A stretch of 63,954 nucleotides of DNA, counting the filler, from Conidiobolus incongruus B7586 (Eukaryota): NCBI GenBank assembly GCA_000697335.1. It is 10 parts of 10 records of this genome, joined end to end, with 100 filler letters (N's around TTAATTAATTAA, not from the genome) between each part and the next. Parts side by side here need not be neighbours in the genome. Positions count along the whole stretch, not along the records: positions 37,320 to 49,624 come from JNEM01006718.1; 9 more parts are not named here. The stretch is one strand, 5' to 3'. Numbering within the stretch: the stretch's first letter is position 1; the number at the start of each line of letters is the position of its first letter. The position numbers and the translations under genes were made by a program. Under the pieces are notes generated by a model. That model was not told the origin of the DNA. It made no database searches and saw nothing but the letters and a program-made list of their open reading frames with translations. Positions 1 through 63,954 of the stretch are shown here, in pieces.

Positions 1-1221
1 AGCCTCCTTTATTATTAATAACTCTTTTCTATACCTTTGGTAAGCTTCTAATACCTAAAAAACAGTTCTTTTTATTAAGGACTGAAATTTGATGTTTTAC
101 AAACCAATTTAATTTGTTTGCAGGAATTTTTTTTCTTTCAAGCTGTTTTTTTAATTGTCTAAAACAATTATAATCACATAGATTATAATCAGGTGAATAT
201 ACTGGATGTGGTAACTCCCTCTAATTTTTTTTATATAAAAAATTTTTTACAGCTTTAGCTTTATGTATTTTGCAATTATTATGCAAAATAATAGGTGTCT
301 TTAATTTATATTGAGAACACCATTTAAAAATTGTTTTATTTAAAAAAGTAATATATAACTTACTATTGATTGATTTTCCTTAAGGTATTAAATAAGAAAA
401 CCATATACTATTATAATCTATTACAACAATTAACATTCACTTATATTTAAAGTGCTTATTCATTGGAATTTATAGAAGGGATTAATTTAGCTTAACCCAA
501 CATCTTGTTTTATTTTTAAGTAAAGGATTATATAAAGGAATCTAAGATTCATCAATTACAAGTATTTACTGTAAAAACCTTTGTTTTTAGTTATACCTTA
601 ATAAGTTTAGTTTAGCTATAGCTACTCTAGTTTTCTTTTGGGTTTCTGTTAAATTATAAGGTATCTATTTTACATTTTTATTAATTAATCTAAGTTTAAA
701 CTTAAGTAAATATAACATGCTTGTATAATTAATATTAAATTACTTTGATAATTCTCTAGCAGAAATAAAAGGGTATTTATTAATATATTTTTTTATTTTA
801 TTAATAAGTGAAAGAGTAACAGTAGAAATTAATCTTTTAGATTTTAGTAAATTTTAAATAGTGTCTTTTCTAGCTTTAAAATCACAAATCTAGTGATATA
901 TGGTAGTTTTAAATAAAGCACCATCTCTATAAGCTGTTTGCAAGTTTTAGATGATTTTAGAGGGTTTATGGTTAAGTTTTAAAGATACAAAAATAAAAGC
1001 CTTTTGATAATCACAATTTAGTTTAAGCATGATTAAATTTAAATGTAAATTTTAAAATCAAAATATTTTAATAAAAAAGAATAATTAAAATTGAATATAT
1101 ATATATAGTTTGAAAATATTTATTTTCCTATATATTATATATATATATAATCTTTCAAAATGTATAATATGTTTGAAAGATTAGAAATTAAAAAATTTGC
1201 CATTTCTTAATTTCTATACTA
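1..1221 (-). mobile_element. Degenerate mariner (DD34D) transposon, subfamily A; transposase relic ~1030->1, truncated by window start
   Basis: Minus-strand translation from ATG at 1030: HTH-like LQTAYRDGALFKTTIYH*ICDFK, then ILVIDES*IPLYNP, IILHNNCKIH and LPHPVYSPDYNLCDY. These are mariner motifs with a D2-D3 spacing of 34. Many TGG>TAG and CAA>TAA stops. Confidence 0.9.
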
Positions 1222-1228
1222 ATATATT

Positions 1229-1614
1229 ACCTCAGATTTAAAAAATGGGAAATTTTTTGATTTCATATTTTTCAAACATATTATTAGTTTCAAAAGATAA
1301 AATATATATATAATAGGTAGGAAAGTATAGTTTCAAAATATATATATATATATATATATAATAACTTCTCTGATTAAAAAATTAATTTTCAAATTTATTG
1401 TTTAATTTAATTATAATATATTAAATAATAATTATAAAATATTATATTTTAATATTAGTTAAACTTAACTATAGATCCTTTGAAAATATTTAAAATTTAC
1501 AAGACACTTTTAATAGTGAAGTATTATTTAAATCAACTATTTATTGATTGGTAAATTATTTGAAATATTAAGAAAATTTATTTAAAACCAATTTTATTTT
1601 AAAATTATTAATAA
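1229..1614 (+). mobile_element. 5' part of a second, diverged mariner relic, head-to-head with the first and cut by a gap
   Basis: Begins with TIR-like CCTCAGATTTAAAAAATGGGAAATTTT after TA. Then resembles the 5' region of the copies at 21151 and 49725 (AAACTTAACTAT...TTTAAAATTTAC...). Confidence 0.7.
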
Positions 1615-1714
1615 NNNNNNNNNNNNNNNNNNNNNNNNNNNNNNNNNNNNNNNNNNNNTTAATTAATTAANNNNNNNNNNNNNNNNNNNNNNNNNNNNNN
1701 NNNNNNNNNNNNNN
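1615..1714. other. Artificial scaffold gap linker
   Basis: N44-TTAATTAATTAA-N44 (stops in all six frames), identical at nine places. Confidence 0.97.
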
Positions 1715-1845
1715 AAATTAAAATATATAATTTACAAATATTAATTTTCCTATATATTATATATTTATATATAATCTTTCAAAATATATAACATGTTTGA
1801 AAAATCAAAAAATAAAAATTTATTATTTTTTAATTTTTATACTAA
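1715..1845 (-). mobile_element. Mariner left-end fragment
   Basis: Closely matches 1100-1221 (TTTTCCTATATATTATAT...TCTTTCAAAA...ATGTTTGAAA...TATACTAATA). Confidence 0.65.
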
Positions 1846-3585
1846 TAATAAATTAGTTTTGGGATCTATATCTAATTTCCAATAAAAATATTTTATAACA
1901 ATTAATAATATAAAATATAATGTTAATAGAATATTGATAATAAGAATATTACTTAATATTGTAACAAAAAATATAAATATAAAGTTGCTTATATAATATT
2001 TTAATTTATATATAATGTCTTTTATATAATAAAGTATAAGCTTGATTTACTTGAAATATTTAAATTAATTTTATCACTTAATTTAATATTTTTAATCATT
2101 AATAAAAATAAAATTAGTTCAAGAGATATATATAAAAATAAATAATCAAGGATAATATGTAATATGGAATTCCTTAAAATTATGGATAGTGATGTTACAA
2201 TTTTAGCTTGCAATGATTACCAATATAGTTAAATATTTCTTCAAAAAACTCTATAACACAGAATTGATCAAAATATCCCAACTTTTGTTTAACCTTGTAT
2301 AAATGGAAAAATTTGTATCATTATTTTTGCCCAAGAGATTTCTAAAATTGAAAAACTAATTAATTATTTAATATAAGCATTTTTAAAAGGTTATTAAAAT
2401 ATAATCTAATATATTCCATAAAAATTTACATGCAGATATCTACAAATATAAATTTCTGATCAAAAAATATCTTTTAGAATGACGATTATTATTTTATAAA
2501 TAGCAATATATATTCTTATGTAAAAATAATTTGAAACTATTTGCAAATCAATAAAGATATTGAAAATTGTGTATTGGATAATAATGATAATAAATCAAGT
2601 GTTTTATATATTGATCAAAAAATCATATTAAGGTATATATAAATATTAATTATTATTGCGTGAATGATTTTAATCAAAGACCAAAAGTGAATTTAATAAT
2701 CAAAGTCAGTACTAGGTCAAGATTTATTTGAGGGAAGATAAAGTCATATTTTACAATATTTTTTAAACTATTTGAGATTTGATGTAGTATATTGATGTTT
2801 ATATTACATCAGAAAAATATTTGATTCTTTATAATCAATTTAACAGTTAGTTCAAAATATTCAAATAAGGATATCTAATATAATAAGTAAACAATAGCAA
2901 TATAAATAAATATTATTCAATATTATAATTATGCATTGATAATTATATAATATTAAACTATGGTCATTAAGCATTGTGTACTAATTTGTATTATTTAAAA
3001 ACGTTTCAAGTTGAATAATGATAAAGTGTTGGTAACCAAACTATTATTATTGAATGGGAATTTCACATTGAAATCATATCCACTGAATATGCTATTAGCG
3101 ACTGTTATCTCATAAAATACTGTTTGTTGTTCTATCTTTTCCTTTTTATCTCATAAATTTTTCTATTCTATTTACTAATTGAAAACGTTGTACCTTATCA
3201 GCATATCATTGGATAATCCAACTCATAATTTGTATTTTTTAATAATTTATTACACACACAATTAGAATGGCAATAAAGCAGAAAGAGTGAATAACTTTAT
3301 TCCCATATGATTTCAAGATATAAAGGATAAGTACTTGATTAATCTATCAGGATAAATCGCTTATTAAACTTGTCAACAGTTATTTCAATTGGCTACTTTA
3401 ATCTGCAATACAAGTTATTATACCAAAATCATTTAGAGTTAAATCCAGTAAATTATTTTTTCAGATTGAACAATACATAACGATTATATTACAGCATATG
3501 TTTTGATTTAATTAGTTTTAACCAAAATTTCACTCAATATCTATTCTGAATGTTTTATATTTTAATTATTAAACCATCATAGACA

Positions 3586-5083
3586 ATGAATACTTCTCAA
3601 TATAATTTTAATCAATATAACATGAACACAGTTCAACTAAATCCAGAAACGCAATTCGATTTGTCTAATTTAAATGAACTTCATAATCTAAAGAATCTAA
3701 CTAATACTCAGTCCAATAACCCTTCCAATACCATCCAGCTCGAGCCTCCGCAGCACCCTGTTGCTACCACACAACATGAGATCACTTTTACTACACAACA
3801 GCCTCAATTTAACACACCTCAGCTATCTTTTACAACCACAGATTTTACCCAGCTTCTACCAAATGGTGACCACTATTCTTATAATGCTAATTTACCTCAT
3901 TCGAATTCAAATACATCGAATGCCAATGCCATCGATATGAACTGGATCACTAGTTCTGGCTTTATTCAACCACCTCCCACTACTCCTTTAAACCAGGTGG
4001 CAGGAGTTGATATGGAAGATGATGATATGCTATTAACTCCTTTAGTATCTCCTGCTATGAACCCATTTTACGAACAACAACAAAGGCAACAGCAATTTTT
4101 AGCTCATCAAATGAGAATATTCGCTACAAATAACGATCATTTTTCCCCTTTAACGTCTCCTGCTTTAACATTTGCCAAGGACAATAACCTTCCTCCCTTT
4201 TCGGCATGCTTAGATCAGACTTCTACTAATTCCAATAATACCACACAATCTACTGCTTTACCTGTCCCTCTTTCCTTACCGACTCCAGAATCTGGTTTAA
4301 TACGTTCTACTGGTTTGGCTAATACTCAAGAAACAACTGCGTCCACTTCTCAGGTACGAGTGAAAAGATCTCCAAATAAGGCTCGATCCAAAATAACTCC
4401 ATATCAAACTCAATCTGTTTCTAATGAGGCCGCTGACAAACTATTGCTTCCCAGTCTAGCTCCTCCTGCTACCCCATCGTCTTTAATGAAAATGGCTCCT
4501 AACACCTCAAATTTGAAAGCAAATAATACTGCACAGCCTCCTTCTACTGGTCCCAGTCCAAGCTTAAAACCTTTGCTTCCTTCTGGTGCCAATCAAGAAA
4601 TCATCCAAAGGCTATCCAGTAAATCCAACTATCAGAACATCCTCGAAGGTCAAACAGGGTATTATTTTTTTTCATTTTGCTAATTTTACTTTTTCGCTGA
4701 TTATTTTTTAATATAGGCAATTGGGGCTTCATTATAGCCCAGAAGTACACTCAGGAATAGAATTAAGAAGGTTCAGCCATAAAGCAGCTGAGCAAAAACG
4801 CCGAGATATATTGAAAGCTTGTTTCGAAAAACTAAGCACAATAATACCGGGCGATACAGAAAAAGCTCGGAGTAAAGTGTATTTACTTCGTCAATCATAT
4901 GATTATATTCAATATCTTCAACAGCATGCAAATTCCAAAGATGAGATAATTCGAAAACTCAAAGCTAAACTTGGATTGGATGAGGATGATCCTGAGTTTC
5001 CTATTATTCCAGATACCTGGAAACCGTCAGAAAAGGATTATAAGGCAGAGAACGACATGAAAGTTGATGAAGGTCCAAACTAA
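3586..5083 (+). CDS. PHO4: bHLH transcription factor, Pho4/NUC-1/PalcA-like phosphate regulator; exons 3586-4658 and 4717-5083
   Basis: Removing the GT-AG intron 4659-4716 joins SKSNYQNILEGQTG to QLGLHY...RRFSHKAAEQKRRD (bHLH basic region). The SKSNYQNILEG block before the bHLH and FSPLTSPAL are hallmarks of filamentous-fungal NUC-1/PalcA orthologs. Confidence 0.75.
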
Positions 5084-5729
5084 CAAAATTGAAAGTTTTT
5101 GGACATTTTATTATCACTTATCAATAATGATGATTTGTTCATTGTTTATGTTATTGATATCATATACCTATTTAATCATATTGCATTTTCTTATTTAATT
5201 ATATAATATATATACCCTTCTAATCTTTAATTTATAATTTATTTGTTTAATTCATCTCACTCTTTCAGGTCAATTTAACTTATTTATTTTATCACCATTT
5301 TTAATAAAATCAGCAAGGTTAAGAGAAAATATTATTTTATTGTCAAAAATTTTTATTCATTGAATATTTTAAAGTTGACGGTTAACTCATTTATACATTA
5401 CTAAATTAATATTTCAAACTCCAAATATCATTTTTATTTTAATATATTTCAATTAAACAATGTATCAAAAAATTTTAAATCAATTAATTTAATTTCATTT
5501 AAACCCTAAATACTTGTTAAATCACAATAAATCCATTCAAACTGGATTAATATTCTTAACTTATTAAAAAATATATTGAAATATAAAAATAACTAAAAAA
5601 GAATTGTATTTAATAAATAAATATATATAAATATATCTGAATAAATTAATTATTTTAGATTATTTAATATATTTTATAATATAACCTTGTTAATAATATT
5701 ATCTTAAATTAATTTAATATTTAATATAA

Positions 5730-5829
5730 NNNNNNNNNNNNNNNNNNNNNNNNNNNNNNNNNNNNNNNNNNNNTTAATTAATTAANNNNNNNNNNNNNNN
5801 NNNNNNNNNNNNNNNNNNNNNNNNNNNNN
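5730..5829. other. Artificial scaffold gap linker
   Basis: N44-TTAATTAATTAA-N44. Confidence 0.97.
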
Positions 5830-6184
5830 ATAATATTAAAATTTGAATAATATTATATAATCTGATAAAATATACTCTTAATGAAAATACTATATTTATA
5901 AAGAATTAATATATTTAATATAATAATATTATCAAATTCATTTTTAACTAAGTATTTAGAATTTGAAATATTTCATTACAATTCTAATCGATATGTTATT
6001 TGATAAATTAAATAGAAATTGATATTGTCTATATTATTAACCTAAAATAATTCAATTATATCCTTGAATATAATGGATATTCTAGAATTTATTATTTTAA
6101 TGTGAAATTAAAATTAATTATTAAATATTAATTAAATATATCAAATGAACTGAACTAATTTTTCATGTTAAATAGTGAAACTTA

Positions 6185-7110
6185 CACCATTTGGATATTC
6201 AACAAAACTATTTAAATTACTTTACTCTGCTTTTGGTAAGCAACTCGTAACATTAAAATTCGAGTGTTAATTTGAACAGATGAAGTGAGAACCATGGCAG
6301 AGGTGAAACTGACTTTCAAAATTGTATACAATTGATCGAATACACTAGTGCAAAGTGAACTATATCCATTATTCACTTCAATGTGAGTTTCTCTGAGTAA
6401 TTCCATTGAATCATCTGAATGGTCATTCCACTCAACATCAGCATTGCCATCATCAGAGATTACATCAACAATTTGATTTATACAAACAGAAGCAATTTTT
6501 GGCATTTCCAAGTTCTCTCAGTGATCTAGTAAAATTATTGATTCTTTGCATTTTTAAATAAGATTGTCAATATCTTTAAATTGGATGTAACTGAATCTAT
6601 AATCACTATGCCAATAGACTGACTATTCAGGAATTAAGGGAGCAAGCTGTCTATGACATGATCTTTTTTCAACTGAATTTGCATATATTATATGAACACT
6701 TGAACAGAGTCAGACGAATCATATTTCTTTCCTAAATTTATATTACTGACTTATATCTTTGAATAAAATATTCCACAATTTTGAATAATCTCCGAACTAA
6801 AAACAATTTATTTGTAGAAATAGGTACGCAACCTAATAAGCAGAATTCAGGTTAATTTAATTTATTTCATTTTGATATCAAATATTCTTAAACAACCAAT
6901 TGATAATGGTAATTGCCACTCAAGACATATTTGAAAAACAAATTGCGTTTTACCTAATGAGCTATAATGTGCCATTTGTAATTTAAACGTAATTTATCAA
7001 TAAATAGGTTATAAAAATTTCGCCAAATATTCTAATCAAGCCATAATTAGGAATACCTCCTATGAGCAAATGATCAAAAACTTCAAACCAGTGGAAAGCT
7101 AACGAGGGTT
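6185..7110 (-). pseudogene. RAD57: RAD57/XRCC3-like Rad51-paralog pseudogene
   Basis: Collinear minus-strand blocks: LSTG/EVFDHLLIGGIPNYGLIRIFGE, SLGKTQFVFQICLEWQLPLSIGCL (Walker A), GCVPISTNKLFLVRRLFKI, LLP*FLNSQSIGIVIIDSV (Walker B), VCINQIVD and SAMVLTSSVQINTRILMLR. Lesions are a frameshift after STG, an in-frame TAA and a lost splice donor after FGE. Confidence 0.8.
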
Positions 7111-7599
7111 TTTCAAAAAATCAAAAAAATTATATTGATTGTTAACATGATAAGATTATTTAGCAAATTGATGAATATCGGTGTACATAGGTTATTTTAA
7201 GCTCATGTAATTGAATATTTCATATATGTCTATTAAACAAAACCCGAATTGGAGCAATATAATAACCATATGGTAATAATAGAAATATAGTATTATTTGT
7301 TGACAGAAAGCTGTTATAAATATGAATAATTTTTGTAACTTGGCTGACTTTAATATATTTGAATTGATATATTTTTCGATTTGAATGTTTTTCTATTAGT
7401 TTACAGAGTGAAATATTCAGACTTAAAATTTGAATCATTAATAATATTCCATATGTAATTATCCTATAAAATTCAATTCCTGTATTTTGATCTACCATTA
7501 TCAAATTGTAGTCTATTGTTATAAAATAATTTGCTAAAGACTTTCATGTTAATTTTTATTAGTGTAAAGTATGTATTTTGATTTTTTTATTCTTTTAAA

Positions 7600-8210
7600 T
7601 TCTGGTAAAAAATGAAAATAATATTATTGCAGTACCAGTTGCTAGAAATAAGTAAAATAAATAGCTGAAGGAAGGTAAACTAACTCCAGTAAATGACAGT
7701 ACTAGATTGAAGGCTGTATTAAGAGAATGAAAGGATCCTTTTGTCTTGGGAGAGGTTTTTTGACGTCCCTTGGTTAAATCTATGATATTAATTTTTTTAA
7801 AGCCCATTGATTGGCTAATATAACTGATCAAACCCAAAGAAGGAAGCAATTTGACCAGTTAGCATCAAGCAGGAGTAAAGAAATAAAACAGTACTAAGTA
7901 AGAATAAAAGAGGTTGGATTGTTACCTACTAGCTTAATGTCTGTTGCTATTTAAGCTAGTTTTTATCAATAAATATTTTGACTGTTAATTTGTAGGAACT
8001 TTATCCCTGATCCTTCTTTAATAATAATATCAAATATTTAAATGTTCATTAGATCAAGGGTACAATATGGGGCAGCTAAAGACAATGTTTAAAGCTGAGG
8101 TAATTTTTCTAGATAATAAAGCATTTAAAATAGAGTGATATGCTTTCTGAGGTAGTATCTCTATAAGGAAATAATTATCATGGCAAAGATGCTTGGACAA
8201 CTTACCATCT
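7600..8210 (+). mobile_element. Possible decayed non-LTR retrotransposon (RT C-terminal) fragment
   Basis: Locally higher GC. A stop-riddled frame contains MFIRSRVQYGAA...SI*NRVICFL, resembling the LINE post-RT 'FIRPxLEYG...lQNxxlR' segment. No YADD core seen. Confidence 0.3.
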
Positions 8211-9734
8211 AATTAACCACAATATAAAAAAATTTATTTCGATATTAGTGATATATAGACAATGAAATGAAAAACTTCAATTATATCCAGGTTTGATTAT
8301 GTTAAAAATTAGATATTAAATTATCATTCAAATATATTTAAAGTATAAATACATAGATGATTATTCAGTCTTTATTGAATCTGTTAAAATACTAGTATAC
8401 ATATCAACGAAGTAGATGATTTTATTTGAAATATTTATATTCACAAAAATATATTTGTATACAATCTTCTTAATTACTATTATATCTATATATATTGTAG
8501 ATTTTTAATTTTTACACTATATATCTCATTTATAAGTAAACATGAAAAACTATCAATATAATAATCAGGATTTTTAATCAATTGTTAAAATAATTAGTTA
8601 TCTTGAAATATTTCAATGATTATATCTTAACTTTATACATTAGATAAATATAGATGGTTAACTTACATATTCCAAGTATTTAAACCAACATTGAAGATTA
8701 TATTATCCTGACTATTTTTAATAATATAATAATAATATTCATGATTCATTGATTATATTAATAAATTTCTAATTATTGATATGTTATTTAATTATGATTG
8801 GTCAATATATTTAATTCAGGCAATTATTTCTCGATTAAAATATATAATATTATTATATATTTTAATAACGTTTAATTTCTTTTAATTTACTAATATTCAA
8901 TACTTTCTTTCCTTATAATAATACTTAAAAATAAAGGAATTTTGGAATGTAAAACTGGAAAATTGAAAATTATATTTTTTTATTTGAATGGAATATAAAA
9001 GCATTCCCTTATATTATTTAGATGTATTGCAACACATAACAATTTAAAATCACAATATCGAAAATATTTAATTAAAATATCTAAGATTTTATAGAAATGT
9101 TATATTAAAAACATTGTTAATTTAAATTGAATATTTAGAAATAAACATTCTTCTCATTTTTCAGGAATTAAGATTCAGGATATTTGTATAATCGTAGGTT
9201 AATCAAATTCTGGGAATCTTAAGGTGTATTATCGTTTGCATTGTCTATGAAGATTTAAGATTGGTTGATATTGCTCAAATTCGTTTTTTGTCTAATATTG
9301 AATAATACAAATAACCTATCTCAACTTTAACCAATTACAATATTACTATTGATATATCTAGGCATAAGAATTTTAATGTATATTTAATTTGAATTTAAAA
9401 ATTAACTCAAATAGAGATTTTATAATAATTATTCACATTATAAAGTGAATATGGTATTTGCTGGGACTAGTTTTAATGATTTTAAAAGATTTTTTTTTAA
9501 ATTTATTGCTAATTGAATCTTAGAGTGATACTAACAATGGCAGAAAATTTACAATTTATGCTATTTATTTAATATACAGAAACTTGAGAAAATAGAATAT
9601 AATCAAATTAGTGATAAGTAAATTATCAATAATAGTGGAAAGTAACCTAAATTGGTGAGTCATTTGCAAAGAAGGGAAAGCAGTACAAATGGTAATTAAG
9701 TGAGATAGCATACAATGAATATGTGAAGTATGAT

Positions 9735-10824
9735 TCATTGTTTATCCTTATGTAATAGTTCTGAACATTCTCTACAATACCATTTGCCTTTGGGTTGGGA
9801 TCTAAGATCCACACATGGATAGTGGAACCATTCAATCTCACACTAGAAAAATGAATTAATTATAAAATCTTAAATAATAAATATCTTAAATTTACATCAG
9901 GTCCATCACAAGCAACCATTTCACCATATGATATTTGCTTACAATAGCAATATGTTACTTCGTCTGAATTAACACTATCCGCACGTTGTTCTCTAAATTA
10001 AAAATTAATAACAGGATGTGAAATATAGATGATAAGCTTTGAAAGTACCTAGTCCTCTTTAAACTAGTTGAGGAATGGACAGGGCTCATTTGTTCATCTT
10101 CAAGATCATTGTCATCAGAACTAGTCGAATCATGGTTAACAATCTTTCTGGATTGTCTATGGGATTTGGATGCTATTTCAAAAGTTAGAGGATATTTCAG
10201 AAACTAAATATTAATTTACTTGATAGATGAGATAATTCCATTTGGAGAGAATGATTGCTTGTCAAAGTGGTATCAGAATCATCAGAACTGGGTGGATCAG
10301 AAGTTAGAATATTGTCCTGTAAAAGATAATCGAGTTTTGTTTGATTGAGCCCAAAATTAAGGTCGTTTACCTATTTTATCTGGATTAAAAACACGATTTT
10401 TTTAGAAATTAGGAATACTTACTAAATCTAAGCTCTCTTGTGAGATGTTAAGTTTGTCATGAGTGGACCTACTAAGGGATTGTAAAGTTTCGATAATACT
10501 GTTTAATCTAGTTAAGGATTCACTTTCGCTATCACTGCCGTACTTATCCATGAATTCTTTCATACTTTTTAAAACTTCTGATTTTTGGCCTAAACCATAA
10601 TTTATTAAACCAAGCATTTTTAATAAATGTAAAAATATTACAAGAATAATCTAGATTCCATTTTTCTATTTGTTTTAATTTGGCTTTGAAAGAGGAATCA
10701 AATTGTTTGGTTTCTAAATTGAAAAATTAGAGACGTTATTTTCTGAACATAAAATGTAATGTATGAACTTAAATATTAATAACTAATAAAGCGATATACC
10801 TTTATCATTTGTAATATCTGTCAT
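9735..10824 (-). CDS. ING-family PHD finger protein (Yng/Pho23-like H3K4me3 reader), multi-exon
   Basis: Spliced C-terminus TYCYCKQISYGEMVACDGPD|CEIEWFHYPCVDLRSQPKGKWYCREC is a canonical ING PHD. N-terminal helical segment (HDKLNISQESLDL|VNDL) resembles the ING coiled coil. In-phase GT-AG introns in the 5' part lead back to ATG 10824; stop TGA at 9735-9737. Confidence 0.88.
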
Positions 10825-11301
10825 AGTGCTTAAAAATAAGTAATATTATTATGAATTAGAGCAATTGAATTATTTTAAACAAGTTGATTAAATTAATAAT
10901 TGTAACTTGGCTTTATTTTCATAAATAATGACCTTAATAATACAAGTTAATAATTATGGGATCATTCGATTAAGTATTTAAGAAATTAGGGTAGTTAAAA
11001 TATATTTGAGTAGAGTGGAGAATATATAAAAATATTGAAAATAATCCTATATAAATATATTATAATTTGTATTTTAAAGATTAACAATACTAAAATTTTC
11101 ACGAGTATAATGAGTAATTGGAGCTGAATACGGCAACCGAATTAATTGAAGTTGGAGTGAATTTATCCTTTTCCATTAATATATTAACTCTATCCTCAAA
11201 GCTTATAAATGTGAGTGTATTTTATTATGATAATGTACAAAGTCTTCAAGTTATTAGTTGAATAGAAGAGTTAAAAAGAAAATGAAATACCGGGAGTGGG
11301 G

Positions 11302-11544
11302 TTAGAGCAAGAAGGAAGACAATAGCACAAGAATGCTTAATGCAGTAGTGGGGTTCCAAATAGCAGAATCTTCTTCAGTCTCTTCTTGTTCAACAAGGGG
11401 GTGAACAGGTAGGACTTGAGTATCTTTATCTGATTCTTTGGCTAGAGAGAGTAGAGATTCTGAGGAATGAGTCCATTCGATAGCATTGTCTAATCTCATA
11501 AAGCTGTTGGAACGACTGAGTTCAGCACCTTCCAGAGTATACAT
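11302..11544 (-). CDS. 80-aa hypothetical protein with C-terminal hydrophobic tail
   Basis: GC-elevated ORF in an AT-rich background, good start context (TTCAACATG), upstream TATAAAA. Ends in ALSILVLLSSFLL. Confidence 0.6.
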   Translation of the reverse strand: MYTLEGAELSRSNSFMRLDNAIEWTHSSESLLSLAKESDKDTQVLPVHPLVEQEETEEDSAIWNPTTALSILVLLSSFLL

Positions 11545-13366
11545 GTTGAAAATTGACTAAATAAATCAATGGTGCATTTAGGGAATCAAGGTTTTTTATA
11601 ATGACATATAAGGAAAAAAATCGTAAGGTCATAACAAAAATTGAGTTAGATGATAAATGTTGGTATAAATGATAAGGAGTTTAATCAAAGATTGCACTCT
11701 GTCACACTTTTAGTCAAATTTCCATATTTTCACTCAAGCTCATTCTGGTTCAATAAAATTCTCATTTAACAAGCCAATAATACACATCAGAGATTTAAAT
11801 ATAGTTAATTGGTCTAGGGAGATTTGGATTAGATTTAGATTTGACACAATCCTGAATGATAATGATTCATTATCTTTAAAATTAAATTATGATACCAGAA
11901 TGAAAGCCTATATTCATAAAATGAAGTATTGAGGCAGGCATGTTATGGGATGATGGAGTCTATTTATTTATATTAATTCAAAATATTAATCAATTATAGA
12001 TTATAATATTTGTTATTGTGTAAAATGCATATATATAATTTGTAATATATTCAATAATATTATTACACTGCATTTATGAACAACTGGTTAAATATTAATG
12101 AATCAATGAATTTAATTAAGTAATGATTTTCAATATAATTAAATTAAATATGTGCATTTAGATAAAAATTACTCCAATTGTTAAGTGATATTTTATTATT
12201 AGTCTGACTATTTAACAAGGTTTTTATACATATCACAAGTATGTAATTATTCTAATATAATTAATGTATTTTTAAGAACATGGTGAGATATGCTGAAATA
12301 TAATTTATTGATTATTTTTCAATTTTTATAATCTTATTATTTTAATATTAACGGTTTGAAAAATTTTTCATGTTGTTGAATAATATTAGTTCTAAAATAT
12401 AACTAAATTTGATGATTATAAATTCAGGTTATCTATTTGATATATCAGTTTTTCATATTAAAATTAGTTTGTTTATTCAGATTTCAAATTAAACTAAAAT
12501 GCAAGATTAAAATTAAAAGTAATTTGTATAATTTTATATCAAACAAGAAGTGAAATATTTAAAAATATTTTAATATATCTAATAGCTAATAGTATTATAT
12601 TTGAAATTAATGAAATTGTATTATCTTTCATCTCATAATTATCATAATTTAATCTTTGCAATTTTTAACCAAATAACTGTTACCAATTGTTCAATAAATT
12701 CAAATTTTCATCGTTTTTATTGTTTATATAGCTAAACTTGCACTCTATATTATTTGTGAGTGTAGTAAAGGAGTGAATGAATTATATGTCAATATTTAAA
12801 TACATTGTTTTATAAAATATTTCAAATTATTTATCGAGCTATATTTTTTCTATAGTAATCAGCATTATATATTTTTGGTGATTTTTTATGTTCGGATGAT
12901 TGTGGAACTTTCAACTCTTCAACTGTTGAATAATTCAAGTTTTATTTTTAATGTTTATATACTTTAAATTTTGTTCAACATTTTCTCCATTTTAGCTGCT
13001 AATATTTGAATATATTTCATAGCTTAGAACAATGTTATCATCGTTATATTGATATTATTTTTATTTTTTAAATTAATGATGAAATCAAAAAAAAATAATA
13101 TAGTAATTTATTATAACCGATCAACACAATGGATAAAATAGATAAAATAATTAGATATATTAATTCATAGAATATATTTATAGAGCTATAACTTTATATA
13201 TTAATTATAATTTAAAATTTATATAATGACAATTTATTAATCTATATTTAGGATATAATTATATAATAAATATAATAATTATAATATTAACACAGAGATT
13301 AAATAATGATAAAAATTTTAAAACTAAAAATAAATAAATTATAAAAATTAATATATAATATAAATG

Positions 13367-13466
13367 NNNNNNNNNNNNNNNNNNNNNNNNNNNNNNNNNN
13401 NNNNNNNNNNTTAATTAATTAANNNNNNNNNNNNNNNNNNNNNNNNNNNNNNNNNNNNNNNNNNNN
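13367..13466. other. Artificial scaffold gap linker
   Basis: N44-TTAATTAATTAA-N44. Confidence 0.97.
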
Positions 13467-14033
13467 TTTTTACAAATCCCTTAAAATAAATATTTTATTA
13501 ATCAATAAATTTTAGCTATTATAATAGATTATAATTATATATATTATTTTTATTTAATTCTTAAAAGAATATTAATAACTATAAACCTTATATTGTTTTT
13601 TAAATAAAGTTTCTTTTAATTAATACGTTATTATAATTTAAATACCACTGTTATTTTGCATAATAATATAAAATATATAAATTTAAAACTGTTAAAAATT
13701 TTCTAATTAAAAATAACTAGAAAAAAACTACCATATCTAGTATATTCTTTAAATTATAGCTTAGGTAATTAAAACAGCATTAAATAATCAAAAAATTAGC
13801 TTTTAAAAAAAATTTCTATAGGAAAATTTAATTGGTTTATAATATAATAAATATTAGTCTTAAATAAAAAGATTTATTTTTTATATTTTAAAAGTTTCCT
13901 AAAAATATAGCAAAAAGTTATTAATAATAAAAAAACTATTAAATTTATATTATATTATTATTTTTATATATTATATATCAAAATATATATTTATTTTTAT
14001 TTGCAAAAAATTCCCATTATTCAAAATACATAG
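13467..14033 (+). mobile_element. Mariner relic, 3' half (subfamily B)
   Basis: Matches 21765-22333 (ATTTTGCATA..., CTACCATATCTAGTATATTCTT = decayed LPHPVYSP). Ends in TIR AAAAAATTCCCATTATTCAAAATACATAG followed by TA. Confidence 0.85.
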
Positions 14034-14850
14034 TAATATTAATAATTGAAATTTTAAAATTAATAATTATTTTTTTTGTAAAGTAAATAACAAAATAGAT
14101 TAAAATTGTCAATCTAATATTATCAAGATATATTTGATTAGTATATTAGTAATATTATTTTATATTTGTATATAAGGTATTTAAATAATAATTGTAATTA
14201 AAGTTTTAAAAATATTTTAATTTCAAAATTTTGATGATAATATCAATAATAATAATAAATATTAAAAAAATAAATTGTCGAAAAGTATTATTAAAATATT
14301 TAAAGTTTATTGATTTGAAAATTTGAATATATATATATATATAAACTACAACTTAATTATGATCTATTAATATTTATATTATTAGAAATTGTATAAACCT
14401 ATTTACAATTGATTGATATGCAATAAACAATGTTAAAATGAAAAGGCGTTTTAAATTGCTTGCAAATTAAGGTTTTCAAATGAAAAAAAAATTAAGAGGT
14501 ATTAAAATTGAATAAAGATTCAAAATTGATGTTAAAATATTCATTAAATTGATAAAAAGTTTTAAATATTTATGGCAATAATATAATTATTCTTATCTTT
14601 ATTATTATTATTGTTTAATATAAAATTATATTGTATTTTTTTCTATATCATAGTAGTATATTAAAATTGTAAGTTATTTATTAAATTAATAAAAGTTAGA
14701 GGAATGATTGATTAATGTATCATTATTGTATTCATAAATATCTTTCAAAATATTTATATTGTTCATAATTAAATTAGAGTGTTAGAAACTATTGTGTGAA
14801 TATCAATTTCATGTGCAGGACCTTATTGATAGTTTAATGGATTTAGTAAA

Positions 14851-15660
14851 TTAGGCGTGATTTGCAAATACCGTGGTGGCATACCCATCAACCATGCCCG
14901 ATCCCATGAATTTGTAGTCTCCAAGCATATTTTCCAAGTGAGGTGGTGAGCCATTCCAAGCGTTGACAGCATCATGACTTGTATAAGTTCCAGCAGCTGC
15001 GTTCTCTGCAAGACTGCCAGGCTCAAATCTAAGTTTAATCAAATTGTCGCGTATAGTAGTACCATTAGGACGATCATGTGTCATTTTTTTGATATCAGCT
15101 TGATATTTGGCTTGATCGTAAGCCTCTCGATTGAGAGCAGGACTAAGTTGTAAGGGACTCTTGCCATGCTGAGCACGGATCCTATTAATTTCTTCCAATA
15201 CATCTTCTGGCTTATATCGAGGATCCATAACTGGTGTTTGAGGAGCGCTAGAGCCTGGAGCTGGTGTTTCAGGTTTTTGTTCAGGTTCTGATTCTGGCTC
15301 TGGTTTCGCCTCTGGGACTTCCATTCTGTCCTCTTTCTCTTCTTCGTTTGATTCAGGAGTAGGGGCCTTAGTTTCATCAACTTGAGGAGTAGATTCGGCC
15401 TTAGTGGGAATTTCTTCCTTAATTACGGGTTTGGGTGCTTCCATAGCATCTGCACGTGGTGTAACTGGAGCAGAAGGTGTGGGAGCAGGGATAGCAGCCT
15501 TTCGTTTACGGACACATTTGAGAATTTTAGTAGGAGATGTGTTTGGCTTAGTTTCAGAACCACCGGGAATTTTAACTTGATGATTTTCACCGTTATGAGC
15601 CACTGATGGACCCATTTGAACTAGGATCATTAATAAAGCAACAATATTTTTAGTCAACAT
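14851..15660 (-). CDS. Secreted CAP/SCP (PR-1-like) domain protein with Pro/Glu-rich linker
   Basis: N-terminal signal peptide and P/E/T-rich spacer. C-terminal CAP motifs INRIRAQHGKSPLQLSPALNREA, MTHD, AENAA and WNGSPPHLENML. Confidence 0.9.
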   Translation of the reverse strand: MLTKNIVALLMILVQMGPSVAHNGENHQVKIPGGSETKPNTSPTKILKCVRKRKAAIPAPTPSAPVTPRADAMEAPKPVIKEEIPTKAESTPQVDETKAPTPESNEEEKEDRMEVPEAKPEPESEPEQKPETPAPGSSAPQTPVMDPRYKPEDVLEEINRIRAQHGKSPLQLSPALNREAYDQAKYQADIKKMTHDRPNGTTIRDNLIKLRFEPGSLAENAAAGTYTSHDAVNAWNGSPPHLENMLGDYKFMGSGMVDGYATTVFANHA

Positions 15661-18600
15661 GATTATTAATTAAACGAAAAATTCAAAGAGAGTAAATTAT
15701 AGAACCAATTTTATAAAAATAATGGTAAGGAAAAAGTTGCAAACAAAGGGAAAAGATAAAACAGTTATACAGAAGACCCAGTCTTTTGTAGCTGAGGCAG
15801 AGTGATGATCTTATCTATCACAGTGAGATCATTCATGTATTTATATTTTCGAACGGAATCAACCCCCATTTGTAAATATAATGCGCCAATCAATTAATTT
15901 TAGTATTACAGTAATTGTGAGATTGATATTGCCAACACCTCATCAATCCCAAAGTTTCCATTTATTATCATCCGCCCAGTGACCGCCTAATTTATTATGA
16001 AAACTGAATTTCACAGTTGCATAACATTTAACAATATGAACTGCAATAAATAACAACTCTTTAACAAATTATTTCAAATATTAATAATTTGATTTTTATC
16101 TAATTAGAGTAGTATAAAGTAAATATGATTAACATACTGAATCAAACACAAAAAGCTCATAATATATCTAATATTCAAATTAATATTAATTAATTGATTT
16201 TTTTAAAATTCGTTAAATAGTCATAAAATTATCTAAATTTAATAATATTCAAATTATATTTGAAAAAATATAAAATTAATTAAATCTAATAGAATATATT
16301 TAATTAAAGCAAAATTTTTATTTAATACATGATCAAATTTAAATATTAGAATTTAATTTCATTGATTATAAAATATGAATATAAGTAAGCAATTTTATTG
16401 GTTGAATCTTTAAATGATAACCAGAAAAATATAAAAAAGAGGCGTAAGTCAAGATAATCATTCTCTATTATCAGAAAAATGTTCAATTAACATTCGAATA
16501 TGAATAAAAATGTAGCTAAACTTTTTGAATTATATTCTAAATTATTATCAATATTAATGATTTATTGAATTTTGAATGTTTGAATAATAAATAAATAAAT
16601 AAATAATGTTATTATAAACTTAATGCCATTCTAAAAGCTAATGGAATGCTATTAGATTTTTTAGTGAAATATTTTGACCTTGTAATTCATATGTAACAAT
16701 TATATGTTTTAGTTATATTTTATAAGTAATACTAATGTATCATTATTATTTGTTTAGAAGCAACAAGCTTGGTTATATTTGTAGAATATCAAAATATTAT
16801 CTCATCTGATTTGATATATTTTAGATGATCACACTGTATTTACATTTAAAATTTTATTTGATCCATAATTTAATCATATCAAAGATTAGAACTGTTATAA
16901 TATTATAGTATTATTTTATGGCTGCATCTTGGAAAATATAATTATTTACAAACAAGTTTGGATATTAAGAGATTATAAATTTTCTTGTATTATAATAAAC
17001 AGTTTTTAGATCTCATCAACTTTATACAAACCTTGTTTGTGATATTCTGAATAATATTTAATTCTTCCATGTAAAAATTAAAATGACGCCCAACTTTAAT
17101 CAACTAACCATTCTTGAACAGTTTCTGATACTTGATAATCTACTATATTAAAAGGATATAAGTGACTTCTGAACGAGTATGATATCATTTAAAGATATAT
17201 AGTTGACAAAATATTCAACAATATTATCAATATATATATTATTCAATCACATTAGTTCAAGATTGATCTGAAATCTTATATTGACAATATGATTCAAAAT
17301 ATAATCATTTAAAATCTTTTATAATCCTTATTATAAAAGTATCAAAATCATCAACAAATCTATTGGATTTAAAAAAAGCTCATTTTTAATCATTTTTTTC
17401 TGACAACTTGAGAAATTTGGAAATTATGATACATAAATATTTGTTATTAAAACTGAAATATGGATTGTTTAATTTTCTGTTAAACGATGCAGCATAATAT
17501 ATAATTTAACTTCCTTGATGGTTCAATTTAATGCAAAATATTGAAAATAAAAATTTGAATTATGAAATCATGTTTTGACCTGTCAAATTATAATCCAGAA
17601 CATGAATTTCAATTTCAATAATTTATTATATTTTGATTAAATATAATATGCTTTATAATTATTTAAAAGTATAAAGATTTTAAAATCCTAGTTATTATAC
17701 TTTGATATTTCAATGGTTAATAATAAGGTTTCTTTAAGTGATTTGAATAATCTTAAATAATATTATTTCAATAGTACCTGTATGTTAAGAGTAAATATTT
17801 AACAGTGTCATATATTGATTGATATATTTACAAATTGAGGTAAATGATCGTGTTTTTATTACAAATTTGGATCAAAATTATGTAAAATACGAGGTTAGAA
17901 TAAACTTCAATATATTCTATTACATCATATTAAATTCTATTATATTATTCTAATATAGCTTAATTTGAATAATGTTTAGGTAATATTTTATTTAGTAAGT
18001 ATACCTATTTGTTGACTATATATTGTCCAAATACCAATATTAAAATTGAATAAAATGAACAATTTTAAACAATTATATTTATTGTAATTTTTACAATTTA
18101 ATTTATTACTTACCAGTTTTTAAATATAATGCTTAATCTATTTCTTGAAAATTTCAAAATGATAAATTTATAAATATTATATTAAAGTCAATATATTTAT
18201 TCATTTAATTTTATAAAGCTGTTAATCGGATTATTTTGAACCAATGAAATGAACAATTTGTTGATTATAATATATTAAAGTCTTCATCAACTAATGGCAC
18301 TCAATTTTTTCAATATATTTTATTCAATACAATATTTGAAAGATGTGTTTAAACTGAACCAATGATGATCTTAGTATAAACCTAATGATTATTAAATTTT
18401 TTAATATTTTATAAATATCAATCCTAACAAATTATATAAAAACTGTATAATACACAAAAATTATAAAATATCATTGTTCATCACATCTCATTTTAAAAAG
18501 TCATGCAAATGAATTTTGAATCAATTTTTATAAAAGGATCGAATAATAAATATAAATATACATTTATTACTCTTTTTACAAACCATATAAAGAATATATT

Positions 18601-19723
18601 TAAACTGAAAACCTCTAATTCATTTGTATTTCAATAAAGTATTCGTAATTGATTGAAAATGACACTATGAAATTTAATGAGTTGAAAATTGAATCACTCA
18701 TTTAACTATGATATTCAAATTATATAAATTGAATACTCTAACTTTAAATATGACACATTTATTTTTAAATATATTTACAAATATTTTATAAAATATGAAT
18801 TGATATATAATTAATGAATTAATTTCTATTATGAATATTTAATCAAAAAACCTTATTAATTAATATATAATTAATACTCAATATAAATTCTAACTTAAAC
18901 CATGAGTATTTAAAAGTTCACAATTATTGAAACAAATTAATATTTAAAGAAAAATAAATTTAACCACTAATAATAAAGCTAATATAATAGGAAATTAATA
19001 CTTATATATGTGCATTATTAAGTTATAAAAATCTACTTCAATAGAAATATATTTAAAATTCTATTGATCAACCATTAAATAATTTGATATAATAAACTGA
19101 AAATTTATTAATTTCATAAATTTTCAAAAAAAAATTTCAAATAATTATAAAAGGTGAATAAATTATTAAACTATACTTAATAAGTAATTGCAATAACATG
19201 TGAACTTATTAGATAGAATTATCTTTGAAAATCAAGGTATTATAATTTGAATAAAATTGATTTAATACCTTCATATCCACTGGTCCTTACACATGATTTG
19301 ATCATTTTCAACTCCACCATATTATAATAAAGTACAAGATGGTCAAAGTAGCATATTACTTTAAGAATTGATTATTATAATAATATTAATTTGTGTATAT
19401 TAATATATACGAAATATAATAATAAAAGTATTTAGTACTTATTAAATGAGGATTATTTAACAGTCAATAATCATTGAGTGAATTTGATGAAAATAGTTGG
19501 TAAATCATATGACAAAGTCATCAATGGAACGGATCTAGTAATGAAATCATAATTAGTATTAAAAGCCAAATCCTATATTAATTGAAGGTCACAGTGAATC
19601 AATTTAATATGTCTAAATTCCCTATTATTTAATACATTTGAAGTATATAAACCATTTAAGCTACTGGAAGTTCAACTATTTCTTATTTTTTTTGTCAACA
19701 TAATACAAAAAAATATTTTAAAA

Positions 19724-20176
19724 ATGGCACAAGTTTTAAGCAATCAAAATAATTATCTTAATCAAATAAATCAAAGGAATACCGAAAAAGCTTCAAATTT
19801 GAAAGAAGGAACTTATGTTTTTATTAAAAACCAGCCATATAAAATTATTTCAATTTATACCACTCAAACGAATTTAATTCAATTCACTTCTATTCATTCC
19901 TTCTCTGGGGAAAAATTAATTGAATGGTTCGAAGGAACTGATGCTTTAGAAGTTCCTGAAGTTTCCTTTAAAGAATACACTTTAGAAGGTATTGAATCGA
20001 ACTACTTGGTCTTAAAAGATGATCGGAGCACTACGAATAATCACATTCCTTTGCCTAAAGGGATAAATGGTGAAAAAATTCAAAATGCACTGAAAACAAA
20101 TAATGGAAACATTATTATTAAAACAGTTAATATTTTGGGTGAAGAAGGTTTTGATTCATTTTATATAAATAACTAA
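19724..20176 (+). CDS. Divergent eIF5A-like protein lacking the hypusine motif
   Basis: Collinear with the neighbouring eIF5A: ASNLKEGTYVFIKNQPYKI ~ [24 protein letters not shown] ~ FTGKK, EVPEVSFKEYTL ~ [17 protein letters not shown] ~ [14 protein letters not shown] is replaced by QTNL. Intact ORF with TATA at ~19643 and AAAATGG start. Confidence 0.85.
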   Translation: MAQVLSNQNNYLNQINQRNTEKASNLKEGTYVFIKNQPYKIISIYTTQTNLIQFTSIHSFSGEKLIEWFEGTDALEVPEVSFKEYTLEGIESNYLVLKDDRSTTNNHIPLPKGINGEKIQNALKTNNGNIIIKTVNILGEEGFDSFYINN

Positions 20177-21050
20177 TATACTCGAATACTATGAATTGTA
20201 AAATATTTTAATTCATTTTAAGTTTGAGCTAAAATTATATTGGTTTAATAAATGATAAATTTTATATTCTTTAGTTTAAAATTTATATAATTTATCCAAA
20301 AAAAATTTCAATTCATTTCTAATACATAAAGTCTTGATTTTTATGTTATTAAATTAAAATACTATATATGATTAAAAAAATAGGGACAATTTTATATATG
20401 AATAATTTTATTTATTGAGCAAAGAATCACTTAATTCATTATTTTATTGAAAATAATTTATATTTAATTAATATTTCACTTATTATAATATAAAATAATA
20501 ATATAGGTTCCAAAAAATATTTTGAAAAAGCATATATAAAAATCTATACTTCCCTAACTCATAATATACTATTGAATATATTATTAAATTGAACTATTAT
20601 ATTTATGATAGCTTGAGATAGATATTCATTTTTCTGCTATTTTAAAGTGAAAAAAATAATTTAATAATTATTAATAATCAGCCTTTTTATCTTTATATAT
20701 AATATAATGATTATCCTGATATCCCAGTATATTATTTAAAATTTTTTTCAGTTGCTTTTATTTATTATTAAAATGACTTAAAATCTATCAATTATAAACT
20801 ATATCTCTTATTATTTAAAATTTGATTCAATTGATGATATTAATGATGACTCAGATATATAATATAAAGTGGATATTTTAGATATATTGAAATTAAATAT
20901 AAATAGGATATTATTAATCTTTTATAAAAAAATATATTAATCCTGGCATTTTTCCTAATATTATATTATTTATAAAATATTTTATTATATAAACTTAATT
21001 AATAAATAAAGTTTATATATAATTAAAAACTTTTAATTATATTTTTAATA

Positions 21051-21150
21051 NNNNNNNNNNNNNNNNNNNNNNNNNNNNNNNNNNNNNNNNNNNNTTAATT
21101 AATTAANNNNNNNNNNNNNNNNNNNNNNNNNNNNNNNNNNNNNNNNNNNN
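21051..21150. other. Artificial scaffold gap linker
   Basis: N44-TTAATTAATTAA-N44. Confidence 0.97.
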
Positions 21151-22333
21151 TATAATAATTTTTTTGATTAAAAAATTAACTTTTTAAAATTAGTTGTTTA
21201 ATTTAATTATATTTAAACTTAATAATAATCATCAAAAGTTTTTTATTTTAGTATTAATAAAACTTAACTATAAACCCTTTAAAATTATTTAAAATTTATA
21301 AGCAGCTTTTGGTAATAAAATATTATTTAAATTAACAATTTATTACTAGATCAATTACTTTAAAGCTAAAAGAAAAACTATTTAAAACCTGTTAAAATTT
21401 AAAAAACTAACTTTAACTATTACTCTTCTAATTATTAATAGAGTGAAAAAATATATTAAAAAACACTTTTTTATTTTAGTTAAAGAATTATTTAAGTATT
21501 ATAATATTAGTTTTATAAATATTTTATATATATTAAAGTTTAAACTTAAATTAATAAATAAAAATATAAAATAGGTACCTTATAATTTAACTAAAGCTTA
21601 AAAAAAAGCTAGAGTAGTTATTATTAAACAAAACTTACTGAAATATTATTAGAAGCTTAAACTTTTACAGTGAATAATTATAATTAATGAATCTTAAATC
21701 TTTATATATAATCTTTTATTAAAACACAAATCAAAATACTAGATTAAGTTAAATTAACCTCCTCTATAAATCCCTTTAAATAAATATTTTGTTAATAAAT
21801 AAATATTAATTATTGTAATAAATTATAATAGTTTATGCTACTCTTATTTAGTTTTTGAAGGAAAATTAATTAATAGTAAATTTTATATTGTTTTTTTAAA
21901 TAAAAGTATTTTTAATTAGTGTTCTTAATATAATTTAAGAAAACTTATTATTTTGCATAATAATTATAAAATTCATAAATTTAAAGCTATAAAAAACTTT
22001 CTAATTAAAAATAATTGGAAAAAACTACTACATCTAGTATATTCTTTAGATTATAACTTATGTAATTATAATTGCTTTAAGTAATTAAAAAACTAGCTTA
22101 CAGGAAAAAAATTTCTACAAGAAAATTTAATTGGTTTGTAAAATATCAAATTTTAGTCTTTAATAAAAAAAACTATTTTTTAGGTGTTAGATCTTTGCTA
22201 AAAGTATAGCAAAAAGTTATTAATAATAAAAGAAACTATTAAATTTATATTATATATTTATTTTTATATATTATATATTAAAATATTTATTTATTTTCAA
22301 TCACAAAAAATTCCAATTATTAAAAATACAGAG
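21151..22333 (+). mobile_element. Near full-length mariner relic (subfamily B)
   Basis: K*VPYNLTKA*KKARV at ~21570 is a decayed WVPHxL linker motif. Also IINES*IFIYN and IILHNN. Right TIR ...TTCCAATTATTAAAAATACAGAG followed by TA. Confidence 0.9.
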
Positions 22334-23294
22334 TAATATTAATTAAATGATTTTTCATTAGAATTTATATTTATTATATAAGTACTAAAATAATAAAGCT
22401 TATATTACAGAAATTTATATTACTTAGTTTTATTGTTATTAATATTATTATTCTTTGTTTCATATATTAAAATTTAATTATAACAATTAATGTATTGATA
22501 GTTATATTAATAGTTCAATATATCATAAAGTTATTAATGAATATAGTTTACTAATTACATATAATTTTAAGTCCCATAAAATATTTTAAAAATTAATTTT
22601 ATAAAAATTTTATCACTCAACAATTTTCATTAATATATACATATATAAATATATTATAATTTATTAATAGAAAAAAAAATAAATATAAAATATTCACATT
22701 AAAATTCAATATAATAAAATTTTTTTAATAAGTATTAAATTTAGTAAATTTAATAATTTGAGAAAATTCAATTAAAATAGTAATTAATATTTAACTCGTT
22801 AATACTGTATTTTTGATGAAGCATTTATTTATAAGCCTACACTCTCAAATAATCATTGTCAATTTCTTTTATTTATTAATTATTTCACATAAATTATTTA
22901 ATATATATAATGACAGATATTTGATAATGAAATAGAAAATTTAATTTTTAAACTTTGTATTGTTAAGATTCACTTTTATAAAATTACTAAATATATATTA
23001 AAATAAAATTTTACACAAAGATTAATAATAATTATAGTATTTAATATGAGTGAAAAATAGATGAAAATATTAAAAAAGAATAAAATATAGACAGAATAGT
23101 TTCTTTTTCATTAAATACAAAAGCAAATAATAGTACTGAATAGGAAAAAAAACTTCAATATAAAATTTTCTAAAAGTGATTTAATTAAAGTTTATCATAG
23201 AATAATAAATTCAATTAAAATTAAAAAGATAGTATTACCTGAAACTTACGAAATAATGAAACATTTTTAAGTTCTAAATAAAAAATGAAGCTGT

Positions 23295-23762
23295 TTATTT
23301 AGAGGATTGGCGAACAGATAAAGCGTGTTCTTCACCCATAGCAGAAACAACGGTAACGAGAACATCACCTTCAGCGTTTTCGAAAGCTTCTTCAATTTGT
23401 TGACCAATTTCTCCTTCAGGAAGACGGACATCATCCTTCATATTACCATCACTGTCCATCAAATTCAAGAAACCATCATCAATGTTGATTAAAGTGTATT
23501 CGTTACGACCAACATTGGGGACATCCATGTTGTGAGTGGAGGGAGAAACATCTTCGTACTTCTTACCAGTGAAGATATCGATAGCAACCAAGTTAACCTT
23601 AGCGTGTCCGTGCTTACCAGTCTTGGAGGTGGACATATCAACAATCTTACAGGGACGACCTTTGATAACAACGTGTCCGTTCTTACGTAAAGCGGAACAT
23701 TGCATGGGATAGGTAAGGGAAGCTCCGGAGGAGGCTTGTTCGAAAGTATGATCGTCTTCCAT
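23295..23762 (-). CDS. TIF51: Translation factor eIF5A (copy 1)
   Basis: [12 protein letters not shown] hypusine motif and full-length eIF5A. Start placed at the Met shared with copy 2; an upstream in-frame ATG exists at 23810. Confidence 0.97.
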
Positions 23763-25238
23763 TGTAATATAATCTATTGATTTGTGTGAAGGCTGCTGAG
23801 AGAGGCTCATTTCCTATAATTCTTCTAAAATTACATAAATAACTTTCTTAAAATATTAAATTATGGGTTTCTCCAACATTTTTAATTCAAACATCATCTG
23901 ATTTCTTTTAAATCAATTATGATCAGTAATAATAGTCAATATAAACAATATACCATTCATTATAAAATATATATTTTAACAAAATACTTTTATTTATAAA
24001 CTTAGTTTAGGTTATATAATCTCAAATAAAGTCAATATATTAATTAATTATAATCTTAAATTTAAATATTTGATTAATTAAAACTATGGTGTAATTCTAA
24101 TTGATAAATTTCAAATGAAAAATATATAGTATTGATTTTTTTTGGAGTTTAATAATAAAAATTGATAATAAACGAGTATACAAATTTAATATAATATTTT
24201 TGCAAATTTTATGAATAGATGCTGATATGAAAAATTGGTTTTTATATGAATTCTGTTTGATAATTAAAGTTTAAAATTTCACATCAAAATATATTTTTTG
24301 ATTGAAATGGATTGATAAATATGGATATTTAATGATATAGTTTATAGCAACCTATTGGGTATGCATTAAATAAATAAGCAAGATATACAATCGAATGATT
24401 TAGGATATGAATAATATTATGTTAAATATCTAACTTGATATACTTTAAACTTGAAGAAAAAGAAATTTAAATCCATCATGAAAAAATATGTGATTAAAAA
24501 TATTCAAGTTCGAAGAGTTTGATTTATCAAACTTAGCAAACAATAAAACAGCTTGAAAATCTAATATAATGAAAATCTATTCTAAGAGAGATAACTTGGG
24601 ACCATTGAAAGATTTTGAAAAATTATATTATGTATTTTGGTTAAAATATATACAATGAAAAAATTGATGTATCGAAGTGGAATAAAATATGATAAATTAA
24701 TGTCTTAAATCGAATTTTAGAATAAATTTCAAGTTGATATAAGTGATCAAATATGTGTTTGAATGAATTATAACTGTAATTTTTGATTGGAATTAAGTTG
24801 AAGAGATATAAAAATTGATCATATTAATTTAGTTATGAAAGAATCAAAACTGGAAAATAAAACAATAGAGAGTAAATTATTTCAGGATCTCTATCTCGAT
24901 AGAGCTAATTCAATATTAAAACTGATGTAAAAATGAACGTAGGAAAAGATACTCAAAGTTCACATAATAATATAGAAACTACTAGTTCATATGATTAACG
25001 AAACAAAAAATATAATGAAAATAATACCAAATAAAAGTAAGATAAAAAGTAAATACTAAAAGTAGATTCAAATGTGAAGGGATTCATTATTGATAAATGA
25101 TTCTAATAGCACTAAAATATTCAATATAGATAAGTATAGCGAGAGGTGTATAAATTAAATTAACAGAATATTTACCTTATTTCCGGAGCTATTGTGAATT
25201 ATTTAACAATTGAAAAGAAAAAAAATAAAATGTACAGT

Positions 25239-25706
25239 TTATTTAGTGGATTGACGAACGGATAAAGCGTGTTCTTCACCCATAGCAGAAACAACGGTAA
25301 CGAGAACATCACCTTCAGCGTTTTCGAAAGCTTCTTCAATTTGTTGACCAATTTCTCCTTCAGGAAGACGGACATCATCCTTCATATTACCATCACTGTC
25401 CATCAAATTCAAGAAACCATCATCAATGTTGATTAAGGTGTATTCGTTACGACCAACATTGGGGACATCCATGTTGTGAGTGGAGGGAGAAACATCTTCG
25501 TACTTCTTACCAGTGAAGATATCGATAGCAACCAAGTTAACCTTAGCGTGTCCGTGCTTACCAGTCTTGGAGGTGGACATATCAACAATCTTACAGGGAC
25601 GACCTTTGATAACAACGTGTCCGTTCTTACGTAAAGCGGAACATTGCATGGGATAGGTAAGGGAAGCTCCGGAGGAGGCTTGTTCGAAAGTATGATCGTC
25701 TTCCAT
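25239..25706 (-). CDS. TIF51: Translation factor eIF5A (copy 2)
   Basis: [12 protein letters not shown] motif; 155 aa, one amino-acid difference from copy 1. Confidence 0.97.
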
Positions 25707-27876
25707 TATGTATAATTAATTCTAAAATATAGATAATTAATTTTGAAGATTATTCATTCAACTTATTTAAATACTTCGTTAATTATCAAAAATATGGGAA
25801 TATCATTATACTGAAAAAATTTACCAATTTTAATAAAATTCTTCCAGTTGATTGGTTAAAAAAATTTACAAAGTTTTGACATAATAGTATTGGACAGTTA
25901 CAAAAATCGTCAAGTTTAATACATTCTCCATACTTGTTTAATCAATTTAATTGGGTAAAAATGGGAACAATCTCAAGATAAATCTTTTAGATTCTTGTAA
26001 AAATTTACCAAGTTCAATTAATATAACTGACAATAGCCTTGACTTTTATTTGTATCAATCAGTTCAATTCAATTACTAATATAAATTAATAATTACAGAT
26101 GTGGTTTGATAAAATTTATAAAATTATCTAATGTTTCAATAAGTTCAATTTTATATTCTTAAGAATGCTGACATCACAAGTTTTCACATATAGTCAAATC
26201 AATTTTACAATTAAATTTTCAAATAAAAATTTATTATCAATTCTTGGTTAAATATTGTTTCCTTATTTCCTTTAGAGATCAATATAAAAAAGCAATATAC
26301 TCAAAAATAAATTTGTGTTAATGATATTTAAATTTTATCCATAGTTTAAAATATTTGATTTTGATGACAATTAGAGAACAAATTTTTTTCTTTGGATAAC
26401 TAGTTCTGTTTCAATTTATTAAATAAATTGTTGATTATTTACATTGCAAAAAATCATTGCTCAAAATGTGAAATATTGTTTTAAATATTTAGAGTATAAA
26501 AACTAAATATAAAATTATCAATTTTATATTTTAATTTATTATCATAAATTATGTTTAAATAGTTAAAATGTAAAGTTGTGCAATTTGAAAAAAATTAAAC
26601 TGATTAAATTTAAATATGATCAAAATAGATGATTTTTGATATTAAATTAATGGAACTTTTTATAATTGAAACATTTTTTAAATGTTTCTGAACAGAATAG
26701 TGCTTAGCCTGTAATATTGTGTCGAGAAAAATATGATGTCGCTTACTCAGTTTTAAAAGGCTGTATATATTTAAAATCGGATGTTGTATAATTTACAATA
26801 TATAATAATAAACTAGCAAAATATTTGATATTAATATCTAAATATATAGATTATTTTTACTTCATAATATATTTAATCATAATAATAGTTTTGAATTTTT
26901 TTCAATGTTATTTACTGCCTCAATATATATTTGAAAAATTGGACTCTTATAATAATATAATAGAAAAAATAAAAGCATTAGGGAATTTTCAATCAATATA
27001 GATATATATTATTTATGATATTTTTAGATATCATTAGTTTTTATTATTTGAATTATTATATTTATGAAATAATAAATATTAAAAAATTAATCAACATCCA
27101 TAATATATTATATTCATATGCTAATATTGCTTTTTTAATTAATATTTAAATTGTTAATTTGAAACAATATTATTCTAATATCAATATAAAGTAATTTCCA
27201 TATTTGTATATCTTTATAATGTAATAGCATAATATACTTAGCTTATATTTTTTAATCATTACTTGAAATTATAAATAATCATATGTATACTGGGTAGTAT
27301 TTGACTAATTGGTTTAAATCCAAAAGTATTTTTATCAATTATCAAAAAATTGCCAAATTATTAAACTAAATTTGGAACTTTAAAATGATATGCCAATATT
27401 ATAATAAATAATTATGAATATAAAAATACACTTGGAATCTTGCCCAATTTAATTTTGCTTATTATATTGATATTCTTTAATTTTAATATACAGTTATATA
27501 ATTTTATTAGGTCAATATTCATATATTTTATAAAACAAACTTTTGTCAAATTATTAGTTTAAAATAATATTGATTATAAAACAATTCAACACATATTAAT
27601 ATAATTTAGAATAAATAATGCTATTCTCTTTAAAATAATTCAAATTTTGACTAACATATGATTATTATTAAATTTAATAACTTTTATCAATCATATTGAT
27701 TAATTATTTCCAATAACCCATAAATGTTAGTATGATCAATATTGGCATATAAACCCATTCACACTGATAAATTCAAGCTAAAATCAAAAATAATATTAAA
27801 ACAGTACTATATAGATAATTAATTAAATAAAATATAAAAATATTTAATGTTATATTAAAATAAATAATTAAAATCA

Positions 27877-30397
27877 ATGACAAAGAATAAATCTAAACAT
27901 ATTGACTTTTATGACAATAGTAGCAATTCAGATCCCGAAATAGAAATTTCTGAAGAACCTCCCCAAAAACAGCAACAGACTCAAGCTAAATATTTACAGC
28001 AACAGAAGCAAAATTTACAACAATTTAGGAAAAATTTGCCTATTTACAGTGGGAGAGGGGAAATCGTAAATTATATTCGCAAGAATGAAGTGACTATTAT
28101 CGTTGGGGAAACAGGGAGTGGTAAAACCACTCAAATTCCTCAATATTTGTATGAAGAAAAGTTTATCTGTGGTAATAGGGTGATTGGTGTGACCCAGCCA
28201 CGTAAGGTTGCTGCGGTATCGTTGGCTGGGAGAGTCGCTCAGGAAGTTGGAACGACTGTGGGTGACGTGGTAGGTTATTCTGTGCGTTTCGATAATTGTT
28301 GTAGTGATAAGACGAGGATCAAATACGTTACGGATGGTATGTTACTCAGGGAAAGTTTAATGGATTCAAATTTCGATCAGTATAGTGTGATTATTTTGGA
28401 CGAAGCTCACGAACGTACATTGAGAACGGATGTTTTGTTGGGTTTGTGCAAAGAAGCTTTGGCAAAGCGTAGAAAGACTAAAAATCCTTTAAAGTTGGTA
28501 GTAATGAGTGCTACTTTGCAAGCTGATAAATTTTCAGATTTCTTTAACAAGTAATTAATTTACGACTTTTATGATTTATCATTAATTCTTGTATCTTTTT
28601 AGTGCTCCTATTTTGTGGGTTGAAGGTAGAACATATCCAGTCAAAATGATGTATACAGTGACGCCATACCCCGATTATTTGGACGCATGTATCTTGACCA
28701 CATTCCAAATTCATTTAACACAACCCATGGGGGATATCCTAGTGTTTTTAACGGGTCAAGAAGAAATTGAATCTTTAGAAAAAGCTATAAAAGAATATAC
28801 TGAAAAACTTCCTTCATCAACTACTAAAGTAATATCATTAGTTTCAATAATATATTATATATTGATCATTTATATAGTTGGTAGTTGCTACACTATTCGC
28901 CAATTTACCATCGAACCAACAGCAAAAAACTTTGACGCCCTTACCCAAAGGTCAACGTAAAGTGATTTTAAGTACGAATATTGCTGAAACTTCCTTAACG
29001 ATTCCCAATGTCAAATACATTATTGATCCTGGATTGGCTAAAGTCAGAGGATTTGATTCTAACCTAGGTAATTTTGAACTTTACTATTGGTTATTGTGAA
29101 TTTATCAATATTTTATAAAGGTATTGAATCTTTACTTGTACAGCCTATTTCTCAAAGTGGTGCTCAACAGAGAGCGGGTAGAGCTGGAAGAGAAGTAATA
29201 CATTTATGCCATTTAATATTATGAATGCTTATTAATAAAATATTAGGCACCCGGTACATGTTACAGATTGTACACTGAAGAAACATTTCAATCTATGGCA
29301 ACTGAAGATATTCCAGAAATTCAAAGGTAAAAAAAATCTATCGACTTAAAGTACTTTGATTAACATATAATATCATCCAATAGATGCAACTTAGCCTTTG
29401 CAGTTTTGACTCTCAAGGCATTTGGAATCAAAGATATCCTAAAATTTCCTTTTATGACGCCACCTCAGCGCAAAAGCCTCATTTTAGCACTCGAGCACCT
29501 CTATTCGCTTAATGCACTTGACAACTCTGGTGAATTAACACAACTTGGTCGAGATATGTCATCATTCCCACTAGAACCTCGATTTGCCAAAATTTTAATC
29601 GAATCAAAGGTAATATCAACTCTAATCATAATTTATTATTAATTATTGACAATGCTTTAGAAATTTAGATGCACCGATCCAGTCCTAACTATTTTATCAT
29701 TACTCTCCGTTGATAATTTATTTTATTCGTCGAGTGAGAATAGGGAACAAGCTCAAGAAGCTAAAAAGAAATTTATTAATACAACTGGTAAATTATATAT
29801 TATTTCTTTATTTAAACTATAACTCTGAATTATATTATTAGGCGATCATATAACCTACCTCAACCTTTATAAAGCTTACAAATCGCACAACGGATCTTCG
29901 GCATGGTGCAAGAAGAATTATATTAATAAGCGATCTATGAACTATGTGGACGAGATTAAAACTCAGTTGGTGAATCATTGTGAACGCCTCGGTATCGATC
30001 CCAAAACTACTACGGACGACAGTCAAACCATTTTGCAATGTATGCTAACTGGTAACTTTATGAATACTGCTCTCTTGCAGCCCGATGGCACTTATAAATC
30101 GGTGGTGGGTAAACAGGTAATTGTATTTTTCAAATTGATCTTTATCATTATATTAATTTTATTTATTCTAATTTATAGAAAGTTTACATTCATCCCATGT
30201 CAACTATCTTTACCAAAAAACCAGAAGCTGTAATGTACAACGAACTGGTAATACATCGTTTACTACTGTTTAATTTATTTCATTAACATTGAATATAGAT
30301 CTTCACGACGAAACACTATATGAGAGGAATCTCAATCATCCTACCTCAATGGATTGTTCAATCAGCACCTCATTATTTGGGGAAGAAATCCAATTGA
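27877..30397 (+). CDS. DHR2: DEAH-box RNA helicase, Dhr2/DHX33-like, multi-exon
   Basis: [41 protein letters not shown] and QRAGRAGRE, plus HA2/OB-like C-terminal exons. About ten short GT-AG introns; stop TGA at 30395-30397. The short N-terminus favours Dhr2/DHX33 over Prp22/Prp16/Prp2. Confidence 0.8.
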
Positions 30398-30899
30398 ATT
30401 TTATATAGTGCTATAGATATAATAAATTTTTGATAGTTTTTTTTTTGAAATAATAAATTTGGTATTATACCTCTATATATTAGTTCAAATATATAACATT
30501 CCATTTAATTTATATTTGATGTTGACAGGATTTTAAGTTTTACATAATATTCTTTAATTTATTAGAAAATATCTGGAAAATCCAATCACAAATTAGAATG
30601 CACAATCTGCTAGACATTTATTAATTAGATAATATAAAAATAAATATTTCAAGTATCAACTAATCATATTATTATATCAGTTAATTATATATATCTATTA
30701 TTTTCATTTAGTCATACATTTTAATTTCAGCCAATCAATTCATTCCAATTCCCAAAAATTTAACAAATCAATCTCAAAAACCCATTAAATTAGTTCAATT
30801 CCCTAAAATGATTTCAGCTGTAAAAATTTAATCATATTTGTTTCTTGAATTAGAAAAAAAAAATAATTGTAAAATATAATTAAGAAAAAAAATAGAGAT

Positions 30900-32149
30900 A
30901 TGGCATCATCCGATAATTTTATAAGTGAATCAGATCTTTCCGAATTGACGGAGATTGAAGAGGGGGAAATGAATGAGGATGTTCAACGACAACAAGGCGA
31001 AACAGTTATTAGTAGTAATCATAATCAGATAGAACAACAAGATAAAAACGATCAAAATAATAATAATAACAATAATAACAATGATAATATCATTGTAAAT
31101 CAAAATATTGAAATCAAAAAAGAGAGTGTAGCATTAACATCTAATATAAGTGTACAATCTGTTGATACTCAAAATTCTGTAACTAATTCAATAGATAAGC
31201 AAAAGGAAAATGGTAAATTAATTAACTAAATTATTCAAAATATTTATATTATTAAATTGATAATTAATATTTAATCTATCTCAGAATTACGTAGGATTAA
31301 AGAGTAATATATTGTGTATTTATATATTATATATAAACTGATATTAATACCAATATTCAATAGATTAGAGTCCACTATAAAATTAGATAATTGGACTAAA
31401 GACTTTCAAAAAGGTTTTATTTCATATATAAAAAAATATTATGATAACCAATTATTTTGTATTATTAGATTCTATTTCCAATGAAGAGATAAAAGCATTA
31501 GAAGGCATATATTTGAAGCAACTGATAAAAATGGGATTAAGATATCCCCACTTAAAACAATTAAATTTATCCAAAGAATTTATGGAAGCTAATGCTTCTA
31601 AAATTCCGCAAATGAATGGAAGTTATAAAACACTTGAAGACATCAACAACAGCAACAACAACCAACCTTCAAATACAACTGTCAGAGTATCCGAAACCTT
31701 CAAGCATCAAATCAAATCAAAACTCACCAACGTTCCAACCAATCCAAATCCTATATTTAATCACCATTCACCTATTTTCCATAGAAATCACTCTTCCAAT
31801 GGGTTTAATAGACCCAATAATGCCTTCCAATCCCCCCATTTCCAATCACCAGCACCTCCTGTTCCATTCCACTCAAGGTAAATCCCCATTTTTCCATTTT
31901 TAACTGATATTTCATACCAAGTTTAGACCTGGACCCCCAGCACCTCGTCCCCGAGGTGGGTACCATAATACCAACTTCCGATATTCTAACTCCAACGTTT
32001 TTAACCCTTCGCCAGCGCACCATTGGACTAACGGCACTCAGAACGACGCGAACGAATTCCAAGACGACGACCAATATCACCCCATCCAAAATTTCGAGTA
32101 TGTATTTAATCACTTCCAAGATCGTCATCGACATCCCATCAGCTTTTAA
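30900..32149 (+). CDS. Hypothetical multi-exon low-complexity protein
   Basis: Acidic/N-rich exon 1, small internal exons, exon ~31469-31877, and a last exon from 31927 reading RPGPPAPRPRGGYHN...PISF*. The 3' end is uncertain. Confidence 0.6.
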
Positions 32150-33024
32150 TACTACTATAAGTATTTCCATTAACACCACAGGTATTTTAATCTATTTAGG
32201 TTTATTTTTTTCAGATTTGTGAAATACTAGGATTATTATAATTATAAAGGAATATAGTTGAATTAGGAATATTTGGATTAAATATTATATTAATTTTTAT
32301 TTACAAAAGAACAAATAATATTATTAATAAAAATATTCAATATTATTACCAATCTTTATAGTTAATTTTAATTTATAATCCTATAATAAAAAATGAAGAA
32401 CTGATATAGATTTAATTAGTAATAATAATATTTAAGAATTTAAAGTTTTTCAAATTAAAATTAAAAAATAACTCAAAAAGATATTACAGGGTTTTCAATT
32501 AAATATTTTATTTTTCAAACGAAATTATATTAGTTTCATAAAATTAGCTTAATATAATTTATCAATTTATTTTAAGTGTTAATACTTGATTTTGGATTAT
32601 TTATTATTATATATTTAACGAGAAATAATATTAAATCAATGTTATAGTGAATTAATTATTATCTGTATTCAATTTTGAAAAATTGATATTTTTCTAGTGT
32701 TTTAAAATTATTCAAATTATTAAAATATAAACTATGTTCTTAATATGTATAAAACGATATTGCTTTAAATAAATGAATTAACAGTATTTATTTTAAGAAA
32801 AATTACAATCAAATGATTTAAAAATTACAAAATTTCTAACACGAATTATAATAAAAAAAATTCATTTTAATTTTAATCTTAATTATTCTGAAATTCTCAA
32901 ATATTCTCGAAAACAAATTCCCATAATTATTTATAATTATAAAATTTATAAATTGAACCTAAGCACACAAAATTTAAGGTCATAAAATTATAATAAATTT
33001 AAGAATTAAATTTAATTATTAAAA

Positions 33025-33766
33025 ATGGTAAATTATTAAAAAATAATCATTTATTAACCAAATAAAACTAATTATAATTCCCAAATTTTTAGTCTTATTT
33101 CTTACCCCACTTGACAAATGGTAATCTATTATACCAATTATTATTAAAATTGACTAATACAATATCCAAATAATAATAGAATTAACCTGACCTCAAATTA
33201 ATTAATATTTAGGTTGGCAAGTTGATCAAGCTATCGTTACTGAAGAAGAACGAGTAGTCGTGATTCGATTTGGTCACGATTGGGTAATGTTTAATGCTTA
33301 TTGACTTATTTAATTATACATTAATTTTATTTTAGGATCCTACATGTATGCAAATGGACGAAATATTATATAGCGTAGCCGAAAGGGTTAAAAATTTCGC
33401 CGTAATTTATTTAGTTGATATTTCAGACGTGCCTGACTTTAATAAGGTATTCACTATATTCACTATTAAATATTATTGATTATTAATTAATACTATTTAG
33501 ATGTATGAATTATACGACGACTGTACCACGATGTTCTTCTACCGTAACAAGCATATTATGATCGATTTGGGGACTGGTAATAATAATAAAATTAATTGGG
33601 CTTTGGACGATAAGCAAGAGATGATAGATATTATTGAAACGGTTTATAGAGGTGCTAAAAAAGGTAATTATCATACTATTTATTGCTATTGTTATATTAA
33701 CTTTATGCTTTAGGACGTGGTTTAGTGGTATCCCCCAAAGATTATTCTACCAAATACAAGTATTAG
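33025..33766 (+). CDS. DIB1: U5 snRNP protein Dib1/Dim1 (TXNL4A), six exons
   Basis: Spliced: M|SYFLPHLTNG|WQVDQAIVTEEERVVVIRFGHDW|DPTCMQMDE...VPDFNK|MYELYD...HIMIDLGTGNNNKINW...RGAKKG|RGLVVSPKDYSTKYKY*. Confidence 0.95.
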
Positions 33767-35011
33767 ATTGGGTGGTATTATACAAATTATTATGATCCTT
33801 GTTATCCCTTTTAAATATACATTATTACTTATCGTTTTAGGAATTCATTTTATAGCCAATTTTTGAATTTTTATTTTTTTTTTTCTCAATATTTAAATAA
33901 TTTCAATTAGACAAGCTAGTTTTTAATAGGTATAGAATTTTGAGTTGATTATCCTCAATTTTCACATTCATCATTGTATTAGTTTTTCAGAAAAATAATT
34001 TTAAAATAATGATATTTTTAGATTTAAATCCAATTCTCAAAATTACCTTTTAATTGATTATTAAATGTAAATAATAACCTTTAACTAAACAAATTGTGCG
34101 TATTGAATTATATAAAGCCAAATATCATTTGTTTTTTATTACTCTAACTATAATACTGGCAATTGATGAGTAAAACATTTATTTAATCTTTTTTCTAATT
34201 GTTTATTCATATATCATAGCATATACCTTTAAATGACTATTCTTAATTTTGAAATATTGTTTTTGAAACTTATGGGTTTTTACAAAACAACATATTAATC
34301 TATTAATTCACAGAAACTATAGTACAAAATCATTTGTTAGAAGTTTCTCTCTTTATAAAATTCAAATAGTAAAACTATGAGTAAAATTGAATTTCATTTA
34401 GAATCGATTGTCATTCAACCTTACCTACTAACAAAATCAATTAAGAAAAAATATTTCAATTCATATCTATTATATTAATCTAAAATGAAATTATAAATTG
34501 TAATTCAATGCAATATTTTATAGTGAAAAAATGTTTACCTCTCATTTCAAGAATCATTTAAGATAAATTGAAATATTCAACAATTGATTTGAAGTTATTA
34601 TCACTAATGACTCAAGTTGTTTCAAGATTCTATCACAAGTTTCTTGAACCTATTAGATTAGATGCATGAGTTGAATTAAAAATGTATATTATATTCAATA
34701 TATATTATATTACAAGTTTGAAAATATACTAATAAATTTCGTAATTTTAATTCAATCTTATCTGATAGAATGATTATACTATCTAAATTACACAATATCC
34801 AATTTAAAATTTTATTTGAATAAATTCAATTAAATAAGTATCAAATTCAAAAATAAATTATCCCATAACTTTATATCAAAGGACTATTTAATAAATGTAA
34901 AAAATTAATACCGTGCGACTCCCTCTTAACACCAGTTGGTAAACTTTAGATTCTGAACGGAAAAAATCGCGTTTTTGAGTCTATAAACAAAATCACCTTC
35001 ATAAATACAAT

Positions 35012-35461
35012 ATGTTGATCTCTAAGCAAAACAGAAAAATCATCTACGAAAACCTTTTCAAGGAAGGTGTTTTGGTTGCCAAAAAGGACTACAACTTGCC
35101 CCGTCACCCCACCCTTAAGGTCTCCAACTTGGAAGTTATCAAGGCTTGCCAATCTTTGAACTCCCGTGGCTACGTCAAGACCCAATTCTCTTGGCAATAC
35201 TACTATTACTCTTTGACCGATGAAGGTATCAACTACTTGAGAGAATACCTCCACCTCCCCGCCGAAATTGTCCCCGCCACTCACAAGAAGGTTACCCGTA
35301 CCTCCGCTCCTCGTGCTGGTGGTCGCGATTGGGATGGTGAACGTGCTCCTCGTGGAGATCGTGAAGATTACCGTGGTGCCAAGAAGGAAGGTGCTGCCGG
35401 TGATTTCCAACCTCAATTCCGTGGTGGAAACAACCGTGCTGCCGCTAACACTGAAGCCTAA
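35012..35461 (+). CDS. RPS10: 40S ribosomal protein S10 (eS10)
   Basis: [55 protein letters not shown]; strong codon bias. Confidence 0.97.
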
Positions 35462-37219
35462 TTGTGTATAGGAATAAATAGCTTTCAGAGTTAGGTAAAA
35501 GCTAATCGATACTAACCAACCTCAATTTTACTCTCCGTATTAGATTATTTCGGCATACCTATACACATCCAACTCAATTCCATTTATTATAATATAAATC
35601 ATATGTCAGTTAACTTACTCAAAATACACTCACCCCGTTTAGGAAAAAAGCGAACCTAAAAATCCAATAGATTTGTCTGAACTTTCAATCTCTTATTTGA
35701 TCTTCCTCTATGTTGGATTTCAATCATTATTTCAACTTAATATCTTTATCTTGTCATATTTTTGGGCTTTAATTGTTGGAGGATTAGATTTTGGTCCTTT
35801 TCGGTGATATTTTATTCTTCAAATGAATTGATCTTTTTCAAAATGAATTTTAATTTACCATTTATTGGGTTATTAGAATTTCTTTCTTATATATCCAGAT
35901 CTTTTATGTTATTTCTACTTCAATATTATTTTGAATATACTCTTTACTATTCAACATAATCTACACTTTTTATCTATTTATTTCTCCATAGTCTGAATTT
36001 CATATCTTTTTTATTTGAGATTTGATTCATTAAAACTATTTCAGTGTAACTCTTTTACTTTTCAACTTTATTTTTTTCATCTAATTTTAATATATTCTTC
36101 AAATATAATATTATTTCTATTATTTTGAATTATTGAATATTGGTTACTTAAATACTTAATATATCATTTATATTTGAACCTGTTTATATCGCTACCGAAA
36201 ACTCTGATTTTATTTAGATAATATACTTACCTTTAGTTACCTATATATTTTAAATTAACTCCCAATCTCTATTATCTTATAAAAATTTCCATTTTTATTT
36301 TCATTCGCTTTAATATTTTTGTACATTCCATCTTTATTTTGATTTATTATCTTTTATTAGCATGAATAAATATATTATATCATATTAATTTAAAACATAA
36401 TATTTTAGCTTCAATTTATTTTGATAAAATTGACAATTTGCTCTATTTTTCAATAATCAAGACAAGAATCATGAGTATTTTTAAATATTTAAAATCAATA
36501 TTAATATAAATATATGATTTCATTATTCAAATTTTACAATATAGATATAACTCAATTAATATTATTAATAACAAAATTTAATAATTTTTTGAAGGATATG
36601 TATCAACATTATAAAACTTTGATTTAATAGCATTGATAGTTTATTTCAATCTTTTTTCATATCAAATTAATATTACCAATTATACAACGAAATTATTTAA
36701 CATTTTAACTTTTCACATCAAATAGGAACTTAAACTAAAACCAATATTTGATATGTTAGCTTTTCATTCGTTTCGTTTTTTGTGATAGTTAATTCACTAA
36801 ACTGATTAATGTAAATCAAATACACAATTTTCAACAATTGATATTGGTGAGTATAAAAAGGATTAATATTTTTTAAATACTCAATTTATTATATAATCGA
36901 TGAAACTTCACATTTTAATAAAATATTTTTAATATTATCAACAAAGATGGATTTAATTTTTATTAATAAAATTATCATTTTCTTTGTAGTTTATATCTCC
37001 AAGATATATTTTATATTTTATGTTTTATATTTTAATAAACTTTATCTTATTAAATAAAAAGATATATAAATAATAAAAATAATTTATGTTTATTATAATA
37101 TATAATATTAACTTTGCTTTTAAATAAAAATTACTATAAAATATTTATTAAAATAATATTTAAAAAATTGATTTATAATTATAAATTCAATAACTTTAAT
37201 TTAATAATATTTATTTAAA

Positions 37220-37319
37220 NNNNNNNNNNNNNNNNNNNNNNNNNNNNNNNNNNNNNNNNNNNNTTAATTAATTAANNNNNNNNNNNNNNNNNNNNNNNNN
37301 NNNNNNNNNNNNNNNNNNN
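37220..37319. other. Artificial scaffold gap linker
   Basis: N44-TTAATTAATTAA-N44. Confidence 0.97.
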
Positions 37320-37322
37320 TCA

Positions 37323-38625
37323 CTCTGTATTTTTAATAATAGGAATTTTTTGCAATTAAAAATAAATAAACATTTGAATATATGATATATAAAAATAAAT
37401 ATATAATATAAATTTAATAGTTTCTTTTATTATTAATAACTTTTTGCTATATTTTTAGCAAACTTCTAACACCTAAAAAATAGTTCTTTTTATTAAAGAC
37501 TAAAATTTGATATTTTACAAACTAATTAAATTTTCCTGTAGAAATTTTCTTTTCTATAAGCTGGTTTTTTAATTACCTAAAGCAATTATAATCACATAGG
37601 TTATAATCAAAGGAATATACTAGATATAGTAGTTTTTTCCAGTTATTTTTAATTAGAAAGTTTTTTACAGCTTTAGATTTATGTATTTTACAATTATCAT
37701 GTAAAATAATAGGTTTTCTTAAATTATATTAAAAACACCAATTAGAAATACTTTTATTTAAAAAAACAATATATAGTTTATTATTAATTGATTTTCCTTT
37801 AGGAACTAAATAAAAATAGCATATATTATTATAATCTATTACAATAATTAATATTCACTTATTAACAAAATATTTATTTAAAGGGATTTATAAAGAAGGT
37901 TGATTTAACTTAATCTAACATATTGATTTGTGTTTTAGTAAAGGATTATACATAAAGATTTAAAATTCATCAATTGTAATTATTCACTGTAAAAGTTTAA
38001 GCTTCTAGTAATATTTTAATAAGTTTTGTTTAATAATAGCTATTCTAATTTTTTTTAAGTTTTAGTTAAATTATAAGGTATTTATTTTACATTTTTATTT
38101 ATTAATTTTAGTTTAAACTTTAAAATATATAAAATACTTGTAAAACTAATATTAAAGTACTTAGATAATTCTCTAGCTAAAATAAAAAGGTACTTTTCAA
38201 TATATTTTTTCACTTTATTTATAATTGAAAAAGTAACAGTTAAAGTTAATCTTTTAAATTTTAACAGGTTTTAAATAGTTTCTCTTTTAACTTTAAAGTA
38301 ATTTACCTAATAATAAATTGTTAATTTAGATAATATTTTATTATTAAAAGCTACTTATAAATTTTAAATAATTTTAAAGGGTTTAAAGTTAAGTTTTACT
38401 AATACTAAAATAAAAAACTTTTGATGATTACTATTTAGTTTAAGCATAATTAAATTAAATAACCAATTTTAAAAAGTTAATTTTTTAATCAAAAAAACTA
38501 ATATATATATATATATTAAAAATATATAATTTCCTATTAACTTTGTATATATTTATTCATTTCAAATTAATAATATGTTTGAAAAATCAGAAATTAAAAA
38601 ATTTCCTATTATTTCAAATTCAAGG
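37323..38625 (-). mobile_element. Full-length (~1.3 kb) mariner relic (subfamily B)
   Basis: Reverse complement of 21151-22333. Retains ATG, IDES and ILHDNCKIH (D2). Imperfect ~30-bp TIRs at both ends, with TA at 38626. Confidence 0.9.
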
Positions 38626-39601
38626 TAATAAAATTTTAAATAATAATAAATTTAAAATTTTTAATTAGTTAATAATTTTTTTAAAAAAAGAATGATAATT
38701 TAATTATAAAATTTCTTAAAAAAATTTTACTTTTATTCTTTTTAATAATATAAAAATTATTCTAATAATTGAGTAAACAATTATAATATAATGATATTCT
38801 ATATTATTAATTATAGTATTATTTCACATGTAAAATATCTTTAAAATCAGTAATTGTTATTATTTATTATATTTATTGCATTTTTATTTTTATTTATATT
38901 TTGTTTCACTTCGAAGTGTTCAAATTTGAACTTTTACCATATTTGTTCATTTTCTAATTTCAACATAAGTATATTTAATTATTATTTTGATATTAGTACT
39001 GAAGTTCTGGGATAATATACTTCGCGCAGTCTTATAATATTGAATTCCAAATATTAGAGCTGGCGCAAGATCTACTTTTAAGAAACTAAGAGCAGTATTG
39101 TTAGAATGTTCCCCTTAACATTTCATCATTACAAATTCAAAATTATTAATCTACCTTGTGTTGATTAGTTTATTTCGATATAAATAATCGATGTAACAAA
39201 ACTATTAAAAAATGATAGAGTTTCTTTGGACTGGGTCATTTGCTATAGTATTGATAATATAATTAAGAATAAAATTATTAATTAAAAATGTTCTAAATAA
39301 TAACTAGAATTTAAAATTCAGGGATTTAATAAGAATCAATACTTAAAATAAATTCAAACTTGTTAGATTATATTTGGAAAAAAACTTATGTGAAAATGGT
39401 AAATGAAATCGATATATTATTGAAAAATTGTATAAAACTCTATATAAAATAAATTTATAATATAAAAATAACAAATTGAAAATTTTGTGACTAAAATAGT
39501 CGTTATATTGATAAAAGCAAAAAAAATAATCAATAATATAGGTAATTGAGAGATTACCATTATAAAAAGGGAAGGGTGTGTAAATTCATATTCCATTGAG
39601 T

Positions 39602-41234
39602 TTAATGGAAAGCCTTGGATTCCAATAACATTTCGTTTTGAGGATCCAAACCGAGGCAAGCACGAAACAAGTTTTCCATAGCCATACGTTGCTTAGCGAG
39701 AGCGTTGACGACGGGGGTATTGGGAGGAACCATGGGGGCCTTAAGCATGTATGAGAGGATGGACAAGACGGAGTGGAAGGGAGCATATTCTTCCATATCT
39801 TCAGTACGATATTGGATACGAGTCATCAATTCGGTGATCATGAATAAGTCAATAATCAAAGGTGAGGCCAACAAAGAATCTTCACAGGTGTTATAAAGAG
39901 AGATGGTGTTCTTACCGTTCATGAAGATTTCACTGACGTATTCATCTAAAGCTCTCTTGGAGTCACCAACAGTGGGGACATACTTGATGACAACGACATG
40001 GTCAGGATGTTCATCCTTGGAGTATAAGATATTGTTAGCTTCAACCATATCGTCAACAACGTTACTCTTGGAGATTTCCTTAGAGCGGAATTGTTGAGGA
40101 GCAGACAAATTCTTACCGTCATTGTTACCCAAGTGGTTGTAACTGGTGATAGCAATGGGCTTAATACCAGCATTGACTAAGAAGTCAACAAGAACAGATT
40201 TGACCTTGGTTTGACCACTCTTGAAATCGTCACCACCAATGTAGACACGGTGACGTTCAGCCAATTCAATGACACCAGGAACAAAGGTGTTTTGAGGGCT
40301 TCCGTTAATGAAAGGAGAGCCTTCCAAAATACTAGCCATGGCGAAGACGGTGGAGGGGGAGACTTCTTCGTGACTGGTCTTGACAGAGTTCAAGAGATTA
40401 TCGGCAGTATCGTTGACACCTTCGATAATGCTAGCAAAACGTTCGGTGTTAGCGGTCCACAAGACAATAACCTTATCCAAACCATGAGTGGCCTTAAAGT
40501 TACGAATGTCTTGACGGATGTGTTCTAAGTGAGCTTGCTTGTCATTGCCGGGAATGACGTTGTCAGCACGTTCGTTTTGGTTGGCAGCAATGAAGTCAGG
40601 ATAGTAGATAGAGGGAAGAGGCTTGAGTTGGCTCATTTCATCCTTCAATTGGCGTTGAAGGTCATAATCCAAAACTTGAGCGCGTTCCATGGCTTCAGCG
40701 ATGTTGGCGCTGTTAATATCCCAACCGCCCAAGACGATATCATTGGGGTGGACCATAGGCAAGATATCTTTGAAGGGGATGAAGACATCCTTTCCGTTTT
40801 CATCAACCCCAAGCTTCAAAGTGGAGGCCATGACGACGGAACCGTAATAGTTGGGGGATTTGATTCCTTCTTTGGTATGCCATTGGACATTGCGACGGTT
40901 AGCGGCAATACTGGCAGTGACGGTGGATCCATTGTTACCACCCCAGCCGACCATCATCAAACTGATCAATTGATTAGAAAAAGAGAATTAAAAGTAATTT
41001 TAACTATGCTTACCCAACTTTGGGAAGTTTGATATCAGTCTTGAAGTGATAAGTAACGTCAGTAGGAGTCACCTTTAATTGGCCATCGGCGGTACGGGAC
41101 ACTTTGGAGTTTCTGTAATGATACTTGGATAAAATGTGCTCATCGGTATATTGGGTAGATTCGGATTCTACACGGAACTTGAGGCTGGTGCTACCTTGAG
41201 CTAAGCTTTCGGAATTTTTATTAAGAGGAGGCAT
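39602..41234 (-). CDS. INO1: myo-inositol-1-phosphate synthase; exons 41234-41014 and 40961-39602
   Basis: [27 protein letters not shown] and [14 protein letters not shown] signatures. Intron 41013-40962 restores the frame (KVG|LMMVG). Confidence 0.97.
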
Positions 41235-43863
41235 ATTGAATTCAAGTTTAACAGCAGGTGTCACTGATAATTATAAACTACTTAGATTGTTTAGGTTTAG
41301 ATCCCACTCGAATATTACACCTAATAGATAATAGTAATAATTAATTTTGATGAACATTTGATTTTTTTGGAGCTGTTGTTTAATGTAGAGATCAATAGTG
41401 TAAATTAAAGGATAAAATGAAATAAGAAACACTTACCTGAAAGGATTATGGAGTGAGGAGAGAAGATTGGCGAAGATTTTGGAAAAACTTAAAAGGGTAT
41501 GAAACCGTTGAGAGCTCTTTTGTAAATTGTCTGTGCCGTTGGCAACCAGTTGATTCTTCAAAAGAAGTGTATTACGACCATTCAACATTCATGGAGTTGC
41601 TCTATTTAAATATTTAGAATAATGGATTACAAATTTTGGTATTCAAAATTCACATTCTTCTCACTTAACTTGAATGATTAATATGTCACAATAATTCTTC
41701 AATTTGGGTATTTGGTGACGTGTAATATCGTTAATAACAATAGGTTTCAAATATAGTCTAATTTATGCATCATCTGAATCAGCATTATATAAGCAAAGAT
41801 CTTTGATGATTGATCATAAGTGAATTAAGCAAACTTTAGCATTGCTTAATTTATTTGATATCAGTTATTTTATGTACTCTTAAACTGATAAAACCATATT
41901 TTCCAGTTAATTTTTCTGATATTTTATCAGTTTCTGAGTCAAATACGTATTAAATAAAATATATTTTGGAATTTGTTTATTGGTATTTTGATTATTTTAA
42001 AACTAAATTAAAAAGTTTATGAAATTTGAAAAATTTATCATTTGACAATTTATTCAAAAATCTGTTGATTTTATTATATTTAGCAGAGAATATTAATAAA
42101 TAATGCTTTCATTATTCGAGTAGCTGAATTATGCGGTTATAATTTAATGCATCTTTTGAAGGTTATTTTCAAATTTCCATAATCCTAGCCAAAATATACA
42201 GTTATAATATTCAGCTACACTTGATTGTTGAAATGTCAATATATTTTATATTTAATAATTTTATTATTCACTTATAAAGTGTATTAACTTTTAATCTAAC
42301 TGTATATTATCACTTATATTAATTGGCCAAGTTTGAAAACAAAGTATCAACTCGTTTAATTCAATATTGTCACATTTGTAAAATGAACAATCTTTAGGAC
42401 CCTCATTTATTCATATACATATAAACCAAATATAAATTTACATATAGCACAGTATCAATGGTGAAGAAATAAACACCAGTTATAACTAAAAATAATTCTA
42501 TAAAGAATGTTTAGTACATTCAATATTTGATAAAATATTCGCTTTTCATATCGATTTAATACTAGGATTATTTATTAGATCCATCATATTGGGAATTCCA
42601 ACTTAATCCTTTATTAATAAATATTTGCAAATAGGTTGAGATTACTAGTATTGCAAAATTATAAAATCAATTAAAAGCAACTATTATTATCATATTATTT
42701 CCAGTGAATGATTATTATAATATAAATGTATGTTTCAGAAATAATAAATTCAGTTAATAAATAGGAAATATCATTTGAGTTAATCAGCTAATGTATAGTT
42801 TTTTGAAATCGAAAAAGATAATAATTTGAATTATATATCATGGTAATTCTCACTTTCATTTAAATTTATTTAAAATGGAATCTTTTTATACACTAATATA
42901 ACAAGATATTTTTTAAAAATAACGAATAGCATAAGAATTTATTTAAACTTTAAATTGTTAATTCAAAAACTATAGATAAAGTATATACCATATTTTGATA
43001 TGCAAGGAGTATTAAATCTTCAGGAAGATGACTGCCAGAATTGCTAGAGTGTCTGTAGGATTATATATTTAAAAAACTTTATGTTGTTTTGGAAGAATAC
43101 TTAAAAATAATTTACTAAAGAGAAAATTCACGTATTTGATCAAATTAATTTACTATATCCATTAAATAGTGATAACACAATGGATTGTTAGATATAGAGT
43201 GTGGATTTACATTTAATGAATATACATATTTTAAAGTCATATCACTTGATCATTATATTTCTATATTTTTGAAATTGGTTTTATATTATTAATCTTCCTA
43301 AATTTCTAATTTTGAAAATTTGTAAAATTTTGCAATGTCAGATATTTGGATAACTATTAATAAATTTCAACTTAAATCAAAATATAATTTTTAAATAATA
43401 AAATCCTAATATAAAATGAATTTTATATTATTAATTTTTATCTCTTAGTGTTCATTCTGAGATATATTTGTTTTTGGAAAATTTTAAGTTGAATAGCAAA
43501 AAACTCAAATCAAAAAAATTCAACTTGAAAAAACTATAACTATTTATGTATTAGCTGATAACCATTAAAAATAATGGCAAAATGCTGAGTTTTCACAGAC
43601 TAATATGAAGAGAAAATATAACAAGTATTTTGGTATTCTCTAGTTTAGAAAACCATTATTAGTATTATTCGCAAACTCCAATGTATTTTGTTTTCAATAT
43701 CTTAGGAATTGGAAAAATAATTAAATTGGCAATATTTCGTTAAATTTCGATATTTAGTTCAATTAAATATATTAATTTATAAATAAAATATCAAGAATTT
43801 AGTGTAAAAACAAGATTAATATAAAACTAGATAACAAAGTGAATAAAATTAATAATGATAAAA

Positions 43864-43935
43864 TGACGCGTGAGAGACTCGAACTCCCAGCCTTCCGCTC
43901 TGGAGGCGGACGCGCTACCATTGCGCCAACACGTC
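43864..43935 (-). tRNA. tRNA-Trp (CCA)
   Basis: GACGTGT TG GCGC AATGGTA GCGC G TCCGC CT-CCA-GA GCGGA AGGCT GGGAG TTCGAGT CTCTC ACGCGTC A; complete cloverleaf, T-tract downstream. Confidence 0.95.
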
Positions 43936-43947
43936 TTAAGATTTTTT

Positions 43948-44504
43948 TGACAATTGTTATCTAATGGTCACCTTTTCTCACTCAAAATCACCGATCATCC
44001 CAATTAAGTCATATAAATAATATTAACCAGTTGTGAATAAGCCTCTAAACCCTTGTTATTACAATCTCTACATGTTTTACAACCTTATTATTGATTCGTC
44101 ATAGCCTACTTATGCCAATACTTTCTACTCAATTCTAGTGGCACTTTTCTCTATTCTACTTTACAAATAAACCTTATTTTTCTACTCAAAACCCACTTCC
44201 GAGCATACTCAAGGAGTCATCTATAGCTTCACTTGAGACATATTCCATTATCCGCTCTACATCTATTCCTACTGATATTCTGTAATCTACTTTCTTAGTA
44301 TGTCAGATTCTCACACTGCCACTGTTGCTGCTGATCTAGTCGCCTTCTTCAACACTTCATTTACCAGTAATCATGGTCAGATGACTAGGGAACTGGCCAT
44401 CCGTAACCTACCTCAGTTTGTAGGCACCATGCTTCATAATTTAGCCTATACAATGGCTATGTCAGTGTTTTCGATGACGCTCAAAGAGCTAATAACCACG
44501 ACAA
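43948..44504 (+). mobile_element. Solo-LTR-like repeat, copy 1, immediately upstream of tRNA-Trp
   Basis: Direct repeat of 48561-49135. TG.../TGT start (43948 or 43955) and ...CGACA(A) end; TATAAAT at ~44012 and AATAAA at 44166. Confidence 0.7.
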
Positions 44505-45149
44505 TTTTTGATTAAAATTTAATTAACTCATTATATTTGAAACCTTAATTTCCTATTTTTTAAATATATAATTTTCAAATTTATTTTGTCACATTTCATT
44601 CATTTAAATAAGTTAAATTTGATTTCAATTAAACAATATATATATTTTTTATAATATATCATAAATGGATTATTTAATCTTTGTAATTATATATTAATAT
44701 CAACTCATAAATATATATAATAATATTTAAAATTCAAAACTATAATTATGTGAACTATCAGTAAAAATTTTATTAAAAAGAATTTAATATTTCAAAATTT
44801 TTAATTTGATTAATGGGTAAATTTAGAATAATTAAGATACCTAAGATTTAATCAAGATCTATTAAGTTTAGAAATTTGATAAATTGTTAATTATTATATT
44901 TACGAAATAAAGTTGAAAAAACTTATATTCAATCTCCAATGTCAATATTCATATTTTTAATTTGTTTTAACCTAATTCTTTTTTAATCTTTCAATTTCAT
45001 ATTTTTATATTATTGATTATTGGGAAATGTCTATAAATTAATTAATTCATAATAATTTTAATATTATAATTTCAACGAATATTAATTATAAATCATTGAT
45101 ATTTATATATTTTGTTGATTGAATGAACACTAAAATACAGTTAATGAAG

Positions 45150-48100
45150 TTATGGCATACCGTTGAAATCTACCGGAATTTCTTTGAACTCTACAGTTGG
45201 TCTATTAGTCAATATCTGAACATTCTTCAATGGACGATCGTTAGGCTGATTCTGGCGTCGCCAATCGGAATAGGTATGCGTAAAGCGAATGGGTTTGGGT
45301 TGGAACACCTCTCCAGTATCTTCTACTGAAGGGTCAGAAGTGTTAGCTGAGGATTTGGTCAAGTGTCCAAAGTGAATATTTTTGAATTGAGCTATTTGGG
45401 GATGCGATTTGCACAGGTCCGGATACTTTTGAATCACATCTATGACCTTTTGAACGCGTCTTTGAACTTGCGCGTCGTTGATGCGTTGTTGGGGTCTCAC
45501 TCCCTGCTTGGCGTCTGTTCCATTGGAATCGTATTTGGCCTGTTCCGCCAGCCATTTTGAGAAGGACTCCCACCTTGCTTGAATAGCCTCCTGCTTTCCC
45601 TTCTCCAATTTGATCTTGCTCAAGGGTTGGAGGAATGCGGAATTCGACTTCAGATTCTCCACTTTGAGTGGCGGCATTTTGAAAGCGCCTTTAATGGATC
45701 CGTTCAAATACTGCTCTTCGTAGTTCTTGACACATTGGTTAAAGTTCTTCTGGAGTGCTTCGTTCTGTAGAGGATTTGATAGAAAGTTAGAGAGTTCCTC
45801 CTTAAACGCTTGAGATGGTATATATGCTTGAGTTGTTTGAAATCCCAAATTTCTCATATTTCTAGAAGCTGCAATCGCCGCCTCTGACGGTATGGTAGGC
45901 ACAGTCGTTTTTGAAGTGAGGTTGTCCTTTCGAAGTGGCTTATCAGGGAGCATCTGTTCGGGCTGAGGATTACAAGTCTTTAATAAAATATCCACAATTT
46001 GTTTCGCTTTTTCGAATTCTATCAAGCAGAATTTGTATACCGATAGACACGAATTAATCCACGAAGCTGGATTGCTTCCCTCTAATTCCGAGATAGTTGG
46101 TTCAGAATTGGAGAAGAAGACGTGGGGAGCGATGTGACCGATCATATTGGACAATTCCTTACGCTCATTCAAAACCGATTCAATCGTTCCTTGAAATAAT
46201 TTGCAATATGAATTCAAACTCATAAAATGTTGGCCAAAATTTGAATTCAAACCACTCATCTGATGCATAAGATTTGAGTAATCCTCGGGAGCCAACACTT
46301 TTTTGAAGACTTCTGTGGAATTCATAAAGCAATTTATAGTAGAATAAAACTGTTTGCTTTGGGTTAATAAGAGTTCGGAATTGGCGTGAATTTTCCTCAA
46401 CTCCACAAGTAGGCATTCGAAGGGTTGGAGATCTAAAGATACGAGGACACCTGGGGGATCCACTTCCAAATCGTTGAGCATTGAAGTGAATGCAGTCTCC
46501 CAATTGTTGCGATTCTCTAAGGCGTTCGCGGTTTGCTTAGTGAATTGGTACTTTTGTTGGACTTTTTCGCCCCAGCTGTTTATCTTGTTCTTGAGGCTGC
46601 GAATGTCGTAACTGTCTTGGATTTTCATTTTGGAGCTCAGGATTTTGAAATTGTCTACGCGTTTTCGAATGAAATCTAATCGATATAAGATCCATTTGTA
46701 AACGAGTGTGTTTTCTGCTGGGTTTGGTAGAATTTGATCTTCAGGTTTGTTCAAGTGCTCTTTAGGTTTGGTAAAAGGGGGTGCAAAATCTATATGGTGA
46801 CACGTTTTCACCTTAGGAAAATCAATCTTATCCAATTCTTTTAACTTATCAGGATTTCTCATAATAATAATGAGAGCATTATGGGGAGCAGGACGATAGG
46901 TAGGATTATAAATTAACGTACGTTCTAAATAATGCGCCATATTCAGACATTTACAATTCAAGATATTGGGCAATGACCTCGCCAAAGGCTTTTGATTTTT
47001 AATAATTCCATAATGTGGTAATTTCTGCAGTACTGGTGATTCCTTGTCGTCTGGAAACTCCTTCTCGTTAAGCGTACCCAGATATTTGTAGATTTCGTTT
47101 AGTTGCTCCTCGCGAGTTCTACCGCGCATAACCCCAATGCCTAGATCCATCTGGAGGAATACGACCGCTAAACTCCAGAGATCGACCTTTTCTGTAAATT
47201 TTTCTACACCCATTAGTATTTCAGGAGCTCTGCACGATGTGGAAGTGGGGGTTTTGTCCAAGTACTTGGTGAATGCTCTCGCTTTAGAGCACATGGCACT
47301 AAATCCTGTAAGTCGAATTCTTCCATCGGTGTTGATTAAAATATTTGAAGCTATAAAATTAAATAATTTAATATATTAAATGATGAAACATTAACATTAA
47401 CTTACGACAAACATTATTATGGATTAGGTTAGTACTATGCAAATATCCCAAAGCTCTCAATATATTACAAATAATCTTTCTCTGATGCGTAAACGATAGC
47501 TCAATGTTTGGATTCATTAAGAGGCCCTGAAGATCGTGGTCATAATAATCCATTTTAATGAACTTTTGAGGCTGTTCTTTTGGTGTTAAAACTATATCTC
47601 ATATTAATCAACTTAAAGTAAATTTTAAATATAATATTTACTCTTATTGGATAAATATCCTCTAGTTTCTATGAGATAATCTTTGAAAAATCTTATTTCA
47701 TCCATATATCTGGAGTAGCCATTCATCTAATCCATATGTTAATATAATGATATTTGAACACATAAATATAATAATAATAATAATACTTCGTCATTAGATT
47801 GAGGTACATATTTAGCTACACACAATTCACCCTTTGGCATTTTCACAACAAATACAGGTCTAAATCAAATTATTAAAACTATGATTCTATCTAGAAATAT
47901 TAAAAAAATACCTATTAGGATCCTGATTCAACACCTTAACCACTGTGCCTTTCATCTGGTTGGTGCACAGCGCCTTCAACTCCTCACCAGCCACCTTGAA
48001 ATTCTTCTGAATGTCATACAAGTAATTGTTAAACATAATATCCCATCGCGGTATAGAAGTTGGAAACGAAGCATCGAACTCCTTCTTTCTGTAGAAGTTG

Positions 48101-48156
48101 TGAAAACTTTCTTCGTACCCATATTCGTCGGAAGTTAGAAATGAGAAATCGGTCAT
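45150..48156 (-). CDS. CDK (CDK9/12-like)-derived probable pseudokinase with long C-terminal extension, multi-exon
   Basis: Exons give ELCVAKYV, MDYYDHDLQGLLMNPNI, LGYLHSTNLIHNNVC|PSNILINTDGRIRLTGFS and RAPEILMG...VDLWSLAVVF, followed by ~550 aa of helical/low-complexity sequence. Confidence 0.8.
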
Positions 48157-48474
48157 TGGTTAGGAAATTTTATTTAATATTAATTTGTTAAATTAGAAAA
48201 ATTAAAATTAAATGATTTTGATTATTGCTAAAATTTTATTTTATATTTTTAAATTGATTTTAGGGTTAAATTTTGAATATGTGGACCTTGGTAACATATT
48301 AAATAAATTAATAAATACAATTATTGATTATGGGAAATATAGTAATAGATTAAAATTTTCAAGAATAATTTGAAAAAATTACAAAATATAGTAAATCAAA
48401 AGAGAAGTATAAGTATGTAAAAATATTTTCTAGAAAGTGGTTTAAAACTAAAAATAAATCTGTCATTAAATCTA

Positions 48475-48547
48475 CACCCAACGTGGGGGTCGAACCCACA
48501 ACCTTGAGATTAAGAGTCTCACGCTCTACCGATTGAGCTAGCCGGGC
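48475..48547 (-). tRNA. tRNA-Lys (CTT)
   Basis: GCCCGGC TA GCTC AATCGGTA GAGC G TGAGA CT-CTT-AA TCTCA AGGTT GTGGG TTCGACC CCCAC GTTGGGT G; complete cloverleaf. Confidence 0.95.
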
Positions 48548-48560
48548 TTGTTAAACATTT

Positions 48561-49135
48561 TTACAATTAAATTGTTTTCTAATTGATACCTTGTCCCACA
48601 CAAAAATCACTACCAAATTACCAATCACTCTAATTAAGTCATATAAATAATCCCAACCAGTTGTGAATAAGGTTCTAACCCCCTCATATCCCATTGTCCA
48701 CATGTCCTTATAGCCATATTATTGATTCGTCATAGCCTACTTATGCCAATATTTTCCACTCAATTCTAGTGGGACTTTTCTCTATTCTACTCTACAAATA
48801 AACCTTATTTTCCTACTCAAAGCCCACTTCCGAGCATACTCAAGGAGCCATCTATAGCTTCACTTGAGACATATACCATTATCCGCTCTACATTTATTTT
48901 TACTGATATTCTGTGATCTGCTTTCTTAGCATGTCAGATTCTTACACTGCCACTGTTGCTGCTGATCTAGTCACCCTCTTCAACACTCCATTTACCAGTA
49001 ATCATGGTTGGATGGCTAAGGAATTGATCATCAGTAACCTACCTCAGTTTGTAGGCACCATGCTTCATAATTTGGCCTATACAATGACTATGTCAGTGTT
49101 TTCGATGACGCTCAAAGAGCTAATAACCGCGACAA
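48561..49135 (+). mobile_element. Solo-LTR-like repeat, copy 2, immediately upstream of tRNA-Lys
   Basis: Direct repeat of 43948-44504 with long identical runs. TGT at 48573, ends GCGACA(A). Confidence 0.7.
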
Positions 49136-49452
49136 ATTTAATTTCAAAATTTTATATTTTTAAAATTGTTAAATTAAAATATACAAATCATTATTTTGAT
49201 AAATCCAACTCTCAAATTTAAAAAATTCAAGTAATGTTTAATTTTCAATTAATTTATCCTTTCATTCTTCTCAAAATTCAAATTATTAAATACATAATTA
49301 TGTAAAATATTTCAAAATTTATTTGTTACAAGAAATTTTATAATTTACCCTCAATATTATTTATATATATCAGTTAAAAAATTATAAATATTTCAATTAA
49401 TTAATAATATATTCATCAATTATAACTTATGAATAGCTATATTTTGATATTA

Positions 49453-49624
49453 CTCTGCATTTTTAATAATGGGAATTTTTTGTGATTGAAAATAAATAAA
49501 TATTTTAATATATAATGTATAAAAATAAATATATAATATAAATTTAATAGTTTCCTTTATTATTAATAACTTTTTGCTATACTTTTAGCAAAGATCTAAC
49601 ATTTAAAAAACAGTTCTTTTTATT
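49453..49624 (-). mobile_element. Mariner right end (subfamily B), cut by gap
   Basis: TA + CTCTGCATTTTTAATAATGGGAATTTTTT TIR; matches 37323-37495. Confidence 0.85.
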
Positions 49625-49724
49625 NNNNNNNNNNNNNNNNNNNNNNNNNNNNNNNNNNNNNNNNNNNNTTAATTAATTAANNNNNNNNNNNNNNNNNNNN
49701 NNNNNNNNNNNNNNNNNNNNNNNN
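49625..49724. other. Artificial scaffold gap linker
   Basis: N44-TTAATTAATTAA-N44. Confidence 0.97.
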
Positions 49725-52530
49725 TATTATATATATATATTATATATAAGAAATATATATTTTCAAACTATATATATATATATATTCAATTTTAATTATT
49801 TTTTTATGAAAATATTTTGATTTTAATTTTTATATTTAAATTTAATTATATTTAAACTCAATTATAGTTATCAAAAGGCTTTTATTTTTGTATCTTTAAA
49901 ACTTAACTATAAATTTTTTAAAATTATCTAAAACTTGCAAATAGCATATAAAGATAATGTTTTATCTAAAACTACCATATATTGCTGGATTTGTGATTTT
50001 AAAGCTAGAAAAAATATTATTTAAAGTTTATCAAAATTTAAATAATTAATTTCTACTACTATTTTTTCACTTAATAATAAATTAAAAAAATATATTAAAA
50101 AATACCTTTTTATTTATATTAAAGAAATATTAAAGCAATTTGATATTAATTATTCAAGCATATTATATTTACTTAAGTTTAAACTTAAATTAATTAATAA
50201 AAATACAAAATGGATATTTTATAATTTAATATCAACTTAAAAGAAAACCAGAGTAATTATAGCTAAACTAAACTTATTAAGGTATAACCAAAAACAAAGG
50301 TTTTTATAGTAAATACTTATAATTAATGAATCTTAAATTTTTTTATATAATCTTTTACTTAAAAATAAAATAAGATATTAGGTTAAACTTATTTAATTCT
50401 TATTATAAATTCCAATAAATAAATATTTTGAATATAAACAAATATTAATTATTGAAATATATTTTAATGATATATGATTTTTTTATTTAATATCTCAAGG
50501 AAAATTGAATAATAGTAAATTATATACACTAACCCACAAAAGTAAGTTATAAAATCAAAAACACCTATATTTTTACTAATAACTTGATTAATATTTAATG
50601 AAATAAACCTAAATTAAATAATTAAAATCTATTATATTTATTAGTTATATATATCATTAAATAATGATATTTAGCTATTAATTGGCTAAAATATAAACCC
50701 TTAAATTTTACCTAAGATGAGTTATAAATTTGTAGGTTTTTGGTGATAAAAAAAAATTAAAACCTAGTGTATCCACCTTTAGCTTTTCTAACTTCTTTAA
50801 GTTTGTGGGGTATAAAATCAATTAACTTCTTACACTAGGAAGGGTTAATCTTGTTCTATGCTTCTTGAACATATTCCTAAAGTTGATCTAAATTTTTTAC
50901 TGGGGGGAAAGCTTTAATAGCTTTTTTTAACTAATCCCAAAGGTGTTTAATTAGATTAAAGTTAGGAGATTGAAGAGGCTACTTCATAACTGTTATCTTG
51001 TTATTTTTAAGCTATTTGGTAGTAGAAGCTATAGTATAGCAAGAGGCATTATCTTGCTGGAAAATAACATCAGATTTGTTTAACCCATATTATTTAATGG
51101 TTTTTTTCAATTTATTGTTTAGAATACTTTGGTATATCTCAACATTAATTCCCCTATTAACTTTACAAAGATACCTTACACCTAAAGACAACATACATCC
51201 CTAAATAATAATTAACCCACTACTATACTTTTGGGTAGAATTAATATGATGGTCACAAAATAGTTCTACATCTTTTCTGAAGCATCTAGCTTTTTTATCA
51301 AATCCACTAAGGTATATTTTTGTTTCATCAAACTAAATAACCTTACTCTAATCAGTTTTAGTTCAACATTAGTGGCAACATTCAAACTCCCACCTAGCTT
51401 TATAGTGGGATTTCTTTAGTTGGGGGTGTTTTTTCTTAAGGTGTGAGTGGTATCCATGCTAATGTAAAACATATATAATAGTATCAATGCTAACTAATAT
51501 TCTTGTATAGTCTCACAGTTCTTGCTATATTTCTACAGTAGTACTACACTTGCTTGTACTAACTAACCTACAGATATACTTCTTATCATGTTCATCTATA
51601 ATTTTAACACACTTAAGTTTAGGTTTAAATGTTTCTTTATTGCTATTCTTAACAGCTTTAGCTATAGTAGACTAGCTAACACTAGTAATTCTAGCAATAT
51701 CATAAGTTAATTTACCTTCTTTATAAAGTTAATTAATGCACAAGTAGATTTTTTTAAAGAGGGATTTAAGTATAATGATACTAATAAAAAAAATTTAGTA
51801 TATCTGTAAAATATTATATAAAATAATAGCAAAGAGAGAAAAAAGATATAGTTATATATTGTTAAATATATCCCCTTATCTCAAAAACCTGTAAATTTAT
51901 AACTCACCTTGGTTAAATATTAAGGGTTAATATTTTTGCTAATAGTTTACTAAATATATCTAAATATATTTATCTATTATTAAATAATATACCTTAATTA
52001 TATATTATAGTTTCAAGTAATCTAATATATACAATTGTTTTAGTTATTAATTAAAATATATATATTTTTGATTTTATGACTCACTTTTGCAGGTTAGTGT
52101 ATTATCTTTTTAAATAAAACAATTTCTAAATGGTATTCTCAATATATATTAAAAACACCTATTATTATTGATAATAATTATAAAATATATAAAGCTAAAG
52201 CTATAAAAGAATTTTTATATAAAAAAATAAAGGTAGTTATTATATCTAATACATTTGCCTTATTATAACCTATATGATGATAATTGTTTTATATAATTAA
52301 AAAAATAGCTTGCAAGAAAAGAATCCTTATAAACAAATTAAATTAGTTTGTAAAAAATCAAATTTCACTTTTTAATAAAAAGAACTATTTTTAAGATATT
52401 AGAAGCTTACTAAAAATATAGAAAAGAGTTATTAATAATAAAGAAGGTTATTAATTTTGTATTATTCATTAATTTTTATATATTATTTATTATATTATTT
52501 GTTTAATTTTTATTTTAATATTGTATTATA
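49725..52530 (+). mobile_element. Mariner relic (subfamily A) interrupted by a nested Tc1 element
   Basis: 49745-50526 plus 52102-52448 together are the reverse complement of 1-1140. Confidence 0.88.
50527..52099 (-). mobile_element. Tc1-like (DD34E) transposon relic with TIRs and TA target duplication; transposase relic ~51773->50757
   Basis: TIRs CACTAACCCACAAAAGTAAGTTATAAAATCAAAAA / TTTTTGATTTTATGACTCACTTTTGCAGGTTAGTG flanked by TA. Translation VI*FDETKI, II*GCM, FQQDNASCYT, *PLQSPNFNLIKHLW and AKGGYTRF* is a decayed Tc1 with D-(34)-E spacing. Confidence 0.93.
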
Positions 52531-52630
52531 NNNNNNNNNNNNNNNNNNNNNNNNNNNNNNNNNNNNNNNNNNNNTTAATTAATTAANNNNNNNNNNNNNN
52601 NNNNNNNNNNNNNNNNNNNNNNNNNNNNNN
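52531..52630. other. Artificial scaffold gap linker
   Basis: N44-TTAATTAATTAA-N44. Confidence 0.97.
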
Positions 52631-53998
52631 TTATATAATTTTTTTATATATAATTTTTATTTTAAATTATACAAATATTTATAAAAACTATATATTTTAT
52701 AATATATATATATAATAATTTTTTAATATAACTGAAAAATAATTATAAAATTTACAAAAATACTGTATATATTATTATTATTAAAAATAACATAATAATT
52801 TTATTCATTAAATAATATAAATTATTATATTTATAAGTCATATAGTTAAGAATATTTAAATTAATAAATAATGCTTTAATAAAAGCATCTGATATTTTAG
52901 TTGCTTTTATTTGCATTATAAAAGCATAACTTTTTTTGAACAATAAAAAGACATCCTTTGGTTTTTACACTTATCTTTCATTTAACTTTATAACAGAATT
53001 TGACAGTTCTTTTATTTTGATAGGATGACTTCATATAACAATATTCTTAACGCTGATTGTCACCATTCTGATACTTATGGAATTGTAAACAACAGAGTTT
53101 TATAAAAAAATATTTTTAATTAATAACTATATTTTAATATAAACAACAAATAAATCTGACTTATATTATAAGTTATAATTTTTTAATTATTTTCTAAATT
53201 ATTAAAATGATATATTAAAAAAACTATTTAATAAATATACTATCAAAATTTATATTCAACTATTAAATATTATAATAATAAATTTAATATAAATTATAAT
53301 ATTATATATATATATATATATAATTGAATTATATGAATTTTTTATAGAAATATAATCAATAAATATGTTAGCAATTGATATATTATTAAATCAAAGGATT
53401 AACAATATATTTTATCAGCGTCATTTAATAACAGAAACTTATAAATTTAAATCAAAGTCAAAAGAAAATTGAGGTTAAATTTAGTTAATATAATCAATCT
53501 AAATACATACATATATATTTTTGATCTTGTAATTTTTTATTAGTATTTATCCTGATTATATTATATAAACAGTATAAAAAGGAGCTAAAAATATGACTTC
53601 GTAAATGCTATCAAATCTTATACTAAACATAATAAATTCTAGATATTTGAAAGCACTAATATACATATTGATATCTTAGTTATTGATGATCTTTCAAGAA
53701 TTTTGACATTAATATTAAATATTAGAATAAACAAAATTAATATATGTACCATTTATTTGCATTAAAGCTATAGAATTTATATGCAAGCTAACTAATATTG
53801 TATATTCTTATTGAAACTCATAGTAAATGAAATTTAAAATAGATCAAAATATTTCAATTTCCATAATATCATTACATTATATAACAATTCAAATTATATT
53901 AATTTGCTACTTTTTGAGTTATGTCATACTATTTATCATAATTTTGTTCTATACCAGTCTTATATATTATAAAATATCGATATGAATGATTCTAAATA

Positions 53999-54255
53999 AG
54001 ATAATATGGAAATGTGACAATTTTAGTCAAAATTATCGTAATTTTTATTAGTAGTGATAAGTAAATAAGATAACCAAAATTTATATCTTATCAAATCCTT
54101 ATCAGTTAATATTAAAAATTAGTCTTCAAATCAAGTAAAATTGATAAATTACAAAAATGAATGGATTAATTACATCATAAATCGATCTGATTGGTTATGA
54201 CATAATTTGTAAAGCAAATTAAATATTTGATAATGTGTGAAAGAAATATAAATAG
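53999..54255 (+). promoter_or_regulatory. Ferritin 1 promoter: GATAA cluster, CCAAT box, TATA
   Basis: Eight GATAA/TTATC sites within 54000-54235, ATTGG at 54190 and TATAAATA at ~54247. Confidence 0.5.
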
Positions 54256-54337
54256 TCAGAGAAATTCTCAAATATTACAATATAACTAATTGAAATTTTA
54301 AAAAGTAAAAATTTTAATCTCAGTCACATAACACAAA

Positions 54338-54862
54338 ATGGCTTCAGCTTTAGCTCGTCAAAATTTTGCTGCCGCCTCTGAAGAAGGGGTTAACCAACAA
54401 ATTAATATGGAATACCGTGCTTCAATGGTATATGCTTCTATGGCTGCTTACTTTGATCGTGATAACGTCTCACTTCCTGGACTTGCCAAGTTCTTCCGCA
54501 AGAGCAGTCATGAAGAACGCGACCATGCTGAAAAATTGATTGATTACTTGAATCAAAGAGGAGGACGAGTTCAAATTCAAACAATTGACGGACCTGATGT
54601 AGAATTCGAGTCAGCTGTTTCTGCTGTCCAACTTGCTCTCCAGTTAGAAAAAGATGTTAATCGCTCCCTTCTTAACCTCTATAAAATCGCTGAACAACAC
54701 AATGATGGTCAAATGTCCCACTTTATTCAAACAGGATATCTTCAAGAGCAAGTAGAAGCTATCAAACAACTTAGCGATTATGTCACTCAGCTCAATCGTG
54801 TTGGCGGTGATGGACTTGGCCTTTACCTTTGGGATCAAAACCTTCTTAAGAGTTTGAACTGA
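54338..54862 (+). CDS. Ferritin (H-type ferroxidase centre), variant three-fold channel
   Basis: RQNF, QINMEYRASMVY, SHEERDHAEKL, NQRGGRV, LEKDVN and EQVEAI. Confidence 0.96.
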   Translation: MASALARQNFAAASEEGVNQQINMEYRASMVYASMAAYFDRDNVSLPGLAKFFRKSSHEERDHAEKLIDYLNQRGGRVQIQTIDGPDVEFESAVSAVQLALQLEKDVNRSLLNLYKIAEQHNDGQMSHFIQTGYLQEQVEAIKQLSDYVTQLNRVGGDGLGLYLWDQNLLKSLN

Positions 54863-56999
54863 ATACTGATACTTTTTGTAATTATATATCTATAACCATT
54901 AATAGCATTAATAAACAAAATAATCATGATTATCATACAACTCAAATGGATCATTTGAGCAAACTCTTTTAGAATTATCTAATGTTTGAATTTATCCATC
55001 ATCGCTTTATGTTCAGTTAGTGGTAAGATTTTTTAACTTAATTTTTTTCACTATATAGAATCTGGTTAAATTGAGAGTTCTATACTTCAAGGTAAATTTA
55101 TAAAATATGGATTAATGAATGATCAAAATAGGGTATTCAAAAGATAAAATGGTATATCAATTGCTAAATATAACTTGATTCTAACATGAACCTTGCCGAT
55201 TAGGAATGACTATATCAATTGTATAAAAAATAATTGGAATTTGAATCGTAATTTTAATAAGAAGCCCCTTTTATATTTAGTGATAGAACCATACTTTGTT
55301 GATTCAACTTTTTACCATCTAACCATATAAAATAAGATAAGCAATTAGTAGCATATTGATATAAAATCTTCATCAGATAATCCCCTATATTTACCCCATA
55401 CATTATATTGCTATAATTGTTTAATATTCAAAATGTTTATCTATTGGTATTAGTTTTTTGATTATCAATATTTCCATTATACGTTTTAATTATATTCTAG
55501 TTCCAAATTAACATTTGGATTGAATAGTGTATAGACTTAAAACCCAAAGTTTACTTGAAGCCGAATGTCTTATACAGCATGTATACTAGATACAATCAAT
55601 CATTTCATATTTTTGCCCCTCTTGAGATATTTGTATCTGATTAAAACTAGGTACATACAAGATTCTTATGGATTTGGATATAATATTCTTCAATATATAA
55701 TAAAATTGATACTCAATTTTTATTTTGAATGTCTTTAATTTCTACTTAATTATTATTACTTTTTTTCATTATATAATATATTGTATATATTTTATTTAAT
55801 ATAATATTTTATGTTATTTTTAATATCAATTGATTGTTATATTAATTATATATTAGTTATATTTCATCTTTTTAATTATATTAGCTGACTGATCTAGATT
55901 TGAGTTTTGCCAACATTTCTCATGCTCTACAGTTTTTAACAAATATTTCTTCAGGTCCAAGTGGATCGTTAATGGTGAGGAAAGGTAAGTATCCATTTTG
56001 ATAGAGTTAATAATATTTGATCCACTCAATATCGTCATTGACTTTGCATTATTAATATTGATTTAATTATACAATATCCTTAATTAATAAGCTTGAATTA
56101 ATTGAGTATTGCATTTAACTAATTATGATCTAATTCTTGATTAATTTCTAATAATAATAATAATAAATGAAATCAAACTTGAACAACGCATTCAATATAA
56201 ATCATAAAAAGCTTAGAAAACTCCAAGGATTTAAATACAATTTGCGTCATTATTTTGTTTCATATCTAGTGGCTTATTGAAATATGTTTTAATTTAGATA
56301 AAGTTTTATACAAAATTATATTCAAAAATTGATGTAACTTCAATCTGAGGATAAAATGTTGACTATGTTTGTATATTTAAAATCACATTAATGTAACATG
56401 GTATAAAATACTATTAATGACCATTATTTAAAATTGCTTAACGAATCAAAATTTTGAAAAGATTACCAAAATCCATCATGGACATATTCTTTATTCCACA
56501 TTAATCATGGAGAATTAACCACATAAATTAAAATATCAAGATATATTAATCAAATAATGTTCATAACCAAATTTTTCATAGATTGATAAGATGAAATTTA
56601 AAAAGATTAATTGGAGATAGATTATTATTCAAAACTTGGTTAATTTAATATTTTAAATGGATATTTTATTAAATTGAAAATATTAAACCAACAGAATATC
56701 TGATTTTGAAATATTTTTCTATAAAAATCATTTTACTATTATACTTTTTAAGTACTTAAATCTTTCAAGCCTAGTTCTTGTTATAAGTAGTGGTATTGTT
56801 GTACAATTAATGATTGGATTACAATTTTAATAAATTTTGTTTGTATATTAGGTTAATAAAAAATAAAGAAAGGTTATTTTTTATTATATTTATACAACTA
56901 AGAATAATATGAATATTGTTATAGAATATATTGATTTTTCTTTGGTTAAAAACGGATTGAGGTCGGCCCTCATAATCCTGCATATGTGAACAGTATTAT

Positions 57000-57220
57000 G
57001 ATTGGATGAGAAAATTGATTAATATTTTATGTTGATTAGAAATATTGATAATCATTATCTTGATCGTTATCAGTGTAGATAATGATTAAGATTAAAAATA
57101 GATAATAAGATGATTTTTAATTAAAATAATCATTTTGTTTGGGAAGATTTGATTGGATAATGTTGGGAAATGAAATCATGATGATTTGAATTGAAATCAG
57201 ACTTGGATGGATATAAAAAC
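57000..57220 (+). promoter_or_regulatory. Ferritin 2 promoter: GATAA cluster, CCAAT boxes, TATA
   Basis: Six GATAA/TTATC sites within 57045-57160, ATTGG at 57001 and 57152, and TATAAAA at 57212. Confidence 0.5.
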
Positions 57221-57302
57221 CCCCAAAACTATTCACTCTTTACTATTATCAATTAAGATTCAATCAAATTTAATAATAATTTATATATAATCAATAATTA
57301 AA

Positions 57303-57827
57303 ATGTCTGCTGGATTAGCTCGTCAAAACTTCTCCTCTGCCTCTGAAGAAGGTATCAATCAACAAATCAACATGGAATACCGTGCTTCAATGGTATATGC
57401 TTCTATGTCTGCTTTCTTTGCCCGTGATAACATTGCTCTCCCTGGTCTTGCCAAATTCTTCCGCAAGAGCAGCCACGAAGAAAGAGAGCACGCCGAAAAA
57501 TTGACTGATTACTTGAACCAAAGAGGTGGTCGTGTACAATTACAAACTGTTGATGGACCTCAAGTCGAATTCGACTCTGCCGTTGCTGCTGTTCAACTCG
57601 CCCTCCAACTTGAAAAGGATGTCAACAAGTCTTTATTGAATCTCCACAAGATTGCTGATGAACATAACGATCCCCAAATGTGCGACTTCATTGAATCTGA
57701 ATTCTTAAATGAACAAGTTGAAGGTATCAACCAATTAGCCAACTACGTCACACAACTCAACCGTGTTGGTGGTGATGGTCTTGGTCTCTACCTCTGGGAC
57801 CAAAATTTACTCAACAGCTTGAACTAG
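57303..57827 (+). CDS. Ferritin (canonical H-type)
   Basis: All ferroxidase ligands plus canonical LLNLH and DPQMCDFIESEFLNEQVE; strong codon bias. Confidence 0.97.
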   Translation: MSAGLARQNFSSASEEGINQQINMEYRASMVYASMSAFFARDNIALPGLAKFFRKSSHEEREHAEKLTDYLNQRGGRVQLQTVDGPQVEFDSAVAAVQLALQLEKDVNKSLLNLHKIADEHNDPQMCDFIESEFLNEQVEGINQLANYVTQLNRVGGDGLGLYLWDQNLLNSLN

Positions 57828-60185
57828 ATTCCTTGCATTCTCATAATTTGACTATAAATATTTGTAATATTATATTGTTATCTAAAAAATAAAAATAATA
57901 TATAAAAATGAAAACAGTATCAACTCATCAAGGTAAATTTATTAGCAATGTAATATTGAATATAGGGTATAATCTAATAGAACAAATATTTAATGGTTAT
58001 ACTGACTAAAGTTCTTTGAGACAATCGATTTTAAAGAAAAACAACTATAAAAAATTCTCACAATGAAAATATGCGGAATTTGTTAATATAGAATTATATT
58101 AAATTCATCCTAGTTTATTCATATTAATAAATATATCTATTACGTATGTGAATTTAGCAAATCACCCAGGAGTATTAGTGTATGGGTCAAAACAAACTAG
58201 TTAAAATGAATACAACTAAAATATATTATTTGTAAGGTTTTTTGCACTGTTTTCAACATTACAATTTTTGGGTAATATTACAAATTTTTGTAAGATATCA
58301 TCCAATATTGGCCCGACCATTAATATTCGAATAGATGGAAAATCTGAGTTTACAATTTTTGCTTAAATGACACAATTTGTTTTAATAATAAAGACTTTAT
58401 CTTTTGTATCTCCGATTCGACATGAAATACATTTTGCACATTAACCAAACTAAATTCTAAATCATTTTTAATCAATATAAGGTGACGTAATAATTAATAA
58501 TCTTTTCAGAACATTTGCTTAGAATTTAACACTTGTCCAATTTAAATAATACTAGTTTGATATTCAGTGCTATATCGTCTACTATTATTTGTCAACTAGT
58601 CTCTTAATATGATATTAAATATTAAAGTGAACTGAAGTAAATGAATGATCGTTAACTTTTATCAAATATTTATATTTGTTGTATTTCCTAATGCAAATAC
58701 TTTTACAATTTAATGTTTTAAATGATAATATTTTAAAAATTTTATGAATTGAATCCAATTATTGTATTTATTAGTTTCACACTTAATTTTTAGATTAATG
58801 GTTTTTGTATTTGCATTGTTAAATATTTATTATGTACTTTGGTTTTTCCAATTATATCCAAATTTAATTAAAACCATTTAAAAATATGAATATATTTATA
58901 AAAGTTAAAGAATTATAAAATAACCTTCTTAAACTGAATAGCTGTAAATCTGAAATTTTAAAGGAATTTTAGATATCATTTGAAATTAAAATAATGAACT
59001 TTAAATCTTTAATAATTATCAAAAGTTAATTAATTTTAAAATAGGATATATTAAAAATCAATTAATAATTCTATAGATTAATTAAACTTCTATTAAAGTA
59101 TTTACTAGATGATATTTGGATAAATCTTAATATATATTATTTTAATCAATAAATACACAAATAAAATTATAATATAATTATATACTTATATTTATCTGAT
59201 TTACAACCATGACAAACTTTTTTATTTGAATAATTATAAACATATTATGCTTATTCAATCTTGGATCTGTAATTTAAAAATTGGTAATATCTTTTTAGGT
59301 TCATATCACAATGGAAGTATATTGTTTTCATCCTAAAGTTCAGCTAAGTATAACTTTTATAATACTATTATCCAAGTGGATTATACATCAATTTATAGAC
59401 TTTAACTAGTTCAGATATATTAATAAAATTAATAGGATCTTCCTTAGCTATAGTTTAAATAAATTTGAAAATTTAGGATTAAAATTATAAAATATTAGGC
59501 TTTTAAAAGTATAGATCTTTGTTTGTGATTTTTTATTATAAATTTTACTCGGTAATTATACTTTGTCAAATATTGTTTAAGAATTTTATTATTAATATAT
59601 TAGTCATTACTATTATGGTTATTATTGAAATTTTATATTATATATCGAATGAATATTAAACCTAGTTGATTTATTAATTTTAGACTAAATTTTAGAATAT
59701 TAAACTATATCTTTATTTTTATTTCAATATAATATTATTTAATAAATATAGATTCAAAAAATAATTTATATAATGGTTAAATTATTTATTATATATATTG
59801 TTATAATTTAAATCATATTGTATATATTTATATTATGATAATTATTTTAATATCCAATAAATAACCTTATTTCAAATTAAATTTCAAAAAAATATTCAAA
59901 TAAGATAATTAAAAATTAAAATTTAATTTTTTTTAACTTTTAATTGTTATTATTATGTATTTAATTGCTATTATATCAAAATATAAAATATAATCCATTA
60001 TTTTTGAAATATTAATTTTAATATTATATATCAAGTTATTATAATTTTATTAATTATCTATTACTATACTTTCTAATTATATAAATAATCAAAATCTATA
60101 AATTATAATCTATTTAGTATTTTAAATATTTTTTCTTAATTAATTGTTAATAAAAAATTTTTTTATAAATATAATATTTTAAACT

Positions 60186-60285
60186 NNNNNNNNNNNNNNN
60201 NNNNNNNNNNNNNNNNNNNNNNNNNNNNNTTAATTAATTAANNNNNNNNNNNNNNNNNNNNNNNNNNNNNNNNNNNNNNNNNNNN
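60186..60285. other. Artificial scaffold gap linker
   Basis: N44-TTAATTAATTAA-N44. Confidence 0.97.
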
Positions 60286-60342
60286 TAATTAATTAAAAAA
60301 AATAATTTTATTAAATAATTATATTTCAAAAAATATATTATA

Positions 60343-61924
60343 TATTAACTTGCAAAAGTAAATTATAAAATCAAAAACACTTATATTTTTACTAATAACT
60401 TCATTAATATTTAATAAAATAAACCTAAATTAAATAATTAAAATCTATAATATTTATTAATAATATATATTAATAATATATATTATTGAATGATGATATT
60501 TAGTTATTAATTAACTAATTATAAACCATTAAATCTTATTTAAGGTGAGTTATTAATTTATAGGTTTTTAGTGATAAAAAAATTAAAACCTAGTATATCT
60601 ACCTTTAGCTTTTTTAACTTCTTTAAATTTGTGGGGTATAGAATCAACTAACTTTTTATACTAAAAAAGGTTAATCTTGTTTTATGTTTCTTAAACATAT
60701 TTTTAAAACTAATTTAAATTTTTTGCTAAAAGGAAAGCTTTAATAGCCTTTTTTAACTGATCCTAAAAATATTTAATTAAGTTAAAATTAAAAGATTAAA
60801 GAAGCTATTTTATAACTAATATCTTACTATTTTTAAGCTATTTGGTAGTAAAAGCTATAATATAGCAAAAGGCATTATCTTATTAGATAATAATATTAAA
60901 TTTGTTTAACCTATATTATTCAATGTTTTTTTTCAATTTATTATTTAGAATACTTTAGTATATTTCAATATTAATTCCCCTATTAACTTTACAAAGATAC
61001 CTTATATTTAAAAATAATATATATTCTTAAATAATAATTAACCTGCTATAATACTTTTAGGTAAAATTAACATAATAGTCATAAAGTAATTTTATATCTT
61101 TTTTATAGTATTTAACTTTTTTATTAAATTTACTAAAATATATTTTTAATTTATTAAACTAAATAACTTTATTTTAATTAATTTTAATTTAATATTAATA
61201 ATAATATTTAAACTTGCATCTAACTTTATAATTGGATTTCTTTAATTGGGGGTGTTTTTTCTTAAGAAATAAGTGGTATCTATGTTAATATAAAGTACAT
61301 ATAATAGTATTAGTGCTAATTAATATTCTTATATAGATTTATAGTTCCTGTTATATTTTATAATAGTATTATACTTATTTATATTAATCAACCTATAGAT
61401 ATACTTCTTATTATATTTATCAATAATTTTAACACACTTAAGTTTAAATTTAAATGTGTTTTTATTGCTATTCTTAATAGTTTTAACTATATTAGATTAG
61501 TTAACAATAATAATTCTAATAATATCATAAGTTGATTTATATTTTTTATTAAGTTAATTGATATACAAGTGGATTTCTTTAGAGAGGGATTTAAGTATAA
61601 TGATATTAATAAAAAAAATTTAATATATCTATAAAATATTATATAAAATAATAACAAAGAAAGAAAAAAGATATGGTTATATATTGTTAAATATATCCCT
61701 TTATCTTAAATACTTCCAAATTTATAACTTATTTTAATTAAATATTAAAGGTTAATATTTTTGCTAATAACTTATTAAATATATTGAAATATATTTATTT
61801 ATTATCAAATAATATATCTTAATTATATATTATAGTTTTAAATAATTTAATATATACAATTGTTTTAGTTATTAATTAAAATATATATATATATATTTGA
61901 TTTTATAATTTATTTTTACAGGTT
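60343..61924 (-). mobile_element. Tc1-like relic, copy 2 (more mutated; right TIR clipped by gap)
   Basis: Collinear with 50527-52099 throughout, differing mostly by C>T/G>A. Confidence 0.9.
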
Positions 61925-62024
61925 NNNNNNNNNNNNNNNNNNNNNNNNNNNNNNNNNNNNNNNNNNNNTTAATTAATTAANNNNNNNNNNNNNNNNNNNN
62001 NNNNNNNNNNNNNNNNNNNNNNNN
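61925..62024. other. Artificial scaffold gap linker
   Basis: N44-TTAATTAATTAA-N44. Confidence 0.97.
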
Positions 62025-62152
62025 TATATAATTTAAATATTTAAAAATTTTAAATAATATTTAAATATTAAATATATATTTTAAGTATAATATTTAATAT
62101 ATTATTATAATAAAAAAAATAAGTTATTATAAAAATAAAATATATTATTATA

Positions 62153-63724
62153 TACTTACCTATAAAAGTAAGTTATAAAATCAAAAACAATTATATTTTT
62201 ACTAATAACTTGATTAATAATTAATAAAATAAACTTAAATTAAATAATTAAAATCTATTATATTTATTAATAATATATATCATTATATAATGATATTTAA
62301 CTATTAATTGGTTAAAATATAAACATTTAAATTTTACCTAAGATAAGTTATAAATTTATAGGTTTTTAGTGATAAAAAAAATTAAAACTTAATGTATCTA
62401 CCTTTAACTTTTCTAACATCTTTAAGTTTGTGGGGTATAAAATCAACTAACTTTTTACACTAAGAAAAATTATTCTTATTCTATACTTCTTAAACATATT
62501 TTTAAAATTAATCTAAATTTTTTGTTAGGGGAAAAACTTTAATAGCTTTTTTTAACTAATCCTAAAGGTGTTTAATTAGGTTAAGGTTAAGAAATTAAAA
62601 AAACCACTTCATAACTATTATCTTGTTATTTTTAAACTATTTGGTAGTAAAAGTTATAGTATAATAAAAGGTATTATCTTATTAAAAAATAATATTAGAT
62701 TTGTTTAACCTATATTATTCAATAGTTTTTTTTAATTCATTATTTAAAATATTTTAGTAAATTTTAGTATTAATTCCTTTATTAACTTTATAAAGATACT
62801 TTATACTTAAAAACAATATATATCCTTAAACAATAATTAACCTACTATTATACTTTTAGGTAAAATTAACATGATAGTTATAAAGTAATTTTATATCTTT
62901 TCTAAAGCATTTAACTTTTTTATTAAATTTACTAAAGTATATTTTTGTTTCATTAGATTAAATAACATTATTCTAATTAGTTTTAATTTAATATTAGTAG
63001 TGATATTTAAACTCCTACCTAATTTTATAATAGGATTTTTTTAGTTAAGGGTGTTTTTTCTTAAAGTGTAAGTAATATCTATACTAATATAAAATATATA
63101 TAATAATATTAGTGTTAACTAATATTTTTATATAGTCTTATAGTTCCTGTTATATTTCTACAATAGTATTATATTTGCTTATATTAACTAACTTATATAT
63201 ATACTTCTTATTATATTCATTTATAATCCTAGCATATTTAAGTTTAAGTTTAATTATGTTTTTATTGTTATTTTTAACAACTTTAGCTATAATAAACTAG
63301 CTAACACTAGTAATTCTAACAATATTATAAGTTGATTTACCTTTTTTATAAAGTTAATTGATACACAAGTAGATTTTTTTAAAGAGGGAATTAAATATAA
63401 TGATACTAATAAAAAAAATTTTATATATCTATAAAATATTATATAAAATAATAGCAAAGAAAGAAAAAAGATATGGTTATATATTGTTAAATATATCCTT
63501 TTATCTTAAAAACCTGTAAATTTATAACTTATCTTAGTTAAATATTAAAGGTTAATATTTTTACTAATAATTTACTAAATATATCTAAATATATTTATTT
63601 ATAATCAAATAATATACTTTAATTATATATTATAACTTTAAGTAAATTAATTTATACAATTGTTTTAATTATTAATTAAAATATATATATGTTTGATTTT
63701 ATAACTTATTTTTGCAAGTTAGTG
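62153..63724 (-). mobile_element. Tc1-like relic, copy 3, full length
   Basis: TA + TACTTACCTATAAAAGTAAGTTATAAAATC ... TTTTGCAAGTTAGTG + TA; collinear with 50527-52099. Confidence 0.9.
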
Positions 63725-63954
63725 TATAATATTAACAATATAAAAATATAATTACAAAATTAAATATTATTTCATTAATAAATATATTAACCCTAATATA
63801 ATACAATTTATATTAGGTAATATTAAATTACTATAATATTTATAAAATATAATTTTAATCTTTTAAAATAATATAAAAGATTAAAAATAATTAATATTTA
63901 AAAAAAAAGTCTAATTATTAGAATAATTAAAATCTTATTTATTTTATTAATTTT

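Follow-up and report, generated by a model that had tools for sequence, protein, structure and literature searches.

The window analysed here, a stretch of 63,954 nucleotides from Conidiobolus incongruus B7586 with a GC content of 24%, encodes an intact paralog of eIF5A from which the hypusine lysine and four neighbouring residues are missing. An ortholog with the same deletion is present in C. coronatus, and sequence comparisons suggest that the gene is maintained and stems from a local eIF5A duplication. Its product is tentatively regarded as an off-ribosome, protein-binding two-domain module, a role that we consider plausible, though far from assured. The following features are relevant:

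19644..19651, + strand: TATATAAA, a weak candidate TATA box 72 bases upstream of the ATG, from the sequence
19724..20176, + strand: intact 150-aa open reading frame of the hypusine-less eIF5A paralog (P0001), from its frame, Pfam and BLASTP matches and an ortholog with 57% identity
19724..19783, + strand: N-terminal 20 residues, N/Q-rich and predicted to be disordered (pLDDT <50 for residues 1-15)
19778..19954, + strand: domain I, SH3/KOW-like, residues 19-77, from Pfam, the fold model and charge comparison
19832..19897, + strand: β3-β4 hairpin (residues 37-58), in which a 4-residue turn takes the place of the hypusine loop, from alignment and fold model
19961..20167, + strand: domain II, OB fold, residues 80-148, with a lineage-specific one-residue insertion, from Pfam and the fold model
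21051..21150, no strand: artificial linker that separates the paralog from the canonical copies and consists of 44 N, 12 bases with stops in six frames, and 44 N; each of the window's 9 gaps has the same sequence
23295..23762, - strand: canonical eIF5A copy 1, 155 aa, or 16 aa more if translation began at an upstream in-frame ATG at 23810
25239..25706, - strand: canonical eIF5A copy 2, 155 aa, with the full hypusine motif; 4 coding bases differ from copy 1

The paralog gene comprises 150 codons without an intron, its product ends in YINN, and shuffling the bases of the ORF 5000 times yielded an open frame of 150 codons in no case. BLASTP alignment with canonical copy 2 yields 37 identities in 125 positions (30%, 5 gaps, E 4e-20), which bears out the intact, eIF5A-related frame recognized in the initial annotation. 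The alignment had been described there as extending from end to end; this holds for residues 22-141, but not for the first ~20 residues. All five gap positions form one five-residue gap between paralog codons 50 and 51, which removes K50-H51-G52-H53-A54 of the canonical protein, and the earlier observation that about five residues including the modifiable lysine are missing from the hypusine loop is thereby confirmed. Since the paralog sequence contains no lysine between K40 and K64, the loss of this residue is independent of gap placement.

A search of PDB sequences with the paralog returned 24 matches at E<=1, all of them to a/eIF5A (best E 3e-13) and none to HEX-1 chains, and the four alignments displayed show the identical gap. 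Both eIF5A domains are matched in Pfam below threshold, PF21485 with 22.9 bits (cut-off 27.1) and PF01287 with 23.3 bits (cut-off 24.2). For the equivalog model TIGR00037, with a cut-off of 75.45 bits, the paralog scores 32.1 and its orthologs 22.0 and 26.7 vs 173.8 for the canonical copy. An assignment to the putative transcriptional regulator PRK03975 (NCBIfam) was discarded at 15.6 bits vs a cut-off of 122. Contigs of the probable source sample show 0 differences from the ORF, one of them running across the deletion point, which does not constitute independent evidence; an assembly artefact as the cause of the deletion is ruled out by the identical deletion in C. coronatus. Three sequencing runs with the same species label contained hardly any of the sequence words, and two of them gave no coverage, results that bear neither on expression nor on absence. 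An exact look-up of three proteins of the window in the protein collection retrieved none of them.

The AlphaFold2 model of the paralog, calculated from an alignment of 30 rows of which 7 are canonical eIF5As, consists of an SH3 and an OB domain (pLDDT 87.5, pTM 0.72). Strands at residues 37-46 and 51-58 are joined by the 4-residue turn, and residues 1-15 are disordered. In structural comparisons with Foldseek/VIA-align, eIF5A is the top match (Z 16.2, rmsd 3.3, 134 aligned, 28%), and HEX-1 (1khi) ranks below it (Z 12.7, rmsd 4.8, 132 aligned, 17%). The Atlas model of the C. coronatus protein matches clusters of eIF5A, aIF5A, and EF-P with TM values of 0.50-0.69, and feature searches lead to eIF5A families at 0.93-0.94. 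The eIF5A fold, for which a profile and structure comparison had been proposed, was thus recovered by both approaches. With eIF5A (TIGR00037; PF21485 and PF01287), the paralog has in common the SH3 and OB domains, the size, about 30% identity, and 17 invariant positions. Unlike eIF5A, it lacks the hypusine lysine and its four neighbours, has changed at 58 positions that are invariant in canonical fungal eIF5A, and has lost the charge pattern.

The N-terminus had been regarded as new and N/Q-rich. It does contain 10 N or Q among its first 20 residues, but it replaces a canonical N-terminal extension of about equal length instead of being an addition, the orthologs have 6-7 of 20, and stretches with 8-15 of 20 are found somewhere in 5 of 11 other ORFs of the window that were checked. 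The first four residues are the same as in the orthologs, and 8 of the 20 are conserved between species; the net charge of this segment is +1 vs -4 in canonical eIF5A. A prion-like N/Q domain was rejected because the stretch is only 20 residues long and poorly conserved and because N/Q stretches are common in this genome. As for the TATA box claimed earlier, TATATAAA is indeed present at 19644-19651, but it is a weak indication, as the same element is found at -120 to -30 of 24 out of 481 ATGs in AT-rich context; TATA[AT]A[AT] lies near 192 of these 481. Codon use of the paralog (CAI 0.40, GC3 0.21, with flanks at 0.14-0.19) resembles that of an ordinary gene and would argue against a very abundant protein. 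The canonical copies have a CAI of 0.84-0.85 and a GC3 of 0.40, copy 2 being itself a member of the CAI reference set. Elsewhere in the window, CAI is 0.29-0.35 for five ordinary ORFs, 0.50 for ferritin 1, and 0.70-0.85 for the reference genes, for which the value is circular.

Maintenance of the gene is indicated by its orthologs. An HMMER search of 1.84 billion representatives returned 84 matches at E<=0.001, among which P0124 stands apart with 57% identity over residues 1-149 and E 4e-43, the runner-up having E 3e-14. The 90% cluster of P0124 has two members with 93% identity to each other, the second being KXN67584.1 (CONCODRAFT_80075, 'hypothetical protein') from C. coronatus NRRL 28638. 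Start, length, and loop deletion are common to the paralog, P0124, and KXN67584.1, the ends are nearly alike (INN vs VIN in the orthologs), and the three proteins form a clade with 100/99 support. The ortholog search suggested in the initial annotation has thus led to an intact counterpart with the matching deletion. In a second search with the alignment of the three proteins, 1 of 323 candidates passed, which was the known ortholog; a word-indexed search with the paralog by itself had let through 0 of 9 candidates, a false negative in view of this ortholog. A pattern scan of metagenomes gave 349 matches with no relative of the paralog among them; 80 of 480 canonical eIF5A loci were kept (best identity 78%), and none of these was accompanied by a second eIF5A-like gene elsewhere.

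Neutral divergence was simulated by AT-biased substitution up to 57% protein identity in 2000 runs. Neither lineage acquired a stop in the frame in 1 of these runs (mean 7.4 stops), a figure that is conservative with respect to the omission of indels and biased anti-conservatively by the ascertainment of both sequences as open frames. Because a neutral open frame is this rare, the paralog can be regarded as maintained, and the preservation of its frame despite heavy divergence, as noted before, is substantiated by this result and by the same start in all three proteins. Substitutions are also more conservative than in the neutral case, with a mean BLOSUM62 score of -0.05 vs -0.60 +/- 0.23, and 15 of 2000 runs match the observed value. 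From these sequence-based simulations, purifying selection is supported, and we conclude that the gene is maintained yet fast-evolving. A special constraint on the new hairpin was considered and dismissed. Between species, 9 of 10 hairpin residues are identical, and the clustering of conserved positions is not significant vs shuffled positions (p 0.80, 0.88, and 0.36 for windows of 10, 20, and 29).

The two canonical copies, whose best named matches are from fungi, are located 3.1 and 5.1 kb from the paralog on the opposite strand. These distances are counted across the artificial linker at 21051-21150, so that the earlier statement that the linkage crosses a scaffold gap is correct. As all 9 gaps of the window consist of the same fixed linker of 100 bases (for example 1615-1714, 21051-21150, and 37220-37319), the gap size is not given and the order rests on scaffolding; it appears unlikely that two pieces with eIF5A genes came to lie side by side across the linker by chance. 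The canonical copies are arranged in tandem, and their flanks are far more diverged than the coding sequences with their 4 base differences. This suggests gene conversion, a recent duplication of the coding parts, or a collapsed assembly.

A local origin is indicated by a one-residue insertion in domain II. A proline and a glycine are spaced by 28 in the paralog, its two orthologs, and the two canonical copies. Among 120 other top canonical eIF5A matches, this spacing is 27 in 117 and 28 in 2, with 1 not scored; the two proteins with a spacing of 28 are P0004 (90% identical) and a 214-aa entry. The shared insertion points to a duplication of the lineage's own eIF5A that is independent of HEX-1, and such an origin is the most likely one as judged from sequence. 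In the trees, the paralog clade is unplaced, with a very long stem of 2-3 or more changes per column. A test on 20 rows does not reject a clade of the paralog with the canonical eIF5A of the window (p-AU 0.45), and a position beside the loop-less protein of Orbilia was disregarded as a long-branch join.

The hairpin of HEX-1 is likewise shortened and lacks the lysine. HEX-1, or HexA, the Woronin-body core protein of Pezizomycotina (PDB 1khi), is also an eIF5A duplicate that has kept the fold and taken on another role; excerpts of PMC6371581, PMC7762394, PMC7559983, and PMC3713238 describe it as an eIF5A duplicate with a PTS1 and the capacity for self-assembly. The PTS1 is given in the part of PMC7559983 consulted as a C-terminal S/A-R/S-L motif. 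The paralog, by contrast, ends in INN and its orthologs in VIN, none of them with a PTS1, and it differs from HEX-1 further in its identity of 14-17%, in belonging to a different fungal lineage, and in the insertion of its own lineage. The earlier view that a protein ending in YINN without a PTS1 is not HEX-1 thus proved right, and identity with HEX-1 or orthology to hex-1 is ruled out by the missing PTS1 and the low identity; orthology was judged from the 14-17% identity in structural alignments, HEX-1 having been left out of the trees. Peroxisomal targeting was rejected as well, as neither a PTS1 nor a PTS2-like motif occurs in the paralog. A separate repurposing of the eIF5A fold, as inferred in the initial annotation, is therefore most likely, in view of the shared lineage insertion and the distance to HEX-1.

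Without its lysine, eIF5A can neither be modified by deoxyhypusine synthase nor reach the P-site tRNA at its CCA end. The missing lysine means that the paralog has no elongation activity of the eIF5A type. The remaining sequence also departs from the canonical charge pattern. Domain I has a net charge of -2 in the paralog and -1 in the orthologs vs +4 to +6 in all 21 canonical fungal rows, and -2/-1 vs +1 to +3 when the loop is excluded. Domain II has -2/-3 vs -9 to -13 in 21 canonical rows. On the yeast ribosome, eIF5A domain I meets 25S rRNA via basic residues of the β3-β4 loop, Arg27 touches the P-tRNA, hypusine gets to the CCA end, and the contacts with uL1 and eL42 are made by domain II and the N-terminal extension, as stated in excerpts of PMC4770232. 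According to a section of PMC8705083, the Lys50 loop is the hypusine site and the role of non-hypusinated eIF5A is still open. Basic or histidine residues are gone in all three proteins at K27, R36, K47, K50, H51, H53, K55, and K67, and they survive at R26 (as K), K34, K39, and K68, which includes the equivalent of the P-tRNA-contacting Arg27. Judged from these positions, binding of the paralog to the ribosomal E site is probably weak. At six conserved polar positions, the three proteins share the same hydrophobic residue (Y31, Y45, L51, I66, F69, and F82); these residues are presumed to be exposed, and 4 hydrophobic-to-polar swaps offset them. Domain I is conserved between species at 39 of 58 positions and domain II, the less conserved half, at 38 of 71.

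These features are consistent with a maintained, lysine-less, off-ribosome module derived from the local duplication. The canonical copies would have kept the elongation job and would thereby have freed the duplicate, in which the ribosome-contact charges would then have decayed. The six hydrophobic residues would form a new interface on a re-surfaced domain I for a protein partner, and expression would be modest, perhaps stage-specific. Against this reading stand the four surviving basic positions and the fact that six polar-to-hydrophobic swaps are within the usual range for diverged proteins lacking the loop, 19 others of which have 2-8.

The surviving basic positions and the retention of both domains and the overall size would also fit a ribosome E-site decoy or dormancy factor that docks on the L1 stalk and competes with eIF5A or marks ribosomes that are idle, resting spores being one example. 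Such a use has precedents in the eIF5A-like domain of Nmd3, which sits in the E site and brings about closure of the L1 stalk (PMC6393466, in part), and in PDB entries that are titled as non-modified eIF5A on 80S (5dc3) and eIF5A on dormant ribosomes (8y0w, 9rvu); recurrent loss of one loop in unrelated lineages would suit a single reusable function. Nmd3 resembles the paralog as an eIF5A-shaped module in non-elongation use, as far as described in the same excerpt of PMC6393466, but it is a large multidomain biogenesis factor, whereas the paralog stands alone with 150 aa, a length shared by its orthologs, is not part of a multidomain Nmd3, and has neutralised ribosome-facing charges. Nmd3 was absent among the 50 structural matches listed, which excludes nothing. 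The basic charge of domain I, the acidic charge of domain II, and the acidic N-terminal extension have all been neutralised, and a stoichiometric ribosome factor would be expected to be abundant, at odds with codon indices (CAI and GC3) that lie well below those of the canonical copies. A decoy is therefore considered unlikely. Binding of single-stranded RNA or DNA by the OB domain off the ribosome is very improbable. The OB fold is retained, domain II is far less acidic than that of eIF5A, and aromatic residues have risen from 7 to 10-15; yet the whole protein is acidic (pI 5.2, net charge -3/-4), the basic face of domain I is lost, and conservation is lower in domain II than in domain I. The RNA binder or decoy envisaged in the initial annotation is accordingly not supported, given the neutralisation of both domains.

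The structural polymer that was also envisaged there finds no support in view of the ordinary codon use, which is unlike that of an abundant protein, and the missing PTS1/PTS2. Self-assembly into a crystal or filament is known from HEX-1 as an eIF5A duplicate (excerpts of PMC7762394 and PMC6371581, both citing Yuan et al.), the fold is shared with HEX-1, and the new conserved hydrophobic residues could serve as self-contacts. Polymer formation is nevertheless improbable: a PTS1 end is found in 0 of 21 proteins with a 4-6 residue deletion, the identity to HEX-1 is below that to eIF5A, Woronin bodies are described as specific for Pezizomycotina (PMC7559983, as far as excerpted), and the N/Q stretch is both short and poorly conserved. 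It is also rather improbable that the paralog is a decaying or weakly constrained duplicate, barely expressed and drifting towards a pseudogene after loss of the loop. Its evolution is very fast, with 57% identity between the species and 93% within the C. coronatus cluster besides the long stem, its codons have drifted towards AT, a third lineage was found neither in the HMMER search nor in the alignment-based second search, and most of the other loop-less clusters examined have 1-3 members, which fits short-lived duplicates. Against decay, the frame is intact in three sequences that begin at the same point and end almost alike, a neutral open frame is rare, substitutions are conservative, and the predicted fold is confident.

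The off-ribosome module has to be seen against the occurrence of similar deletions elsewhere. Among the 84 HMMER matches, 21 have a 4-6 residue deletion of the loop (the ortholog and 20 others), 9 lack 1-3 residues, 8 have a full-length loop without GK[HG]G, 41 have the motif, and 5 were unscored, counts that are not a frequency, as a loop-less query and 50% clustering favour diverged proteins. The source species was looked up for 15 of the 21 loop-deleted proteins, which include:

KAF9103106.1, fungus: Mortierella sp. AM989
KAL9550021.1, fungus: Mucor bainieri
GFF32888.1, fungus: Aspergillus udagawae
KAK6526514.1, fungus: Orbilia ellipsospora
ODO09498.1, fungus: Cryptococcus amylolentus
KAK7687539.1, fungus: Cerrena zonata
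KAF7997707.1, arthropod: Aphidius gifuensis (wasp)
KAI1286637.1, arthropod: Halotydeus destructor (mite)

These proteins have in common with the paralog the lack of 4-6 residues in the same hairpin, the missing PTS1, and strong divergence. Unlike P0124 and KXN67584.1, they are not orthologs of the paralog; most of them keep an acidic domain II, and several are annotated as plain eIF5A. The equivalog cut-off of TIGR00037 is passed by 5 of 6 other loop-shortened proteins scored, and such annotations and scores hide loop-less copies. A single clade of 10 loop-less rows vs 15 canonical rows, with the loop columns removed, was rejected with a p-AU of 0.035, a moderate value in view of long branches and of a larger tree seen beforehand. 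The loop deletions have thus apparently arisen by repeated loss, and some of the other entries may be pseudogenes or faulty or mis-spliced gene models. A search of the open-licence literature gave no account of the paralog gene, of Conidiobolus eIF5A, or of loop-deleted eIF5A paralogs.

As loop-less copies occur in many fungi and some arthropods, the paralog is an instance of a recurring pattern rather than a second singular event beside HEX-1. eIF5A is regarded as a protein that hardly varies, and the example usually given of a duplicate with a changed job is HEX-1. It is possible, though somewhat less likely than not, that eIF5A is a repeatedly recycled scaffold which many fungal and arthropod lineages have each duplicated on their own, trimmed at the loop to a tight turn, and kept for a non-elongation role; the paralog would be a member that is conserved yet far diverged and has a binding surface of its own, and HEX-1 would be the lone studied member of an overlooked class. 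An independent, maintained lysine-less duplicate together with parallel deletions in at least 8 named species suggests that this route has been taken often.

Two further cases were observed. P0125, from a 1206-base Logan contig, is 63% identical to the canonical eIF5A of the window, has the lineage insertion and a 3-residue loop deletion, and looks like a further, younger loop loss in the broad lineage or an intermediate state. In Halotydeus destructor, at least two loop-shortened eIF5A-like proteins, P0129 (KAI1286630.1) and P0163 (KAI1286637.1), are present on a contig of equal length, and one of the two contains three IF5A-like_N stretches in 403 aa, possibly reflecting an expanded family.

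The remainder of the window contains ordinary genes as well as repeats. Ribosomal protein S10 (35012-35461), myo-inositol-1-phosphate synthase (39602-40957), and an exon of a DEAH-type helicase (27877-28554) are encoded, and a 714-aa ORF at 45150-47294 contains part of a diverged protein kinase domain that scores below the Pfam cut-off and is followed by a long stretch without assignment. A CAP-family protein (PF00188), which starts like a signal peptide and has a linker rich in Pro/Glu, is encoded at 14851-15660; a second copy in the sample contigs is about 89% identical over 316 bases. Two ferritin genes are arranged in tandem (54338-54862 and 57303-57827), with 78% identical DNA and codon adaptation of 0.50 vs 0.70. 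The genes for tRNA-Trp(CCA) and tRNA-Lys(CTT), at 43864-44523 and 48475-49155 on the - strand, each have a 549-base repeat on the upstream side; the two repeats are 89% alike and possibly represent a tRNA-gene-associated mobile element. AT-rich dispersed repeats with copies of 72-91% identity and up to 1.7 kb are found at 5-1204, 37322-38610, 49726-52514, 60294-63733, and other contig ends. They lie at most linker borders and are probably the cause of the assembly breaks.

Follow-up and report, generated by a model that had tools for sequence, protein, structure and literature searches.

Two copies of a 550-bp repeat at the 5′ ends of different tRNA genes in Conidiobolus: probable solo LTRs of a tRNA-targeting retrotransposon

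The closest described systems are mobile elements that insert at a fixed distance upstream of tRNA genes. By way of contact between its integrase and TFIIIB, Ty3 integrates 1-4 bp upstream of the RNA polymerase III (Pol III) start and comes to lie about 15 bp away from the mature tRNA; it inserts in both orientations, and its copies carry clean TG...CA ends with a 5-bp duplication. The tRNA-upstream position is common to Ty3/sigma of Saccharomyces cerevisiae, Ty3p, Tyl3, Tyl6, Ylt1 and Candida beta/Tca8, all of them from ascomycete yeasts, and the beta LTRs of Tca8 lie 6-30 bp upstream of tRNA genes in Table 1 of PMC5911963. In Schizosaccharomyces japonicus, Tj1 inserts 5-11 bp upstream of mature tRNA ends, always in one orientation, according to PMC4600332, with an LTR of 244 bp and a 5-bp duplication. 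Outside the fungi, DGLT-A elements are Ty3/gypsy LTR retrotransposons of dictyostelid amoebae whose solo LTRs were formerly called 'H3R'; in PMC5006619 their LTRs measure 163-601 bp, many survive as solo LTRs, most families lie 10-34 bp from mature tRNA 5′ ends, and some families are classed by tRNA-upstream position alone, while Table 1 of PMC5911963 gives 13-33 bp. The dictyostelid non-LTR elements NLTR-A (2-6 bp) and TRE5 (about 40-54 bp, facing away from the tRNA gene) also target sites upstream of tRNA genes. Dada DNA transposons, as described in PMC3706591, target tRNA genes, have no terminal inverted repeats and leave 6-7 bp duplications. Table 1 of PMC5911963 documents position-specific insertion at Pol III starts for ascomycete yeasts and dictyostelid amoebae.

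Here we describe a repeat in a comparable position in Conidiobolus. The window, the whole stretch of DNA that was analysed, comprises 63,954 bases, and its only tRNA genes by ARAGORN and Rfam are tRNA-Trp(CCA) and tRNA-Lys(CTT), each with one copy of the repeat beside it. The window also holds eIF5A-like and ferritin-like genes in local pairs, the members of a pair being alike within the gene and not outside it. The tRNA genes, spacers and repeat copies are as follows.

43864-43935, minus strand: tRNA-Trp(CCA), intact, presumed target 1 (ARAGORN; Rfam RF00005, 66.7 bits, model positions 1-71 of 71)
43936-43947, no strand: spacer from the tRNA-Trp 5′ end to the outer bound of copy A; TTTT at 43944-43947 is the candidate left target duplication
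43948-44504 (outer bounds), 43955-44503 (TGT...ACA bounds), plus strand: repeat copy A, 37% GC, 9 CpG
48475-48547, minus strand: tRNA-Lys(CTT), intact, presumed target 2 (ARAGORN; Rfam RF00005, 64 bits)
48548-48560, no strand: spacer from the tRNA-Lys 5′ end to the outer bound of copy B; ATTT at 48557-48560 is the candidate left target duplication
48561-49135 (outer bounds), 48573-49134 (TGT...ACA bounds), plus strand: repeat copy B, 38% GC, 7 CpG

The direct repeat of about 560 bp that a preliminary description had placed beside the two tRNA genes is real: between the TGT...ACA bounds 490 of 562 aligned columns are identical, with 13 gap columns. The copies lie 4.6 kb apart, and BLASTN and a two-copy profile run over the 63,954 bases find exactly these two and no third. 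The distances reported there also hold, the outer left bounds lying 12 bp (tRNA-Trp) and 13 bp (tRNA-Lys) and the TGT...ACA bounds 19 bp and 25 bp from the tRNA 5′ ends. Both copies are head-to-head with their tRNA gene and share one relative orientation, as had been stated; that they point away from the tRNA is read solely from the order TATA, AATAAA, ATG. Of the 14 repeat-covered segments of the window none but these two comes as close as 100 bp to a tRNA end, and the nearest of the rest is 897 bp away. A post hoc calculation puts the chance of such placement, for one given two-copy family, at 1e-7 to 3e-7. Segmental duplication is rejected, in agreement with the preliminary description, since no more than 42 of 72 bases are the same in the two tRNAs and the right flanks of the copies are unrelated (27 of 57 columns match). 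The right end is sharp, the similarity of the copies stopping at the same point at which GC per 100 bases drops from 41 and 42 to 14 and 12 (from about 41% to 13%).

By our comparison the distances fall inside the published DGLT-A and Tca8 windows and agree with the figures given above for Ty3 and Tj1. The likeness to DGLT-A is one of distance upstream of the tRNA and of length, compared by position and length; DGLT-A differs in its amoeba host, in its insertion in either orientation (PMC5911963) and in having a known reverse transcriptase and integrase. A Ty3- or DGLT-A-type tRNA-start position is occupied by both of the two copies in the window, at two isotypes (Trp and Lys), and it is on these two copies of one window that the putative tRNA targeting rests. 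The repeat further differs from the Ty3 group in its host, which belongs to the Entomophthoromycotina, and from Ty3 in that both copies have one orientation and that TG...CA ends and a duplication do not coincide at one set of bounds. The single orientation resembles that of Tj1, although two copies cannot establish an orientation rule, and the LTR length and 5-bp duplication of Tj1 are unlike the repeat. The LINE-type NLTR-A and TRE5 differ in their distances from the repeat, whose copies share both ends and have no clear poly(A) end. Dada families insert inside an RNA gene and keep to one gene type per family, whereas here two isotypes are involved and both genes are intact.

The ends and internal signals of the repeat are listed below, the functions named being putative.

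44012-44018, plus strand: TATAAAT, candidate Pol II TATA box of copy A
44166-44171, plus strand: AATAAA, candidate polyadenylation signal of copy A
44505-44508, no strand: TTTT, candidate right target duplication of copy A
48642-48648, plus strand: TATAAAT, candidate TATA box of copy B
48797-48802, plus strand: AATAAA, candidate polyadenylation signal of copy B
49136-49139, no strand: ATTT, candidate right target duplication of copy B

As previously noted, both copies end in CGACA followed by A and contain TATA followed by AATAAA. When the bases of one copy are shuffled 5,000 times, 5.5% of the shuffles reproduce this order, and the copies are not independent, so the order is a weak sign. The TG...CA termini common to both copies are TGT...ACA, a 3-bp match that is weak in itself, and neither copy has a target duplication of 4-6 bp at these bounds. 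The matching 4-bp flanks are indeed present at the outer bounds (TTTT/TTTT and ATTT/ATTT), but there the element ends in CAA and copy B begins with TT. These flanks are the sole solution with the same bounds and the same length in both copies among 18 left × 4 right boundary pairs, and random AT-rich right flanks yield such a solution in 421 of 20,000 trials. If a one-base slip is allowed, a common AATT-containing core can be traced beside each end of each copy, with AATT preceding GTT on the left and following CGAC or CGACA on the right; it amounts to a direct repeat of 7 bp in copy A and 5 bp in copy B. No primer-binding-site-like or purine-tract sequence adjoins either end (two window tRNAs, flanking 30 bases), as expected for solo copies.

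We propose that these observations are best fitted by two separate insertions, each directed to the region where Pol III starts, and that this is the most likely course. The module, whatever its class, is likely to be a mobile element that aims at tRNA 5′ ends, and we put the probability that it is specifically a Ty3/gypsy-like solo LTR at roughly 0.6. Under this model a Ty3/gypsy-like retrotransposon predicted to be steered to the Pol III start site would have inserted twice. By analogy with Ty3, DGLT-A, Tca8 and Tj1, its integrase would dock on the tRNA initiation complex (TFIIIB in the case of Ty3), its cDNA would be joined a few bases upstream of the start, and recombination between its two LTRs would later have removed the coding interior; the tRNA gene would be spared by an upstream insertion because its promoter is internal. 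Judging from sequence, the variable first 150 bp may represent U3 with its TATA box, the conserved 400 bp may represent R-U5, and gag may begin inside the LTR with the ATG frame that extends to the right end. Divergence between the copies is uneven, with 30 changes in the 152 aligned bases of the first part against 29 in the remaining 397 (P = 8e-5), which fits LTR sub-families rather than one neutral duplication. The annotated retroelements of C. coronatus (Gypsy, 4.92% of the genome; DIRS, 0.78%; copia, 0.01%) have Gypsy as their main class, which counts in favour of a Ty3/gypsy-like element. Counting against an LTR are the LTR-type ends and target duplication at different bounds, a frame with no homolog, no informative fold match and no purifying selection, CpG kept as in unique non-coding DNA, and the presence of just two copies, 4.6 kb apart, in a window with local gene pairs. 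What stands of the preliminary description is that a discrete module resembling a mobile element lies at the Pol III start region of each of two tRNA genes, unrelated to one another, in an early-diverging fungus; its LTR identity is the part that did not hold firm, because TG...CA ends and a 4-6 bp duplication need different bounds and no interior, reverse transcriptase or integrase is linked to the repeat.

The last 204 bp of the repeat hold an ATG reading frame that is open in both copies and reaches the right end; this frame and the CpG kept in the copies are two points beyond the preliminary description.

44300-44515, plus strand: ATG frame of copy A, 71 codons, 68 of them within the repeat, stop in the flank; possible gag start
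48931-49221, plus strand: ATG frame of copy B, 96 codons, 68 of them within the repeat, the remainder in unrelated flank

The two frames share 57 of 68 residues, and a frame of such length arises in 2-11% of shuffles. With pN at 0.083 and pS at 0.042 (13 and 2 changes) there is no purifying selection on the frame. Codon positions 1, 2 and 3 carry its changes in the ratio 11:3:1; that another coding frame underlies this skew is rejected, the two fitting frames holding many stops. A protein search returned 0 matches among 41 candidates of 119-2000 aa, a search with the two-copy alignment 0 among 1 candidate of 37-119 aa, and the 5.8 billion set gave no hit; two matches among 1.84 billion representatives were rejected as tandem-repeat artefacts, the best single local match having E 0.023. 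Pfam gave only RIX1 (E 0.09, copy A), a PDB sequence search gave 0 matches, and exact look-ups of window proteins found 0 of 8 and 0 of 3. Over the 68 residues Atlas offered the sub-0.9 leads DUF4939 and DUF7041, which we take to be Gag-related, for copy A and nothing for copy B. The AlphaFold model consists of two helices (pTM 0.34), and a fold search with it had no match at E <= 0.001, the best being E 3.9. The gag of Ty1 starts inside its LTR, a point for which literature searches gave no confirmation.

Searches for a parent element covered the window and protein, metagenome and viral collections, and tied no internal region, reverse transcriptase or integrase to the repeat. None of 145 pattern matches in metagenome collections and none of 4 in viral collections was confirmed, viral contigs contained the repeat motif 0 times, and the 10 loci from a metagenome scan for the tRNA-Trp motif resembled neither the repeat nor, outside the tRNA, the window.

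Mobile elements of other classes might also target tRNA genes, for example a DIRS/Ngaro-type tyrosine-recombinase retroelement, represented by a solo repeat, or a DNA or non-LTR element that is short and non-autonomous. Such an element would enter beside the tRNA start, either recombining at a short core that contains AATT or preferring it as a site. We regard this as unlikely but worth weighing: the same short core at both ends of both copies is the trace expected of a sequence-specific recombinase, canonical integrase ends do not occur together with a duplication, DIRS-class repeats reach 0.78% in C. coronatus, and dictyostelid non-LTR elements also target the zone (NLTR-A at 2-6 bp, TRE5 at about 50 bp). 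However, the core, which sits in AT-rich DNA, is shared only if the copies may differ by one base on the right, both ends are common to both copies, unlike those of 5′-truncated LINEs, and no clear poly(A) end or terminal inverted repeat beyond 3-6 bp is present. Dada DNA transposons insert inside small-RNA genes and not upstream, and Dada is rejected as both tRNA genes are whole; the open-access titles and abstract openings searched contain no report of DIRS/Ngaro tRNA targeting. A tRNA-derived SINE is likewise rejected, the shared module being 5′ of tRNA genes that are different true isotypes, and no paired A and B boxes are common to both copies.

It is improbable that the module is instead a duplicated host unit, a small peptide gene or non-coding RNA with its promoter, kept by selection back to back with tRNA genes. 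Its GC of 37-38% and its CpG level do resemble host sequence and not the CpG-erased transposon relics of the window, gene-confined similarity is seen in other local pairs (eIF5A-like, ferritin-like), and the part downstream of the TATA box is better conserved. Yet the similarity ends before a stop codon, both frames stopping in unrelated flank, the 11:3:1 codon-position pattern contrasts with 27:11:80 for the ferritin-like pair, no Rfam match is found at E <= 1, the RNA folding z-scores are -0.05 and -1.27, and two different tRNA partners at the same distance are left unexplained. Very improbable is a single insertion later copied to the second tRNA gene by ectopic recombination begun in similar tRNA 5′ parts: the copies are close and in direct orientation, and the spacers adjoining the tRNAs are alike in 14 of 19 ungapped columns, but the tRNAs themselves agree at only 42 of 72 bases, copying would need to have ended precisely where the module ends on the right, divergence is uneven and highest nearest the tRNA, and each copy has its own 4-bp flank word. 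That the repeat is untargeted, and either came to lie beside the two tRNA genes by chance or owes its retention there to nothing but selection, is scarcely credible; tRNA genes are numerous in the genus (1,294 reported for one C. coronatus assembly) and only two copies are seen, but the chance is about 1e-7 for a given pair and selection by itself would not hold the spacing constant to a few bases.

The Ty3/gypsy-like element that we favour would probably add a fungal phylum to those in which the tRNA-start strategy is known. Position-specific insertion at Pol III starts in Zoopagomycota was not found in the open-access literature searched, and the Conidiobolus case, if true, would add a third fungal lineage. 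Once reverse transcriptase and integrase are known, it would help to decide between an ancestral origin of Ty3-like targeting in fungi and a renewed one; since a review expects further cases of this kind, the basic result comes as no great surprise.

The contrast in CpG is the more open point, namely whether tRNA-adjacent insertions escape repeat-directed C-to-T decay. The two copies contain 16 CpG against 35 expected (ratio 0.45), the other dispersed repeats of the window 1 against 76 (0.01), and its unique non-coding DNA has a ratio of 0.54; retention in the copies, unlike the other repeats, keeps the host-sequence explanation alive. A rather doubtful extension of our model is an independently evolved Conidiobolus tRNA-start retroelement with non-canonical ends and with a first frame that begins inside the terminal repeat, sheltered by its tRNA-adjacent site from a defence that erases CpG and has destroyed the window's other repeats. 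Were such sheltering real, the tRNA 'safe haven' would serve to guard the element against its host as well as the host against the element. INO1 in the window is 95% to C. coronatus, and the host is, on its sequence, Conidiobolus-like.

The window contains two tRNA genes (ARAGORN, Rfam), and the 5′ end of each, on its right-hand side, is immediately preceded by a copy of one repeat module of ~550 bp.

43864-43935, minus strand, tRNA-Trp(CCA), full length (ARAGORN and Rfam)
48475-48547, minus strand, tRNA-Lys(CTT), full length (ARAGORN and Rfam)

The preliminary description placed the same repeat upstream of both genes, and this holds: copy A (43955-44503, beside tRNA-Trp) and copy B (48573-49134, beside tRNA-Lys) are identical at 490 of 562 aligned columns, 13 of the columns being gaps, and the tRNAs and flanks are unrelated, with 42 of 72 bases in common between the tRNAs and 27 of 57 columns matching between the right flanks. 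GC per 100 bases falls from 41 and 42 at the right ends of the copies to 14 and 12 just beyond. Neither BLASTN (word size 7) nor an nhmmer profile found a third copy in the window, to which all copy counts refer. Self-BLAST of the window gave 14 repeat-covered segments, and copies A and B are the only ones <100 bp from a tRNA end. A given pair would by chance have both left ends ≤30 bp from the 5′ ends of different tRNAs, in head-to-head orientation, with a probability of 1e-7 to 3e-7. This post hoc figure is far too small for 14 segments to offset, and placement by chance is scarcely credible. Between the copies lies a kinase-domain gene with a long exon (45150-47375, minus strand), the 570-residue tail of which has no Pfam match at cut-off.

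We propose that the module is a Ty3/gypsy-like solo LTR (probability roughly 0.6), solo LTRs being the product of LTR-LTR recombination (PMC7175516). Two discrete copies stand at near-equal distance from two different tRNA genes, and would represent two independent targeted insertions because the target is a position rather than a tRNA sequence. The integrase of Ty3 binds to TFIIIB, and Ty3 insertions fall 1-4 bp before the start site, at ~15 bp from the mature tRNA (PMC5911963; PMC5006619). Most DGLT-A families are found 10-34 bp upstream, frequently as solo LTRs with lengths of 163-601 bp (PMC5006619), and Tj1 is found 5-11 bp upstream in a single fixed orientation (PMC4600332). The module resembles Ty3 and DGLT-A in position; given its ambiguous ends, and since no coding interior is reached, it is a candidate member of Ty3/gypsy. 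A targeted element of another class is a lesser but real possibility. In one C. coronatus assembly with 1,294 tRNA genes, Gypsy elements make up 4.92% and DIRS 0.78% (PMC12387763).

The ambiguity of the ends arises as follows. The inner bounds, TGT...ACA, are separated from the tRNAs by 19 and 25 bp, and neither copy shows a 4-6 bp duplication there. The outer bounds (43948-44504 and 48561-49135) lie 12 and 13 bp away and have flanks TTTT/TTTT (copy A) and ATTT/ATTT (copy B). Of 18 x 4 boundary pairs, they alone give a consistent solution for the duplication; random AT-rich right flanks yield such a solution in 421 of 20,000 trials, and the terminal bases there are TG...CAA (copy A) and TT...CAA (copy B). 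A further reading, in which a shared core containing AATT flanks each copy on the left and on the right, needs a one-base slip, and two copies in AT-rich DNA are insufficient to decide among the three.

Within the module, TATAAAT (44012 in A, 48642 in B) precedes AATAAA (44166, 48797), an order seen in 5.5% of 5,000 shuffles. In the first 150 bp, 30 of 152 aligned bases differ between the copies, with transversions equal in number to transitions, and in the remainder 29 of 397 differ, 26 of them by transition (first 150 bp against remainder, P = 8e-5 and 0.003). The divergence is thus uneven, where neutral decay of a single duplication would be even. A variable U3 before a conserved R-U5 fits this pattern, and a promoter ahead of a conserved transcript would fit it too. 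A duplicated host unit, with which such a promoter and the CpG content discussed below are compatible, appears improbable, and a single insertion followed by ectopic copying to the second site more improbable still. No structured RNA was found in the module by Rfam (E ≤ 1) or folding.

The last 204 bp of each copy hold a reading frame that starts with ATG (44300 in A, 48931 in B) and stays open for 68 codons to the right end of the module, its stop codons falling in unrelated flank. In dinucleotide shuffles (2,000 each), comparable frames occur in 11.4% when the whole module is shuffled and in 2.3% when only the region is. Of the changes between the copies, 13 are non-synonymous and 2 are synonymous (pN 0.083, pS 0.042), and changes between 44300-44503 and 48931-49134 distribute 11:3:1 over codon positions 1:2:3 (P = 0.002, one named position); an alternative coding frame as the source of this skew was rejected, since both frames that could account for it are interrupted by stops. 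No homolog was accepted in any sequence search, two phmmer matches being tandem-repeat artefacts. In the Atlas, the copy A frame pointed to DUF4939 and DUF7041 clusters, with leads scoring below 0.9, and the copy B frame gave no lead. The predicted structure comprises two generic helices, for which the fold search gave no match. This frame is possibly the beginning of gag within the LTR, or is due to chance.

The window has a GC of 23% and contains intron-containing fungal genes. Judged by sequence, the host is Conidiobolus-like (Entomophthoromycotina), because among the best 120 of 5,734 matches the INO1 frame reaches 95% identity with a protein labelled Conidiobolus coronatus and ≤83% with those of other named fungi. 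No report of a tRNA-targeting element in Zoopagomycota was found in the open-access literature searched, which took in an Entomophthora muscae preprint (10.1101/2023.09.13.557621), PMC5006619 and the Dada paper PMC3706591. The feature is real, and probably a new member of a known tRNA-targeting strategy in a fungal phylum new for it.

The window's other dispersed repeats (GC 12-20%) hold 1 CpG in 11,147 bases against 75.7 expected, the mark left by strong C-to-T decay directed at repeats in this Conidiobolus-like fungus.

3-1604, CpG-depleted dispersed repeat
13469-14071, CpG-depleted dispersed repeat
21151-22375, CpG-depleted dispersed repeat
37322-38610, CpG-depleted dispersed repeat
49444-52515, CpG-depleted dispersed repeat
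60294-63855, CpG-depleted dispersed repeat

Copies A and B, with 16 CpG against 35.3 expected, have not undergone this decay, because their ratio of 0.45 is close to the 0.54 of ten hand-picked unique non-coding stretches; duplicated genes give 0.84. Retained CpG would be expected if the copies are host sequence, if they are a solo LTR too short or too young to reach a threshold of size or age, or if neighbouring active tRNA genes shelter them. Repeat methylation has a size threshold in Ascobolus, and Phycomyces carries 5mC on repeats, according to a review passage that makes no mention of Conidiobolus (PMC13297926). Tc1/mariner relics (Pfam HTH_Tnp_Tc3_2, DDE_3) are among these dispersed repeats, three of them related and 83-85% identical.

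50420-52108, Tc1/mariner DNA transposon relic, transposase reading with many stops (Pfam PF01498, PF13358)
60294-61924, Tc1/mariner DNA transposon relic
62034-63733, Tc1/mariner DNA transposon relic

The first of these seems to break up another repeat family at ~50526-52100. The top repeat family, D1, and many of the inverted repeats detected were rejected as artefacts of assembly gap linkers, which occur at 1615-1714 and eight like places as 44 N, 12 bases and 44 N.

Two gene pairs also lie in the window. Genes at 23276-23773 and 25221-25716, which we take to be eIF5A-like, are 97.6% identical and 1.9 kb apart, with a third, diverged eIF5A-family frame nearby (19598-20176; Pfam PF01287 and PF21485 below cut-off). 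A tandem pair at 54335-54860 and 57300-57825, presumably ferritin-like, is 78% identical, with changes chiefly at the third codon position.
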